From an uncultured Methanosarcinales archaeon (GTDB taxonomy: Archaea > Nanobdellota > Nanobdellia > Woesearchaeales > CAXGTL01), in the NCBI GenBank assembly GCA_964535955.1, contig CAZHVK010000003.1:1-64000 (forward strand): DNA of 64,000 bases. Reading direction: 5' to 3'. The notes beneath the pieces are model-generated. The model was not told the DNA's origin. It worked only from the letters and a program-made list of their open reading frames with translations, and searched no databases. Below, piece by piece: positions 1-64,000 of this stretch (the stretch's first letter is position 1; every line of letters begins with the position of its first letter). The translations under genes and the position numbers were made by a program.

Positions 1-2
1 TA

Positions 3-1013
3 CCAACAGGAGCAGTTGCAGACATATATGGAAGAAAGTTCTCAGTCATATTAGGGCATTCTCTTGAAGCAATCTTGATTGTGGCTTTATTATTTGCAAA
101 AACATTTCCCTCTGCATTATTAGTATTCATATTAACAGGAATTGCAATCACATTTGCATCAGGTGCAAAAGAAGCATGGGTAACAGATTGGATAAAAGCA
201 AGAAAACCCTCATTATTACATGATTATTTTATGAAGAGTAGAAGCTTGTTAAGTGTTGGCTTAGTAATTTCAGGATTATTAGGAGCATTTCTTGTAAAGA
301 ACTATGGTTTATGGATAGTGTTTCCTACATCAGGAATAGCATTTCTAGTTAGCATCTTTATCTTATCATTTATACCAGAAAACTACAAAAAAAAGAAAAT
401 ACATATTAAACAATCATACAAAGAACTAGCAAAGCAAACAAAAAGATCAGTAAAGTACAGTTCAACACACCAGGCATTATTTTATATATTATTAGCATTG
501 TTTTTTGCAGCATTTGCAGGAGCATTTGGCGAGGGTTTGAGCTGGATTCCATTTTTACAAGAACTAAATTTTCCAGATCATGCATTTGGTTATATGTGGT
601 CAGCAATGTGGGGTGTAACAATCATTTCTCCTTTATTATCAAAAAGACTTTTACCAAAAAACAAAGAAAAATTTTTTATCATCAAGATATTTATAATAGC
701 AGGATTATTCAATTTCTTAGTTTACTTTGCAAAGACTTGGGCAATTGCTTTAGGTATTATGTTGCTAGGAGAATTCTTTTATGAAATCAAAACTCCTGTT
801 GAAAATATATATTTCCACAAGTACATCATAAAAAAACTCAGAGCAACCATTGGTTCTATAAAATCAATGTTAATTTCATTAGCAGCCATAATCGCAATGC
901 CAATTGCAGGCTACCTAGTTGATACGATAGGACCACGATATGTTATCATGATATCTTCTGTACTCTTGATACCTGTTATAATTTGTTATTGGTTAGTAAA
1001 AGAAGGCGAATGA
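3..1013 (+). CDS. MFS transporter (5'-truncated by window edge)
   Basis: Frame is open from position 3 (PTGAVADIYGRKFS, MFS motif A); many hydrophobic helices; second motif-A copy GYLVDTIGPR. Confidence 0.9.
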   Translation, partial: PTGAVADIYGRKFSVILGHSLEAILIVALLFAKTFPSALLVFILTGIAITFASGAKEAWVTDWIKARKPSLLHDYFMKSRSLLSVGLVISGLLGAFLVKNYGLWIVFPTSGIAFLVSIFILSFIPENYKKKKIHIKQSYKELAKQTKRSVKYSSTHQALFYILLALFFAAFAGAFGEGLSWIPFLQELNFPDHAFGYMWSAMWGVTIISPLLSKRLLPKNKEKFFIIKIFIIAGLFNFLVYFAKTWAIALGIMLLGEFFYEIKTPVENIYFHKYIIKKLRATIGSIKSMLISLAAIIAMPIAGYLVDTIGPRYVIMISSVLLIPVIICYWLVKEGE

Positions 1014-1021
1014 TTTAAATA
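1014..1021 (+). promoter_or_regulatory. Archaeal TATA box for probably leaderless fen1
   Basis: TTTAAATA ~23 nt before the ATG at 1044, no SD; same geometry at 9994 (rfcS), 56523 and 60463. Confidence 0.55.
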
Positions 1022-1043
1022 CCAATAATTTATCCCTAATTCC

Positions 1044-2078
1044 ATGGGAACAAAAATCTTTCAATTAATAGAATCCAAAGAAATCAAACTAGATGATCTT
1101 AAAGGAAAGAAAATAGCAATAGACGCACACATGTATTTATACCAATTCTTAACATCTATCAGACAAAGAGATGGCACATTATTAAAAGATTCTAAAGGCC
1201 AAACAACCAGCCATTTAGTAGGACTGTTCAGCAGAACAGCAAAATTATTAGAAAAAGGAATCAAACCATGCTATGTTTTTGACGGCAAAGCACCTGATCT
1301 AAAAACAAAAGAAAGACAAAGAAGAAAAGATATAAAGATCAAAGCAAAAAAAGATTATGATAAGGCAATGAAAGATGAAGATATTGAAGCAATGAAAAAA
1401 TATGCATCAATGACTACCAGGTTAACAGGTGAAATGATACAAGAAGCAAAAGAACTGATTCAAGCATTAGGATTGCCAGTCATACAAGCACCATCAGAAG
1501 GTGAAGCACAAGCAGCTTATATGGTAAAAAAAGGAGATGTGTATGCTTTATCAACAAATGACGCAGACGCATTACTATATGGCGTTCCAAGATTAATAAA
1601 AAATCTATCAATATCAGGCAGAAGAAAAAAACCAGGCCAGTTAGCATACACAACAGTTAAACCAGAGATGATAGAAATAACAAAGATCCTAAACAATTTA
1701 GGTGTTGATTTAGACCAATTAATAGTAATAGCAATATTAGTTGGCACTGATTATAATTATAAAGGTATAAAAGGCATTGGTCCGAAGAAAGCATTAAAAT
1801 TAGTAAAAGAACATGGTAAAGATTTTGACACAGTTTTCAAAGAATCTCGGTGGAGCGAAAGTTTTGAAATTCCATGGAAAGAAATCTTTGACTTAATCAA
1901 AAACATGCCAACAACAGATGATTACACTTTAGAATGGAAAAAAGTAGACTTAGAAGCAGTCAAACACATTCTCCATGACAAACATGATTTTACAGAAGAA
2001 AGAATAAACAACACTTTAAAAAAACTAAAAACAACAGAAGAAAAATCAGATCAACAAGGACTGAATAAGTTTTTTTAA
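1044..2078 (+). CDS. fen: Flap endonuclease 1
   Basis: IAIDA..LYQFL..IR, YVFDG, APSEGEAQAA, GTDYN..GIGPKKA motifs; C-terminal PIP box QQGLNKFF. Confidence 0.97.
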   Translation: MGTKIFQLIESKEIKLDDLKGKKIAIDAHMYLYQFLTSIRQRDGTLLKDSKGQTTSHLVGLFSRTAKLLEKGIKPCYVFDGKAPDLKTKERQRRKDIKIKAKKDYDKAMKDEDIEAMKKYASMTTRLTGEMIQEAKELIQALGLPVIQAPSEGEAQAAYMVKKGDVYALSTNDADALLYGVPRLIKNLSISGRRKKPGQLAYTTVKPEMIEITKILNNLGVDLDQLIVIAILVGTDYNYKGIKGIGPKKALKLVKEHGKDFDTVFKESRWSESFEIPWKEIFDLIKNMPTTDDYTLEWKKVDLEAVKHILHDKHDFTEERINNTLKKLKTTEEKSDQQGLNKFF

Positions 2079-2105
2079 TTAAGTAGAACTTATGAATAAA
2101 GTTTT

Positions 2106-2363
2106 CTAACCTCTAATACAACAAACCTTATCTTCTTTTTCACAATTAGTATTATGTAAAGTTTTATAAGAAATTTGATATGTAGGACATTCACCATCAA
2201 TAGGTTCTAAACAATAACCTTGCTTAATCTCACAATCATCAACACCTTCCATTTTAACAGTATCGTATGTAACCTGTCCCATCTTTAAAAAAGAAACAAT
2301 TAACACAATAAACACAATCAGACTAATAACAATTACAATCCCTCTTGTTAAAGTTAATTTCAT
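2106..2363 (-). CDS. Small membrane-anchored protein with six-Cys C-terminal domain
   Basis: N-terminal hydrophobic helix, then C-x6-C-x7-C-x14-C-x6-CC. Confidence 0.7.
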   Translation of the reverse strand: MKLTLTRGIVIVISLIVFIVLIVSFLKMGQVTYDTVKMEGVDDCEIKQGYCLEPIDGECPTYQISYKTLHNTNCEKEDKVCCIRG

Positions 2364-2519
2364 ATATTAATTCTAAATATAGTAATATATAAACTTTACT
2401 AAACAAAAACCTTTAAAAACAAACAACACATTTAAAAGACATATAAGAGACACATATATAGATAAATAAATAATAGATAAACAATAAAAAATTAATAATA
2501 AAAATAAAAGAGGAAAAAC

Positions 2520-3389
2520 ATGAGCTGGCTAATACTCATCATAATATCAGCAATACTTGCAGCATTTCACCAGATTTATGCAAAGAAAGCTCTATTAAAA
2601 GAACATGCAACAGAATTTCTAACAATTTTATCAATATTTAGCGCTTTGATATCCTTACTATTCATTCCAAAACTATCATTTAATTTTCATTATATGTTTT
2701 ATTTTATTATGTTTATAGCAGCAATGTTAAATTCAATCTCTGGCTTATTATACGTAAAATCATTAAAACACATGGAGATTTCAAGTGTTGCACCTTTACA
2801 AAACCTATCACCTTTATTTTTATTAGTAATTGGTTTCTTTTTCTTAGGAGAAAGACTCTCAATGTTACAAATATCAGGAATACTTCTTCTTGTTTTCGGA
2901 GCATACTTCTTAGAATCAACACACCACTCAAAAAAAGCATTAGAACCATTAAAAGAAATGTTTAAATCAAAGTTCATGAAATATATAATGGTATCATTAG
3001 TTATTTTAGCAATAGTTGCAGCATTAGACAAATATGTTTTATCACAAGGAATAAATAGTTATACACTTATAGCATTTAAATATCCATTTGTTGCCATGTT
3101 TTTTTTAAGCATAACTTTTACAAAATATAATGGATTCAAAGATATTTATCATGGAATCAAAACATCAGGAGTTGTAATTGCATTCTGTGCTTTAATTGGT
3201 GTAGCATCATTATATTTTTATTTTGAAGCTGTTTCTTTGGCATATGTTAGCTTGGTAATCCCAATAAAAAGAATGTCCACCTTAATATCAACAATGGCTG
3301 GAGGAGAAATATTCCATGAACATAATTTAGCACATAAAGCAATTGGATGCGTTATAATGGTAATTGGTGCTGTATTTATAGCAATATAA
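2520..3389 (+). CDS. EamA/DMT-family transporter
   Basis: About 10 TM helices in two repeats; LSPLF...FFLGERL and EIFHE motifs; GAGG SD upstream. Confidence 0.9.
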   Translation: MSWLILIIISAILAAFHQIYAKKALLKEHATEFLTILSIFSALISLLFIPKLSFNFHYMFYFIMFIAAMLNSISGLLYVKSLKHMEISSVAPLQNLSPLFLLVIGFFFLGERLSMLQISGILLLVFGAYFLESTHHSKKALEPLKEMFKSKFMKYIMVSLVILAIVAALDKYVLSQGINSYTLIAFKYPFVAMFFLSITFTKYNGFKDIYHGIKTSGVVIAFCALIGVASLYFYFEAVSLAYVSLVIPIKRMSTLISTMAGGEIFHEHNLAHKAIGCVIMVIGAVFIAI

Positions 3390-3406
3390 AAAATAAATTA
3401 AACAAA

Positions 3407-5182
3407 ATGCAAACAATAAAAATTCCAATAAAAAAAACAGAACAAGTCAAAAAATTCTTAATAAGAAACAATTTACTAGATTTTAACTATAAATTCTCAA
3501 AAGATAAAAAAAGTATGTATCTACCAACAAAAAATTACCAAAAGACAAAACAAAGATTTAAATTCATACAAAAATCAAACAAGAAATTAGAAAAAAAATC
3601 AACACAACCAACAACACTGAAACAAGCACTAAAAAACAAATTAACACAAAATGAACTAAAACACCTAAAAACAGCACATGACACAATAGGCAACATAGCA
3701 ATCTTAGAGATTGATAAACAATTAATAAAAAAACAAAAATTAATTGCATATACTCTGTTAAAAATCAACAAAAACATTAAAACAGTTCTAAAAAAGTCAG
3801 GAGAACACACAGGAATCTTTAGAACACAAAAACTAACATACCTAGCTGGAAAAAATACTAAGGAAGTAACACACAAAGAAAACAACATAACACTCAAATT
3901 CGATGTAGAAAAAGTATATTTCTCAGTAAGACTTGCAACAGAAAGAAAAAGAATAACACAACAAGTAAAACCAGGAGAAGATGTTTTAGTAATGTTCTCA
4001 GGATGCTGTCCATATCCAATCACAATTTCAAAAAACACAAAAGCAAAAGAAATCACAGCAATAGAGATCAATCCAATAGCACACAAATATGCATTAGAAA
4101 ACATAAAACTAAACAATATACACAACATAATTGCATTAAAAGGTAATGTTAAAAAAATAATTCCAAACATATACCACCACATAATTGGATTAAAAGCAGC
4201 AGACATTAAAAAAGAATTAAAACAAAGATTAAAACTAAACCCAAAACTAGTAGAATTGCATTTATTTGAGACAGACTTATTCAGTGGAATAAAGAGACTA
4301 AAACAAACAATAGAATATTTACAAAAAAAACACATAACAGTTAGATTGCATATGCCTTTTTATTATAAGATGAGATTATTATCATTACATAAACAAAATA
4401 TTAAAGATGAGATAAAAGTATTCACAAAACTAGGAAATCTCTGTAAAAAATACCATATTAAAGCAATTGTCCATCCATATCAACGAATCAAAGGAACAAG
4501 AACAAGTAAGAAAACAAGAGATATAATTGCAAAGAACCTAAACAAGTTCAAGAAGTACTATAACTACTTCTACTTTGAGAACTCAAGCAAAGATATATAC
4601 TCAAAAACACCAGATGTATTGTATGTAAATAAAAAAGCACAAATAAAGAATGTCTGCATTGACACATGCCATTTATACGAAACATACAGAGACAATAATA
4701 AGATCGAACATCATATAAAAACAATGAGAAAATATTTTAACACATACTTTCACCTAAATGATTCAGATCTTATTCATCATTCTTTAGAAATAGGCAAAGG
4801 AAAAATAGATTTTAACAGGATTTTGCCATATGTCAACCAGGGTGTAACAGAAGTCAAATCAAAAGATGAGGCTCATCCAGCAGAAATGTTAAGAAGCTTT
4901 GTAAAAGTAGAGCACATACACAGAAAGTTCGATAGAATATTAATGCCTCTTCCAAAGAGCGCAGAAGATTTCTTACATCTGGCACTAAAATCAGCAGAAA
5001 AAAATGCAATCATACACTTCTATGATTTCTTAAATGAAAAAGACATACCAAAAGCAGCAATCAATAAGATAAAAAAAGCATGTAAAAAAGCAAAAAAGAA
5101 ATACAAAATACTAAACCATAACAAATGTGGACAATTTTCACCACATACTTATAGAATTTGTGTTGATTTCAAGGTTTATTAA
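3407..5182 (+). CDS. trm5: tRNA m1G37 methyltransferase Trm5-like protein with inserted xylose-isomerase/AP-endonuclease-2-like TIM barrel
   Basis: DTIGNIAIL, KVYFSVRLATER, VLVMFSG, AIEINP, FDRILMPLPK, IIHFYDF; ~245-aa insert with FENS, CIDTCH, HLNDS, IGKGKIDF; ATG at 3407 preferred to the track start at 3347. Confidence 0.85.
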   Translation: MQTIKIPIKKTEQVKKFLIRNNLLDFNYKFSKDKKSMYLPTKNYQKTKQRFKFIQKSNKKLEKKSTQPTTLKQALKNKLTQNELKHLKTAHDTIGNIAILEIDKQLIKKQKLIAYTLLKINKNIKTVLKKSGEHTGIFRTQKLTYLAGKNTKEVTHKENNITLKFDVEKVYFSVRLATERKRITQQVKPGEDVLVMFSGCCPYPITISKNTKAKEITAIEINPIAHKYALENIKLNNIHNIIALKGNVKKIIPNIYHHIIGLKAADIKKELKQRLKLNPKLVELHLFETDLFSGIKRLKQTIEYLQKKHITVRLHMPFYYKMRLLSLHKQNIKDEIKVFTKLGNLCKKYHIKAIVHPYQRIKGTRTSKKTRDIIAKNLNKFKKYYNYFYFENSSKDIYSKTPDVLYVNKKAQIKNVCIDTCHLYETYRDNNKIEHHIKTMRKYFNTYFHLNDSDLIHHSLEIGKGKIDFNRILPYVNQGVTEVKSKDEAHPAEMLRSFVKVEHIHRKFDRILMPLPKSAEDFLHLALKSAEKNAIIHFYDFLNEKDIPKAAINKIKKACKKAKKKYKILNHNKCGQFSPHTYRICVDFKVY

Positions 5183-5432
5183 AAACAAAACCACATGTTT
5201 CCTTAGTCAAATGTTCTTTCTCAACTCTGGGATATTTTCTACAATTAAATGGCCTAATCATGTGTATGATACAAAAAGAACTGCCATCTTTTCTATACCT
5301 TAAAAATAAGCATTTACTAGGAAGTTGACAACATTTGCCGCAATGAACACATTCACCAGATCTATTTTTATCAAAAGGAAAAAAAGAAAAAATAGTTCTT
5401 TTTATTTTAGCAGCATATGTGTTTTTCTTCAT
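5169..5432 (-). CDS. YkgJ-family (CxxCxxCC) cysteine-cluster protein
   Basis: CVHCGKCC...CLFL...CIIH..RP..CRKYP. Confidence 0.8.
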   Translation of the reverse strand: MKKNTYAAKIKRTIFSFFPFDKNRSGECVHCGKCCQLPSKCLFLRYRKDGSSFCIIHMIRPFNCRKYPRVEKEHLTKETCGFVFNKP

Positions 5433-5479
5433 TATTATACCATAAGTGTTAATTAGTCCTATTTAAAGATTTTGTTTTG

Positions 5480-7945
5480 TCAAACCTTCCAAATAACTAA
5501 AACAATACACAAAACAAACAACATCAACATAATAATATAAGGCACAAACTTAGAAGCTTTTACAGTAGATGATTCATAAATAACAGAACCACTAATAGGC
5601 TTAACACCTTCTATATCTTTATCATATTTATATGAATATTTATCAGTCTGAGCAACTTCAGTAATAATCCTATCAACAGCATCTTCTATTTTGTCTTCTT
5701 CACCACTTATAAATCCTTGATACACAACACAAGTATTGTTCTTTTCCACTGCTTCAACTATCATTGATTGTGTAAGATATTTATTAGACTTAATATCACT
5801 TCTACTGATTCCAACTTTAATATCATACTCACCAGACTCAATATCTTCTGGCATAAATCCTACTAATTTAACTAATTCAATTTCATCATCATCAACAACA
5901 ACTACTTTTTTATTAGCTTCTTTTTCAGTAAAAGCTTTTCTACCTTTAGCAATATAACTCCAAACCCCAATTTCAAGATCTTTGCCTTTATTATTTTCCA
6001 GCTCGACTTGAACATAAAACATCTCACCTTGCTTGACTTTAGGAGGAATATGTTTAATTCTTGAATCAAAAGACTTGGCTCTGCTCTTTTTTTTTGCTTC
6101 TTTTTCTTGTTCATAATAATATTTACAAAGCTTTGCATCTATACCAATAATATTGATCTCTTGTTGATCTTTTAGATCTAAACCTTCAACAACAAAAGAA
6201 TAAGTCTTGTCTTCTGTTTCTTCATCACACAATGGTTTTAATAATATGGGAATTGTAAGATCATATTTCTGGAACTTGGTTTTGAGCAAAACCTTAGAAT
6301 CATAAGCACTAATTTTTTTGCCACCATCATCAATTACATACGCTTTTAAACTGCTTTTCCCAGTATTTCCTTTATACACTTTAACTCTTGCTCTTATAAT
6401 TTCTCCTAAACCAGCACTTCCACCTGACTTATAACTAATTTTGTCAATATTTAAGCTTGATTCTTGTTTAGAACTACGTTTACAAGTATTAGTATTAACA
6501 CCACCAATATCAACATTAATATCATCTTTAAAACCAAAACCTTCCACCACAACAGAATAATTTCCATCTTTTAATTTCCTATCACAATTACTCTTTAATT
6601 CGACAGGAATCTTTAGATTTTCAATAAAAGTCATTTTAGACATGCCTAAACTTATAGTAGATTCAGAAGCTTTTTTTCCAGTTGAGTTTTCTTCAACCCA
6701 GATTTTTAATTTACCACTCATATCACCTGACCATGTTTCATTAATCTCTACATAAATTTTATCACCAAAATTGAATGTACCTTCATCCTTTACATCTAAT
6801 ATTATAAATGGATCTATTTCATACTCTTTAAAAGTATAATAAGTAGGGTTTTTAACAACAATCAATTTCTTGGCAAAATTATCTTCTAAATTAAGATCAT
6901 TACACCAAGGATTAGTGATATTTACATTGATCAAAAAATTCTGATAATCATAAACTTCACCAATATTTGATTTATATAACAACCCATCATAATCATCATC
7001 ACATTCTTCTTTTTCCTGTGCAATATAATCAAAAACATCCTCAACCCAATATTCAACATCAGGATAATAATCTACTTCATTGATAATAAAATCAAATTTC
7101 ACACTTTCATCAGAATAATAAAAATCCTTAGCATCCACTTCAATGCTCATATTACAAGGAATTGTTGATGAATCAACAACAAAGATTTCTTTACAATGCA
7201 AATTGTTTTCTTCTTCATCATCTTCTAGAGAAGTTTCAATGATTTCAGCACAAAAAGTGAAGTTCCCAGGTTCATCTATGTAAAGTAAACCTGTTTTAGA
7301 TGATTTTGATGCTTTTAAATTTTCAACATAAGTATTATCTTCAAAAATAATATTATTCTCCTTATCAAAGATATAATAACTAATAGTAACATTTGTCTCA
7401 ATCTTAAAATCAGACCAATCATTATTCATGACCTTAAACAAATCATAATATTCTAGTTCAGAAAAAATCATATTTTCCAGAATAACTTCGATTTCAAAAT
7501 CATTATAAATATCAACATCATCAAAATTAATAAAAGTAATATCTTTGCAGTCAAGATTATTCTCATCATTAGGATCATCAAGCGAAGTTTCAATGATTTC
7601 AGCACAAAAATAATAATCTCCATCTGCATCCAAACTAAGCATACCAGTTTTAGAAGTTTTAGAACTTCTCAAACCAAAAATGTCAATTTCCTCATCCAAA
7701 ACAGGTTCGCCAAACTCATCAACAAGAATATAACCCTCTTCATCAAGAAAATAATAATTAATACTCACATCAGATTCTATTTTATTAGTTCTCCAATTAA
7801 GGTTCTTAATAGTATATAATTTATCATATTCTAAGCCAGTATAGATTTCATCATCTAACTTGACAGTAATCCTAAAATCATCACCAAGAACAAAACAACT
7901 ACACAAAATTACAACAAAAACCAATAATATATATCTACTCCTCAT
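5480..7945 (-). CDS. Acidic secreted/surface protein with internal repeats and C-terminal membrane anchor
   Basis: Signal peptide MRSRYILLVFVVILCSCFVLG; duplicated module FCAEIIETSL.D...NNL.CK; C-terminal TM helix. Confidence 0.75.
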   Translation of the reverse strand: MRSRYILLVFVVILCSCFVLGDDFRITVKLDDEIYTGLEYDKLYTIKNLNWRTNKIESDVSINYYFLDEEGYILVDEFGEPVLDEEIDIFGLRSSKTSKTGMLSLDADGDYYFCAEIIETSLDDPNDENNLDCKDITFINFDDVDIYNDFEIEVILENMIFSELEYYDLFKVMNNDWSDFKIETNVTISYYIFDKENNIIFEDNTYVENLKASKSSKTGLLYIDEPGNFTFCAEIIETSLEDDEEENNLHCKEIFVVDSSTIPCNMSIEVDAKDFYYSDESVKFDFIINEVDYYPDVEYWVEDVFDYIAQEKEECDDDYDGLLYKSNIGEVYDYQNFLINVNITNPWCNDLNLEDNFAKKLIVVKNPTYYTFKEYEIDPFIILDVKDEGTFNFGDKIYVEINETWSGDMSGKLKIWVEENSTGKKASESTISLGMSKMTFIENLKIPVELKSNCDRKLKDGNYSVVVEGFGFKDDINVDIGGVNTNTCKRSSKQESSLNIDKISYKSGGSAGLGEIIRARVKVYKGNTGKSSLKAYVIDDGGKKISAYDSKVLLKTKFQKYDLTIPILLKPLCDEETEDKTYSFVVEGLDLKDQQEINIIGIDAKLCKYYYEQEKEAKKKSRAKSFDSRIKHIPPKVKQGEMFYVQVELENNKGKDLEIGVWSYIAKGRKAFTEKEANKKVVVVDDDEIELVKLVGFMPEDIESGEYDIKVGISRSDIKSNKYLTQSMIVEAVEKNNTCVVYQGFISGEEDKIEDAVDRIITEVAQTDKYSYKYDKDIEGVKPISGSVIYESSTVKASKFVPYIIMLMLFVLCIVLVIWKV

Positions 7946-8043
7946 ATGATCTAAAAACCAAAAATCATATATAAAAATATACAACCTACAGTATATAAAT
8001 CTTTAAAAAGATTATAAAAAAACCAAAATAAAGGTGATAGATA

Positions 8044-8673
8044 TTGGAATCAATTGAAGACTCAAGACAAACAGGACATTTAAAAGTATTTCTACCAAAT
8101 GAAAAACAATTAATTTCAACATTAGTAAACAAGATTGATGAACAAGCACAAATATTATTTGGATATCATCAAGAATCACTCCACAAATATACATTAGGAA
8201 CTAATGCATTTCTAAGCATGTATATAGATCTTGGTTCTTGTGAAGAGATTAGACCATATCTTCCTAAAAAAGACAGAAATATTAGTGTCGATCTATCACT
8301 TGCAACTAATATCACCTCAATGAGAGAATTTCATAATCCTTGTTTTGATTTTATTCATAGCATTCCAAAACTCAGAGAACAGATTCCAGACAAATGGATG
8401 AGTGATTTATATCATATTTACAAAGATCCACATTTCAAAGTAACAAGACAAAAAATAATCTTTGACAAACCACATGGATTTTATAGATATAAAGAAGATG
8501 GACAAGAAAAGATCGACAGATATCCAATAAGAAAAAAATTATATTTACATTATATAATTGGTAAATGGGATTTTGATACAGACTTTTTTAAACATCACTT
8601 GTATTCAATTCCTCTATTACAAATACATGAAAATCCTCCACAAGGTCTACCACAAAGACAAAGATATTGGTAA
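8044..8673 (+). CDS. Hypothetical protein
   Basis: 209-aa ORF, GGTGAT SD before TTG start, A-rich sense strand like its neighbours; no motif recognised. Confidence 0.55.
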   Translation: MESIEDSRQTGHLKVFLPNEKQLISTLVNKIDEQAQILFGYHQESLHKYTLGTNAFLSMYIDLGSCEEIRPYLPKKDRNISVDLSLATNITSMREFHNPCFDFIHSIPKLREQIPDKWMSDLYHIYKDPHFKVTRQKIIFDKPHGFYRYKEDGQEKIDRYPIRKKLYLHYIIGKWDFDTDFFKHHLYSIPLLQIHENPPQGLPQRQRYW

Positions 8674-8729
8674 CCTAACACCTAAACCAACAAAACACAT
8701 AAATACACCCTCTCACACCCATTCTAATC

Positions 8730-9539
8730 ATGATCTCAGTAACCACATTATCCTCATACTTATTTTGTCCTAGATCAATCTATCTTACAAGTGTTCTCAA
8801 AGTAATAAGACCACCAAAAAAAGCAATAGTCAAAGGTACAATCAAACACCACACATTTGACCAGATAAACAAGATACAACAAAACATTGTAAAAAACATA
8901 AAATCAAAAGACATCAATGAAATATTCAAGATATATAACCAAAACTATTCACAAGCACTAAGAACAGCAATAATCAACAACAAAGCATCACTTAGAAAAG
9001 CACAACTTCCTCTAATCGACGCCTTCAAACAGATCTGGCCATTATTTAAACAAGAATCAGAATTTATCACAAGACACATACATGAATTCATAACAATACA
9101 TAATGTAACAGGAGAAAAATTATGGGAACTTCTGACACCAAAGATTAAATCAGAGATAAGAATACAATCAAAACAATTAGAACTAAGAGGTATAATTGAT
9201 AAACTAGAAATTCATGGAACAAGGATCATACCCATTGAAATGAAATCAGGCAAGATGCCAAACAAAGGCATATGGCCAGGCCATAGAATACAATTAGCAG
9301 CATATTTATTAATACTTCAGGAAAAATACATAAAAACAATAAAATCAGGATTTATCCATTATATAGACCATAATGAAAAAAGAGAACTAACATTAAACCC
9401 ATTCTTATCACAAGAAGTAGTAGAAATTAAAGACAAAGTAAAGCATTTATTAAAATCAAAAAACATACCAAATATCTGCAATAATAAGAACAAATGCAGT
9501 GCTTGTAGCCTCAAAACTATATGTTATAGTATGAAATAA
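8730..9539 (+). CDS. Stand-alone Cas4/Dna2-like PD-(D/E)xK nuclease with Fe-S Cys motif
   Basis: YLFCPR; LRGIIDKL..IPIEMKSG; QLAAY; C-terminal C-x5-CSAC-x5-C. Confidence 0.85.
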   Translation: MISVTTLSSYLFCPRSIYLTSVLKVIRPPKKAIVKGTIKHHTFDQINKIQQNIVKNIKSKDINEIFKIYNQNYSQALRTAIINNKASLRKAQLPLIDAFKQIWPLFKQESEFITRHIHEFITIHNVTGEKLWELLTPKIKSEIRIQSKQLELRGIIDKLEIHGTRIIPIEMKSGKMPNKGIWPGHRIQLAAYLLILQEKYIKTIKSGFIHYIDHNEKRELTLNPFLSQEVVEIKDKVKHLLKSKNIPNICNNKNKCSACSLKTICYSMK

Positions 9540-9673
9540 TACACAAATATTTACTATACAACCATAAACTTTAAATATGAATATAATATTCAATAGAATA
9601 TTGATATATATAAACATATATATAATAGATAAACATATAATTATTAACAAATAAAACAAAAGGTGATTAAAAC

Positions 9674-9937
9674 ATGGCTGATGATGAAAAAAAATTCTCA
9701 AAAGACTTAATTGGTAAAACAGTAGTATCAAAAACAGGAAAAAGATTTGGTGATGTAGGTGATCTTATATTTGAAACTAGATCAGGTGAACTAATTCATA
9801 TAGTACTTGCTAATCCAACTTCTTATACAGATAAACTAGAACTAGAAAAAGACAAAGAAAACAAGATTCTTATTCCTTTTAGTGCAGTTATGGCTATTGG
9901 AGATTTCTTAGTAATAGCTGAAGAAGATATTATTTAA
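9674..9937 (+). CDS. PRC-barrel protein (archaeal CdpB-like cell-division candidate)
   Basis: LIGKTVVSKTGKRFGDVGDLIF...IPFSAVMAIGDFLVI; GGTGAT SD. Confidence 0.85.
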   Translation: MADDEKKFSKDLIGKTVVSKTGKRFGDVGDLIFETRSGELIHIVLANPTSYTDKLELEKDKENKILIPFSAVMAIGDFLVIAEEDII

Positions 9938-9970
9938 TTCTTTTTTTTAATTTTTATATTACCTTTTTTC
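9938..9970 (+). terminator. Oligo-T archaeal terminator candidate
   Basis: Runs of T directly after the PRC-barrel stop codon. Confidence 0.4.
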
Positions 9971-10022
9971 TATTATATTATAACACCAACATATTTATAA
10001 ACCACTAAATTCTCCCAACACC

Positions 10023-10994
10023 ATGACAGAATCAACCATTTGGACAGAAAAGTACAGACCTAAAGATTTCAATGAAATAAAAGGACAACAACATGTAATT
10101 GAAAGAGTAAAAGCATTTGTTGAACAAAAAAATATGCCACATCTATTATTTGCAGGACCAGCAGGCATAGGCAAATCAACAATATCATTAGTAATTGCAA
10201 GACAATTATTTGGTGAAGAATGGAGACAGAATTTCTTAGAATTAAATGCAAGTGATGACCGTGGAATAGATATTGTAAGAGTAAAAGTTAAAGATTTTGC
10301 AAGAACAAAAGCATTTGGCGATGTGCCATTTAAAATAATACTTTTAGATGAAGCAGATGCATTAACAAAAGAAGCACAACAAGCATTAAGAAGGACAATG
10401 GAGAATTATACAAAAACATGCAGATTCATCCTAAGTTGTAATTATATGTCAAAGATCCTTGACCCAATACAATCAAGGTGTGCTGTTTTCAAATTTAAAC
10501 CTTTGCCACAGAAAGAGATTTTTGAATTAATAGATAATATTGCAAAAAACGAATCATTGACACTGTCAGATGAAGCAAAATTAGCATTATTCAAAGCAAG
10601 TAATGGAGATTGCAGAAAACTTGAAAATATAATGCAGAGTTGTGCAGTTATCTCAAAAAATATAACACAAGAAATAATATATTCAATGGCATCAATGGCA
10701 CAACCAGAAGAAATCAAACAAATTCTAGAGCTAGCACTAAAAAACAAGTTCATAGAATCAAGAAACATGCTACTTGACACAATGTTAAACTACGGCTTAA
10801 GCGGCTTAGATGTAATAAAACAAATATCTAGACAAGCGTGGAACCTTGACATATCAGGAAGAGCAAAGGTAATGTTAATAGATAAAACTGGTGATGTAGA
10901 GTTTAGATTAACTGAAGGTTCTGATGAATTCTTACAATTAGAAGCATTATTAGCTTATGCTACTTTGTTAGGAGAAAAAGAAGAAAAGGCCTAA
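10023..10994 (+). CDS. rfcS: Replication factor C small subunit
   Basis: WTEKYRP, GPAGIGKS, LELNASDDRG, DEADALT, QSRC; no intein. Confidence 0.97.
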   Translation: MTESTIWTEKYRPKDFNEIKGQQHVIERVKAFVEQKNMPHLLFAGPAGIGKSTISLVIARQLFGEEWRQNFLELNASDDRGIDIVRVKVKDFARTKAFGDVPFKIILLDEADALTKEAQQALRRTMENYTKTCRFILSCNYMSKILDPIQSRCAVFKFKPLPQKEIFELIDNIAKNESLTLSDEAKLALFKASNGDCRKLENIMQSCAVISKNITQEIIYSMASMAQPEEIKQILELALKNKFIESRNMLLDTMLNYGLSGLDVIKQISRQAWNLDISGRAKVMLIDKTGDVEFRLTEGSDEFLQLEALLAYATLLGEKEEKA

Positions 10995-11074
10995 AGAAAA
11001 CAATAGTAACAAAATAAAGTAATAATAATTAAAAAAGAAAACAAAAAAACATAAATTAAAAATAAATAAAAAGA

Positions 11075-12055
11075 TTAACTTACATCCCTAATCTTCAAAT
11101 CCTTTTGTAAACTTTGGAAATATCTATATTCCAACTCAAAACTCATAACTTTTTCAAATATAGTGTCCACATCTTCAACATTTAGTGTACAGGATAATTG
11201 TCTTTCTGCTTTACTAAACAAAGTAATATATCCTTCTGATTTATCAACATTACTTCCACTACCAGAATCTAAACCACTACATTGAGGTTTTTTTCCATCA
11301 ACATCATTCAAAACTTTGAAATAGACTTTATATCTGTCTGAATTTGATTCTATTTCTTCACAATCAGTTCCTCTTTTAAAGAATGAATCTTCAGGTGAAC
11401 CAACATGTGCAATTGTAAACAATAATTGAATCTTTCCTTCACCAACAGGATTTTGTTTCACAGATGTTATCTGAACAGGTCCTCCAGAATTTTCAACATC
11501 TTTTTCTTCACTTACTTTACAAATTTTATCAGTATCAAGGCCTCTTAATAATTCTTTTTTAACGCAAATCTTTGATGCAGCTCTTGTTTTATAATTATAG
11601 CAAATATCAGCTGTAATTTGTAGACTAGATTCACCAGGCAGATCTTGTTTATATTTTAAATCAGGAAATTCAACAATAGCTAATCCTCCCTTAATTCTGT
11701 CACCATCTAAACTTCTTTTAGCGCCTTTTATCTCATCATCAACATTCTTTTTTAAATCACTTTGTCCAGTTTTACCAAAATCCTTTGCATTGATACCAAC
11801 TATTTCTATATAACCATCATTTTCTAGAACATCGGCTTCACCCATATTTTCTAGTTTAATACCTATACCAAAGTTTTGTTTATCATTATCAAGAATGCTA
11901 TCAGGAGGCATCCCATCAACAAATTCTGCTTTAAGTCCTGCTTGCCCACCTAAAAATGCATTACCAGGTGAAGTTTGTTCTTCTGTATCACCACAACCAG
12001 ATAAACTAAAAACTAATAAACATATTACAAACATTAAAAACATTTTCTTAATCAT
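11075..12055 (-). CDS. Lipoprotein, paralog family A
   Basis: Lipobox LSGC; shares G..GL..EF...PP, Y.Y.T...C, GGPV.IT.V and LEY.Y motifs with neighbours. Confidence 0.75.
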   Translation of the reverse strand: MIKKMFLMFVICLLVFSLSGCGDTEEQTSPGNAFLGGQAGLKAEFVDGMPPDSILDNDKQNFGIGIKLENMGEADVLENDGYIEIVGINAKDFGKTGQSDLKKNVDDEIKGAKRSLDGDRIKGGLAIVEFPDLKYKQDLPGESSLQITADICYNYKTRAASKICVKKELLRGLDTDKICKVSEEKDVENSGGPVQITSVKQNPVGEGKIQLLFTIAHVGSPEDSFFKRGTDCEEIESNSDRYKVYFKVLNDVDGKKPQCSGLDSGSGSNVDKSEGYITLFSKAERQLSCTLNVEDVDTIFEKVMSFELEYRYFQSLQKDLKIRDVS

Positions 12056-12084
12056 AATTAATCACCTTCTTTTTATTTTGTTAT

Positions 12085-13272
12085 TTAAGTAGTTACCAAA
12101 TGAATTTGAATATCATCATATTTAAAATCCCAAACATCATGACCATCAGGATCTTCACGATAACCAAAATATTTTTGTCCATCTGAGCCAACAGGATATC
12201 TACCATATGATCCAAATCCATAATTAGGATACAATGAATCATATTCATCATCAGCAATTTTATTTATTTTTACTTTTTTCTTAATATCCTGCATATAACC
12301 ATAATAAAGTGTTATTCTTAAAGCAGTTACATATTCAAAAGCTTTTTGACCAAAATCAATTGTGTGAGTAATGATAGCTTTATTATTATGTAATCTAACT
12401 TTTCCTGCTCCAGAAGTTTGAAAATTTCCACCAATATTTATTTTCATTCCAGTATTATCACCAATATCAATAACAATTCCATCATCTTCATATCTAACCC
12501 CACCAATAGCATAACCAGTAATACCTAAGGAATTAGGAACAGATATTGCATAACCTATAAAATCATAATCTCTTGGATATCTTAGATCAACAGGCAATTT
12601 ACCAAGTCTAACTAATTTTCCACCACCAACATTTGAAACATGAATATTAAATTGTATTTTTCCTCTTCCAATTGGTATAGGTTCAACCTTAGTAATAGCT
12701 ATAGGCCCTCCTTGACCACCTGATAAAGAAACAGGCCTCATTTCACATGCTTTTTTTCCAAGCCTATTAAAATTAGGATCAATACAAACCATAACAGAAG
12801 TATCTGTAACATATTCATAAACAGATGATACCATTAAAGGAACCTCAATAAAATCAACAATTGAATTAAGATTCAAAAGTCCAGGAATTTCTTCTACACA
12901 AATCCCTCCTGCAGGGTTGTGCTTTGATCTTCCTTCTATATATTCAACACCACAATTATCAGGATTAGGAAACTTATATTGAGAAGGTAAATCAATAATA
13001 TTGGTATCAAACCCTCGTAAATACATTACACCTTTCATTGGTGCTGTACCTATATTCTTCATTTCTACTGCAACATTTATTTCATTACCAGTAGAAGCTG
13101 TTATTTTATTAGGTGGATTATGTTCTAAGAATTTCATCTGCAAACCTTTAGTACCAACATGAACTTTCTCAGGAACATTGTCATAATCCCTTTGACAACT
13201 TATAAGAAAAAGAGATAAAAATAAAACTAATAAAATCAATGAAATTTTATTAATAATCACCTTTTTTTTCAT
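12085..13272 (-). CDS. Lipoprotein, paralog family A
   Basis: Lipobox LISC; GTKGLQMKF...PP, YEYVT...CIDP, GGPIAITKV, LYYGY. Confidence 0.75.
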   Translation of the reverse strand: MKKKVIINKISLILLVLFLSLFLISCQRDYDNVPEKVHVGTKGLQMKFLEHNPPNKITASTGNEINVAVEMKNIGTAPMKGVMYLRGFDTNIIDLPSQYKFPNPDNCGVEYIEGRSKHNPAGGICVEEIPGLLNLNSIVDFIEVPLMVSSVYEYVTDTSVMVCIDPNFNRLGKKACEMRPVSLSGGQGGPIAITKVEPIPIGRGKIQFNIHVSNVGGGKLVRLGKLPVDLRYPRDYDFIGYAISVPNSLGITGYAIGGVRYEDDGIVIDIGDNTGMKINIGGNFQTSGAGKVRLHNNKAIITHTIDFGQKAFEYVTALRITLYYGYMQDIKKKVKINKIADDEYDSLYPNYGFGSYGRYPVGSDGQKYFGYREDPDGHDVWDFKYDDIQIHLVTT

Positions 13273-13319
13273 CTTATATAGTATTTTATGAATATATATA
13301 TATAAAGGTTTTGGAAACC

Positions 13320-14303
13320 TTAACCAATCTTTTCAATCTTAAAATCCCTTGCAATATTAAACATATAGCCATAATCAAGCTGAATAACTAATGATGTCAC
13401 ATACTCACCAAGTTGTGTAGTATCAATTTCGCAAATAGTTTCTCCTAATTTACCATTAGTTAATTTAACAACACCATTATTCCTGCATTTTATATTATCT
13501 ATTCCTAACTTAACCTTTACTTTGACAAGATCAAAAACTCTTCTACGTTTTTCACTATCTAATTCTTTATTAGAGCACATTTCTTCTGAAATACCAGGGA
13601 TAATAACATTTCCTCTACCATCATTTCCTACTTTGATTCTAAATATATGTCTAACCTTATTTCCTGTAATCCTTTTACTTAAAACATCAACTTTCTTAAC
13701 ATTAACAGGTGCTCCTTGTGTACCTGGTGCAAAATTACCACCAACACATGCTTTACTAGACATATCTTTTCTTATTTCAACAGGGTCTAAACAAATACTT
13801 TCTTCTAGGATAGTTTGATAATCATAACAACTAAAGATCCTCGCAGAAGTATCTTGCAATCTACTCAATGAAATATCTTTTGAAGTAGTATATATTTCTA
13901 AAGGAGCATACCCACCAATAGGATTATCAATAGATTTTCCTTCTAAGTCAAAAACAATTAAATCTGTTTTATCCTCATTATTAAAGTTTATTTCATTAAT
14001 AGACATATAATCTTCTTCAACACCAATAGAAATTACTCCATTCTTTATATCACTTGCACCTAAATTTTCTACTGATAAAGCAATTAATATGTTTGGATCA
14101 TTTTCAAAAACCACATTAGGTGGTGCATCTTTAATAAATTTTATTTCCAAACCTTTGTTTCCTTTTCTTAGATCTTTCATTGTAAACTGTGTACCACCAC
14201 CATCTATAGGTGTGCAACCAGATACAATAATTGACAAGATAATGGTGAGTACAATAATAAAAAGCTTACAATTTTTATTCATACTTTTTTTTATTTTTTT
14301 CAT
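13320..14303 (-). CDS. Lipoprotein, paralog family A
   Basis: Lipobox VSGC; GNKGLEIKF...PP, YDYQT...CLDP, GAPVNVKKV, LDYGY. Confidence 0.75.
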   Translation of the reverse strand: MKKIKKSMNKNCKLFIIVLTIILSIIVSGCTPIDGGGTQFTMKDLRKGNKGLEIKFIKDAPPNVVFENDPNILIALSVENLGASDIKNGVISIGVEEDYMSINEINFNNEDKTDLIVFDLEGKSIDNPIGGYAPLEIYTTSKDISLSRLQDTSARIFSCYDYQTILEESICLDPVEIRKDMSSKACVGGNFAPGTQGAPVNVKKVDVLSKRITGNKVRHIFRIKVGNDGRGNVIIPGISEEMCSNKELDSEKRRRVFDLVKVKVKLGIDNIKCRNNGVVKLTNGKLGETICEIDTTQLGEYVTSLVIQLDYGYMFNIARDFKIEKIG

Positions 14304-14310
14304 TTTTCAT

Positions 14311-17300
14311 TTATGTGACATATTGATTAGCAAAAGATTTTACTTTTTCAACATAATCATCATTAATACCTGCACCCCAGCCATTATAACTTCTTATACC
14401 ATAATCAATACCATAATATCTTTTCCCATTTCCATCAAACACTTTTCCATTTTTTGGTGCACGATCAAGACCTATTTTAAAAATAGTTAAACCAATCCTT
14501 ATATTGTACTCAGGACTTGATTTAATCCTACTAAAATCATAATTCCCAAACACACCACTTGTCCATTTTCTATTTATCTGCATTATTCCATAATCATGAT
14601 TACCACCAGGATTTCTGCCAATAAGAACACTTCCATCACTTTTAAACTGTTTAAATGTACCACCAGACTCAATATGTGCAATTCCTAAAGCAATATGCTC
14701 TTCAATACCCTTTTCTCGAGCAATATCTCTTATCATTTGCTTATTCTTAGCAGGATCATCTTCTGCAAATGTCATTGTTCCACCAGTTCCACCAGTACCA
14801 CCAGTGCCACCAATCCCTCCACCACTGGTACCACCACCAGCGCTATCTGTTCCAGAAACAGGAACGCATTTTTCATCTTTCCAAATACAATTTGCAGTAC
14901 CACAAGCATCTGTTTCACAAGATACACTATTAGGATACATATCACACCTAGATATCATTCCTTTACAAGGAGCACAGCTGCTATATTTATTATTAATATA
15001 AATAGGATAACAATAATAATCACACATATCTTTTGAACATTCATAATTATCATAATCACTACATTCATCAATATCTTTACATTCAGGTTTATCAGATCTT
15101 GAATCTTTTCTTTTATTACCATTACAATTTCTTTCTATCTTGACTTCAACATATTCACAATCTCTTTTACTGCAAAAACATCCATCATAATCCTGACAAA
15201 AATCTTCACAATTTTCAAGCTCTGTTTGCATTCCATCACCTTTTTTATACATGATTGTAGTTTTTTTAGTCATTTCATAATCATATTTAATAAGAATCTT
15301 TATGTATTTAGTAGTGATCGGACCAGAATCCAAAGCTTCTAAAGTAGGTGTTATTCTACAATAAAAATTCTTCACATCCCCCCCTCTTAAATCTAGATCT
15401 CTTTTAAAATGCTCTGCATTAATTTCATACACATCAGAATCATCAATGACTTTTTTATTAAGAGTATAAGAGCCGCATTCTAATTCAATTCCTTTTGGTA
15501 CAATAATCCAAAACAAATTAATTCTTTTAACAACACCTTTCCACCTATTATCAATAGTTATTCCTAATCTTGTCGACCTTTTTTGATTTTCTGGTTTAAC
15601 ACCTAATGGCAAATCTTGTAAAGGTTCCATTCCAATCATAATTGGCCCATTTGTATAGACAGCCATTGGATTTAAATCTTTTATTGAATAAAATTTTAAT
15701 ACTTCATGACCAGATCTTTTTAAATCACGTTTTTTATATTCATTCATTAAATAAGTTTTAAGATAAGCTTTTGTTGTAAATGGAAATCTTACATTAACAT
15801 TAACTGATTCACTGGTTTTATCTTCATCTAATTCACCTTTATAGATACTACATTCAAAACCTTCACCACCTCCTGCAAGATCAAACATTTCCAAGACAGG
15901 TGGTTGAGGATCTATAACTCCGTCGATTCTTATTTTTTTAGTATTAACACCACATGATAAATTTATTGATTGATCTCTCATACAATCAGGATAATTTGCA
16001 TAAAGTCTTCTGCTTACAGTACTAGGAACAAATGAATTTCCTATTGAATCTGAATCTGAACCATCTGCATCTTGTTCTTGATCATTATATTTTGTAAAAT
16101 CAATACTGGCAGGTTCTTTATTATATAAATTAATCATAGCTCTGATTATGTCTTCTTCCATGTCACTAATATCTATTTTATCTCTTAATTTATCTTCAAG
16201 AGACCTTCCAACACTTTCTATATCTTCTACATTTTCAGTAGTGTCTGATGATGAAAAAACAGAAACATCACCATAATCAATATACTCATCACAATCTTCA
16301 AGATCTAATGTATCTCCTTTTAGATCAACTCCAACAATAGCATACTGTTCATCATCATGTAAAAAAAATCTTTTTTCATAAGGCTGAACTTTTTCAATAA
16401 ACACTCCAAGATTCTGTTTAGAATATCTATCAACTTGACCTGTATAATAATCACCCTGCCCAATCAGCATCTGCCTATTTCCCCATGATTTTAAATCATG
16501 CCATGATTCATTAAGCCAAGATATAAAATCAACCTGAACAACATCTTTATATTCACTAGCTTTCATAGCATTAAACATTATTACTCCAGGAATATCTTGT
16601 ACTCTTCCACCTGCTAAAATAGCAAACGGTGCTGTTATAAGAAGAACACCCATAACAATTACAAAAAGAATTTTACCAAGCTTAGCAGTAAATCCACTTA
16701 CACTTGATTTTTCTTTACTATTTAATGCTCTTGTAGCACTTCCTGTAAGGTAAGCAATTAATCCTGCAATCAAAAATGCTGGAAATAAATGTCCCCAGCC
16801 AAATAAACTAAGGATTAAATCAATAATGCCAATAATTGCAAAACCAGGCCCCCACAATATGATACCACACAAAATTATTCCTAATGCATCTACACCAATT
16901 GCAAAAGATATTCCAGGCAACCAAAAGAAAACAGCGGCGTCAAGAGCGTCAAGTATAAGAGAAACCAAGAATTTCATGCCAACACTTCTACCAGATCGTC
17001 CTCCAGATCTTCTATCTCTTTCTCTTTTTGTTTCAAGGTACATAAAAAATTTATAGCCCATAGGCATAAACAATTCAATAATAACAAAAATAGCAATAAT
17101 CACAGCTTGAAGATAAACACTTTTTGTGCTAATACCAACCCAAACAAACAATGATATCAATACAAGTTTAAAGATTTTTCCTATATTGCTATCTTTTTTT
17201 ATTTCACCAAATAATTGAATATCAAGATAATGAATAAATCTTGGTTTAAACATCAAAAGTAAAAATAAGATTGTTAATCCAGCAGTCACATAAACACTAT

Positions 17301-17688
17301 TATCTCTAAATAGGTATGCAAGAAAAAGAAATATAAAAAAAATAATCCAAAAAATTAAACTAGATTCATCAAATATTGAGACTTTTTTAAAAAATGGATG
17401 ATCATCACCACCACCTAAGAAAAGATTCTTAAAACCAGATTTTTTATGTTTTTTATGGCTTCTACCTTCAGCCATTTTTTCTGCCTCTGCTTCTTCTTCA
17501 GATGCTTCTTCTTCTGCTTCTTCTTCTGCTTCTTCTTTTGCTTCTTCTTCTGATTCTTCTTCAGCCCCTTCTTTTTTCTTTTTCAAAATATCAGCAACTT
17601 CACCAGCAGCAATACCTTCTGGCCCAGCCACACCAGATTTTAAAGCATCTACAGCTACATCTTCTGTTTTCTTTTTATTACCAGTCAT
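14311..17688 (-). CDS. Polytopic membrane protein with C-terminal SLT-type lytic transglycosylase domain
   Basis: Glu-rich N-terminus, several TM helices, large extracellular region, Cys-rich segment, GGT-repeat linker, then IAHIESGG, GIMQIN, PEYNIRIG, SYNG, YVEKV. Confidence 0.8.
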   Translation of the reverse strand: MTGNKKKTEDVAVDALKSGVAGPEGIAAGEVADILKKKKEGAEEESEEEAKEEAEEEAEEEASEEEAEAEKMAEGRSHKKHKKSGFKNLFLGGGDDHPFFKKVSIFDESSLIFWIIFFIFLFLAYLFRDNSVYVTAGLTILFLLLMFKPRFIHYLDIQLFGEIKKDSNIGKIFKLVLISLFVWVGISTKSVYLQAVIIAIFVIIELFMPMGYKFFMYLETKRERDRRSGGRSGRSVGMKFLVSLILDALDAAVFFWLPGISFAIGVDALGIILCGIILWGPGFAIIGIIDLILSLFGWGHLFPAFLIAGLIAYLTGSATRALNSKEKSSVSGFTAKLGKILFVIVMGVLLITAPFAILAGGRVQDIPGVIMFNAMKASEYKDVVQVDFISWLNESWHDLKSWGNRQMLIGQGDYYTGQVDRYSKQNLGVFIEKVQPYEKRFFLHDDEQYAIVGVDLKGDTLDLEDCDEYIDYGDVSVFSSSDTTENVEDIESVGRSLEDKLRDKIDISDMEEDIIRAMINLYNKEPASIDFTKYNDQEQDADGSDSDSIGNSFVPSTVSRRLYANYPDCMRDQSINLSCGVNTKKIRIDGVIDPQPPVLEMFDLAGGGEGFECSIYKGELDEDKTSESVNVNVRFPFTTKAYLKTYLMNEYKKRDLKRSGHEVLKFYSIKDLNPMAVYTNGPIMIGMEPLQDLPLGVKPENQKRSTRLGITIDNRWKGVVKRINLFWIIVPKGIELECGSYTLNKKVIDDSDVYEINAEHFKRDLDLRGGDVKNFYCRITPTLEALDSGPITTKYIKILIKYDYEMTKKTTIMYKKGDGMQTELENCEDFCQDYDGCFCSKRDCEYVEVKIERNCNGNKRKDSRSDKPECKDIDECSDYDNYECSKDMCDYYCYPIYINNKYSSCAPCKGMISRCDMYPNSVSCETDACGTANCIWKDEKCVPVSGTDSAGGGTSGGGIGGTGGTGGTGGTMTFAEDDPAKNKQMIRDIAREKGIEEHIALGIAHIESGGTFKQFKSDGSVLIGRNPGGNHDYGIMQINRKWTSGVFGNYDFSRIKSSPEYNIRIGLTIFKIGLDRAPKNGKVFDGNGKRYYGIDYGIRSYNGWGAGINDDYVEKVKSFANQYVT

Positions 17689-17730
17689 TAATCATATCCT
17701 CTTTTTTAAATATTTAATAAACAAAAAAAA

Positions 17731-19428
17731 TTACTTTTGTTCCACAGTTACTTTTATTTCAGCAATCTCAACAGATTTTTCAGGTTTTATTCTTAAAGTG
17801 TTATAATTTTCAATTACTTTAGAAGAGATATCCCTAGAAACACTATCCTTCTTTGTAACAATCAGGTCTTTTTTACCATTCATACTTAATTCAAATTCTT
17901 TTTTATTATCATCATCAAGTAATTTAAAGTCTAATAAGACCCTATAGCCACTTCTCAATTTTGATTCCATCACACTCACTTCTTCACAAACCTCTGGTTC
18001 GTCACTATCTCCATCTTCATATCCTGAATAACAATCATCACATTCACCAGATGTAACAGAAACTTCACACACACTGGTGATTCCTGTTACAGGTACTTCA
18101 TCACACCAATAATTATCATCATCATCTTCATAACAACAATCTTTATCATAATTGATATTACAACCATCAGGACATTCATCATCAGTATCATCACCACACA
18201 TTTCATTACATGCTTCAGCAGAGTCTCCATCATCATCTTCATAACCAGTTAAACATCTAGAACACTTAGCTTCATCAACAGCAGAAACACATCTATCATC
18301 CATATCATCTGTTTCTATATCGCACCAAAAATTATCATTACTTTCAGCAAAACAACAATCTATGTCTTCATCTTCATCACACCCTGAAATACATTCACCA
18401 TCTACATCACCACATCTTTGTTCTTTAACTTCTTTAAAATAGTCTTCATCCATACTAAAATAATAAGCATAGTCTTCTCTTTTTTCCACATTAGCACTTA
18501 GATCCATATGACTGATTAAATATTCTCCTTTTGTAGTTGAAAATAAGATATTATTGTCACCTTCTTTAATCAATTCATGACTAAACTCAAATTTTTCTCC
18601 TACATTACAACTGGGTGATCCTTGGTATACTTCATTATCATTGATCTCAATTGTCAATGCACCTACCTTTTTTTGGTCGCATCTAGGATTAAATTTTAGT
18701 TCCATTTTTTTAGCAGAGTCTAGTTCATCCTTAGAAACATAAAACTTAGTCTTTGTTACTAAATGAGAAACATCTGCTATTGTTGCAACAAACTTAATTT
18801 TCTCAAGATAATATTCATTTCTCTTCCAAAACTTTAATCCAGGAGAAGAAACACTAAATTCTATTAAATTATTTTGTTTCAATAAACTACTTTTCACATT
18901 AATTGGTCCAACAATACCTTGTGATGAAAAACCTTCATAAATAATTTCATCATTAAACTTAATTACCAGATCCCCAGATGATTTTATTACATTAAAATCA
19001 ATCAAGATATTTTTTGTGTTCTTAGAATCTTCTAACACCAATACTAGAAGCTTTGGTTGATTATTAAATAAACTTCTTTTAGTAGTTAAAGTATTATATT
19101 CATCCAAAATAACACCACTTGATTCTTCAAATAATTTAATCCTTGGCAGAATATGATGAATTCTATCATCGCCTTGTATACTCAATAAACCAGGATTTTC
19201 TAACAATAATATCTTTTCGTCAGATTCTCCTTCTCCTTCACCTTCTGCTTCCCCTTCACCAGGAATAATAATTGGAGTTCCTCCATCACCACCTAATATA
19301 TCTGCTCTTTGTTCTGGAGGTAAGAACAAGATATAAAGAATAATCATCAAAGCAATAATTGCAACCAAAACAGCTGCAGAACCACCACCAGCTTCTTGTG
19401 CTTTATTATTTAAGTTCTTTCTAAGCAT
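17731..19428 (-). CDS. Class III signal-peptide (pilin-like) surface protein with Cys/Asp-rich repeats
   Basis: NNKA|QEAGGGSAAVLVAIIALMIILYILFLPP; duplicated CG.....C..GC....D.DCC......WC module. Confidence 0.75.
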   Translation of the reverse strand: MLRKNLNNKAQEAGGGSAAVLVAIIALMIILYILFLPPEQRADILGGDGGTPIIIPGEGEAEGEGEGESDEKILLLENPGLLSIQGDDRIHHILPRIKLFEESSGVILDEYNTLTTKRSLFNNQPKLLVLVLEDSKNTKNILIDFNVIKSSGDLVIKFNDEIIYEGFSSQGIVGPINVKSSLLKQNNLIEFSVSSPGLKFWKRNEYYLEKIKFVATIADVSHLVTKTKFYVSKDELDSAKKMELKFNPRCDQKKVGALTIEINDNEVYQGSPSCNVGEKFEFSHELIKEGDNNILFSTTKGEYLISHMDLSANVEKREDYAYYFSMDEDYFKEVKEQRCGDVDGECISGCDEDEDIDCCFAESNDNFWCDIETDDMDDRCVSAVDEAKCSRCLTGYEDDDGDSAEACNEMCGDDTDDECPDGCNINYDKDCCYEDDDDNYWCDEVPVTGITSVCEVSVTSGECDDCYSGYEDGDSDEPEVCEEVSVMESKLRSGYRVLLDFKLLDDDNKKEFELSMNGKKDLIVTKKDSVSRDISSKVIENYNTLRIKPEKSVEIAEIKVTVEQK

Positions 19429-19603
19429 TATTTACCACCCATTTTTATTTTTTGTAATAATCATCATAAATGTCAAATATATATATGATACTCATATCTA
19501 TATAAGTCATTATAAATAGATTTATATATAAATCTTATCTTTTTTTATATATATAACAAGCATACCAGACCCATGCTCAAGAATAATCAACAACCAAACC
19601 AAG

Positions 19604-19656
19604 CATAGCCCTTTAGAGGAAAAGGGTGGGTGGTGGGGCTGTGGAAGGTGGGAAAT
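19604..19656 (+). promoter_or_regulatory. G-rich structured leader element, copy 1 (upstream of pelA)
   Basis: GGGTGGGTGGTGGGGC...GGTGGGAAAT in an AT-rich context; near-copy at 47899-47957. Confidence 0.4.
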
Positions 19657-19660
19657 TAAT

Positions 19661-20728
19661 ATGAAAATCATCCACAAAAACCTAAAAAAAGGAATATTAA
19701 AGATAAAGATTGAAAACCTTGATGATCTATGGTACTTAAGCCAAATAATAGACTCAAATGATGTTGTTAAAGGAAAAACAATTAGAAAGATAAAACTTGG
19801 AGATGGTTCTGACAAAAAAACAAAAATCATTAAAAAAACAATATTTATAGCAATATCTGTAAAAAAAATAGAATTTCATAAATATTCAAATATATTAAGG
19901 GCAAGTGGAAAAATCATAGCAGGGCCTGATGATATTTCAAAAGGATCATATCATACATTCAACTTAGAACCAGGAACAATCATCACAATTGAAAAAACAA
20001 AATTCTTAAAATATCAAATAGAAAAGATTGATGAAGCAATCAAGCCGACAAAATCAAAAATCTTGATTTGTGTCTTTGATAGGGAAGAATCATTCTTTGC
20101 AATCAGCAAAAAATATGGTTATGAACTTCTGAGTTCTATCAAAGGCGAAGTTGCAAAAAAAGATCAAAAAATAACAATCACAAAATCTTTTTACAAAGAA
20201 ATAATCAAACAATTGGAACAATATGATAAACGATACAAACCAACAAATATAGTGGTAGCAAGTCCAGCATTTTGGAAAGAAGATCTCATGAAAGAACAAT
20301 CACTTAGAAAAGAACTAAAAAAGAAAATAGTTCTTGCAACATGTTCATCAGTTAAACAAAATGCAATAAATGAAGTTTTAAAAAGACAAGAAGTTCAGGC
20401 AATCATGAAACAAGATAGGATTGCAAAAGAGGTTAACCTAGTCGAAGAACTAATGCAAGAGATATCTAAAGAAGGAAAAGCAGTCTATGGCTTAAGACAG
20501 ACAAAAAAGATTGCAGAAACAGGTGCAATTGCAAAGCTTCTGATCACAGACAAATTCATACAAAAAAAAAGACAACAAGAAAAATTTTATTCAATAGAAA
20601 AATTGATGAAACAGATAGACAGTATGCAGGGTGACATATTCATAATCTCTAGTGATCACGACGCTGGCAAGAGATTGGATGGTTTAGGTGGGATTGGTGG
20701 GATTTTGAGGTATAAGATTAATTATTGA
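19661..20728 (+). CDS. pelA: Pelota/Dom34 ribosome rescue factor
   Basis: ENLDDLWYL, IEFHKYSNILRASGKI, GSYHTFNL, LDGLGGIGGILRY. Confidence 0.95.
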   Translation: MKIIHKNLKKGILKIKIENLDDLWYLSQIIDSNDVVKGKTIRKIKLGDGSDKKTKIIKKTIFIAISVKKIEFHKYSNILRASGKIIAGPDDISKGSYHTFNLEPGTIITIEKTKFLKYQIEKIDEAIKPTKSKILICVFDREESFFAISKKYGYELLSSIKGEVAKKDQKITITKSFYKEIIKQLEQYDKRYKPTNIVVASPAFWKEDLMKEQSLRKELKKKIVLATCSSVKQNAINEVLKRQEVQAIMKQDRIAKEVNLVEELMQEISKEGKAVYGLRQTKKIAETGAIAKLLITDKFIQKKRQQEKFYSIEKLMKQIDSMQGDIFIISSDHDAGKRLDGLGGIGGILRYKINY

Positions 20729-21759
20729 ATTTGCCCACATTGCAGCAAACTAACAAAAGCAACATCAACAATTTCTTCCACAGAACACCCTCGAGACAGA
20801 TCATTTACAGGCTTTTGCAGACCAATAATAATTGGACCAATTGTCTTACACCCACTCAATCTATGAACCAATTTATGTGCAATATTTCCAGAATTCAAAT
20901 CAGGAAAAATAAGAACATTTGCATCACCCATTATCAAATTATCATCAGATTCTGTATTTCTTAATTTAATCTTTGCAACATGTTCAACAATAGCGGCGTC
21001 AGCTTGCATCTCTCCATCTATAATTAGGTGAGGTGATTTTCTACGAACAATTGCAGTTGCCTCACGCACCTTTTCAACAGATTCATGATTACTTGATCCT
21101 TTTGTTGAAAATGAAAGCATTGCAATTTTTGGCATCATATCAAACAAATAACATGCTCCAGAAGTATTAATTGCAATCTCTGCTAATTGTTCTGAATTAG
21201 GATTAATATTCATTGCACAATCACCGAACAAAAATATTCTATCTGAAAAAATCATTGTAAAAAATGAACTGACTATTTGCTCTTGTTGTCTTAAAATTTG
21301 TAATGCAGGTTTCAACACTTTACTAGTATGTGTTAATGAACCAGCAACCATACAATCAGCATAACCTTTTTTAATAAGCATAACAGAAAAATACTCACGC
21401 AATTTAACTAATTGTTTTGCTTCATTCAATGATAAACCTTTATGTTTCCTAATTTCATACAATTCCAAACCTAATTCAGAAACAAATTTATCATTAATCT
21501 CAATAATAAAAATCTTACCACTAAATTCACTAAAATTAATTCCAAAAAATTTAAAATTATTCATAATCTTTTTCCTATTACCTACCAAAACAACCTTGAT
21601 CCCTGACTCACAAAGCAAGCTAACAGCTTTAAGAATTCTTTTATCTTCTGCTTCAAAAAATAAAACTTTTTTTTCTGATTTTAATGCTTTGTCCTTTATC
21701 TTATTCATTATTTTATTATTATTATTCATTGTATTATGTGTCATATTATACTTTCTCAT
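20722..21759 (-). CDS. pta: Phosphate acetyltransferase
   Basis: FGDCAMNINP, AMLSFSTKGS, IDGEMQADAA, FPDLNSGNI, GLQKPVNDLSRGCS; exact start uncertain. Confidence 0.93.
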   Translation of the reverse strand: MRKYNMTHNTMNNNNKIMNKIKDKALKSEKKVLFFEAEDKRILKAVSLLCESGIKVVLVGNRKKIMNNFKFFGINFSEFSGKIFIIEINDKFVSELGLELYEIRKHKGLSLNEAKQLVKLREYFSVMLIKKGYADCMVAGSLTHTSKVLKPALQILRQQEQIVSSFFTMIFSDRIFLFGDCAMNINPNSEQLAEIAINTSGACYLFDMMPKIAMLSFSTKGSSNHESVEKVREATAIVRRKSPHLIIDGEMQADAAIVEHVAKIKLRNTESDDNLIMGDANVLIFPDLNSGNIAHKLVHRLSGCKTIGPIIIGLQKPVNDLSRGCSVEEIVDVAFVSLLQCGQIQ

Positions 21760-21979
21760 ATAGGAAAATAATTCACTTATTTAAAATTAGGTATTTTACA
21801 ACATATACATCCTATTTTTTTTTAATTATTTATAAATAGCAAATAGAAAGGTTTAAATACCTGCTATGTTTTATAAATCCATAATTTTAATGATTTAGGA
21901 GTAAAAACTATTAGTATTATAAGGGTAGTGATTTTTGATGATACCTAAATTAATTAAAAAAATAGAGGGGGTTAAAAAA

Positions 21980-22795
21980 ATGATTGTAAAAGATGAGTTT
22001 TTAAGTAAATTAAGAAGGTTTTTTTGTCTAAATTTATATGAAGTTAAAATTTGGACCGCTTTATTAAGCAGAGGTATTTCTACAGCAGGGGAATTAAGTG
22101 ACATTGCAAATGTACCAAGATCCAGGAGTTATGATGTTCTTGAATCTCTTGAGAAAAAAGGATTTGTTGTAATGAAACTTGGCAAACCAATTAAATATAT
22201 TGCTGTTCCACCAGTAGAAGTTGTGCATAGAGTTAAAGTAAACATGAAAAAAGATGCAGATGAAAAAGTAAAAAGATTAGACAATTTAACTAATACTGAT
22301 ATTCTAAAAGAACTAAACACTTTGCATTCTCAAGGTATTGAATTAGTTGAACCAACAGATCTTGCAGGAAGTATTAGAGGTAGACATAATTTGTATAATC
22401 ATCTTGAATTAACAATAAGAAATGCTGAAAAAACAGTTGATATAATGACAACAACAGAAGGCCTTATGAGAAAAATTGAAGGGTTAAAGCCAACATTTGA
22501 AAAAATAAAGAAAAGAGGAGTCAAGATAAGGATTGCAGCTCCATTAACCAAAGAAACAAAAAAGGTTGTTGAAGAAATGAAAGGGATTGCAGAAATCAGA
22601 AATACAAAAAATCTCTCAGCAAGATTTACAGTTGTTGATAAAACAGAATTAATGTTTATGGTATTGCATGATAAAGAAGTGCATCCAACATATGATGTAG
22701 GTATATGGATTAACACACCTTTCTTTGCAACTGCCCTAAGTGGATTATTCGATCTTGCATGGAAAGATATGTCCCCTTCATCAAAGGTTAAATAA
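21980..22795 (+). CDS. trmB: TrmB-family transcriptional regulator
   Basis: LNLYEVKIWTALL, AGELSDIANVPRSRSYDVLESLEKKG, PIKYIAVPP; C-terminal PLD-like sensor region; GAGGGG SD before ATG 21980. Confidence 0.9.
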   Translation: MIVKDEFLSKLRRFFCLNLYEVKIWTALLSRGISTAGELSDIANVPRSRSYDVLESLEKKGFVVMKLGKPIKYIAVPPVEVVHRVKVNMKKDADEKVKRLDNLTNTDILKELNTLHSQGIELVEPTDLAGSIRGRHNLYNHLELTIRNAEKTVDIMTTTEGLMRKIEGLKPTFEKIKKRGVKIRIAAPLTKETKKVVEEMKGIAEIRNTKNLSARFTVVDKTELMFMVLHDKEVHPTYDVGIWINTPFFATALSGLFDLAWKDMSPSSKVK

Positions 22796-22802
22796 TTAGG
22801 AA

Positions 22803-22870
22803 TTTCTTTTTTTTATTTATTATTTTTTTATTCTTTTTTAAATTTATTTTTCTTAATTCTTTTGATTTAG
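22803..22870 (+). terminator. Oligo-T terminator region between convergent genes
   Basis: Several T6-T8 runs immediately after the trmB stop. Confidence 0.45.
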
Positions 22871-22907
22871 TATTATAATTATTATTAATTTCTTTAAGTA
22901 TCAGAAT

Positions 22908-23444
22908 TCAATTACAAATCATCAATCTTAACTGAGCATTCTTTACATTACCAGTTATTGGAAAAGGTAGTGTAGAAGTAAAATCTAACCTTTTTTTATA
23001 ACAATTATCACCACTAACAATATTTATAATATTCATATTATTATCCATATTAGTTAAATTAAAAATATAATCTTTATCCTTTATACCTAAAACAGGCTTT
23101 AAAAATTGTTTATCAATTTTATCATCTAAAAAATCACAAGATTTCATACCATAACAAATAATTTCTCCATTACTTTCAATATTATCAACACAATCCTTGA
23201 CCAATGTTTTCATAGTTTCATCCTGGCATTCAACACCAAGATTTGTAAAAAGCATTGTATCAATCAAATTAGTTATTAACTGCCTGTCTTCTATCTCTGA
23301 CTTTTCTTCTTCTATATTAAAAGAAAATTTGCTTGCAAAACTAAAATAAAAAAGGAGTCCTATAATCAATAAAATAATAATTATTGCAATGCCTAATATT
23401 TCTACTTGAGATTTCTTCATTTTTCTGTTTATTCTTGTTTTCAT
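22908..23444 (-). CDS. Class III signal-peptide (pilin-like) protein
   Basis: KMKKS|QVEILGIAIIIILLIIGLLF; ATGA overlap with upstream gene. Confidence 0.8.
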   Translation of the reverse strand: MKTRINRKMKKSQVEILGIAIIIILLIIGLLFYFSFASKFSFNIEEEKSEIEDRQLITNLIDTMLFTNLGVECQDETMKTLVKDCVDNIESNGEIICYGMKSCDFLDDKIDKQFLKPVLGIKDKDYIFNLTNMDNNMNIINIVSGDNCYKKRLDFTSTLPFPITGNVKNAQLRLMICN

Positions 23445-23962
23445 ATGCCTTTTCCAATATGTGATGAAATATACAAAACACCAAAACCATATTTCTCATC
23501 AGAAGAATAATGAATTGATACAGGAATCACATTTGTCATGTTCTTATACCAATCACCCCTTCTCCTTTTCAAAGGATTGTTATATATTATTTCTGACTTT
23601 TGTTCAGGATAAATTCTTTCTAAGATTACAGTTCCTTTCACAAAAATATTATAATAATAATCATAACCATCTCCATCTTCTTTGATTAGTTTTTTAAATT
23701 CTTCTAATTTAAAAGAGTCAATGCAATTATGTGAAATCTTTCCAGAACATTTAAGTTCAGGAAGATTAGTTATTCTTCGAGACGACTTGATTACATTTTC
23801 AACTTTAAACTCAAAATCCATATTTCTTATTGACTGCTGTTGATAATTACCATAAAAGATCAATCCAAATGATAATAAGAAAAAGAAAACTATCATAACA
23901 CCTACATTCTCAAACATCTTTATTTGAGTTTTTTTGTTGTTTTTTATTTTTCTCAATTTCAT
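23441..23962 (-). CDS. Class III signal-peptide (pilin-like) protein
   Basis: KNNKKT|QIKMFENVGVMIVFFFLLSFGLIFY; LPELKCS; ATG at 23962 preferred. Confidence 0.75.
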   Translation of the reverse strand: MKLRKIKNNKKTQIKMFENVGVMIVFFFLLSFGLIFYGNYQQQSIRNMDFEFKVENVIKSSRRITNLPELKCSGKISHNCIDSFKLEEFKKLIKEDGDGYDYYYNIFVKGTVILERIYPEQKSEIIYNNPLKRRRGDWYKNMTNVIPVSIHYSSDEKYGFGVLYISSHIGKGI

Positions 23963-23991
23963 TTTTAATAAACAATCAATATTGAATATTC

Positions 23992-25104
23992 TCAATAAAT
24001 GACAAGACAATCTTCTAAATCACGCTCAATTATTTCATTACCTTGTTCTATTTCTTTAACATGTTTATAAAAATTATTTGCATAATTTGAAGTTAAAGAC
24101 TTAAAATCATCTGGCTTTCTAAATTTATCAGCAACATCATCTTTTAATAACTTAAAATTATCTTCAAAACTTACCCTACCACTTCCAGGATTAAGTTTAT
24201 AAAATTCCCTGCAATCAAGACCTAAATTAGTATCATCCTTTAGCAAAACAATTTTTTCATAATAAATATCAGCTAGATAATATAATCTGTCAAATCCACT
24301 TGCCATCATACAATCATACATCTTTTTATTATCAGTAACAACAGCACCGAGCAATGAAGCATCATCAAAATAATATGTTTCCTGTTTTTGTCCAGCAACA
24401 AGATTACCACTATCATCTAATTCATAAAAAGTTAGTTTATGGTTGCCATCAGTACCACCATGATCTATTTCCAAAGCAGAAATATGCTGTTTTTTATTAT
24501 CATTTACATAAGAACTCAAATCAATTGTACCAGTAGGATTAACAAAAACAAATCTTATTGACTTGAATTTAGAAAATAAATCTTCATCTCCCATTGCACT
24601 ACCAAAACCCTCATACACCTTCTTTCTCACAGCACTTCTTGCAATGCCCAATGTTTTTATTATTTGTCTATAAGTTTCATCATTTTCATCAGTAATAAAA
24701 ACATATAAAATATCAGGATCAATAACATAAACAAAATTAGTAACAACAAATCCAGCTTTGAATGGATATGAATATACATATAATTCATCTGGTTTTATAG
24801 ATAAAGGTGCAAAAACAACCTTTTTACCAAAACTCATACCAGACATACCTTGACAATTAAACTTTAATTCTTTATTAGGAAGATCTGTTCTATTAACAAG
24901 TGAAGGTTGTGAAGAAACCTCTAACGTTGCTATCTGAAGATCAAGCTGTCTGCTAAACATAAGCTGTTGTTTTTGATCATTTATCGTTTTATATCTATAG
25001 ATAAATGTTGCAAAAAGTAAAAGAATGATTCCTCCTGCAATCAAAATAAAGATCCAATTAAACTGAGATTCTACTTGTGCCCTCTTTTTTTTATTATAAA
25101 ACAT
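23992..25104 (-). CDS. Class III signal-peptide (pilin-like) protein
   Basis: KKKRA|QVESQFNWIFILIAGGIILLLF. Confidence 0.8.
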   Translation of the reverse strand: MFYNKKKRAQVESQFNWIFILIAGGIILLLFATFIYRYKTINDQKQQLMFSRQLDLQIATLEVSSQPSLVNRTDLPNKELKFNCQGMSGMSFGKKVVFAPLSIKPDELYVYSYPFKAGFVVTNFVYVIDPDILYVFITDENDETYRQIIKTLGIARSAVRKKVYEGFGSAMGDEDLFSKFKSIRFVFVNPTGTIDLSSYVNDNKKQHISALEIDHGGTDGNHKLTFYELDDSGNLVAGQKQETYYFDDASLLGAVVTDNKKMYDCMMASGFDRLYYLADIYYEKIVLLKDDTNLGLDCREFYKLNPGSGRVSFEDNFKLLKDDVADKFRKPDDFKSLTSNYANNFYKHVKEIEQGNEIIERDLEDCLVIY

Positions 25105-25170
25105 TTTATTTATATTTATATTTACACTATTTTTTTATGATTATTACTAGTATTACTAAACATATTAAAT

Positions 25171-25713
25171 TTACACTTCTTCAGGAATTTCAATCAATGC
25201 TTTCTTACTTGCACCTGTTATTTTCATCTCTAAATAACCAGTACCAGTATTAAAACAAATAACTTTTTCATTACCTAAACTTATTAACTCATTCTTGATA
25301 GGTATTCCTACACCTGATTTTTCAGGAATAACAAAAACATTCTGAACACCTTTAACAACAGCATTACAAAATAGTGGATCAAAATCAGTAGGAGGTGGGC
25401 ATTTGCTTTCCGATTCAATATTCTCAAAATCAGCAATGCACACTTTTTCAACATAAGAGGGAACACTTACCTGAACATAATTTTGGTCAATACTTTGAAC
25501 ACCAGTATTAATTTTATTATTAAAATCATCTTTAAAAAGATTATAATCAGCAATATCTTTTTTATGGAGAATATCATTTATCCACTTATAACTATAAAAT
25601 AATATAAAACTCATAATCAACAAAGCTAACAAAAAGATAAAAATTTTACCAACCTCAAATCCTTTCTTATTTTTCTTTGTTCTCAAATTTCTATACATAA
25701 TATTTCTATACAT
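25171..25713 (-). CDS. Class III signal-peptide (pilin-like) protein
   Basis: KKNKKG|FEVGKIFIFLLALLIMSFILFY. Confidence 0.75.
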   Translation of the reverse strand: MYRNIMYRNLRTKKNKKGFEVGKIFIFLLALLIMSFILFYSYKWINDILHKKDIADYNLFKDDFNNKINTGVQSIDQNYVQVSVPSYVEKVCIADFENIESESKCPPPTDFDPLFCNAVVKGVQNVFVIPEKSGVGIPIKNELISLGNEKVICFNTGTGYLEMKITGASKKALIEIPEEV

Positions 25714-25752
25714 AACACAACACCTCTTATTAATAACAAAAATTACTTAAAT

Positions 25753-28700
25753 TTACTTAAGATTAAACCTAGATAAGATATTTGAAACATTATCTTTAGT
25801 AACAAGACCTTGATTATCCAATTCTAGCAAAATTTCTTTTATATTCTGCTTCTTAAGCTTACCTTTTTTATGTAAATAATCAATAATTGATTCAGACAAT
25901 TCTGAACTAACTTTACCTTTAGGTACAGATCTTAAAAAATCAATAACATCTGAATTTCTTATCTTTCCTTTCTTGTTAAATTTAGAAATCCCTCTTACTA
26001 AATAATCCTTAATCTTTGCTTTAGGTTTTAATTTATCAACACTCAACCTTGATAATTCATCAAACACTTTTTCACCAGATTTTACTCTGACTTGTTTTTC
26101 GAGCTTTTTAAATACATCTCCTTTAACAGGCAAAGATAATTTTTCAACCTTTTTTACTTGTTTTTCAGAAACTTCCTTACTTTTTTCTTTGATTTTGTCG
26201 TCAATTAATGATTTTCTTTCATCTTTTGCAAAAAAGGATTTTTTATGCAATAGATTATGAAGTTTATTAAATACATTTGGAGCTCTTTTGACATTTCCTA
26301 AGCTTTTAGCAGCCACATCTTTAGGGATGTCTGGTTTTGTTGAAAAAACACTAAACAAATTCTTTGTCAAACTTCTTATCTGTCTTTGTTTTTGTTTTAA
26401 TCTTGATCTTCTTTTTAATGCAAGCTGTTTTTCAATATAATTCTTTGGTAATTCCCTTTTAACATGTTTAGTATGCTTTGTTCCTGGTCTAAAGATTCTA
26501 AACTTTTTTGTTGGACTTTTCTTACCTTTACCTAAATTAAGTCCCATACTTCCAAGTAAATCATTAAATTTACCAGGATACTTTTTATAAGTATAATAAC
26601 CACCACCACAAAGTATTCCTAAAACTAAGAAACCAATTATCCAAGGCCAAAAATTAAAAGGACCTGGTCTAGGAATCTCTGGCACATAACAACCACTCAT
26701 ATTAACATCTTTTCCATAAGGTGTATCAGGACATGCATCATTCATATTAATAATTCCATCTTCATCATCATCTAAATATTTAGCTTGTTCTTCAGAACAA
26801 CCCATGTGGTTTCCAGATGTTTCCACTTCCTCGCCTTCAGGCGTATCTTCACAAAGATCTTCATCATCAAACACACCATCACCATCACTATCTGTTTTTA
26901 ATTCATCCTCAGAACATCCAATACTGTCACCCTCTAGAATAACTTTCTGACCTCTAGGAGTTTCAGGACATTTTAAATCAATATCATCAACAACACCATC
27001 TTCATCAGTATCTTTAAACGCAACAGATTGTGTTCCTTGTGTAGGATTTCCTAACTGATCTTTAACAAGCCAGCATACATAAGTATCAGCAGTTACCATT
27101 ACTCCATTTTCAGAATCATAAGTAGTAGTTGGTGAACATTCTTCTTTACTTACACCTGTGCCAAAATTAAAAGTATTTGTATCACACCCATTTTCATCAT
27201 GACAATTCAAAAACACCTGCACACCTCTTGGATTGACAGCTTTTTTAACATTAATTGTTGGACCTATTTTATCATTCTGACATTCAGGAGTATTAGTATC
27301 CAAAATATACAACTTTTCACTATAATTAATCTTTTTTGATTTTTCTCCTGTAATGATTCCTGCTAAATTAATTGGCTGAACAGAGATTTTATAAGGAGCA
27401 AAAGTTTTATTTAATTTCAAACCAGACATTATTATTTGTCTTGATGTAGTAAATTTAATTCCAAAATCTTTTATACGTTGATTTTTCACATCATACAATG
27501 AATAATTATAACCAAGTATTCCTGACTCAAGATCATAAGCATCAACATGTGCTGTTATAGAAAACTTATCATTATCATCAGGACATAACTGTTCATTACT
27601 AACATTAAGTTTGGATAAGAAAGGTTCTGTATCATCAATAGTAAAATTATAAATTATCTCTTTCTCAGATTGTGCTTGTGTTAATATTCCAATTGGTTCT
27701 ACTGCTATGCAATAAAATAAATAACTATAATGACCTGGTTCAAATGAATTAAAATTCCTTTCAGTATGGATAGTATTATCCTGCCTAGACATTGGCAAGC
27801 TTAGTAATGCATTTTCATCTTTATTATCTTTATACCTGCACTGTGCTCTTAAATTAGTCTCTAAAACAAAATTAGGTTTGGTCTTAGAACTAACTTTTTT
27901 AGGCTTTAAAACTTCAACTGTTAAACCTTGTTTCTTAACCTCAAACTGAACTTGTTTTGTTTCTGTTTTTAATCCTGCTAAATCCTCGCATTTGATATAA
28001 TAAGTGTATGACTTTTCCAATGGAGGTATATTCATTATCATGTGTTTGTGCTGCATATTATAATTAACTACTTGTTCATCATTTTCATTTGTAAACCAAA
28101 CCATTGTTTCATAATCCTTTTCTTGTCCATATTTACAAACAGCTTTTTCATCTGTTTCAACAGACATTTCTGTTTGTGAAGGACGATAACTAATGATTTT
28201 TCTTGATAAATTAATAGATGTAATCTTTGGACTTTTACCATCAACCCTTAAATCAGAAAATTTCCTATGAATAGGCACCAAGCTTATGCTATCATTACAT
28301 AAAACATGTAAAGTATTTTTCACACCACCACCAATAATACCTATATTTGCTTCATGTATTGTATTTACTAATTCATCTTCATCAGGTTTGAATTGATTGA
28401 TAAGATCTCCAAAATTATATCTACCATTTCTTAAAGGATTTTCTTTGCTATACCTACATCTTGCTAATTTAGTGGTTTCTATCATTAATTTAAAATTAGC
28501 ACTAGTTGCCACTTGATGTTTTGGTTGAACAAGTTTTATTATTGTATCAGGTGCATTTAATTTAAACTCTTTTTCATTTGATTCATCTTGTTTATTTCCT
28601 AAATCATCTTCAGCCTTTATTTTAAATATGTATTCATCATTAGGCATTGGTTTATTTGGTTTTAAAATAAATTTAAGTTTATTATCATCAATCTCTTCAA

Positions 28701-31700
28701 CAATAAATTCTTCTTTATTAATCTTAAAATCATTATCTTCTTTTTTGCTTATTATTTCATAATCAATCAGAATAGCAGGTTCATCATATTCAATTTCAAT
28801 AATAGGAATTGGAGTTTTTACTTCTGCTATAGCATCTTCCTCAGACTCTGTATCTTCAAATTCAATTCCAATCAAAGTAGGAGGTTTTTTATCAGCGACT
28901 ATTTTCAATTGATCATAAACGGGCTCTTCATTTTCATTCTTTTTCAATTCAAATATCAAAACATTTTCATGCTCTAAGCCATCAATTGAAATCAAATTAT
29001 AAACAAAATCAAAATTTCCGTCTGTCAATGGAATATCTTTTTTATAAGTTCCTAATAAATATTTAAGTTCTTGTGTTGCTTCAACACTTCCTTTTATCTT
29101 AACCTTATTTCCAATATTTCTCACATAAAATATTTGTTCTCCATTAACAATTCTTTTTATTCTTGATCCACCTGAACTAGACTCAGCATCAGAATCAACA
29201 TTAGGATCAACATCAGTGATTGTAACACCAGGTCTTGTATTATCAACCTCAATAAAACTATTAATAGTTTTTTTATTTCCAGCTCTATCTACCATCACTA
29301 TTTTATAAGGTATCTTTTTTCCATGAGGAACATTACTTGGCACAGAGTATTTAAACAAGTATTCTGTATTAGAGGCTTGTAATAAATCATGTACTTGTTT
29401 TTCAACGACAACTTCAACCTCTTCTTGTGAATTTTCATCATCATCTTCAGCATCAGAATCATAATTAGGATTTTCAATATCATACTCATATTTACCAATT
29501 ACAATAGTAGCATTAACATCAAAATTTTCATTAAAAACTGAAGCATTAATCAATATATCAATGCCAGCTCCTACTTTTATTCCATTTTCAGTATCACCAT
29601 TAATAATAATATTAGGTTCGTCAGAATCTACAACCAATGTATACAACCATTCACCTGAAAGTGGTTCACCAGGATACTTAGCATTTATCTTAATAGGATA
29701 AACTTTCTCATCAAATGGCATTATCTCAACAACAATATTATCACCAAGCATATCATAATTAAACCATATAACACCTGCTTTATCAGCCATTCTTTTCATA
29801 AGATAAACATCATCAACATAAATCTTATAATACTTAAATGCATGGAAATTACTCAATCTCAAACCAATTTTTTTACTATAAAGATTATCCTGTTCAGAAT
29901 ATCTAAATTTAAGATGATCTGATTTTCCCTTTCCATCTAAAATATCTTTATCATCTGGCTCAAATAAGATTATTTGATCATTTTCATCAGCATCATCTAA
30001 CACTCCTGTTCCTACTGTATATAATTTCTGATTTGTTGAACTAGATGAAAAATCATGTTCAAAATATTTAGCATTAAATTCTTCAACCTCATGTTCAAAA
30101 TTTACCTTGATTTCACTTGGAACACTTTTCTTAAAACAAGTGAAATCATAACAGTTAGCACCTTCAACCTCTAAAGAAGAAGGTGCACTAGGATAACTTG
30201 CTGAATAATCAATAATAAATTGTTGCATAAGATTACTTCCTGCTTTATCATAAAGACTAATATTTAACAAAGCATTACTAGGCAAGTATTGATTTTTATT
30301 AAACCTAAAATATTTGATATCAAAATTCTTATAAAATTTACCAGGATCGTCTCTTGGTCCATTTCTAAAACAATTTTCACAATTCAAATTAGTATCAAGA
30401 TCAACACCAGTATTCAATCCAAGATAATAATTATCAAAATCAAAACCAGAACCTTTTTTAAGTTCTTTTACTTCAAAAAAGATTTGTGCATCACGTATAT
30501 TTATTGTTGAGCCAATCAGAGGATATTTATGATTATCAGCAACATAATATGCAGAAACTATTTCAGGTGCAACAGAATCATAGAGGATATTATAAGTATC
30601 TGTGAAATCAGATTTTACAAAGAAACTTTCAACACTTCTCAATTTCATATAATTATCTCCTCTATTAAAATTGATTTCAGGATAAAACCAGTTTCTTAAG
30701 ATTTCTTTTTCATAAACACTTGCTTCGTAATCTTTTCCTAAATCTTTTTGTAGCTTTTTATTTAGATTAATTATAGAATAGTCAAGAGTTTCTGTTGTTT
30801 GATCTTCTTTACCAGTAATTTTATAAAGTTTATTATAATGACCATAGTCAATTCTTCCACGCAAGTTAGTGTACTTGTCAGGATCTAAACTTAATTCAAT
30901 TTGTTTAACATTAAGAATTTGAACTCCTACATCATGAGGTGTTGTTGTTACTAATTTTAATAACTCTTTATCATCTTCATCACCAGCACCCATATCAGCA
31001 CCTACATTATTATCATCATCACCATTACCAACATCATCCCCATTACCACCATTATCACCAGCTTCATCATCAACATCTACATAGAAAAGCCTATTATCCT
31101 GCTCTTGATAAAATTGTTGTCTATTATATTGTTCTTCAGAATGTCCTAAATAAAATACAACATCAAGTAATTGATCGTCAGGACTGGTTCTTCCTGTTAA
31201 GAATAAAGCAGGTTTATTTGTTACATAATCATAAGTATCAATTCTTTTCAATGTTGAATAATAAGTATCATGATAATCATCTTCAAAAGGTTCAAGAACA
31301 GGTTTAATAGGTGGTTTAGTATCAATAAAAAAAGACTTACCTATTTCAATAAGGTGTCCATCATTATCTTCATTATCTTTATATTCAATAATGAATTCAG
31401 CAGGCCCTTCTTTATTTCCATGCTGAAGAGGAGACAATGTTAAAAAAGTTTTCCATGTCTTTAAATCATATCCACCGCCTATTTTTTTATCAGGAACAGG
31501 ATAACCAAGATCATAATCAACACCTTGAAACCTGTATTTAAAAAGAGAAATTCCATTAGGTGTTCTTGTTAATTCTTTTGAAGAATTAATTACAAGTAAA
31601 TAAGATGGTGGCCCTAGTCTTGTTACTCTTTCTGCAACCTTTCCTGTTAAAATATCAATAATAGTAACATTAACTTTAGGTTCGTCTTTGGTTATTTTTA

Positions 31701-34700
31701 CTTCAAATTTTCTTATCTCTTCTAAATTTCCACCAACATCTTTTGATCTAAAATTAAGATAAGTAAATTTATCATATGTTTTGGTGCAAGAATCACCACT
31801 TTCACCACAAATTTCATCAGGAATACAATCCTTACCAGTATCACAATAAAGTATTTCTTTACATCCAAACTCAGTACCAGGATTAAAACTTGCAATTGGA
31901 TCTTTACATTCTAGATTTACATCAATATCTTCGCCTTGCTTAAGAGGATACCATCTATCCTCAAAATTTTTGATAGTAGTAACAGGTGGTTCATTATCAA
32001 CCACAAAACTAATTAAATCGCTTTGTTCATCACCATATACTTTATCTTCTTCAGCAAACAAACATTTTACATAAAGATTAACATAAAACATATCATAAAC
32101 AGATGAACCTGCAGGATCAAAAGTATGTACAACTGTATGCTTTTTACCAGGAGTAGTAGTAGGAGTAAAAGAACTTGTCATACGATTAAAATTATCTCTC
32201 TGATTATCAGAATTATGAATAACATTATCATACTTACATAATGCATCTTTTTTAGTATCTAATAAAAATTCTTTTTTTCTATTATCTGGTAACCTTATTG
32301 TTTCTCCACTTGGTCTAATATTAGTTATAGATTTATCAGCATCGATACTAATATTATTAAGAACACCTATAACAAAATTCTTTGCTTCATCATAACATTT
32401 ATACTCAAAGATATATAGTCTATTTTTTAAATTTATATAACTTAATTCAGTAGGATTATCATGCCTACCAACTTTTTTATCATTCAAATCTCCACCAACC
32501 GCAGTTACTTGTTTTTTCTCAACAACACCAGTACCATCCTCACCTAAATCATTTTCATCTACATCAAAATAATTCAAACTTGTAGTGCATTTTATTATTT
32601 TATCCTCTCCTTCAAAATCTTGACCAGAAATTTGAATCTTAAGATCAGATTCCCATTCAGTTTTATCACCAATTGGTTTCTCTCTTGACACATAATCATA
32701 TATAATTAATATACCTGGTTTTGTCGCATCAAGATAAACATGTTTTTTTATCTGAACTTGTTCAAGGTTTCCTGCTTCATCTTCAGAATAATAAGCAATA
32801 TCATAAAAGTCTGACTCTTTTTGTTTAAGATTTATAAGACCAGTAGCAATAGTCACAGGATAAACATGATCATCTGTTTCTTTATAAACTGAATACTTTG
32901 TTTTTATCTTAGATTGTTTAGAAAAATAATCAATCGCACTAATTTTTATGCCAGAACTTGCAGGAAGCATATCTACATTAGGGAAAATAGTTTCAGGTGG
33001 AACAAAGTCTTTTTTACATTCTTCATAAGTAATACTTGCATCTTGTTTCAAACCTTCACAATCATCTAAATTATCACCATTAGCATCTTTTATACACTTG
33101 CCACTTAATTCTAACCATTTACACCTTCCTAAACCAAGTATATCATCACTTAGACTTAAAGAATTATCTTTATCTTCTAAAACAATAATATTATGTCCAC
33201 CAGCAATTCTTTCTACTTCATCAACATAAGTAATATTTATTGTAAAGTTTTGATTTTTATCATTAGAATTAATGCAAAAATTTCTATTCTTCCCATAATC
33301 TTCACAACCAACATCTTCTTTATTAACACATTTCCATTCTGATTCAAGATCAGACTCTGTTGTATAAAAACATTTATCATTACCAAATAAACTGCATAAA
33401 TTAGCATTACATCTTCCAAAGAATTCATTAAAAGGAGAATTACATCTTTCACAATCTTGAAGTATTTTTTCTTTTGGTCTGCACACACCTATACCAAACT
33501 CAAGATTTTCAGAATCTTTCCATTCACAACCTTGTTTACCACCCACTACACATTTGTCACCTCTATCACCAACACAAGCATTTTCACTTCTATAATCATA
33601 ACAAGTTTTTACAGTTGAACATTCACGATATATATCGACTACTGATTCAGAATAATCAAAATAACAAGTGTCAAGGCTTTCGCATGTCTTTTCTTGTGGA
33701 GGAATGATTGGTTTATCTTGATCATCAACCCCATAAACACTTACAATATTATCATCCATATAAAACATTCCAAAAGGATCAGCACATTCATAACAAGGTG
33801 ATTGATAAGCACATCTTGCTTTGTTTTTATTATCAGGCCCTAGGCAAACATATTTTTCTGTTGATGATAAAGCAGAACAATCAATCTTTGTATCCCAATC
33901 AATAAAATTAGTTCTACTATCACATTTTACTTTGTAAATTCTTTCTCCTAAATCATTATCCATACAAAACTCATCAAAATATTCAAAACATTCTTTATTA
34001 CCAACCACAACACAGACAGGTTCAATTTCATTATTATTATCAGGATTTCTATAACCACCTTCAATATCAAAGTCAGTATGAGAAAAATAAGAATTTATCT
34101 TATAACAATAAACATGTTGTTCTCTAACATTCATATCTTCATAATTAGAAACAGTTAAATCAGGTGAAATAGCATTCCATTTATCATCATCATCCATAGA
34201 ACAATGAGATTTTGCAGCATCTACCATATCATCATAACTATCTTCATCACTAGCTTCTAATGTTGCATCACACCTATATATTGTTGAAGAATCAGGTTCA
34301 CAATATTCTGAGTCACCTTGTAAAGGAACTAAATCTTGGAATTCCCAATTAAGTTGAACTGGTTTTTGTTTAGGTGCAACACTCAACAAAAGATTAACAC
34401 CTTTTTCACCAGGATATATAACACGTTGACAAGTTAATTCACATCTACATTTAAAATCATGATTTCTATGATAACACATTCCAGTATATCTATCATCTGT
34501 ACCTTTTAATTCATTACATTGAGCATTATTATTATCAAGATCATGACCAGGATCACATTCTTCACCTGGATCAATTACTTCATTACCACACTTAAATGAT
34601 TCTTTACATGTACATTCATTAGGATGGTCTTTAGGATAACAAGCATCATCAGTACTGCAATCAGGACCTAAATCATTTCCATCACATTCTTCATTACTTT

Positions 34701-36183
34701 GTCTTATTCCATCACCACATGTTACTTTTATTGGTTCACATTTACAAGCTTTGATAGGATCATTAGGATATTGTGTATTATGAATAGCAGCTGCATTTAG
34801 TGTAACACATTTTGTTTTAACACAAGCAGCATCATTTCCTTGGATAAGTATATCATCAGCATTGTAAAGAGCATCACATTGTTCAGTTCCTTGTAAATAA
34901 CCATTACCACATTCTAAAGGACAAGTACATGCATCATCACCAGTCATAATACATTTATCAGGACACAGATAATCATCACCATTGTTCTTAACACCATTAG
35001 CACCATATTCTGCATCACATTCTTCACCAAATTCGCGAATACTATTACCACAATTAGATTCAGGAGCACAATCACCAATACCTTTACAATCTTCATCTTC
35101 ACAATCAATAAAAGTGTCACAATCATTGTCAATATCATCATCACAAGTTAGTCCTGCTTCTATATCAGCAATCACTGTTTCATCTTTCATAGACACAATA
35201 TTTTTAATATTATTACAATCAACATCACATTGATCAATGTAACCATCATTATCATCATCAATATCATTATCACAATCTGTTTCTTCTTCACCAGCAATCA
35301 AAACAACAGAAATATTAATATCATTAAATTCAACATTCTCAGGTGTATCTTTAGTAATCTGAGCAATGATCCTTGCCTCTACTTGTTCATAACCAGACTT
35401 CACAGCTCGTAATTCATAAGTCTTCATTGACTTTAAACTACTAAACACAAACTTACCATTATCATCTGTCTTAACATTAATATCATTATCAAGATAAACA
35501 CTTGCATCTTTAATACCAATCTTATGATTTTCATTAGTATCATCATCAACAAGAACATAACCAACCAAAATATAATTATACACAGGTAAGCAATCAATAT
35601 GGCATTGTTCTTGTGAAGAATAAATATATACTTCATCAGGATCATTTTCACAGCAAAAAGGATTTTGATCTGATAATTGTTTATCTTTACAATAACAACC
35701 AGGTGTTAAATATTGTGCAGTATTAGCAAATTCACAAGTTGTGTATAAACAAGATTGTTTAGTTTCACAAATAGTATCACAACTTTGATCACCTATAATT
35801 TCTTTTTCAGTCCAAGTATTACCTTTTGTTTCACACTTAAACCTTGGCAATTCTTCATAAGCAGCAGCAGGATAACTAGTACAACAACAAACTATTTCAC
35901 ATTTACCACCAGAACTACTACAGGCACCTTCTTCATACTCAGCAAATTCAGTTCCAGCTTCTGGATGATTTGTTTCATAATCAGAACATGTAGGGTCATT
36001 ACTATTTCTACAAGCATTACATTGCGCCTGGCTATCCACATCTAAACAACCAGAAACAGTAGCGTCATCTGTGACTAATTCACCATAACAACAACCAGGT
36101 GCAATAATAAAATAAGAATTAAAAACAATAACAACTAGAAAAACCATAGCTAAAACTAGTAATCTTCCTCTTTTTTCTACCAT
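25753..36183 (-). CDS. Giant (~3480 aa) single-pass surface protein / putative adhesin
   Basis: Signal peptide; Cys-rich region; carboxypeptidase-regulatory-like domain (TDDNGKF...KSGY); four CG[ND]....[EQ]CD Myxococcus-type Cys repeats; Ig-like repeats; three TSP3-like DxDxDG..D..D.CP.TP repeats; TM helix WPWIIGFLVLGILCGGGYY; basic tail. Start between 36183 and 36207. Confidence 0.85.
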   Translation of the reverse strand: MVEKRGRLLVLAMVFLVVIVFNSYFIIAPGCCYGELVTDDATVSGCLDVDSQAQCNACRNSNDPTCSDYETNHPEAGTEFAEYEEGACSSSGGKCEIVCCCTSYPAAAYEELPRFKCETKGNTWTEKEIIGDQSCDTICETKQSCLYTTCEFANTAQYLTPGCYCKDKQLSDQNPFCCENDPDEVYIYSSQEQCHIDCLPVYNYILVGYVLVDDDTNENHKIGIKDASVYLDNDINVKTDDNGKFVFSSLKSMKTYELRAVKSGYEQVEARIIAQITKDTPENVEFNDINISVVLIAGEEETDCDNDIDDDNDGYIDQCDVDCNNIKNIVSMKDETVIADIEAGLTCDDDIDNDCDTFIDCEDEDCKGIGDCAPESNCGNSIREFGEECDAEYGANGVKNNGDDYLCPDKCIMTGDDACTCPLECGNGYLQGTEQCDALYNADDILIQGNDAACVKTKCVTLNAAAIHNTQYPNDPIKACKCEPIKVTCGDGIRQSNEECDGNDLGPDCSTDDACYPKDHPNECTCKESFKCGNEVIDPGEECDPGHDLDNNNAQCNELKGTDDRYTGMCYHRNHDFKCRCELTCQRVIYPGEKGVNLLLSVAPKQKPVQLNWEFQDLVPLQGDSEYCEPDSSTIYRCDATLEASDEDSYDDMVDAAKSHCSMDDDDKWNAISPDLTVSNYEDMNVREQHVYCYKINSYFSHTDFDIEGGYRNPDNNNEIEPVCVVVGNKECFEYFDEFCMDNDLGERIYKVKCDSRTNFIDWDTKIDCSALSSTEKYVCLGPDNKNKARCAYQSPCYECADPFGMFYMDDNIVSVYGVDDQDKPIIPPQEKTCESLDTCYFDYSESVVDIYRECSTVKTCYDYRSENACVGDRGDKCVVGGKQGCEWKDSENLEFGIGVCRPKEKILQDCERCNSPFNEFFGRCNANLCSLFGNDKCFYTTESDLESEWKCVNKEDVGCEDYGKNRNFCINSNDKNQNFTINITYVDEVERIAGGHNIIVLEDKDNSLSLSDDILGLGRCKWLELSGKCIKDANGDNLDDCEGLKQDASITYEECKKDFVPPETIFPNVDMLPASSGIKISAIDYFSKQSKIKTKYSVYKETDDHVYPVTIATGLINLKQKESDFYDIAYYSEDEAGNLEQVQIKKHVYLDATKPGILIIYDYVSREKPIGDKTEWESDLKIQISGQDFEGEDKIIKCTTSLNYFDVDENDLGEDGTGVVEKKQVTAVGGDLNDKKVGRHDNPTELSYINLKNRLYIFEYKCYDEAKNFVIGVLNNISIDADKSITNIRPSGETIRLPDNRKKEFLLDTKKDALCKYDNVIHNSDNQRDNFNRMTSSFTPTTTPGKKHTVVHTFDPAGSSVYDMFYVNLYVKCLFAEEDKVYGDEQSDLISFVVDNEPPVTTIKNFEDRWYPLKQGEDIDVNLECKDPIASFNPGTEFGCKEILYCDTGKDCIPDEICGESGDSCTKTYDKFTYLNFRSKDVGGNLEEIRKFEVKITKDEPKVNVTIIDILTGKVAERVTRLGPPSYLLVINSSKELTRTPNGISLFKYRFQGVDYDLGYPVPDKKIGGGYDLKTWKTFLTLSPLQHGNKEGPAEFIIEYKDNEDNDGHLIEIGKSFFIDTKPPIKPVLEPFEDDYHDTYYSTLKRIDTYDYVTNKPALFLTGRTSPDDQLLDVVFYLGHSEEQYNRQQFYQEQDNRLFYVDVDDEAGDNGGNGDDVGNGDDDNNVGADMGAGDEDDKELLKLVTTTPHDVGVQILNVKQIELSLDPDKYTNLRGRIDYGHYNKLYKITGKEDQTTETLDYSIINLNKKLQKDLGKDYEASVYEKEILRNWFYPEINFNRGDNYMKLRSVESFFVKSDFTDTYNILYDSVAPEIVSAYYVADNHKYPLIGSTINIRDAQIFFEVKELKKGSGFDFDNYYLGLNTGVDLDTNLNCENCFRNGPRDDPGKFYKNFDIKYFRFNKNQYLPSNALLNISLYDKAGSNLMQQFIIDYSASYPSAPSSLEVEGANCYDFTCFKKSVPSEIKVNFEHEVEEFNAKYFEHDFSSSSTNQKLYTVGTGVLDDADENDQIILFEPDDKDILDGKGKSDHLKFRYSEQDNLYSKKIGLRLSNFHAFKYYKIYVDDVYLMKRMADKAGVIWFNYDMLGDNIVVEIMPFDEKVYPIKINAKYPGEPLSGEWLYTLVVDSDEPNIIINGDTENGIKVGAGIDILINASVFNENFDVNATIVIGKYEYDIENPNYDSDAEDDDENSQEEVEVVVEKQVHDLLQASNTEYLFKYSVPSNVPHGKKIPYKIVMVDRAGNKKTINSFIEVDNTRPGVTITDVDPNVDSDAESSSGGSRIKRIVNGEQIFYVRNIGNKVKIKGSVEATQELKYLLGTYKKDIPLTDGNFDFVYNLISIDGLEHENVLIFELKKNENEEPVYDQLKIVADKKPPTLIGIEFEDTESEEDAIAEVKTPIPIIEIEYDEPAILIDYEIISKKEDNDFKINKEEFIVEEIDDNKLKFILKPNKPMPNDEYIFKIKAEDDLGNKQDESNEKEFKLNAPDTIIKLVQPKHQVATSANFKLMIETTKLARCRYSKENPLRNGRYNFGDLINQFKPDEDELVNTIHEANIGIIGGGVKNTLHVLCNDSISLVPIHRKFSDLRVDGKSPKITSINLSRKIISYRPSQTEMSVETDEKAVCKYGQEKDYETMVWFTNENDEQVVNYNMQHKHMIMNIPPLEKSYTYYIKCEDLAGLKTETKQVQFEVKKQGLTVEVLKPKKVSSKTKPNFVLETNLRAQCRYKDNKDENALLSLPMSRQDNTIHTERNFNSFEPGHYSYLFYCIAVEPIGILTQAQSEKEIIYNFTIDDTEPFLSKLNVSNEQLCPDDNDKFSITAHVDAYDLESGILGYNYSLYDVKNQRIKDFGIKFTTSRQIIMSGLKLNKTFAPYKISVQPINLAGIITGEKSKKINYSEKLYILDTNTPECQNDKIGPTINVKKAVNPRGVQVFLNCHDENGCDTNTFNFGTGVSKEECSPTTTYDSENGVMVTADTYVCWLVKDQLGNPTQGTQSVAFKDTDEDGVVDDIDLKCPETPRGQKVILEGDSIGCSEDELKTDSDGDGVFDDEDLCEDTPEGEEVETSGNHMGCSEEQAKYLDDDEDGIINMNDACPDTPYGKDVNMSGCYVPEIPRPGPFNFWPWIIGFLVLGILCGGGYYTYKKYPGKFNDLLGSMGLNLGKGKKSPTKKFRIFRPGTKHTKHVKRELPKNYIEKQLALKRRSRLKQKQRQIRSLTKNLFSVFSTKPDIPKDVAAKSLGNVKRAPNVFNKLHNLLHKKSFFAKDERKSLIDDKIKEKSKEVSEKQVKKVEKLSLPVKGDVFKKLEKQVRVKSGEKVFDELSRLSVDKLKPKAKIKDYLVRGISKFNKKGKIRNSDVIDFLRSVPKGKVSSELSESIIDYLHKKGKLKKQNIKEILLELDNQGLVTKDNVSNILSRFNLK

Positions 36184-36250
36184 GTACTTATTCACACTCA
36201 TATGCAACCGTATATATATACGCTTATACTTATTTATTTGTTTTATGTTT

Positions 36251-36369
36251 ATAAAGGTTTTGTAAAAACCTTTATGCTTAAAAATGATTTATCATTTTTA
36301 TTGTATAAATCTTTTGTAAGAAAGATTTATGCTTATCAATCTCTAATTGATATTGTATAAATCTTTTGT
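36251..36369. repeat. Tandem ~52-54 bp repeat built from four consecutive palindromes
   Basis: Inverted repeats at 36251-36275, 36279-36300, 36305-36330 and 36334-36352; exact 19-bp direct repeat TATTGTATAAATCTTTTGT at 36299 and 36351. Confidence 0.8.
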
Positions 36370-36397
36370 TGTGGAAAATAGTTATTTACAAAAACCA

Positions 36398-39250
36398 TCA
36401 ACCACCATAATAACCTTGAGTAGCACCACTACAACTTAAAGTAGGATCTGCTAATTGTGCACATTGACATGCCCTTGCATAAACACTAACATCTAATACA
36501 GCACATTTAGCAGAACAAAAAACACCATAATTTGGATCATCAGCATTGTCAATACATTTTCCAATACTAAAAAAGACTTCATCATAAGTTAATTCATTAC
36601 AGACATTACCTAAACCACATTCACATTCATCAGCATAAGTGCATTCTCCTCTATTTGCACCTTGTGCACTACCATCATCACACTTTGCTTTGCATTTAAA
36701 TGGATGATCAATATCACTCAGTTGGTTATAAGCATACTTACCAGAACCTTGTGCATCTGCATAAGCAAAATTATCATTACAAAAACCATTAACACCAGCT
36801 TTATCTGTATTATCCCAATCTAAAAAAACAGTCTCAAATGTTTCACCAATATCATAAGCCTGACAAGCTGCTTGATGATTGAAACAATTTCCTTTATTCA
36901 AATTCCTGCCAGGACCCATACAAGATTCATCCTCACCTCTTGGTTGTGCAATACCAGCATCATCCTCATTCTTATCACGACAATCTTTTACCAATTCAAA
37001 CTCTTCTATAATCTCACCAGCACAAGCATTACCTCTATTACCTGAACATTGTTGTTTAAATGTTCTTTTATACACATTATTCCAACTATTTTCAGCAGTA
37101 ACAGCAGCAGTTATTTGTATCATATCATCAAGAACATCTTTATCATATTCTTCTAACTTACCAGTACCATCATCAAACAAAGCTCTTGAATGAAAATAAT
37201 CAAGAGGACCATCTTCTAAATCTTGTTTTAAAAAACCAGGATTGCAAGTATTGTATAAAATATCAAGACATGGTTCAGGTTCAGTATTTTCTTTAAACTT
37301 GCCACCTTTCCACCCTTCTAGATGAGCCTTACCAATACCTTTACCAGATTCAACAGGTTCACAACAAGCATGATTAGCTTTAAAATCATCAACAGATTCT
37401 ATTCCAGAAAAACCAAGATCATCAAAACGTACATTGTTATAAGGATAAGGTGCTGATCTCACATTTTCAATTGGCCAGCACTGAAAAACCTCTAAATCTT
37501 TATAATTTGTTTCATAATTAGTAACTTCTGGTAAAAACAAACTAACTTGATCTTGTTTGTAAAGAAATGGTGTTTTAAGGTTAGGATTATCAGGGTCTAT
37601 TTTAAAAGGGTCATTCATATCTTTATTAAGTTTTAATTCTTTTTTTTCTGTTTCAATCTTTGCATAAGGATTATTCTCACCAAACTTACTAAATCTATAG
37701 TTAAGTTTTGTTTTAGAAAATTGTTCTTTTGATTCACAAAAAATACATTGAACAGTAGAATAAAGTGTGTAAGTATCTTCTATTGAAGCATAATAAGGCT
37801 TATAATGATCATCATGATCATGTTCACCTCTTAAACCAAACCTTGGCTTATCTTGAACAAAGACTTTTACATCTTGATAATCATACAACCCTTGCCTATC
37901 TTTAACACCAACCTTTAAAACATGATGACCAACATCATTCATTGTAACAGAATAATTAGCATTAGGATAATCATCTACATAAAGTTTAGATTTTGTCCAT
38001 TCTTTTGGTTGATCATTTTCATTATTATATTTAGTTATGCTAATACTTTCATCAGGACTTTTATCATCATAATTAGGATCATTAAAATCAAAAAATTCTA
38101 ATTGTGTCTCTTGCCAACCTGAATAATTAAATTCAAAAGAAGTTTCTTCATCAGGATCGTAAGCAACAGGCATTACAACCATTTCATCACCTTCTTTTAA
38201 TTTAAAATTATATTCAGTAGAAAGTTCTAAACCTTTTTGTGTGATTAATTCCAAAGCAGGAATTCTATTTTCTCTAGCAATAAAAAATGCATAAGGATTT
38301 CCTTCTAACAATGACTCAGAATCCATCACCTTGATTATATCATCATACTTTTTAGGCGCAGAACATTTAGTACATGGTTGTCTATTCCTACTAACCTTAA
38401 ATCCAGACTTCATACTTCTTAATTTACCAAAATCATTATCTATATCAAATTTAATATCTGTTATTTCATTACTCATCATATCTCTAATAAAATTATACAA
38501 TTGTTTTAATCTAATATTTTTGACAACTTTAAAATCTTCAACACCATTGACAATCCTATCGACAAAAACAAAACTAATATTATAATTAAGATTAAAAATA
38601 ACATTTGCTTTTCCAAATTCAACTTTTAACTCAGGATCACCTCCAGTAGTAATGTTATAATTTTCAAAACTTTCATGAATCAATGTACTTTCTAAACACT
38701 GCCTAGTCCCATTCTCAATATAAATCTCAAGCTGTTCTTCAAATGAATTATAAACAGATTTACTAGTACAATCAGAATTAGCACCCAATGGTTTGCACAA
38801 ACCAGTAAAATTAATCATTCCAAAATAAGGAAAATCCTTTTTATCTAATTTTCCAGTATAAGGATATTCAGGTATTGGTTTAATATAAAATTTAGAACCA
38901 GGCTCTCTTCTTCTAATACCATAATTAACATTAAAACCAGAATAATTAAGATAATAAATATTATTTATATCAACACTTCCTCCTTGAGATCCATAAATAA
39001 ATCCTCCTTGTTTACCTAGTAATTCTAATCCTTTAACAATCTGCGTGTCAAAACAAATATCTATTGAATTTTTTATCAAAGAATTTTGGATAAGGTTTGA
39101 ATATTGTAATTCTCTTTGTTCATCATCTTTTGTTTGTTGTGCATTTGTATAGATTGAAAAAAGTATTGAAAAAATAACAACCAAAACTATTGAAATAAGT
39201 ATAAAAACTGTTAATTGCCCCTTTTTTTTTCTTTTAAACATCTTAAACAT
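36398..39250 (-). CDS. Large class III signal-peptide protein with Cys-rich C-terminus
   Basis: KRKKKG|QLTVFILISIVLVVIFSIL; LGKQGGFIY; start 39250 or 39241, just after the upstream stop at 39258. Confidence 0.8.
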   Translation of the reverse strand: MFKMFKRKKKGQLTVFILISIVLVVIFSILFSIYTNAQQTKDDEQRELQYSNLIQNSLIKNSIDICFDTQIVKGLELLGKQGGFIYGSQGGSVDINNIYYLNYSGFNVNYGIRRREPGSKFYIKPIPEYPYTGKLDKKDFPYFGMINFTGLCKPLGANSDCTSKSVYNSFEEQLEIYIENGTRQCLESTLIHESFENYNITTGGDPELKVEFGKANVIFNLNYNISFVFVDRIVNGVEDFKVVKNIRLKQLYNFIRDMMSNEITDIKFDIDNDFGKLRSMKSGFKVSRNRQPCTKCSAPKKYDDIIKVMDSESLLEGNPYAFFIARENRIPALELITQKGLELSTEYNFKLKEGDEMVVMPVAYDPDEETSFEFNYSGWQETQLEFFDFNDPNYDDKSPDESISITKYNNENDQPKEWTKSKLYVDDYPNANYSVTMNDVGHHVLKVGVKDRQGLYDYQDVKVFVQDKPRFGLRGEHDHDDHYKPYYASIEDTYTLYSTVQCIFCESKEQFSKTKLNYRFSKFGENNPYAKIETEKKELKLNKDMNDPFKIDPDNPNLKTPFLYKQDQVSLFLPEVTNYETNYKDLEVFQCWPIENVRSAPYPYNNVRFDDLGFSGIESVDDFKANHACCEPVESGKGIGKAHLEGWKGGKFKENTEPEPCLDILYNTCNPGFLKQDLEDGPLDYFHSRALFDDGTGKLEEYDKDVLDDMIQITAAVTAENSWNNVYKRTFKQQCSGNRGNACAGEIIEEFELVKDCRDKNEDDAGIAQPRGEDESCMGPGRNLNKGNCFNHQAACQAYDIGETFETVFLDWDNTDKAGVNGFCNDNFAYADAQGSGKYAYNQLSDIDHPFKCKAKCDDGSAQGANRGECTYADECECGLGNVCNELTYDEVFFSIGKCIDNADDPNYGVFCSAKCAVLDVSVYARACQCAQLADPTLSCSGATQGYYGG

Positions 39251-39257
39251 TTCATTC

Positions 39258-42200
39258 TTAAGATAATGATCCAGGATCAAAACTAATTTCAGTTATAAAC
39301 ACATTTTCCATCCAATCATTGACTAATGATTCAGCAGAATCTCCTACAACTTTATTAATAGGATCTTCACATTTAACAAGATAATGATAACCATTGAATA
39401 CATAACCACAATCATTATAACACAGATTAGCATTACCATCTATAATTCTCCTGCATAAAATAGACATAGAAGTGAAAACATTATTCTCTTCTCCACCAAT
39501 ATTAATGCCAAGTTCATCTATATTATCACAATGAATTGTATCAGATAATTTAACAGCTTTTCCAAGATGATAATAAAGTTTACAATTAGCAAACTCATCC
39601 TGGGCAGTACAATCATCAAAAATCATGTCTTGTAAATCTAGATCCGCAACAATAGCTTCGCAAGCTATCTGTGCATCACTTTTATAACCTTCATCATGAA
39701 GCACACCTTCACAATTTTGATCACCCTTCATTACTTTGACAAGTGATCTAAGCTCTTTACAAGATTCTTTTGAATCGGGATTAAGAATATAATCACAAGA
39801 ACTATCATCCAAACCAATTGTACTAAGACAAAGTCTGACTTTGTCTGAAACAACATCTTCTTGCAAACATAATTCTTTTTGCTCCTCAATCAAATCTGCA
39901 AAATCCACTTGTGCTTTATGTTGTAATCCTTGATTAGGATTAGCATTAGCACCTTGATCATCTAAAGCCTGCATTTCTTGTCCTAAATCAAGATAATTTA
40001 TATCTTCATCTTTTTCTTTAGAAACATCTATCCTGCACTTACCAATTCTATTTGTTGTAATAGTTACTTCTTTCTGAGCAGTTGTTAGTAATCCAAAAAT
40101 ATTTCTATCAGCAACATTGATCCTTTTCTTATCATAATTAATTTTTATAAAATCATAGATTTCTGAAGGATAACCACCTGCTTGATCTTCACAATACAAA
40201 TATACAATATTTTCTCCATCTTTTAACAAAATTCTTGCTTGTTTTTGTTTTCCATCACTTGTACCTTGCACAATAGGCATAAGATTCTTTTTATTCTTAG
40301 CATCATCTTCTATTAATCCATACCAGCAGTCTGATTCTTTATTAGTTTTTATTTTTATTGAAATACCACCAAGATTAAGATTAGGATTTCTAAAATAAAC
40401 CTCATTATTAGTTCCTATTGGTAATGGAATTATTTCTGTTTCATCCACAAGTATTTTAGGACCATTTCCAGACAAAGGATTAGGATCAGGCATAGGAACA
40501 AGATTACCAAGATCGTCAACACCAAGATATGCAATGCATGCACCTACAACATCTTCAGCACCATCACAATATCCATCATCATCAGTATCAGCATCATTAG
40601 GATCACACCCTTGTTCAAAAACATCATCATATTTACATGGTAATTTTAATTCTTTGAAACAATTAAATTCATCCTTATTCAACATACCATCTCTATCTTT
40701 ATCACATGCAACATTATCAACATCATCACAACCATCACTAGCATCAGTCGGATCAAACCCATGATAAAGTTCCCAACCATCTGACATGCCATCACCACCA
40801 TTTAAATCAGAATCAGGATTAATTGGGTTTGTTTGATATTTGTGTTGTTCATTATTATAATCATCTTTAGCAAAGATCTCGTCACCAGTTATTTCATCAC
40901 CATCCCATAAACAATCATTATCACTATCAGCACCATTAGGGTTAGGAAGAGTTATAATTGAACTATATTCTAGTAAATAATAATCAGATGTGAAAATACT
41001 TGTTTCTCTTACAAAATCACTACCAGGTTTTATTTCATTCACATCAGGAATACCATCATTATCACTATCTACTTGATTAGAATTAGTACTAGCAGAAATT
41101 TCTCCTAAGAATCTATAATGATCATTCACACCATCACCAGAATCATCAAATTCTTCATAAGCAATGTTATAATCATTAATATTAATCCATTTTTTATAAT
41201 AATCATTTGCATCAACATCTGCAATAGACAATTCAACATTTCTACCATCTAACAATCCATCTTCATCACAATCTGGTTTTGTTTTACAAAAAATTATATC
41301 TTCTTCAAGACCACCATCTAACAATCCATCATTATCATCATCAATATCTTCTACAAGTGGTGTCTTTTTTCTTAATCTATCATATTCATAGATATCATCA
41401 TGTGTCCATCCTTCATGAAGATCGTCAGGAGAACCATCTTTATCAGTATTAATAGAAGCACCAGGATCATTAGGAAATGCATCTTCTGCATCATTGATTC
41501 CATCTTCATCTACATCAATTTCACAAGGCTTGAATTCCTGAGATTTTTTACAAAGACCTAGACCATGAGTATCATGAACACATTCATTATCTTCCAAACA
41601 TGTATTGCCCCAAAATATCTCCTGAACACCATATAAACAACTACCTTTTTCAGGACCATTTGCTACAAAAGGACAATTATCTATCTTACCATTGTAAAGA
41701 TCACAAGGTCCACCAGGTCCATCACCTTCACCTTTATAATCATAATCACAGATACCATCAGCATCATCATCTATATCACAACCATTTGGTATATCATCAC
41801 CATCTGCATCATATTTTTCTTTACTACCTTGATAATCATTTACACAAATAAGTTTTTTATCAACTTTATATTTACCATCATAACCTACAGCAATTAATTT
41901 AATAAGATGGTAACCTTCTGCATTCTTTCCATAAGCATCTCTAATATTAACATCTTCAACCCTTCCATAGATAGTACCATAAACAAACTCAGAATTAGGA
42001 TCAGCATCAATATCCCAATAATATGCTTGAACATTTTCTTCAAACCCATCAGCATTAATTTCAAAAGCTGCTCTTAACAATAATTTATCATCATCATCTC
42101 CACTATAAATATCAAATTGTTGGCCTTCTCCAGGTATATTGATTACAGCTTCATAAGCACCATGAGTTTCAAAATCAAAATCATGTAGTCTTAACTTTGA

Positions 42201-45200
42201 TGTTCCATCATGCCACATAATAAAATTATCAGGTTTAAGTGCAGTAACAATATAAACAGGTTTAGGATTATTTTCAGAAACAGTATCAGTAACATTTACA
42301 ACACAATCAGCATCATATGCAGTGTTTGTATATAATTTAGAACAAACATCTGTATTAAAATTCTCAAATGTAATTGTTAAGATTCCAGTATCATCACTTA
42401 AAACTTCTTTATGACCTAATACATTTCTATCTTTATTTCTAGCTAAATAAACAGAATTATAATCATCAACACTATCTAATAATTCAAACTCACGTGCATC
42501 TTCATCATAACTAAATCTAAAAAATATTTTTTTAACAAGTTTTACTAATGTAGTTATAGGATGTTCAACCCAATTCTTAAATTTAGTAATTGCAGGTAAA
42601 CCAGATTCAACTAGGACACCATATCTTGAATAAATAACAGATCCTGTTTTCCTATTAAACCATAAAGAATCATCAGTAGCACCACTTGTAGAACATTCAA
42701 AATAATTTCCAAGATTTGGTGCACCTTCACAACTACCAATATCTGCACCAGGCATTATTCTTAAGAAATTCTCAAGTGTTGGTTGTAATTCATTATCTTT
42801 TTTATTTAGACTAACACCAATTATGACCTCTCTTTGTTCATCTGTTGGATAAACTAGCACACAAAAATTATTAACACCTTTAACCTGGCTGCCAATTCCA
42901 CCTAAAAATCCTTCAAGAGATGCCAAATCAGGAACAATATAATCATAATAATTCAAAGTATTTGTATAATCATCACAAAACATAGCAAAACTATCTCCAG
43001 TATTATCATTTCTTAAACCTATTTCAAGTAATTTTTCAGCAATCAGTTTGGTTCTAGAGATCCATTCACCATTATTACAATAATTATCATCTGTCCAATA
43101 ACCAGGATCAATACATTCATTATCCCAACATTGATCATTTGACAAACAATAACCATTTCTTTGTTTATCAAAACTTTGTTTAAAATAAGTTCTTTCCCAA
43201 TCAGCCTGCTCAGAAACAGGATCGTAATAACATACAAACTGATCAAAACCAACCATCTCAAAATATTTTAAACCCCATTTATCTTGACCTAATGAAAATG
43301 AATCAGGACTTCTTGCAAAATAAGTTCCATCACCTACACCTGTAAATGATTGATCGTTAATACCATCCACACATTTATATCCATTAAAACAATATTCTTT
43401 AGGGCAACAACCTTTTTCATACAAAGTATCAGTGCCAAATTCCCCAGCATTTATATTTTTTGGAAAATGATATTCAAATAATTCTTTAGGAATAGTTACA
43501 CATTTATCAGATTCATCTTCATCTAAAACATCATTATTAATTAAACCAGCACAATCATTATAACCAGAAACATCAATATCATCAACATCTTCATCTTGTA
43601 AATAAAACTTCTTAGGAATTTGTTTTGTTTCTGTTCTTTGATTAGCAGGTATAACTGCACCAGAATCCCAAATCCTTGACACAAATGCATCATCACTCCA
43701 CTCAGGAGCATTTATTGGAGGATTACTATATGAACAAAAGAAATCACCAGATATAGAACAAAAATCTTTTTTAACAATTTCATCATCACTTAATCCTGAT
43801 AATTGTTTAAAATCATTAAAATCATTATCATCACTACAAATAAAGAATTTCTTTTTATCATCATCAACACTATCAATATCAGTCCCAATATCAGTATCAT
43901 AAGTTATTTGAAAAGGTACATTACTAGCTCTTATCATTGCAAAATCTTCATTAGTTGATGTCTCACCACCAATTAATTCATAACCTAACCCTTTTTTTCT
44001 TACATATAGTTCATAATCATTACTAACTACACCAATATTATAGTTTCCATTTATTTTATTAGTCACAGGATAAAAACATTCTTGATTACCCACAACACCA
44101 CTATCTTCACATACATAACTTTTTTTCAGAGGATTATCTGAATCAATTTCACCAACTTCATACTCAACATTTCCTATTCTTAAACCATGAGTGATAATCT
44201 GACCAAGCCAACAACCACCATCAGTATCAGTGTAAAATTCATTACCACCTAATCCTTGATCATTTCCACAACATTGTGTTCCTGTCCAAGTATAACTAGG
44301 TGTTTCAACACAAGCAAACTGACCTACAGACGAACCATCAACAGTGTTATCCTTTTTATCAGAGTCAAGATCATTTATCCAAATTCTTTCAGTATTACTA
44401 TTATCTTCAAGATATTTATTTGCAATACAATACTTATTATTTCCAGTTTCATCTTTATATTTTAAAGAAATTCTATCAAAAGAGATTATATTATAATATT
44501 CTTCATTATTTATTTTTAAGTATTTATCATGCGCATCAATAACATTTTTTATAGAAGCTAAAAATACTAATGATTCCACATTATTTAAATCAACACCAAA
44601 CCTGTCTTTTATATTTTGTTCGCCTTGTTTAATTGGAATAACAACATGCATCCATTTATTGATTCCAGGACTACTCACAATATAATCTTTTACATCAAAA
44701 TCAATACTTATCAAATCACCCTGATCATTAGGAGAATTAATTCTTAATTTTAAAACATAATTTTTTTGTGTTTTATAAAAAAACTCTAAATAATCATACT
44801 TAGAAAAATCATGTATAACAGCGTCTGAATTAAAATCATCAACACCCACTTTTTTCTCAATAAAAATAGGAAATGCAAATTTTCTATTATTAGTAGTTTC
44901 ATCATTTTCAACACCTTCTGTATCTCCGCCACCATCACCACCTCCATTATTTTCAGTATTTTCATCATCTTCAATATAAACTATACTATAAGGAAAAGTT
45001 TGTTGTACTTCATAATTTTTTAATCTAAACTCAGCAATTTTGTTTTTTGACAAATCTTCTACAACATTATCATCTTCTTGTTTAAAAGCTTTAATAGATA
45101 ATCCAATAGTAGTACCTTCTACACTTCCGCTTCCAACATAACTAAAATCTTCTTGATAATCAAAATCTTTTAATGTTGTTGATAATGAACCAGCAATTCT

Positions 45201-46763
45201 TAGTTTATCATATTGTAATTCGCCTACATCACCACAATAATCAAGATCAGCACCACAACATTGGACAAACACACCTGCATCATCATGTCTATCACATAAA
45301 AATGTTGATGCTAAATGTTGAGGAGTGTTTTTTATGTTTTCATAGTTAACAGCAGGGACTATACAGACTCCAGGATTACAATCATAATCAATACCATCCC
45401 CTCCACATTTGTCTGCTCTTCCAGGATTTATTTGTTCAGCAATACCTTCTCTATCATAAACCTCATAATCATCATCAGGAAAGTCATCACAATCATTTTC
45501 ACCTAAAGTAAAACCATCATCATCACAATCACAATCATTAATATCATCACCAAACTCTTCACAACATTTAATATATTCAGGATTGTAAACATAAGAAACA
45601 TGACCAGTAATATCTAATATTGAAGATCCTGTTCCTCCTAATGAACTACCAATATCATTCAATGAAGAACCACTACCAAGATTAATACCAGAATCAACAT
45701 CTTCTGGATGAACTAAGTAACCACCTGGTTGCAATTTATTTTCATCTGGCAAATCATTAGGTGAAATCCCTTCTGCATCAGCATCAGCATTATCAACAAG
45801 ACCAGGCATACACACAAACCATTCTTCAGAATTAGAAACAGCATCATACTCATTATTATCATCATCAGCTTCTATAGTATTAATTATAAAATCTTCATCA
45901 TAATTTACCCACCTATAAGCATAATCTTCAGGATTAGTTTGTTCATCACCTAATGCAGAATCAAAACAAAGTTTTCCACTGTATATCATACCATTATCTT
46001 CAGGATCATTATTACCACAACATCTTTTATCTTTATCCATATCTTCAACACTCCAAAAAACACTCTCTTTAATTCCAGGAACAGCAAGTTGATTGATATC
46101 TGTTAATTCATGAACAACTGCAGCACACCTGCTAGGATACATTTCTTCATATTCAATATATTCATGAGAATAAGGCAATTTACAAGCCATTCTATCAGCA
46201 TTGATTCCAGTAAGAAGGTTTGTATCTTCTGTATCACATTCAATAACACTTCCAAAAGGATATCTAGAACCAAGATTGCCATAAAAAGGATCTTTCATTT
46301 CTTGTCCTTCTAATATAACATAATAATTAAAATAATCTGTTTCAGGTTCTCTACCAGGCCCCACATCAAACATTGTTTTTACAAGAGCACAACCAGCTAC
46401 AAAATCATTATTTTCAGAATCAATACATGACATTCTACATTCTATTTCAAGTGCATTACTATGACATTTTGCATCAGGTTGAGTCTCTTCAACATCATAA
46501 AAATCAATATAAGCAGGATAAAATAACACAGGAGCAGAAATATAAGCCGGGTTACGAGAAAAAGGGTCTTCACCTCTTACCATAACAACATCCATTCTAC
46601 ATCCAGACACAGGATCAGATCCACCATGAGACTTTCTTCTACCTTCTGTACAAAGATCACTAGGAAAATAAGAACCATAAGAATAAACAAATAAACTACA
46701 TAAAATTAGTAACAATATTAAAATAATTAAAATAAATGCTATTTGTTTCTTGCGATATTTCAC
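39258..46763 (-). CDS. Giant (2501 aa) secreted Cys/Asp-rich surface protein
   Basis: GTG start with GGGGTAGGT SD; N-terminal hydrophobic helix; DCDD...INPG....C.DGIDYDC metal-binding-type motif; many DxDxDG Ca-binding/TSP3-like repeats; C-terminal Cys repeat block. Confidence 0.85.
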   Translation of the reverse strand: MKYRKKQIAFILIILILLLILCSLFVYSYGSYFPSDLCTEGRRKSHGGSDPVSGCRMDVVMVRGEDPFSRNPAYISAPVLFYPAYIDFYDVEETQPDAKCHSNALEIECRMSCIDSENNDFVAGCALVKTMFDVGPGREPETDYFNYYVILEGQEMKDPFYGNLGSRYPFGSVIECDTEDTNLLTGINADRMACKLPYSHEYIEYEEMYPSRCAAVVHELTDINQLAVPGIKESVFWSVEDMDKDKRCCGNNDPEDNGMIYSGKLCFDSALGDEQTNPEDYAYRWVNYDEDFIINTIEADDDNNEYDAVSNSEEWFVCMPGLVDNADADAEGISPNDLPDENKLQPGGYLVHPEDVDSGINLGSGSSLNDIGSSLGGTGSSILDITGHVSYVYNPEYIKCCEEFGDDINDCDCDDDGFTLGENDCDDFPDDDYEVYDREGIAEQINPGRADKCGGDGIDYDCNPGVCIVPAVNYENIKNTPQHLASTFLCDRHDDAGVFVQCCGADLDYCGDVGELQYDKLRIAGSLSTTLKDFDYQEDFSYVGSGSVEGTTIGLSIKAFKQEDDNVVEDLSKNKIAEFRLKNYEVQQTFPYSIVYIEDDENTENNGGGDGGGDTEGVENDETTNNRKFAFPIFIEKKVGVDDFNSDAVIHDFSKYDYLEFFYKTQKNYVLKLRINSPNDQGDLISIDFDVKDYIVSSPGINKWMHVVIPIKQGEQNIKDRFGVDLNNVESLVFLASIKNVIDAHDKYLKINNEEYYNIISFDRISLKYKDETGNNKYCIANKYLEDNSNTERIWINDLDSDKKDNTVDGSSVGQFACVETPSYTWTGTQCCGNDQGLGGNEFYTDTDGGCWLGQIITHGLRIGNVEYEVGEIDSDNPLKKSYVCEDSGVVGNQECFYPVTNKINGNYNIGVVSNDYELYVRKKGLGYELIGGETSTNEDFAMIRASNVPFQITYDTDIGTDIDSVDDDKKKFFICSDDNDFNDFKQLSGLSDDEIVKKDFCSISGDFFCSYSNPPINAPEWSDDAFVSRIWDSGAVIPANQRTETKQIPKKFYLQDEDVDDIDVSGYNDCAGLINNDVLDEDESDKCVTIPKELFEYHFPKNINAGEFGTDTLYEKGCCPKEYCFNGYKCVDGINDQSFTGVGDGTYFARSPDSFSLGQDKWGLKYFEMVGFDQFVCYYDPVSEQADWERTYFKQSFDKQRNGYCLSNDQCWDNECIDPGYWTDDNYCNNGEWISRTKLIAEKLLEIGLRNDNTGDSFAMFCDDYTNTLNYYDYIVPDLASLEGFLGGIGSQVKGVNNFCVLVYPTDEQREVIIGVSLNKKDNELQPTLENFLRIMPGADIGSCEGAPNLGNYFECSTSGATDDSLWFNRKTGSVIYSRYGVLVESGLPAITKFKNWVEHPITTLVKLVKKIFFRFSYDEDAREFELLDSVDDYNSVYLARNKDRNVLGHKEVLSDDTGILTITFENFNTDVCSKLYTNTAYDADCVVNVTDTVSENNPKPVYIVTALKPDNFIMWHDGTSKLRLHDFDFETHGAYEAVINIPGEGQQFDIYSGDDDDKLLLRAAFEINADGFEENVQAYYWDIDADPNSEFVYGTIYGRVEDVNIRDAYGKNAEGYHLIKLIAVGYDGKYKVDKKLICVNDYQGSKEKYDADGDDIPNGCDIDDDADGICDYDYKGEGDGPGGPCDLYNGKIDNCPFVANGPEKGSCLYGVQEIFWGNTCLEDNECVHDTHGLGLCKKSQEFKPCEIDVDEDGINDAEDAFPNDPGASINTDKDGSPDDLHEGWTHDDIYEYDRLRKKTPLVEDIDDDNDGLLDGGLEEDIIFCKTKPDCDEDGLLDGRNVELSIADVDANDYYKKWININDYNIAYEEFDDSGDGVNDHYRFLGEISASTNSNQVDSDNDGIPDVNEIKPGSDFVRETSIFTSDYYLLEYSSIITLPNPNGADSDNDCLWDGDEITGDEIFAKDDYNNEQHKYQTNPINPDSDLNGGDGMSDGWELYHGFDPTDASDGCDDVDNVACDKDRDGMLNKDEFNCFKELKLPCKYDDVFEQGCDPNDADTDDDGYCDGAEDVVGACIAYLGVDDLGNLVPMPDPNPLSGNGPKILVDETEIIPLPIGTNNEVYFRNPNLNLGGISIKIKTNKESDCWYGLIEDDAKNKKNLMPIVQGTSDGKQKQARILLKDGENIVYLYCEDQAGGYPSEIYDFIKINYDKKRINVADRNIFGLLTTAQKEVTITTNRIGKCRIDVSKEKDEDINYLDLGQEMQALDDQGANANPNQGLQHKAQVDFADLIEEQKELCLQEDVVSDKVRLCLSTIGLDDSSCDYILNPDSKESCKELRSLVKVMKGDQNCEGVLHDEGYKSDAQIACEAIVADLDLQDMIFDDCTAQDEFANCKLYYHLGKAVKLSDTIHCDNIDELGINIGGEENNVFTSMSILCRRIIDGNANLCYNDCGYVFNGYHYLVKCEDPINKVVGDSAESLVNDWMENVFITEISFDPGSLS

Positions 46764-46955
46764 TTACCTACCCCTTTTTATATGTATATATATATTATAT
46801 AATCAATTTATAAGAACTTTATATATAAATCTTGCGATTTATAAGTATAATATAAGCACAAAACCATAAGATAAACTACAAAGTAAATAAGATAAACTCC
46901 AAAATATAACCCCAGAACAATAATATTTATAAAATTATAAACAAAGCCTAAATAA

Positions 46956-47867
46956 ATGAAAACAAAAAGGGATGATATTAAAAGAGTTGACATCAAGACA
47001 GGTTTTATATGCAATAATAATTGTATTTTCTGTGCTCAAGCACATAATAAGCATTTTAGTGATAGAAACTTTGAACAAATAAAAAAAGATTTGATTGAAT
47101 CTAGAGACAGATGCAATGAAATTGTTTTAACAGGCGGTGAAGTTACAATAAGAAAAGACTTCCTTAACATTGTAAAGCTTGCAAAAGACCTTGATTATAA
47201 AGTAATCCAGATACAAACAAATGCTCGTATGCTAAGCAGTCTAGATTTCTGTAAAAAAACAATAAAAGCAGGTGCAACAGAATTCAATCCAGCAATTCAT
47301 GGTTATTGTTCAGAACAACATGATTATTTAACAAGATCACCTGGAAGCTTTAAACAAACAATTAAAGCAATAAAAAACCTAAAGTCATTAGGAGCCTATG
47401 TTCTGACAAACACAGTTATTGTCAAATCAAATTACAGAAATATACCACAAATTGCAAAACTTCTTGTTAAATTAAAAGTTGACCAGTTTCAGTTTGCATT
47501 TGTCCACCCAATAGGGAATGTTCTAAAAAACTTTGACAAAATTGTACCAAACATAACAATTGCAAGCAGATACATACAAAAAGGTCTAAAGATTGGAATA
47601 GACAAAAACATAAAAGTAACATCAGAAGCAATTCCGTTTTGTTTAATACAAGGATATGAAGATTATATTGCAGAAAAAATAATTCCAAACATCGAAGTAA
47701 GAGGTGAACAACACCAAAACATGGACGATTTTTCAGATCAAAGAAAAAACACAGAAAAAACAAAATTCAAACAATGCAATGAATGTGAGTACAACAAAAT
47801 CTGTGAAGGTGTTTGGAAAGAATATGTTGAAAAGTATGGTGATAAAGAGTTTGTTCCTGTAAAATAA
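46956..47867 (+). CDS. Radical SAM protein (HxsC-like, His-Xaa-Ser cluster associated)
   Basis: CNNNCIFC, LTGGEVT, IQTNAR, EAIPFC, C-terminal CNECEYNKICEG. Confidence 0.88.
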   Translation: MKTKRDDIKRVDIKTGFICNNNCIFCAQAHNKHFSDRNFEQIKKDLIESRDRCNEIVLTGGEVTIRKDFLNIVKLAKDLDYKVIQIQTNARMLSSLDFCKKTIKAGATEFNPAIHGYCSEQHDYLTRSPGSFKQTIKAIKNLKSLGAYVLTNTVIVKSNYRNIPQIAKLLVKLKVDQFQFAFVHPIGNVLKNFDKIVPNITIASRYIQKGLKIGIDKNIKVTSEAIPFCLIQGYEDYIAEKIIPNIEVRGEQHQNMDDFSDQRKNTEKTKFKQCNECEYNKICEGVWKEYVEKYGDKEFVPVK

Positions 47868-47898
47868 AAAGATAAATAAATATTACACCCAACACAAT

Positions 47899-47957
47899 TA
47901 GCTCCTGAAAAAATATGGGTGGGTGGTAGGGGGCATACTATAAGGATGGTGGGAAAT
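47899..47957 (+). promoter_or_regulatory. G-rich leader element, copy 2
   Basis: GGGTGGGTGGTAGGGGGC...GGTGGGAAAT, matching the element at 19604-19656. Confidence 0.4.
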
Positions 47958-47971
47958 AAAACAAAAACAAG

Positions 47972-49009
47972 ATGAAACCAAAAAAATACAAATGGATATC
48001 AATAACAAAACTTTGTAATAATAACTGCCTCTTTTGTCTAGATGGAAATGAAAAAAATAGAAAACATAGACCATTAAAAGAGATAAGGCAAGAACTAGAA
48101 AAAGATATAAAACAAAATATAGAACAAAACACAAGACAAGATACAAAAAAAGAAACACAAAAAGAAATAAAACAAGAAAACAAAAAACTAATCATAAGTG
48201 GAGGAGAACCAACAATCCATCCAGGTTATATAGAAGTAATTAAGTTAGGCAAAAGTCTCGGCTATAAAAAAATCCAAACAATAACAAACGGAAGAATGTT
48301 TTCATATAAACCATTTCTTGATACAACAATCAAAGCAGGGCTTAATGAAATAACATTCTCAATCCATGGTCACACAAAAGAATTACATGATGACCTAACA
48401 AGATCACCAGGAAGTTTTGATCAAATAATAAAAGCAATAAAAAATGCACAAAATGCAAGCTTGTTAAGCAAAAGTCTGTTTAACAAAGAAATAATAATTA
48501 ATACAGACATTGTGCTGAACAAAAAAAACATAGATCAATTTCCAGAAATAATAAAATTCCTCATAAATCTAGGGATAAAAGAAATAGATGTTCTTCAAGT
48601 AATTCCTTTTGGTCATGCATGGACTAATAAAGGCATTATGTTATATAACATTGAAGAAAAGATAGACACAATAAAAAAAGGTTTTGACATTGCAATCCAA
48701 AACAAGGTTGTCTTATGGACAAATAGGTTTCCTCCAGAATTTCTCAAAGGATATGAACACCTGATCCAAGATCCAAGCAAGATCATAGACGAACTTGAAC
48801 AAAGAAAACAATATTTTGAACAATTACTAGAAAAAGATGAAACTCCACCATGCTTTAACAAAAGATGTAGATATTGTTTTTTAAAACTTGCATGTCAAAA
48901 GATATTTGTTGAAAAACAAACAGTAATTAACAATAATATAGATATTGAAAAAATAGAAGGCTGTCTGAGACAAGAAATAAAAAGAATAAAAGAAAAGAGT
49001 GGGAAATAA
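47972..49009 (+). CDS. Radical SAM protein (His-Xaa-Ser cluster associated)
   Basis: CNNNCLFC, ISGGEPTIHP, QTITNGRM, FSIHGH, IPFGHAW, C-terminal C....CRYC.....C. Confidence 0.88.
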   Translation: MKPKKYKWISITKLCNNNCLFCLDGNEKNRKHRPLKEIRQELEKDIKQNIEQNTRQDTKKETQKEIKQENKKLIISGGEPTIHPGYIEVIKLGKSLGYKKIQTITNGRMFSYKPFLDTTIKAGLNEITFSIHGHTKELHDDLTRSPGSFDQIIKAIKNAQNASLLSKSLFNKEIIINTDIVLNKKNIDQFPEIIKFLINLGIKEIDVLQVIPFGHAWTNKGIMLYNIEEKIDTIKKGFDIAIQNKVVLWTNRFPPEFLKGYEHLIQDPSKIIDELEQRKQYFEQLLEKDETPPCFNKRCRYCFLKLACQKIFVEKQTVINNNIDIEKIEGCLRQEIKRIKEKSGK

Positions 49010-49016
49010 AATAAAA

Positions 49017-50735
49017 ATGAAAACAAACAAATTTCATAATTACATCCAAATAACAAGAAGATGTAATCAAGAATGTGTATTTTGCTCAAATCCTTACATT
49101 GATCAGGATTTAACATTAGAGGAGTTCAAAAAATTGATTGATGAATTAAAAACATTGGGATGCAAAGATGTGTTTCTTACAGGAGGGGAACCAACTCTAA
49201 ACAAAGAATTATTTGATATGATAAGATATTGCAAAGACATAAACATAAATGTAAAGATGATAACAAATGCACAGTTATTATCTAATGAAGACTTTTACAA
49301 AAAGATAATTGATTCAGGAATATCTACAATTCACATCTCAACATATTCGCATAAAAAAGAAATACATGACAAGATAACACGAAAAAAAGACAGTTATGAT
49401 AATTTGATAAAAGCATTGAAAAATATAACAAAAATAAGCAACACAACAAACAACATAATAGGTCACAAAAAAGTAAATGTGAATTTAAATATAGTAATAA
49501 GTTCATTTAATTACAATGAATTATCACAAACAATAGATTTTTACATAAAGAATTTTCCAACAATAAATCATTATTGTTTGAATTATATTGATGTTAATTC
49601 TGGAAGAGCAAAAGACAAAACAGAATTTGCACCAAGATATATATTAATTGAACATGAACTTAACAAATCATTACATTTATTGAAAAATAATAATAAAACA
49701 TTCAGAATAGAAAGAATACCATTATGTTATTTAACAGAATTTGAAGATTTAAACACAGAATGCAGAAAAATAGTAAAAAAAGAACAACATGTCATAAAAT
49801 ACACTAACAAAAACAACATAACATATCATAACAAGCCACCAGAGTATCACAAAAATCAATCATGTAAAATATGCAAATTAAAAAGAATCTGCCCAGGAAT
49901 TTATAACAAAGAAATATTAGACAGAAATGAAAATTATCCTGTATTTATTGATCCATTAAAAATAATATCAAAAATTCTAAAAAACAAAATACAATTTAAT
50001 TTTATACCATATGATAAAGCACAATCATATTATCTAAAAAATAAAAAGATTGATCCAAACACAAATATTCAAGAAAAAAATATGAATGCTGATTTATTAA
50101 AAATAACAGAATATTTAAGAAAAATATTAAGACCAAATAAAATTATTAGTTTTAAAGACTTAAAAGACAATACCATAAATGACAAGTTCAACATATTCAT
50201 AGGAGGGGAACATAAATTATCCAAAGATATAATCAACAACATCAAAGACATTCAAAAGATAATAATCATAGACGCACACCTAGACTTATTTCCTGATAAA
50301 AATGATCTTGGAAGAGCAACATGGATGAATAAATTAGATCCAAAAAATATAATACACATTGGAGGGCATTTAACAGAACATTACAAAAAAACATCAAACA
50401 AACTAATAACACAGGGTACGAAATTTTTTCCAATCAAAGATGGAAAAATACATTATTATAATAAAAATCAAGAATTAGAAAACTTTGATGAAAACAGGTT
50501 CCAAGAATTGATAAAAGACAAGAATGTTTACCTATCAATAGACATCGACGCATTCAACAACACTTTTGGTTTATACAAAAAACAGGAAAAATGTTTAGAA
50601 CCTGAGTTCATTTCTAAATTACATTTATATAAAACAAACATCATTGGTGCTGATATCATGGAAATTTCATCAAAAAAAGGAATTAATAAAATAAAACAAA
50701 TAATTCAAGAAACAATCTTGTCAAGGTGTTACTAA
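49017..50735 (+). CDS. Radical SAM protein fused to C-terminal arginase/ureohydrolase-family domain
   Basis: CNQECVFC, TGGEPT, ERIPLC, CKICKLKRICPG; then GGEH, DAHLD, YLSIDID, DIME. Start ATG 49017 or GTG 48999. Confidence 0.85.
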   Translation: MKTNKFHNYIQITRRCNQECVFCSNPYIDQDLTLEEFKKLIDELKTLGCKDVFLTGGEPTLNKELFDMIRYCKDININVKMITNAQLLSNEDFYKKIIDSGISTIHISTYSHKKEIHDKITRKKDSYDNLIKALKNITKISNTTNNIIGHKKVNVNLNIVISSFNYNELSQTIDFYIKNFPTINHYCLNYIDVNSGRAKDKTEFAPRYILIEHELNKSLHLLKNNNKTFRIERIPLCYLTEFEDLNTECRKIVKKEQHVIKYTNKNNITYHNKPPEYHKNQSCKICKLKRICPGIYNKEILDRNENYPVFIDPLKIISKILKNKIQFNFIPYDKAQSYYLKNKKIDPNTNIQEKNMNADLLKITEYLRKILRPNKIISFKDLKDNTINDKFNIFIGGEHKLSKDIINNIKDIQKIIIIDAHLDLFPDKNDLGRATWMNKLDPKNIIHIGGHLTEHYKKTSNKLITQGTKFFPIKDGKIHYYNKNQELENFDENRFQELIKDKNVYLSIDIDAFNNTFGLYKKQEKCLEPEFISKLHLYKTNIIGADIMEISSKKGINKIKQIIQETILSRCY

Positions 50736-51901
50736 TGCCTATAAAAATAGAAAAAGATAATAGACTAAAACATATAAGGCTGATGATTACAGAAAGGTGT
50801 AATCTTAATTGTAAGTATTGTTATCTCATAAATAAAGAACAAAAAGATATGGAATTAGAAACAGCAAAGAAAAGTGTTGACCTATTATTTGACCAACCAG
50901 GAAGATACAAAGAAATTTATTTTTTTGGAGGAGAACCACTGATAAGGTTTGACACAATAAAAAAAGTCATAGAATATGCAGAACAAGAAAAAATTAAAAA
51001 AAATAAAATAATTGATTATGAACTAAACACAAATGGATTATTGATAACAAAAGATATATTGGATTTTTTAAGACAATACAAAGTAAGGATTGCATTCAGC
51101 ATCGATGGAAAACAAGACACATTCATAGGACTAAGAGGAACTAAAGAACAATATTCACAAATAATAAACAATCTAAAATTAACAATAAAACACAATAATG
51201 AACAAGCAAGAGTTAGAGCGACCATTCATCCAACAAAAGTCCAGAATTTATTTTTTAATTTCGAATATTTATATGATCTAGGTATTAACAAGATTGCAAT
51301 TGGTCCTGCCCAAGGAATTATGTGGGAAAAACAACAAATTAAAGATTTTCATATAAACATTAACAAGATCATTGATTTTTATCTTGATAAGATAAGAAAA
51401 AACAAAATATTTTATGTAACTTTTATATCCGAATACATAGATTGCCTAACAAGAGAAGACAAAGAAAGATCATTGTGTTACTTAGGTGAAGGCTTAAATA
51501 TAGAAGTTGATGGTAATTTTACAGCATGCAGTTATTGCGGGCAGCTTGCAAAAAATCCAAAACTAACTCAATTAATGAATATAGGACACATTAACAAAGG
51601 AATAGACCAAGAAAAAATTAAATATTTTCTTAATTACTTAATCTGTCAGGATTTTGATTTAAATTGTAAAGAATGTAAACCATTATTATGCAACCATATT
51701 TGTTTTGTTTATTCACCTAATGGAGAAAAATACCCTCTTGAGTTCATGACAAATCATTACAAAACTAGAAAAGTTATGTACCTTGCAGTAAAAAATATGT
51801 ACAAAAATCTAATAAAAAACAAAGAATATAATACAATAAGAAAAATAATTTCAATCTCTAAAAACATGTCTGTAAAGAATTATAATAAAAAATTCTCATA
51901 A
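50735..51901 (+). CDS. Radical SAM protein with SPASM/twitch-like C-terminal Cys cluster
   Basis: ITERCNLNCKYC, FFGGEPL, NTNG, SIDG; CYLG....DGNFTAC...CKEC....C...C; TAATG coupling with the upstream stop. Confidence 0.88.
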   Translation: MPIKIEKDNRLKHIRLMITERCNLNCKYCYLINKEQKDMELETAKKSVDLLFDQPGRYKEIYFFGGEPLIRFDTIKKVIEYAEQEKIKKNKIIDYELNTNGLLITKDILDFLRQYKVRIAFSIDGKQDTFIGLRGTKEQYSQIINNLKLTIKHNNEQARVRATIHPTKVQNLFFNFEYLYDLGINKIAIGPAQGIMWEKQQIKDFHININKIIDFYLDKIRKNKIFYVTFISEYIDCLTREDKERSLCYLGEGLNIEVDGNFTACSYCGQLAKNPKLTQLMNIGHINKGIDQEKIKYFLNYLICQDFDLNCKECKPLLCNHICFVYSPNGEKYPLEFMTNHYKTRKVMYLAVKNMYKNLIKNKEYNTIRKIISISKNMSVKNYNKKFS

Positions 51902-51909
51902 CTAGCCTA

Positions 51910-52839
51910 TCAATAAGAAGAAGAGTTTACAATTTCTGATACACACAAACTTTTTTGTTCTTGTTCTAAACATTGTTTATAAAAATCAATATTCTTTCCA
52001 AAAAAATTATCACAATAATTTGTATTAAGGGCATTTTCACATTCTTCAACATCAAGATTAGTCAAAGCAAAACACATTGCTCTTACATCTGATTCTTCTA
52101 AATCAAAACAAAGATTACTAGATTTAAATAAAAAAGCACTAAACAATACATACAACTTTCTTTCCATAAAACCATATGAAATCTTATCAATTTTATCCAA
52201 ATTCAAAATATTCATATTACAAGCATTTTTAAGACTAAGATAGGATATCACATCACAAAAAGAACCATCATTGGAATCAAAAGCTTTTAGATAATTATAA
52301 ATATCCATACATTCAGTACTAGTATTTATTTGATCACAAAGATTAATATTTCCTGAGATTTTACTCTTACAAAAAATCATAGACTTTTCATCAACAATAT
52401 GATCACAAAAATTAAGATTGTTTGTTTTTATTGCTTTGCACCAAAAAATGTCAGCATCTAAATCATCACAAGATTTATCATTAACAAGTTTAACAAAACC
52501 CTGATAAGTTAATATAGATGATTTACACCTTTCAACAACATCATCGACCAATAAATCACATTGGTCTAAATCTTCATCAAAAAAAGCTCTGCATTCAAAG
52601 ATAGAATTAATTCTCTCTTTATTATTAACAAATTCACAATTTTCTAAAAATCTTGCTAATTCATCATATTCATAATTAGTTACATTATTTTGTTTCTCTA
52701 TTATTTGGCTATTGATTTTATTATATATCTTATTATTATCATCATTATCATCATCCACAAAATACAAAAATAAATAGCAGAAAAGAAACAAAATTAACAA
52801 AACAAACAACAAATTAAATACTTTTATTTTTCTACGCAT
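51910..52839 (-). CDS. Membrane-anchored Cys-repeat protein
   Basis: N-terminal TM helix; repeats of C.......N...CD.I.......C. Confidence 0.75.
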   Translation of the reverse strand: MRRKIKVFNLLFVLLILFLFCYLFLYFVDDDNDDNNKIYNKINSQIIEKQNNVTNYEYDELARFLENCEFVNNKERINSIFECRAFFDEDLDQCDLLVDDVVERCKSSILTYQGFVKLVNDKSCDDLDADIFWCKAIKTNNLNFCDHIVDEKSMIFCKSKISGNINLCDQINTSTECMDIYNYLKAFDSNDGSFCDVISYLSLKNACNMNILNLDKIDKISYGFMERKLYVLFSAFLFKSSNLCFDLEESDVRAMCFALTNLDVEECENALNTNYCDNFFGKNIDFYKQCLEQEQKSLCVSEIVNSSSY

Positions 52840-52963
52840 ATTATTTTACCTAGATTATACTAGAAAACCTCTTTTTTTATTTGCATATAAAAGCAAAAAG
52901 TAATAACAATAATAATTTAATAATAAAAATAATTTAATAATGACAATAATTATAATAAAATAA

Positions 52964-53326
52964 TCACATTCTACAACCACAATTACCATGGCTTGCATGA
53001 CTTGAATGACTTGAATGTATTGCATGATTATGTTTGCCAACTATTTCTTCTGCCTGTTCATCATAGTCCATAGACAATTCATTACAATGATCACCATAAC
53101 CAGCATTCATTTTAGGTGTAGTATATTCAGCTACTAATTCATCACCATTTTCATCATAAGTAATATGTGTACGAGGAACACAGTCAGCTTTAACACTTCT
53201 CAAACCACCAAGAGCAATTATGCTCAAAAGAACACCAGTCTTAATAAGACTTTCTTTACTTATCTTACCATCCTCTTTTGTTAAAAATGAAGCAATCTTC
53301 TTTTTTAGTTTAGGTATTGTATTCAT
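52964..53326 (-). CDS. His-Xaa-Ser repeat precursor peptide (HxsA-like) with N-terminal export/pilin-like leader
   Basis: C-terminus KHNHAIHSSHSSHASHGNCGCRM; directly downstream of hxsB; GAGGT SD before ATG 53326. Confidence 0.85.
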   Translation of the reverse strand: MNTIPKLKKKIASFLTKEDGKISKESLIKTGVLLSIIALGGLRSVKADCVPRTHITYDENGDELVAEYTTPKMNAGYGDHCNELSMDYDEQAEEIVGKHNHAIHSSHSSHASHGNCGCRM

Positions 53327-53385
53327 AATCAACCTCTTTTATTAATATTATTTAATTATTTACATCTTATTAGCTATAATCATTA

Positions 53386-54759
53386 TTATTGTTTCTTCTT
53401 ATTTATAAACTTTTCTTTCACAACCCAGTCAAACTGCTTCTTAAATATCATGCACCTTCCAGATTTTGAAATAGGCCCTATTATATTACCATGCTCTTCA
53501 TAATTGCAAACAGGACAAACACCACAATAAGGTTTGTAAACACAACCATCACATATATATTGGTCATTTATTGAAGCATTGACAAGGACACAAGATTTAT
53601 CGCAACCAATTATATTTTTATATTTATTTGACTTAACATTGCCTAATAAAAACATATCATCACCAACCATTCTTGCCTCATCACAAGGATAAATATCCCC
53701 ATTATGATTATAAGCTAGTTGTCCAATAACAGCACCACAAGGAGTTCTCAAATCAAGATAATTAAAATCAAACTCAGTGTTTATTTTTTTATACATCATG
53801 CCAACCATTCTTTCATTTATTTTTATACCTTTTTTCTTTAACTCCTCAATATAAGTCACAGCTTTTATCCAAAAATTCATATATTCCTCAACAGAAGAAT
53901 TAATTGAGGTCCATGTTTTTTTAGCAACACCAATTTTATTTAAAAATCTAAGATGAATAATCCCTAAACCTAATTTAACATATTCATCAACAATTTCTTT
54001 CGGAGACTTCATACTTTCTCTTGTCAATGTAACTAAAGCATTGATTTGTTTATCCTTAATATTTCTTTTATTATATTCTTCATTAAATATTTTTATCCAT
54101 TTAACAACCTGTTCATAATTACTCTCTTCTGCAAATTTTCTATTATGATCATGAAGTTCTTTAGGACCATCTAGAGAAGTGCACACACTAACATTATGAT
54201 TAATCAAATAATTCATTTTTTCATGGTTCATATCAACCATATTTGTTACCATTGTAATTTCTAATTTTCTTTTTTCTTTTTTATTCTTTTCTTGTGCATA
54301 TTCTGTAATAAATTTAACAACATCCCAATTTAATAATGGTTCTCCACCCTGAAACTCTATTGTTAAATAACTGCTCTGGCTCTGAAAAATAAAATCAACT
54401 GTTTTTTTTGCAGTTTCTTTATCCATATCATATTCTTTTTTGGTCATAGGCCTTGAACTAGCCTGACAATAAACACAGTTCATATTACATCTTAAGGTTA
54501 CAACAACTATGTGCAAAGAAGTTCCTCTAAATAAAAAATTATATCTGTTTCTCATTAATCTCACTGTCTCATCAATATTTTCATTAGTTAATATTATTTC
54601 TCTTTGTTCTAATTTCTTCTTCAACTCGCCATTTATGTTGCCTTTTCTAAAATTATTAAATTCATCTTTAGTAAGAATAAGATAACTACCATGATCTGTT
54701 GTTAAAAAATACTTTTCACCAAACCTCTTAAACCTATAATTATTTATTTTATAATTCAT
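53386..54759 (-). CDS. hxsB: His-Xaa-Ser system radical SAM maturase HxsB
   Basis: YRFKRF...YFLTTDHG, TSLHIVVVTLRCNMNCVYCQ, IEFQGGEPLLN, SLDGPKELHD.NR, YLDLRTPCGA..GQLAYN..GDIYPCDEARM, SPASM Cys. Confidence 0.9.
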   Translation of the reverse strand: MNYKINNYRFKRFGEKYFLTTDHGSYLILTKDEFNNFRKGNINGELKKKLEQREIILTNENIDETVRLMRNRYNFLFRGTSLHIVVVTLRCNMNCVYCQASSRPMTKKEYDMDKETAKKTVDFIFQSQSSYLTIEFQGGEPLLNWDVVKFITEYAQEKNKKEKRKLEITMVTNMVDMNHEKMNYLINHNVSVCTSLDGPKELHDHNRKFAEESNYEQVVKWIKIFNEEYNKRNIKDKQINALVTLTRESMKSPKEIVDEYVKLGLGIIHLRFLNKIGVAKKTWTSINSSVEEYMNFWIKAVTYIEELKKKGIKINERMVGMMYKKINTEFDFNYLDLRTPCGAVIGQLAYNHNGDIYPCDEARMVGDDMFLLGNVKSNKYKNIIGCDKSCVLVNASINDQYICDGCVYKPYCGVCPVCNYEEHGNIIGPISKSGRCMIFKKQFDWVVKEKFINKKKQ

Positions 54760-54760
54760 T

Positions 54761-54976
54761 TTAAATAAAATTATTATTTTTCATCAAACCTAAAACATAA
54801 TTACAGAACTCCTCTTTTAAAAATTCAACATCCTGCTTAGGGACTAATTCAATCAAAAGTTTATCAGCAGACAAGTCTACACCCAAAAATTTACCATCAC
54901 AAACCTCTTTAAAATCGCACAAACCTTGTTCAACAACTTCTTTATTATAAAAATTTTTATTCAGTTGTATTATCAT
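54761..54976 (-). CDS. Small HxsD-like protein
   Basis: MIIQLNKNFYNKEVV...EEFCNYVLGL parallels the HxsD pattern; GAGGT SD before ATG 54976 (track start 55003). Confidence 0.65.
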   Translation of the reverse strand: MIIQLNKNFYNKEVVEQGLCDFKEVCDGKFLGVDLSADKLLIELVPKQDVEFLKEEFCNYVLGLMKNNNFI

Positions 54977-55424
54977 TTTGTTTATTAACCTCAGCTTTGC
55001 CATACTTTTCTTCCCAAGGAACAGCTATATCATCAGGATCGCTAAAATCAGAATCATCATCAAGCTCTTCTAATGATTCATCTAATTCATCATCTTGCAA
55101 AATAGAAGGATCATTTGTTATCAAAGCTCTTTGTATAATACTTTCCCTTATCTTCTTGGTTTTCTCAGCCCTATTATGATAATCAGAATAATTAACTAAT
55201 TCATTAAAAAATTCACCACCTAAAAACTTTAGATCTTTTTCATCTTTAGGAATAATTTTAACAATAATATTTGTTTTAGGGTCACCATCTAAAATAATAT
55301 AAGCAATATCAAGAAAAACATATGAAGCAGAATATATTGTTTGTAAACTATAAATTTCAGGATTTATGTTCAGAACTATATGTTTGCCTTCAATTTTAAT
55401 ATTATTTTCAACAGTATTATCCAT
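54957..55424 (-). CDS. hxsD: His-Xaa-Ser system protein HxsD
   Basis: INPEIYSLQTIYSASYVFLD..Y, EFFNELVNY, EKTKKIRESIIQRAL; acidic tail ending IAVPWEEKY. Confidence 0.8.
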   Translation of the reverse strand: MDNTVENNIKIEGKHIVLNINPEIYSLQTIYSASYVFLDIAYIILDGDPKTNIIVKIIPKDEKDLKFLGGEFFNELVNYSDYHNRAEKTKKIRESIIQRALITNDPSILQDDELDESLEELDDDSDFSDPDDIAVPWEEKYGKAEVNKQNDNTTE

Positions 55425-55435
55425 ATTTATCCCCT

Positions 55436-56455
55436 TTAATAAAGGAGATTCATTAGTACTATTAAAACATTTCCCTTAAAAATCAGGGTTAATAAAACAC
55501 CTAAAAAAATAAAAGGTGCAAAGGGGATTGTTTGGCTAATCTTTACATTTTTTAAACCAAGTTTTTTAATCCCTTGTATTTGTTCTTTTGTTAAACCTTC
55601 TGGTTCTACATCAATTTCTTTTATATTTTGTCCTAAAACCATGCCAAGCTTTAATCGATTGGTATTAACAGTTTTACTAAATATTTCTGAACCCAACTTT
55701 GAAATTGAGCCTGATAAAAAACTCCTAATAACTTTCCAAATTAGGACAATGATCAAAAAATTAATAGCAAAATCAATAGAATAAACAGATTTATCAACAA
55801 GTAATCGTATTAATGAAACAAAAACACTGACATAAAATGATTTATCTTTAAACTTACTTTGAATAAATGAAAAAACAACAAGAGTTAAAGCTACTCTAAC
55901 AAGATAATCATTTAATCCTATAAAAGAAAGTAATAATTGGATTATCCAAAATATTGCAAAAAGATTTACAACAGAAACCAACAATTGTTTTGGTTGAAAA
56001 AATTCTTTAAAAAAATCTAAAACAACATTCCCCACCATTTTTAGATTAGACTTAAACAACATCAAAAATAACATAATAATTAGGGCAGGGATATAGATAT
56101 TGATCAGCAATACAACAGATGGTATGAACTTTTGATAACCAATATTATATACAGATAATGGTAACAAAGCTGCAAAAGCAATAAATAATTTACCATCACC
56201 AGTTGTCCACAGTTTAAAATACCAAAAACCAAAACCAATCAAGACAACAAATATGAAATTTGTCAGTAGTTCAATAAGATAACCTAGACTTAACATAGAA
56301 TTAAAATAATAATAAGAGATTAATATTAAATAAACAATAAAAGTATAACATAAACTAAAAACAATCCATTTATTTCTAATCTTGCCAAACTTAATATCTT
56401 CATAACTTGTTATTAAACCCAACAATATGATTGCAGGTAAAAAATATATTATCAT
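55436..56455 (-). CDS. A24-family prepilin/preflagellin peptidase (PibD/FlaK-like)
   Basis: Both catalytic Asp motifs (SYEDIKFGKIRN and WTTGDGKL), polytopic membrane protein, C-terminal IPFAPFIFLG. Confidence 0.88.
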   Translation of the reverse strand: MIIYFLPAIILLGLITSYEDIKFGKIRNKWIVFSLCYTFIVYLILISYYYFNSMLSLGYLIELLTNFIFVVLIGFGFWYFKLWTTGDGKLFIAFAALLPLSVYNIGYQKFIPSVVLLINIYIPALIIMLFLMLFKSNLKMVGNVVLDFFKEFFQPKQLLVSVVNLFAIFWIIQLLLSFIGLNDYLVRVALTLVVFSFIQSKFKDKSFYVSVFVSLIRLLVDKSVYSIDFAINFLIIVLIWKVIRSFLSGSISKLGSEIFSKTVNTNRLKLGMVLGQNIKEIDVEPEGLTKEQIQGIKKLGLKNVKISQTIPFAPFIFLGVLLTLIFKGNVLIVLMNLLY

Positions 56456-56554
56456 CTATTCATAAGGTTATTTCTCTTATTTAAAAATTTTATCATGTTT
56501 TTTTCATAAAAACATAACAAAATTTATATATAGATAAATGATAAAATATAATGT

Positions 56555-57343
56555 ATGCGAAAAAAGAGTCAGATAACAATCTTTATTATAATTGGGATTT
56601 TATTACTTTTAAGTGTTTTTCTTATGTTTTATTATCTAAACTACAGCATACAAGAACCAATAGAACCAGATACAAACACACAAAACCAGCACATAATTGG
56701 ATTTATTGAAGGGTGTGTTGATCAAAAAGCAAAACAATCTCTTTTCTACCTAGGTTTTATAGGTGGTGACACAAAGATAAAAAAATTATCAACAAATGAG
56801 TATGAATTCCCATTCAAAGAGTATTATGAATATGATGAATATTATAAAATTCCATACCATTTTCATAATAATATCCCTATTATTGAATCAGTCCAAATAA
56901 AACAAATTCTAGAAGAATTCATGAATCAGAATTTTAAATATTGTATTAAGAATTTTGACAATTTTCAACAACAAGCTGTTTTTGATTTTGAATCTGAACC
57001 AGAAACAGATGTACTTATCAAAGATAAAGAAGTAATATTTAATGTTAATTTTCCAGTCAAAGTAGAAAAAACAGGTCAAAAAGAAATACTAGGCCCTGTA
57101 TTCACAACAAAAATTCCTTTAAGATTGAAAAAGATTGATGAGATAAACCGCCACATTATTGATGAAGCTAAAAAAGATTCATCTATCATCCATTGGCCTT
57201 ATCTAAAACAAATAACAGAACAAGATTTCAACATAACAGCATATCCTGGAAAACAAAACACAATTCTCTACAGAATCATTGATGAAAAATATAAGATTGA
57301 CAATAATGAGTTTGTATATCAGTTTGCTGTAAAAGTTAAATAA
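56555..57343 (+). CDS. Class III signal-peptide (pilin-like) protein
   Basis: MRKKS|QITIFIIIGILLLL; FIEGC...LGFIGG resembles the N-terminal domain of the 36398-39250 protein. Confidence 0.8.
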   Translation: MRKKSQITIFIIIGILLLLSVFLMFYYLNYSIQEPIEPDTNTQNQHIIGFIEGCVDQKAKQSLFYLGFIGGDTKIKKLSTNEYEFPFKEYYEYDEYYKIPYHFHNNIPIIESVQIKQILEEFMNQNFKYCIKNFDNFQQQAVFDFESEPETDVLIKDKEVIFNVNFPVKVEKTGQKEILGPVFTTKIPLRLKKIDEINRHIIDEAKKDSSIIHWPYLKQITEQDFNITAYPGKQNTILYRIIDEKYKIDNNEFVYQFAVKVK

Positions 57344-57355
57344 ATAAAAAAAACA

Positions 57356-59728
57356 ATGAAAACAAATAAAACAAAAACAATGTTTTGTATAATGATCATC
57401 ATAATTCTCATACTTAGTTCAATGGCCATGACAGCTGATGCACCTGCAGATGGAGGAGATAGCAATGATAATAGTGGAAGTGAAGGAACAAGTGATGAAG
57501 ACCAAACACTAACACATGAACAAGAAGCAGAAATAATGAGCCAACATAATGTAGGAATGCAGAAATTTGGAGAAGAAGCAATAATGGGAATACTTCCAAT
57601 GGTAATGGCAGGTGGTCAAGATGGTGGAAATTATGATCAAGTGCTAATGGGATTAGTAATGAAAGCAGCTGCATCAGTCAGATTAGGCACTTGCACAAAC
57701 TTAGGTGATTATGCTTCTTTGTTTATGGAAGGAGGTTGTATGAGTGATGCGTCAACAGCTTTGTTCAAAGTTTATGAATTAGTCCATAAAGGTAAATGTG
57801 AAGGTTGTGCTAGTTATTGGAAAGCAGAATGTGTAGGAGCAACAGTAGGCTATGCTGTATGTCTAAAAGCAGGTTTAGAAATTTGTGCAGCAGAATACAC
57901 TCTAGCAATACAGGCAACAGGACATCTTGTAAATGCATACAGACTTTCAAAAATAGCTAGTCAAGGTTTTGATGAAGCAACATGCCAAGAACTAGCAAGT
58001 TCATGCATGCCAGTCACAAACCAAGTAGGTGGTTTTATCAAATACACAGCAATGGCGAAGTGTGGAAATATCCAAGGCTTAATACAAGGTGCAATGAGTG
58101 GCGAATTAGCAGGATTATTCAGAAGCTCAACATACCAAGGTATTACAAAAAATCAGATAAAAGCTCAAAAAGAATTAGTAAAAGCTATACAAGAAAATAA
58201 GGATCTTGCTATAGTTCTTCAAGAATTTGATGATAAAACAGTTTCTGCACTTAGCTCCAACACATTAGAAGCATTATATGAAACAAATTCTAAGATTCCT
58301 GACTCATTTTCTCAATATATAACAGGTTCACAGATCACACCAAAATTAGCAGAATTAGCAGGACAAGAAGGAAGAACATCAGGTCAAGAATTCAATGAAA
58401 AGGCTGTAAGTTATTACAAAAAAAGATATGATCCTAATACAAGAGGAGGCAAACAACAACCAACAAAAGGCCCACTTGATTCTTTTGTCTCAGCAATTAC
58501 AAGTGAAAAATTTTTAATTCAATTAGCACAAGCTAAAATGCAACAAAGCCAACAACAACAAAATCAACAAGATTACCAACAAAGACCAACAGACCATGGT
58601 GTGAAATTAGTAGGAATTAGATACATTAAAAACACACAACCACAAGCAACAGATGCAGCAAACCAAGCAAATACAATTGCAGGTGCTGAAGTTGCAAATC
58701 CATCACCAACAACAGCAGCTGTTGTGCAAGACCAAGATAATCAACAAATAACACCAATCACACTTGATTCATCAGAATATGAAGAAAAAGGTGTGGAATA
58801 TTGTCATCCTAATAAAGCATGTTTATATTCAATGAATTTCTATTACAAAGAAATAGACTTATTACAATTTTATAAACAAGCACCAGCAGTAATACATAAA
58901 ATAGAAGATAATGAAAACCCAAACATATACATTGTAAAAGGTGAAGATAATAAAGAACTCAAAAACCTGGATGGTATAACTTATGAACTAGATAAACAAG
59001 GTGAAACAAAGATCTTAGCAACATACAAACTAGGTGCATTGATTCAAGATGAAGACCAGAACACAATCTGGCTTGCACCAGGAACCACAAAATATAAACA
59101 AGATGAACTACAACAAGATACAAATTATTATGAAACAAACACAAACTTTATGCACATTGACTCAGACATTGTTATAATGCCAACAAAAAGAAAAACATTT
59201 TCAGAATCAATAACAACAATAGGAACACAGCTTGGATTCAATAAAATAGGGATTAAGATAGGCGAACCATTACCAAGACCAGGTGAAAACAATGTAGCAA
59301 TCTATGACACAGATGATAAAGCAACAATTGCAACAAGAGGTGTTTATGCAAAGATAGACCTTATAGGTTATATAAAAGGAGAAGAACCAACACTAACACA
59401 AACAAACACACTAACAACAGCAAATGTAATAGCTCAAACAACTACAACTCCAGAATCAGGAGTATTAACAGCAGAGGTTATAGATAAACAAGTATATGGT
59501 AGTGCTGACATAGTTGATTTCATAGGAACTAAAGTCTATAAAGAATATGAAATAAAAGATGACAATAATAATTATTTAATAAAACCAAACACACAATCAA
59601 CAGAAATTCTAAACAAGAACAACAAAAAAATAATACAAAAAACAAATGACAATGGAATTACAAAACAGGATTTAACAAAATATCAAAAATCAATGTTAGA
59701 ACTTAAACAAACATGGACTAATCCTTAA
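57356..59728 (+). CDS. Secreted hypothetical protein with Cys/Ala-rich helical region and Gln-rich linker
   Basis: Signal peptide ending SMAMTADA; about ten Cys in aa ~110-240; QQSQQQQNQQ tract. Confidence 0.7.
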   Translation: MKTNKTKTMFCIMIIIILILSSMAMTADAPADGGDSNDNSGSEGTSDEDQTLTHEQEAEIMSQHNVGMQKFGEEAIMGILPMVMAGGQDGGNYDQVLMGLVMKAAASVRLGTCTNLGDYASLFMEGGCMSDASTALFKVYELVHKGKCEGCASYWKAECVGATVGYAVCLKAGLEICAAEYTLAIQATGHLVNAYRLSKIASQGFDEATCQELASSCMPVTNQVGGFIKYTAMAKCGNIQGLIQGAMSGELAGLFRSSTYQGITKNQIKAQKELVKAIQENKDLAIVLQEFDDKTVSALSSNTLEALYETNSKIPDSFSQYITGSQITPKLAELAGQEGRTSGQEFNEKAVSYYKKRYDPNTRGGKQQPTKGPLDSFVSAITSEKFLIQLAQAKMQQSQQQQNQQDYQQRPTDHGVKLVGIRYIKNTQPQATDAANQANTIAGAEVANPSPTTAAVVQDQDNQQITPITLDSSEYEEKGVEYCHPNKACLYSMNFYYKEIDLLQFYKQAPAVIHKIEDNENPNIYIVKGEDNKELKNLDGITYELDKQGETKILATYKLGALIQDEDQNTIWLAPGTTKYKQDELQQDTNYYETNTNFMHIDSDIVIMPTKRKTFSESITTIGTQLGFNKIGIKIGEPLPRPGENNVAIYDTDDKATIATRGVYAKIDLIGYIKGEEPTLTQTNTLTTANVIAQTTTTPESGVLTAEVIDKQVYGSADIVDFIGTKVYKEYEIKDDNNNYLIKPNTQSTEILNKNNKKIIQKTNDNGITKQDLTKYQKSMLELKQTWTNP

Positions 59729-60416
59729 CAACACCATTTATGACAAACTTATCAGACTTCTTAAACTCATTCAATTTGATTTTATCATAAACAACTTTTA
59801 AAGCCTTTTTTGCTTTGCTAGGGTGAGTTTTTAATGCAATCAAAAAACCAATCAAATCATGATAATATCTCATCTCTTTAACATTAGTTGCAAAACTAAC
59901 CATTGCAATCTTCACTTTAAACTTTCTGCAAAACCTAATATTTTGTGTCATCCTTGCAATAAGTCTAGACCTTTGAAAATCTTTAGAATAAAGTAAGGAA
60001 TTGAAATTAAAACAAACAATCTTATCTTTTTTCCTAGCCAGCCTACACAAAACTTGGTCCAAACCAGAATTAACAAAATGAGTATGTTCATTTTTATTAT
60101 TAATTTCAAGATTAAACACTAAATCAAATTTATTATTCTCAAAAACCTTTCGAATAATAGAATTATCTTTACCACCAGCATCAAATAAGCACAGATTACT
60201 TATCTTGCTAGCTTTTTGAATAGATTTATAATCACAAACAATCCCATATTTAAGTTTTATTTTAGTTTTTTCTTGTAATTTGTTTATTTTCTCAATATTT
60301 TTTTTATAATCTTTAAAAGAATAAACAAAGCACAAACTATCATAACCAAGCTTCTCACCAATCTTTATAAAAGACTGTTCATTGTTATTAGGTATAATTA
60401 TGTCAATATATGCCAT
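59718..60416 (-). CDS. rnp3: RNase P protein subunit p30
   Basis: PHP-like start (EKLGYD), IRKVFE, SGLDQVLCRLA, FNFNSLL, QNIRFCRKFKV, SFA....EMR. Confidence 0.85.
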   Translation of the reverse strand: MAYIDIIIPNNNEQSFIKIGEKLGYDSLCFVYSFKDYKKNIEKINKLQEKTKIKLKYGIVCDYKSIQKASKISNLCLFDAGGKDNSIIRKVFENNKFDLVFNLEINNKNEHTHFVNSGLDQVLCRLARKKDKIVCFNFNSLLYSKDFQRSRLIARMTQNIRFCRKFKVKIAMVSFATNVKEMRYYHDLIGFLIALKTHPSKAKKALKVVYDKIKLNEFKKSDKFVINGVVKD

Positions 60417-60492
60417 AATATAGAACAAATGCAAAATTATATAAAAAGTTAACCAAAAACTATTTAAAACAGCACCCTAACCTTAATTAAAA

Positions 60493-61086
60493 ATGGTTAA
60501 TATAAAAGAACACATACAAAAGGGATTTATTCACACAAGAGTTGTATTAGAAATAATTGGAAAACCAAAAGAACACGTTGAAAAAGCAATAAATGGATAT
60601 ATTGAAAAAATAAATAAAAATGAAAATTTAATAATAATAGCCAAGCAAGTATCAGAAATAAAGCAAGTAAAAGACAAAGATTTATTTAGTGTTTTCTCAG
60701 AATTAGAGATATTAGTAAAAGGATTTAAATCATTAACACAATTTTGTTTTAATTATATGCCAGCATCAATAGAAATTCTAGAACCTAATAGATTAATAGT
60801 AGATGCAAACAAAATGACAAATCTATTTAATGACTTTCAAGGAAAACTTCATAAAGCAGACTTTCTTGCAAAATCATTACAACAACAAAATAACCTTTTA
60901 GTTAAAAATTTTGATGGATTAATAAAAAACATGTTAGTTATTTTACTAAAAGATAAAGGGATGACACTTGAAAATATAAGCAGATATACAGGATTAAAAC
61001 CAGAAGACATAATAAAAATTATAGAAGGTTTAATAAAAGAGAAAAAAATAAGAAAAATAGGAGAAAAGTATTTTTACGAATTTTAA
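60493..61086 (+). CDS. Archaeal hypothetical protein with C-terminal winged HTH
   Basis: EIIGKPKEHVE, FSVFSELEI, YMPASIEILEP; C-terminal MTLENISRYTGL...LIKEKKI. Confidence 0.7.
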   Translation: MVNIKEHIQKGFIHTRVVLEIIGKPKEHVEKAINGYIEKINKNENLIIIAKQVSEIKQVKDKDLFSVFSELEILVKGFKSLTQFCFNYMPASIEILEPNRLIVDANKMTNLFNDFQGKLHKADFLAKSLQQQNNLLVKNFDGLIKNMLVILLKDKGMTLENISRYTGLKPEDIIKIIEGLIKEKKIRKIGEKYFYEF

Positions 61087-61087
61087 T

Positions 61088-61867
61088 ATGGATGAAAACA
61101 TAAAAAAAGTGGAGGCTGTATTGTTTTCAATAGGAAAAAAAGTTGTTATTGAAGAATTATCTAGATTAACAAACATAACAAACATAGATGACTTAAAAAG
61201 TATATTATTTCAATTACAAGAAAATTATGAAAAAAAAGATAGTTCTTTAATGCTTGTTGAAGACGGAAACTCCTGGAAATTAACTGTCAGAGAAAAATTT
61301 ATGCCTATGGTCCAAAACATTGTAACTGAGACTGAATTAAGTAAAACAGTTATGGAAACATTAGCAGTTATTGCATGGAAATATCCTATTTTACAAAGCG
61401 ATGTTATCAAAATTAGAACAAATAAAGCATATGATCATCTAAAGATTTTAGAAGAAAGTACATTTATTTCTAGAACAAAATTTGGAAGAACAAATAAAAT
61501 CAAATTAACAGACAAATTCTTTACATACTTTGATCTTCCTCATGACAGACAAAAAGCACAAGAAAAATTCCAAGGGCTTATTCCTGAGAGGGTTAGGAAA
61601 AAACTAGACAAAATAAAAAGAGACATAAAAAACAAGGAAAAAGAGCTTGTACAAAGAAAAGAAAAAATAAAAAAATATGAAGAAATAAGAAGAAAAGAAA
61701 GAAAAGAACAAGAAATGATTGACAAAGGTGATATTAATCTTGGTGATGAAGAAGATGTAGAGATTATGGAAGAAAAACAACAAGAAGTGAAAGATGAAGA
61801 ACAAGGTGATGAAGATTTAAAAGACAAAGAGGATGTACAAAAAGATGTTTTTACTAAAATGCCCTAA
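61088..61867 (+). CDS. scpB: SMC-Scp complex subunit ScpB
   Basis: VEAVLF, ELSKTVMETLAVIAWKYPI.QS..IKIR...AYDH, GRT....LT.KF..YF; charged tail. Confidence 0.9.
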   Translation: MDENIKKVEAVLFSIGKKVVIEELSRLTNITNIDDLKSILFQLQENYEKKDSSLMLVEDGNSWKLTVREKFMPMVQNIVTETELSKTVMETLAVIAWKYPILQSDVIKIRTNKAYDHLKILEESTFISRTKFGRTNKIKLTDKFFTYFDLPHDRQKAQEKFQGLIPERVRKKLDKIKRDIKNKEKELVQRKEKIKKYEEIRRKERKEQEMIDKGDINLGDEEDVEIMEEKQQEVKDEEQGDEDLKDKEDVQKDVFTKMP

Positions 61868-61985
61868 ATGCAAACAAAACATGAAATATCAATCTAGAAA
61901 TGCTTCTTTAACAAAAAAATCAAAGAGATGTGTGTATTGTGGAAGATCATTCAGAGTTTTAGACAGGATTGTTAAAAAAGTCTAA
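61845..61985 (+). CDS. Small zinc-ribbon protein (46 aa; below the ORF-track cutoff)
   Basis: Read manually: MFLLKCPKCKQNMKYQSRNASLTKKSKRCVYCGRSFRVLDRIVKKV; two CxxC pairs; alternative ATG at 61833. Confidence 0.7.
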   Translation: MFLLKCPKCKQNMKYQSRNASLTKKSKRCVYCGRSFRVLDRIVKKV

Positions 61986-62161
61986 AAATCAAACCCATTT
62001 TAGTCCTTATTAACAAATTCTAAGCTCATTCTAATTACCTTAAAACCTCAGATTAGGGCAATACACACCTTCTACCACACAAATGCAAACAGAACACTTA
62101 TAAAGACTAAAATATTTCTTATTATTGTAGGAATTTGTTCTTGACAAAGAGACGAAAGCTA

Positions 62162-64000
62162 ATGCAACAAAAAAAACCTAATGAAAAACCTGGCAAAACT
62201 AAAAAAACAATAGACCAAGATAGTCAACAGACCAAAAAAAAAGATCAAGAAGAAAAAAAAAAAGAAACAAAAGAAAAAATAATCATAAGAGTGATAGAAG
62301 ATGAGATGAAAGAATCTTATCTAAGTTATGCAATGTCAGTTATAGTCAGCAGAGCACTACCAGATGTAAGAGATGGATTAAAACCAGTCCATAGAAGGAT
62401 TCTTTTTGCAATGCATGAGATGGGTATGTACCCAAACAAACCATTTAAAAAATCAGCTAGAATTGTTGGTGAAGTTCTGGGAAAATTTCATCCACATGGA
62501 GATATGTCTGTGTATGATGCTATGGTTAGAATGGCACAACCATGGTCATTAAGATATCCCCTTGTCCAAGGTCAAGGAAATTTTGGTTCTATTGATGGGG
62601 ATAGTGCAGCTGCCCACAGGTATTGTATTACAGGAGATTCTTTAATATTAACTGAAAAAGGAATTATTCCTATAGAGGAGATCTCCAATGAAAAAGAAGG
62701 TAAGATTAACATAAAAATTTTATCTTATGATGGGAAAAAGAACAAAGCTTCCAAATTCTTTAATTCTGGAAAACATAAAATAATCAAGATTTTAACAAAA
62801 ACAGGATACTCTCTTGAAGGGTCTTATAATCATCCTATTTTAACATGGAAAGTTGGCCCAAATTTTAAGCCAATGATTTCATGGAAGTTATTAGAGGACC
62901 TAAACAAAGATGATATTATTATAATAAATAGAAAAAATAACTTATTTTCAAATAGATCAACAAAACTTAAAAAGTATTTTCCAAAAAAAGGTTTCAAAAA
63001 TGAAATAGGATTACCATCTAAAATGAATAATGATTTAGCTTTTCTATTGGGAGCCTTGGTTAGTGAAGGATGTTTTCATAATAAACAAATCTTATTTAAT
63101 AATAAAGATAAAGAATTTTATAATAAGGTTAAATCAATTATTTTATCTCAGTTCAAAGGAATCCAATTATATGAAAGGAATATAAAAGGGAAATGTAAAG
63201 AATTAAGTATTTATGAACAAAAAGTAGTATTATTTTTAAAAAATATAGGATTAAAAAATAAGAAATCTCATGAAAAAGAGATTCCATTCTCAGTCTTATT
63301 ATCAAAAAAAGAACATGTAAAAAGATTTCTAATAAGTTTATTTGAGGGAGATGGAAGTGTTATTTTTATTAAGGATAAAAGACATAATGGGAGAAGTATT
63401 CAATTAACTTATGATTCAAAAAGTGAGAAATTAATCAAACAACTTAAAATAGTTTTATTAAACTTTGGAATTGTATCAAATTACCCAAGTATTGATAAAA
63501 GATGTAATTGCCTAAAATTATGCATTTCCTCGCATAAGAATATAAATCAATTCAATAAAGAAATAGGATTCTTTTCCAATAGAAAAAGAAAAACACTTAA
63601 ATTAATAGAAAAAATAAACCCAGCAAGATTAAGTAAAATTGATTTTATTCCTTTTCTAAATGATTATTTAAGATATAAATATAATTCAATGTTTATTGAA
63701 AAAAATAATTTTGATAGATATAATTCATTAAAGAAGAATTATGTAAAGCTTATCAAAATAATTAGTAAAGAAGATAAATATTTGATTGATTGGTTATTGA
63801 AGAATGAATTTTATTTTGATCAATCAATAGACATTAAGAAATTAAGAGATAAAAAGTATGTATATTCAATTAAAGTTAATAGTAAATGTCATTCCTTTAT
63901 TGCAAATGGGTTTGTTAACCATAACACAGAAGCACGCCTATCAAAAATATCTACAGAATTATTAACAGACATTGAAAAAAAAACAGTTGATTTTCAACCT
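62162..64000 (+). CDS. gyrA: DNA gyrase subunit A precursor, intein-containing (3'-truncated; absent from the ORF track)
   Basis: Read manually, open to the window end: [64 protein letters not shown]|intein|TEARL. Confidence 0.95.
62624..63925 (+). mobile_element. 434-aa intein with LAGLIDADG homing endonuclease in GyrA
   Basis: Starts CITGDSLI, block B GSYNHPIL, endonuclease motifs [12 protein letters not shown] and [10 protein letters not shown], ends [12 protein letters not shown] followed by Thr; in frame with no stops. Confidence 0.95.

Follow-up and report, generated by a model that had tools for sequence, protein, structure and literature searches.

A candidate leader-bearing variant of the His-Xaa-Ser system with a divergent A24-family peptidase in a DPANN-type archaeon

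The gene set at positions 46956-56455 of the 64-kb window (the whole stretch of DNA analyzed here) very probably encodes a variant of the His-Xaa-Ser (HXS) system. The more specific reading, in which these genes represent a leader-bearing (HxsA3/HxsA4-type) variant that operates by the mechanism proposed below, is evenly balanced. The variant class is widespread, being present in archaea, CPR, Elusimicrobiota, Myxococcota and others. The sequence-only reading of this DNA, which had proposed an elaborated archaeal HXS variant, was right about an elaborated system in a DPANN-type archaeon, but the elaboration is not peculiar to archaea. Parts of the class are already known and modeled in NCBIfam as HxsA3, HxsA4, HxsC4, and HxsD-like. 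New here are a dedicated peptidase family, variable enzyme domains fused to HxsC-like radical SAM proteins, and a rare radical SAM-ureohydrolase fusion.

All ten ORFs of the region were recovered on their strands in two convergent, tightly packed gene runs, as previously described. Plus-strand genes overlap by 11 and 10 nt, minus-strand gaps span 1 to 124 nt according to the ORF coordinates, and the convergent stop codons of the two operons are 8 nt apart. The five radical SAM proteins announced earlier are genuine: each carries the CxxxCxxC motif and exceeds the Pfam cut-off for PF04055. All five genes lie within 46956-54759, and no radical SAM gene was found in the rest of the 64-kb window. 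The gene set is more than a chance assembly because all radical SAM genes of the window are clustered here and because the same set recurs in other genomes. Archaeal markers are present in the window; the contig is archaeal and Woesearchaeota-like, and among named organisms the closest relatives of its HxsB belong to Woesearchaeota, Nanoarchaeota, and Nanobdellota.

System identity is carried by three minus-strand genes whose HMM assignments all pass NCBIfam cut-offs, in agreement with the initial annotation. HxsB, a radical SAM/SPASM maturase of 457 aa (53386-54759), scored 450.3 bits against TIGR03978 (cut-off 370), contains Radical_SAM, Fer4_12, and SPASM domains in Pfam, and shares 34.5% identity over 446 aa with a protein annotated as HxsB on an Aeromonas plasmid. 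HxsD (54957-55424; 155 aa) reached 50.9 bits with TIGR03976 (cut-off 50), and the HxsD-like protein (54761-55003; 80 aa) 45.2 bits with NF038315 (cut-off 41) over residues 12-75. The listed start of the HxsD-like gene overlaps hxsD by 47 nt, and its true start may therefore be an internal Met. Scanning species-representative genomes for HxsB returned 600 relatives, of which the best 80 loci were examined. Among the 29 archaeal loci of this set, homologs of HxsD and of the HxsD-like protein were present in 27 and 20, respectively.

The precursor gene (52964-53332, minus strand) encodes 122 aa from a TTG or 120 aa from an ATG at 53326, which has AGAGG 6 nt upstream. Its product begins with a conserved leader that stops at the conserved Gly33 (53234-53332; residues 1-33). 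A short hydrophobic stretch and then a variable region come next, followed by the three His-Xaa-Ser triads HSS HSS HAS in tandem (52991-53017; residues 106-114) and a CGCRM tail, so that the C-terminus reads ...HAIHSSHSSHASHGNCGCRM, exactly as first reported. No second ORF of this type was found in the 64-kb window. In NCBIfam, residues 6-57 matched HxsA3 (NF038309) at 35.6 bits, below the cut-off of 65, and the HxsA and HxsA2 models gave weak matches to the C-terminus; two of eight related precursors tested passed HxsA4 (66.1 bits for L055 and 59.4 bits for L070; cut-off 55). Residues P7, E20, G22, and K26 are invariant in an alignment of 27 precursor sequences, in which K11, F16, I24, G33, and H109 are kept at 90% or more. 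Because a charged leader precedes a hydrophobic stretch, the precursor is probably exported, as had been proposed.

In variant-class precursors, the mature part consists almost entirely of (HxS)n or (HGS)n repeats, with as many as 52 triads. Such a composition is expected to bind metals. In addition, no peptidoglycan-binding domain was detected in the precursor with NCBIfam or Pfam, and the DPANN and CPR hosts have very different envelopes. The product could thus be a peptide that binds metals outside the cell or at its surface (as a metallophore or for storage of Ni, Zn, or Cu), or else an antimicrobial RiPP, rather than an antiviral barrier. We regard this alternative as somewhat unlikely, since anti-phage defense, with HxsA binding to DNA, is the only function that experiments on any HXS system have shown (Li et al., 2026; PMC13128918). 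With this work on bacterial HXS, the system, for which the earlier reading knew of no established product, has gained a known role. According to that paper, the effector HxsA undergoes cleavage and bears a +8 Da modification, mapped at SHRSS in E. coli HxsA, and cleavage in E. coli requires HxsB, HxsC, and HxsD and is not simple signal-peptide removal. The window precursor lacks a peptidoglycan-binding domain and its host is an archaeon; therefore, the bacterial mechanism is not transferable unchanged. By analogy, an antiviral role of the window system may be entertained, albeit tentatively, and we only infer that an antiviral envelope barrier would be its function. PADLOC returned only generic radical SAM matches.

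A second question is how the precursor is cut. Gly at the boundary between the n- and h-regions is a hallmark of A24 substrates, and cleavage at Gly33 by the A24-type peptidase encoded in the same operon (Pep) would fit the precursor sequence, although we place it somewhat below an even chance. The junction residue is Gly or Ala in 47 of 55 loci, including 28 of the 30 that are Pep-positive, but also in 19 of the 25 without detected Pep. In Pep-less Myxococcota, Proteobacteria, and Bdellovibrio, five of six precursor-positive loci lack Gly or Ala at the junction and, to judge from the alignment rows by eye, have Ser instead. The relationship between junction residue and Pep is confounded by lineage. 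One possibility is that leader and hydrophobic stretch form an ordinary Sec signal peptide in which the n-region is long, cut by signal peptidase I at an AxA-like site, and that the A24-type enzyme is otherwise employed, for instance in clearing the leader or signal remnant from the membrane like signal-peptide peptidases. Across 56 precursors the hydrophobic segment that follows the conserved Gly measures just 7-15 apolar or small residues (median 11), and small residues at -3/-1 are seen by eye in many of them (VKA↓D in the window precursor; ANA↓G, AKA↓D, and ASA↓A elsewhere). This combination of short stretch and small-x-small site looks more like an ordinary Sec signal peptide than a pilin-type helix. 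However, the Gly at the n/h boundary is nearly invariant, and to our knowledge this is no feature of Sec signal peptides. Canonical HxsA does have a plain signal peptide, which favors signal peptidase I, but the need for HxsB, HxsC, and HxsD in E. coli HxsA cleavage speaks against it (PMC13128918), and we consider this explanation fairly unlikely.

Pep (55436-56455, minus strand, 339 aa) is assigned as a divergent A24-family (GxGD-type) membrane aspartyl peptidase. The original call of an A24 prepilin peptidase holds at the family level, through motifs, Pfam, and fold, but is not visible from the window protein alone, which has no significant Pfam A24 match (best, Arc_PepC at E=0.4). In an alignment of 31 Pep sequences D20, N28, D87, K89, F312, and A313 are invariant and fall in the motifs TSYxDxKxGKIRNK, WxAGD(G/A)KLF, and PFAxxxFxG, with D20 and D87 as the putative catalytic residues; Peptidase_A24 was matched by 25 and Arc_PepC by 18 of these 31 members at E≤1. 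The AF2 model (pLDDT 92.5) had FlaK 3s0x as its two best PDB fold matches (E 0.12, prob 1.00, TM 0.52 on target), and FlaK was not found in the PDB by the Pep sequence profile. At E≤1e-30 the family counts 1,133 cluster representatives out of 1.84 billion, mostly named "hypothetical." Judged from sequence, Pep is a specialized paralog of the A24 family, and its relatives, wherever scored, stay under the Pfam A24 cut-off, as such a specialized branch would be expected to do.

The distribution of Pep indicates that it is probably a component of the system. Among the best 80 of 600 HxsB relatives, 25 of the 29 archaeal loci contain a Pep homolog, which in 22 cases lies no more than 300 bp from another system gene; Pep homologs also occur in 4/9 CPR, 7/16 Elusimicrobiota, and 2/11 other bacterial loci, and in none of the 15 Myxococcota/Proteobacteria/Bdellovibrio loci. 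An HxsB tree places the window together with all 37 Pep-positive loci in a single clade of 62 rows (SH-aLRT 96), and a 16-row Myxococcota clade is without any Pep. As a proxy for shared contigs, 34 of 119 longest-contig sizes were identical between the 120 best HxsB hits and the 120 best Pep hits. It could be argued that Pep is the general prepilin/pre-archaellin peptidase for the surrounding pilin-like and giant surface proteins, located beside the hxs genes only through conserved Woesearchaeota gene order. Pep is the sole A24-type gene in the 64 kb, at least seven window ORFs have by eye a class-III-like N-terminus with K[GAS]Q and a hydrophobic stretch (17731-19428, 22908-23444, 23992-25104, 25171-25713, 36398-39280, 39258-46763, and 56555-57343), and homologs of the last, flanking gene share loci with Pep (L020, L039, L041, L060, L062, and L064). 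This explanation is nevertheless distinctly unlikely, since in other phyla Pep is embedded in, or closes, radical SAM arrays that run on one strand, namely in CPR (L016, L019, L023, and L059) and Elusimicrobiota and relatives (L028, L035, L036, L038, L043, L044, L046, L048, and L049), and its family scores as a specialized branch would. Moreover, the Hxs-linked gene of L008 (PF01478, 20.3 bits; Arc_PepC, 27.9 bits) is accompanied, 1 kb upstream, by a canonical A24 gene (PF01478, 49.2 bits; cut-off 26.5).

The plus-strand operon encodes three HxsC-like radical SAM proteins, C1 (46956-47867; 303 aa), C2 (47972-49009; 345 aa), and C3 (48999-50735; 578 aa), the last fused to a ureohydrolase domain. 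The best NCBIfam matches of C1 were HxsC4 (167 bits, cut-off 500) and HxsC (99 bits, cut-off 267.9); C2 scored 113.8 bits with HxsC4 and 73.1 bits with HxsC, and C3 106 bits with HxsC. None passes the HxsC or HxsC4 cut-off or that of any other curated model. Compared with a canonical HxsC they show 21-24% identity and lack its first ~100 residues. Even so, orthologs of C1 (at least 200 bits), C2 (at least 200 bits), and the radical SAM part of C3 (at least 170 bits) lie beside hxsB in 18, 9, and 8 loci, respectively, in archaea and bacteria. Window paralogs score 67-126 bits against each other (84-126 bits for C1). Since the peptidase and the HxsC-like genes are thus syntenic with hxsB elsewhere, the proposal that they form one system survives the comparison on which the sequence-only reading had staked it, and the HxsC-like genes quite likely belong to the system. 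That the plus-strand genes form an independent pathway of small-molecule, polyamine, or cofactor chemistry merely abutting the hxs operon, as their opposite strand, the sub-threshold HxsC scores, and fused domains typical of small-molecule metabolism (in other loci methyltransferase, glycosyltransferase, BpsA_C, carbamoyltransferase, and DUF364; here arginase) might suggest, is very unlikely given this orthology, the same-strand position of CPR C-type orthologs between precursor gene and Pep, the top NCBIfam match of all 11 C-type ORFs tested from other Hxs loci (HxsC4 in 10, HxsC in 1), and the same convergent layout in the close relative L001, with no other radical SAM gene in the window.

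The arginase domain noticed in C3 (50094-50681; residues 366-561) is well founded, with PF00491 at 48.2 bits (cut-off 22, E 1.4e-12). Its motifs GGEH, DAHLD, and SIDIDAF align with GGDH, DAHLD, and SVDVDGF of agmatinase 1wog, so by sequence the metal-binding motifs are kept. The domain belongs to PF00491 and not to the peptide-arginase family PF12640 (PMC12703449), a point that also favors a separate pathway. Only one other protein cluster has a radical SAM-ureohydrolase fusion. The extra domain is absent from the C3 orthologs in all eight loci, and with no homolog in any of the best 80 of 600 HxsB loci it is ruled out as a conserved part of the system. The fourth plus-strand radical SAM protein, S4 (50726-51901; 391 aa), was rejected as HxsC-like; it is a PapB-like radical SAM/SPASM enzyme whose best NCBIfam match is PapB (178.9 bits, cut-off 340). 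Its orthology is weak, with matches of at least 100 bits in only three of the best 80 loci, and in several loci, of CPR and others, the gene for the precursor is followed by an S4-like one.

Membership of the Cys/Asp-rich orphan protein (51910-52839, minus strand, 309 aa) is doubtful. Its earlier description as a Cys-repeat membrane protein of the operon is accurate, with 19 Cys at a period of ~10-12 residues, 31 Asp, and an N-terminal hydrophobic anchor, but it is not a conserved part: it matches no Pfam or NCBIfam family (Atlas best score 0.86), has no homolog in the best 80 of 600 loci, and no analog was found downstream of the precursor in close relatives.

For the leader-bearing HXS variant we propose the following mechanism. 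The conserved leader of ~25 residues, PKxKKKxxxFLxxE[ED]GKISK, would dock the precursor in the cytoplasm on the HxsB/HxsC-like/HxsD machinery, which, by analogy with E. coli HXS, would modify the C-terminal HxS triads. S4 may cross-link Cys, and the ureohydrolase may act on Arg, such as the penultimate residue of the precursor. The short hydrophobic stretch behind the leader would bring the peptide to the membrane, where Pep would cleave it at the conserved Gly that separates this stretch from the leader, in the way that class III signal peptides are processed by A24 enzymes. The modified His-rich part would end outside the cell and, after the model of bacterial HXS, would hinder the entry of viral DNA. 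A membrane protease belonging to the HXS system itself may account for both the trimming of the peptide and its dispatch to the cell surface.

Every one of the five radical SAM (rSAM) genes in the 64-kb window lies in a single locus, which encodes an elaborated His-Xaa-Ser (HXS) system as two convergent operons with stop codons 8 nt apart. The minus strand carries genes for Pep (a putative A24-type membrane peptidase), HxsD, an HxsD-like protein, HxsB, the precursor peptide and a Cys-rich protein. The plus strand carries three HxsC-like rSAM enzymes (C1, C2 and C3) and a PapB-like rSAM/SPASM enzyme (S4), with gene overlaps of 11 nt between C2 and C3 and 10 nt between C3 and S4. This is exactly the layout described in the sequence-only reading, as compared with the list of open reading frames (ORFs). 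The window is of archaeal origin, with the Pfam markers FEN1/XPG, RFC small subunit, an eRF1-family protein, RNase P p30, TYW2 and TrmB, and has a G+C content of 25-32%. Elsewhere it holds a TYW2/Trm5-type methyltransferase fused to AP_endonuc_2, a xylose-isomerase-like TIM barrel (3347-5182, +), a Cas4/PD-(D/E)XK nuclease gene (8730-9539, +) and, running off the window end, a gyrase/topoisomerase subunit A N-terminus split by an intein with a LAGLIDADG domain (62135-64000, +; Pfam). A run of ORFs with class-III-signal-like N-termini (K[GAS]Q, then a hydrophobic stretch) occupies 17731-46763 (-) and 56555-57343 (+) and includes giants of 3,484, 960 and 2,501 aa that belong to no Pfam family. 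It looks like a pilin or surface-protein island beside the hxs locus.

Three genes pass their NCBIfam cut-offs. HxsB (53386-54759, -, 457 aa, rSAM) scores 450.3 bits against 370 (TIGR03978), HxsD (54957-55424, -, 155 aa) passes marginally with 50.9 against 50 (TIGR03976), and the HxsD-like protein (54761-55003, -, 80 aa) reaches 45.2 against 41 (NF038315). HxsB has thousands of relatives; of 8,000 that a protein search scored, 4,558 reached E≤1e-20. The nearest share 53-71% identity with it, and those that carry a name belong to Woesearchaeota, Nanoarchaeota and Nanobdellota.

A recent study established HXS as a defence of bacteria in which phage DNA is stopped at the envelope; the E. coli system blocks entry of this DNA (PMC13128918). 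In E. coli, N-terminal cleavage of HxsA is required and depends on HxsB, HxsC and HxsD; HxsC binds HxsD, and the SHRSS of HxsA undergoes a +8 Da change of unsolved chemistry (PMC13128918). The available part of that report assigns no protease to the trimming of the effector, and by its account antiviral protection and effector cleavage and modification are known for E. coli only. Over 99.8% of these systems have four genes, 99.6% in the order D-B-C-A, and their HxsA carries a C-terminal peptidoglycan-binding domain (PMC13128918). The archaeal locus shares with canonical HXS (TIGR03976-03979) HxsB (34.5% identity), HxsD, a tandem-triad precursor and a second class of rSAM enzymes, related to HxsC; by analogy, its precursor may also be processed at the N-terminus during maturation. 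It differs in its archaeal host, where 99.7% of canonical systems are in Pseudomonadota (PMC13128918), and in gene order (Pep-HxsD-HxsD-like-HxsB-precursor, with the HxsC-like genes convergent). Canonical systems have a single HxsC; here there are three HxsC-like paralogues, all below cut-off, together with a PapB-like rSAM, an HxsD-like gene and a dedicated A24-type peptidase.

The variant models of NCBIfam match in part: the precursor leader aligns with HxsA3, the HxsD-like protein passes its cut-off and HxsC4 is the best match of C1 and C2, but the precursor on HxsA3 and C1 on HxsC4 remain below the cut-offs. HxsA3 and HxsC4 are absent as terms from the main text of the HXS literature among the matches listed. 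The locus had been read from sequence as an elaborated archaeal variant of a system without an established product. Elaborated it is, but as a member of a widespread variant class that curators have partly modelled, and the function of the parent system is known. The finding itself is real, and the central inference of that reading stands. Three elements are new: a dedicated peptidase family of A24 type, HxsC-like arrays that are modular and carry fused tailoring domains, and a rare rSAM-ureohydrolase fusion.

The precursor ORF (52964-53332, -) spans 122 aa; a start at ATG 53326, with AGAGG 6 nt upstream, gives 120 aa. The product contains three HxS triads and four Cys, at the poor end of its class for repeats, with Cys in the tail (CGC). 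Arg is its second-to-last residue and also occupies positions 45 and 54. Pfam and NCBIfam find no further domain in it, peptidoglycan-binding or other, and it scores 23.1 bits on HxsA (TIGR03979) against a cut-off of 121.65. Canonical HxsA has a plain signal peptide and HRS repeats, unlike the leader-bearing precursors, to which this one appears to belong: residues 6-57 align with positions 2-51 of the HxsA3 leader model (NF038309; 35.6 bits against 65). HxsA4 (NF038313) was passed by two of eight related precursors tested (loci L055 and L070). ORFs with at least three tandem HxS-type triads were present in 49 of the 80 related hxsB loci, and nearly all precursors found there have a leader of the form PK(I/L)KKKxxxFLxxEEGKISK. 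Extreme precursor-like ORFs lie at L023:20265-20984 (+) and L054:11598-14476 (+): one has 52 HxS-type triads, and three tandem His/Ser/Asn/Ala-rich ORFs of 273-277 aa all have a C-terminal HxSHxSW.

At about 31 residues the leader of the window precursor is long; it is also highly conserved, with a motif common to 26 aligned relatives. P7, E20, G22 and K26 are the same in all 27 rows, and G33 is conserved in at least 90% of them. An apolar stretch with a median of 11 residues follows G33 (range 7-15, 56 precursors); beyond it we see, by eye, a small-x-small site, a variable part and His-rich repeats that often terminate in Tyr or Trp. Class III (prepilin-type) substrates have a charged leader, Gly or Ala at -1 and a hydrophobic helix of about 20 residues. 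Like them, the precursor has a charged leader, Gly at -1 and a hydrophobic stretch, but this stretch is about half the length of a pilin helix, and the long hydrophobic helix is absent. The short stretch weakens the idea of pilin-like anchoring of the mature peptide, and Lys at -3 was dropped as part of a cleavage motif because only about half of the archaeal precursors have it. The chief weak point of the mechanism proposed below is that the stretch resembles the core of a Sec signal peptide and not a pilin helix, so that signal peptidase I may make the final cut. With Pep as the leader peptidase, the junction would be at the conserved Gly33.

A24 GxGD peptidases include, besides FlaK, the archaeal PibD and EppA and the bacterial TadV/CpaA, which acts on Flp pilins. 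Pep (55436-56455, -) is a polytopic membrane protein of 339 aa that gives no significant match in Pfam or NCBIfam, PF01478 being absent and PF06819 reached only at E=0.4, and no NCBIfam family exists for it or for its relatives (3 of 3 tested). The relationship emerges from the family. When Pep is aligned with 30 homologues taken from the related loci, D20, N28, D87, K89, F312 and A313 are invariant in all 31 sequences, D87 lying within AGD(G/A)K. The motifs around them are typical of A24 enzymes, and by analogy we take D20 and D87 to be the catalytic Asp pair. PF01478 (Peptidase_A24) matches 25 of the 31 members at E≤1 (best E 2.6e-8) and PF06819 (archaeal A24 C-terminal domain) 18 of 31 (best E 1.7e-8); where measured, the family falls below the Pfam A24 cut-off. 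The AF2 model of Pep (pLDDT 92.5) has FlaK as its top two Foldseek hits in the PDB (3s0x_B and 3s0x_A), at weak E-values of 0.12 and 0.22; the TM-score on the target is 0.52 across 154 columns. No PDB match reached E≤1e-3, and PDB sequence searches with Pep alone or with the 31-sequence profile returned no A24 structure. Pep resembles the A24 GxGD peptidases (FlaK, 3s0x) in its invariant Asp pair, within D...N and GD(G/A)K, in the leader-Gly-hydrophobic arrangement of its putative substrate and perhaps in its polytopic helical fold, and differs from them in being tied genomically to rSAM maturases and not to pilus or archaellum genes.

The public record of the gene gives a product of 286 aa, 84% of the ORF, and so lacks the first conserved Asp motif, downstream of which it begins. 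The 339-aa reading has the support of the alignment with 30 homologues. Relatives are mostly named 'hypothetical protein' in public records, and the family profile recovers 1,133 cluster representatives at E≤1e-30 among 1.84 billion. One Woesearchaeota contig (locus L008) carries two A24-type genes 1 kb apart (6218-7123, + and 8117-9253, +), one canonical (PF01478 49.2 bits) and the other of the Hxs-linked type (PF01478 20.3 bits, Arc_PepC 27.9 bits).

A scan of species-representative genomes yielded 600 HxsB relatives, the best 80 of which were fetched with up to 10 kb per side and searched with the window proteins. Loci were grouped by phylum from record titles, some of which ('uncultured Methanosarcinales archaeon') are probably generic. 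Homologues of Pep were found in 25 of 29 archaeal loci (in 22 of which another system gene lies no more than 300 bp away), 4 of 9 from CPR, 7 of 16 from Elusimicrobiota, 2 of 11 from other bacteria and none of 15 from Myxococcota/Proteobacteria/Bdellovibrio, counts from which more distant genes are missing, those of CPR lying 7-10 kb from hxsB. The usual archaeal order is that of the window, Pep-HxsD-HxsD-like-HxsB-precursor, and in bacterial loci Pep stands within or at the end of same-strand rSAM arrays. An HxsB tree of 81 rows, without the partial L029, places every Pep-positive locus in one clade of 62 rows (SH-aLRT 96), and the window within a 9-row clade of Pep-positive archaea (SH-aLRT 100). 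Near Pep in four loci (L020, L041, L053 and L062), parts of two products of the surface-protein island recur, the 2,501-aa protein and that of 56555-57343.

The sequence-only reading would have been refuted had the peptidase and the plus-strand rSAM genes not been syntenic with hxsB elsewhere; it was not refuted, as Pep and C1-C3 orthologues recur near hxsB in other genomes. These comparisons show that a deeper, leader-bearing HXS branch is widely found among DPANN archaea, CPR bacteria, Elusimicrobiota and Myxococcota, and that much of it is encoded with several additional rSAM enzymes and a putative membrane peptidase of its own. A second weak point is that pilin-like proteins abound in the window and could be the substrates of Pep. 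The embedding of Pep in rSAM arrays across phyla and the A24 paralogue pair of L008 argue against pure coincidence.

The plus-strand enzymes C1 (46956-47867, +, 303 aa), C2 (47972-49009, +, 345 aa) and C3 (48999-50735, +, 578 aa, a fusion) are related to HxsC at a distance. On HxsC4 (NF038332, an exception-level model with a cut-off of 500) they score 167, 113.8 and 76.5 bits, and on HxsC (TIGR03977, cut-off 267.9) 99, 73.1 and 106 bits. None of 11 related rSAM proteins tested reached the HxsC4 cut-off either. Identity to annotated HxsC is 21-24%, and the first ~100 residues are missing in C1-C3. They are distinct orthogroups: they score 67-126 bits against each other, with orthologues of C1 at ≥200 bits in 18 Hxs loci, of C2 at ≥200 bits in 9 and of C3 at ≥170 bits in 8. 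Loci with at least three HxsC-like genes number 7 of 29 in archaea, 9 of 9 in CPR, 7 of 16 in Elusimicrobiota, 3 of 15 in the Myxococcota group and 6 of 11 among the others. Of 24 long ORFs scanned, the HxsC-like ones had as extra domains methyltransferase, glycosyltransferase 2, DUF364, further rSAM domains, BpsA_C, carbamoyltransferase and DUF362 with ferredoxin. Fusions with differing second domains in nine loci (L001, L006, L008, L009, L015, L030, L055, L061 and L069) suggest that these domains may be interchangeable tailoring modules. PADLOC, whose 2023 library has no HXS model, returned only generic viperin-type rSAM matches for the locus.

In C3 the second domain is a ureohydrolase (PF00491, residues 366-561 of 578 aa, 48.2 bits against a cut-off of 22). 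Its GGEH, DAHLD and SIDID motifs, which we take to be Mn ligands, align with those of agmatinase 1wog, the only match in a PDB sequence search (E 0.005). This fusion is rare: rSAM with PF00491 was found in one other protein cluster only, among 2,276 candidates, and the arginase domain is absent from all eight C3 orthologues and has no counterpart in the 80 loci. The predicted structure of the fusion, from a 10-row alignment, was poor (mean pLDDT 60.1; 22-70 in the ureohydrolase part). As with the peptide arginases of RiPP pathways, a ureohydrolase-superfamily domain stands in a peptide-modifying gene cluster whose precursor contains Arg. However, the known peptide arginases OspR, FlmR and OhkR belong to PF12640 according to the available parts of the reports (PMC12703449, PMC10028609). 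The C3 domain is PF00491 and fused to an rSAM, PF12640 gave no match in it at E≤0.01, and the PDB search did not recover OspR. We therefore rejected its membership of that known type; peptide-arginase activity is possible.

S4 (50726-51901, +, 391 aa) has the ranthipeptide maturase PapB (NF047865) as its best NCBIfam match, residues 14-318 aligning with profile positions 2-307 of 330, and the window precursor has Cys in its tail; the score of 178.9 bits is nonetheless far below the cut-off of 340. Its counterparts are weak, reaching at least 100 bits in three loci. Between the precursor and S4 genes lies the gene for the Cys-rich protein (51910-52839, -, 309 aa), with 31 Asp and 19 Cys at a period of ~10-12 residues, many of them as 'CD'. 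Pfam, NCBIfam and PADLOC assign it to no family, the 80 loci contain no homologue, and nothing analogous lies downstream of the precursor gene in eight close relatives, so we do not count it as a conserved part of the system; its best Atlas score was 0.86. From its position it could be a second substrate of S4.

Gene content, family assignments, synteny, the conserved Gly and the Asp pair are observed; from them we infer the chemistry, cleavage site, export route and antiviral role of this pathway. The conserved leader would bring the precursor into contact with the rSAM enzymes in the cytoplasm, whose probable partners would be HxsD and the HxsD-like protein, by analogy with the HxsC-HxsD complex. 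The rSAM enzymes would modify the HxS region, and the PapB-like S4 and the ureohydrolase would perhaps act on Cys and Arg. The hydrophobic stretch would insert in the membrane, and the A24-type Pep would remove the leader at Gly33. A membrane-embedded protease encoded with an rSAM peptide maturase has a parallel in the epipeptide pathway, where the M50 protease EpeP is thought to cleave and export the product (PMC10885120, in part), although EpeP, as a metalloprotease, belongs to a family unrelated to that of Pep. That 2023 review of RiPP leader proteases nowhere uses the words A24, prepilin, aspartic or aspartyl, and 'prepilin peptidase' is absent from the main text of the literature on RiPP and rSAM leader peptides among the matches listed. 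We propose, tentatively and with more doubt than confidence, that this large, unannotated A24 branch is the leader peptidase for rSAM-modified HxS peptides in DPANN archaea, CPR bacteria and Elusimicrobiota, that leader removal is coupled to membrane insertion, and that the cross-linked, His-rich peptide is displayed or polymerised at the surface as an antiviral or host-contact structure.

If true, Pep would give RiPP-like pathways their first leader peptidase of the aspartyl intramembrane type, and would supply the 'missing' protease logic of HXS maturation. It is a concrete candidate for the HXS processing step, and its recognition gives a name to a family of more than 1,000 protein clusters mostly called 'hypothetical' in public records. 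The enzyme add-ons (methyltransferase, glycosyltransferase, ureohydrolase) form a natural series for dissecting HXS chemistry. The archaeal locus also raises the question of what role an HXS-type effector may have in peptidoglycan-free cells that live attached to other cells.
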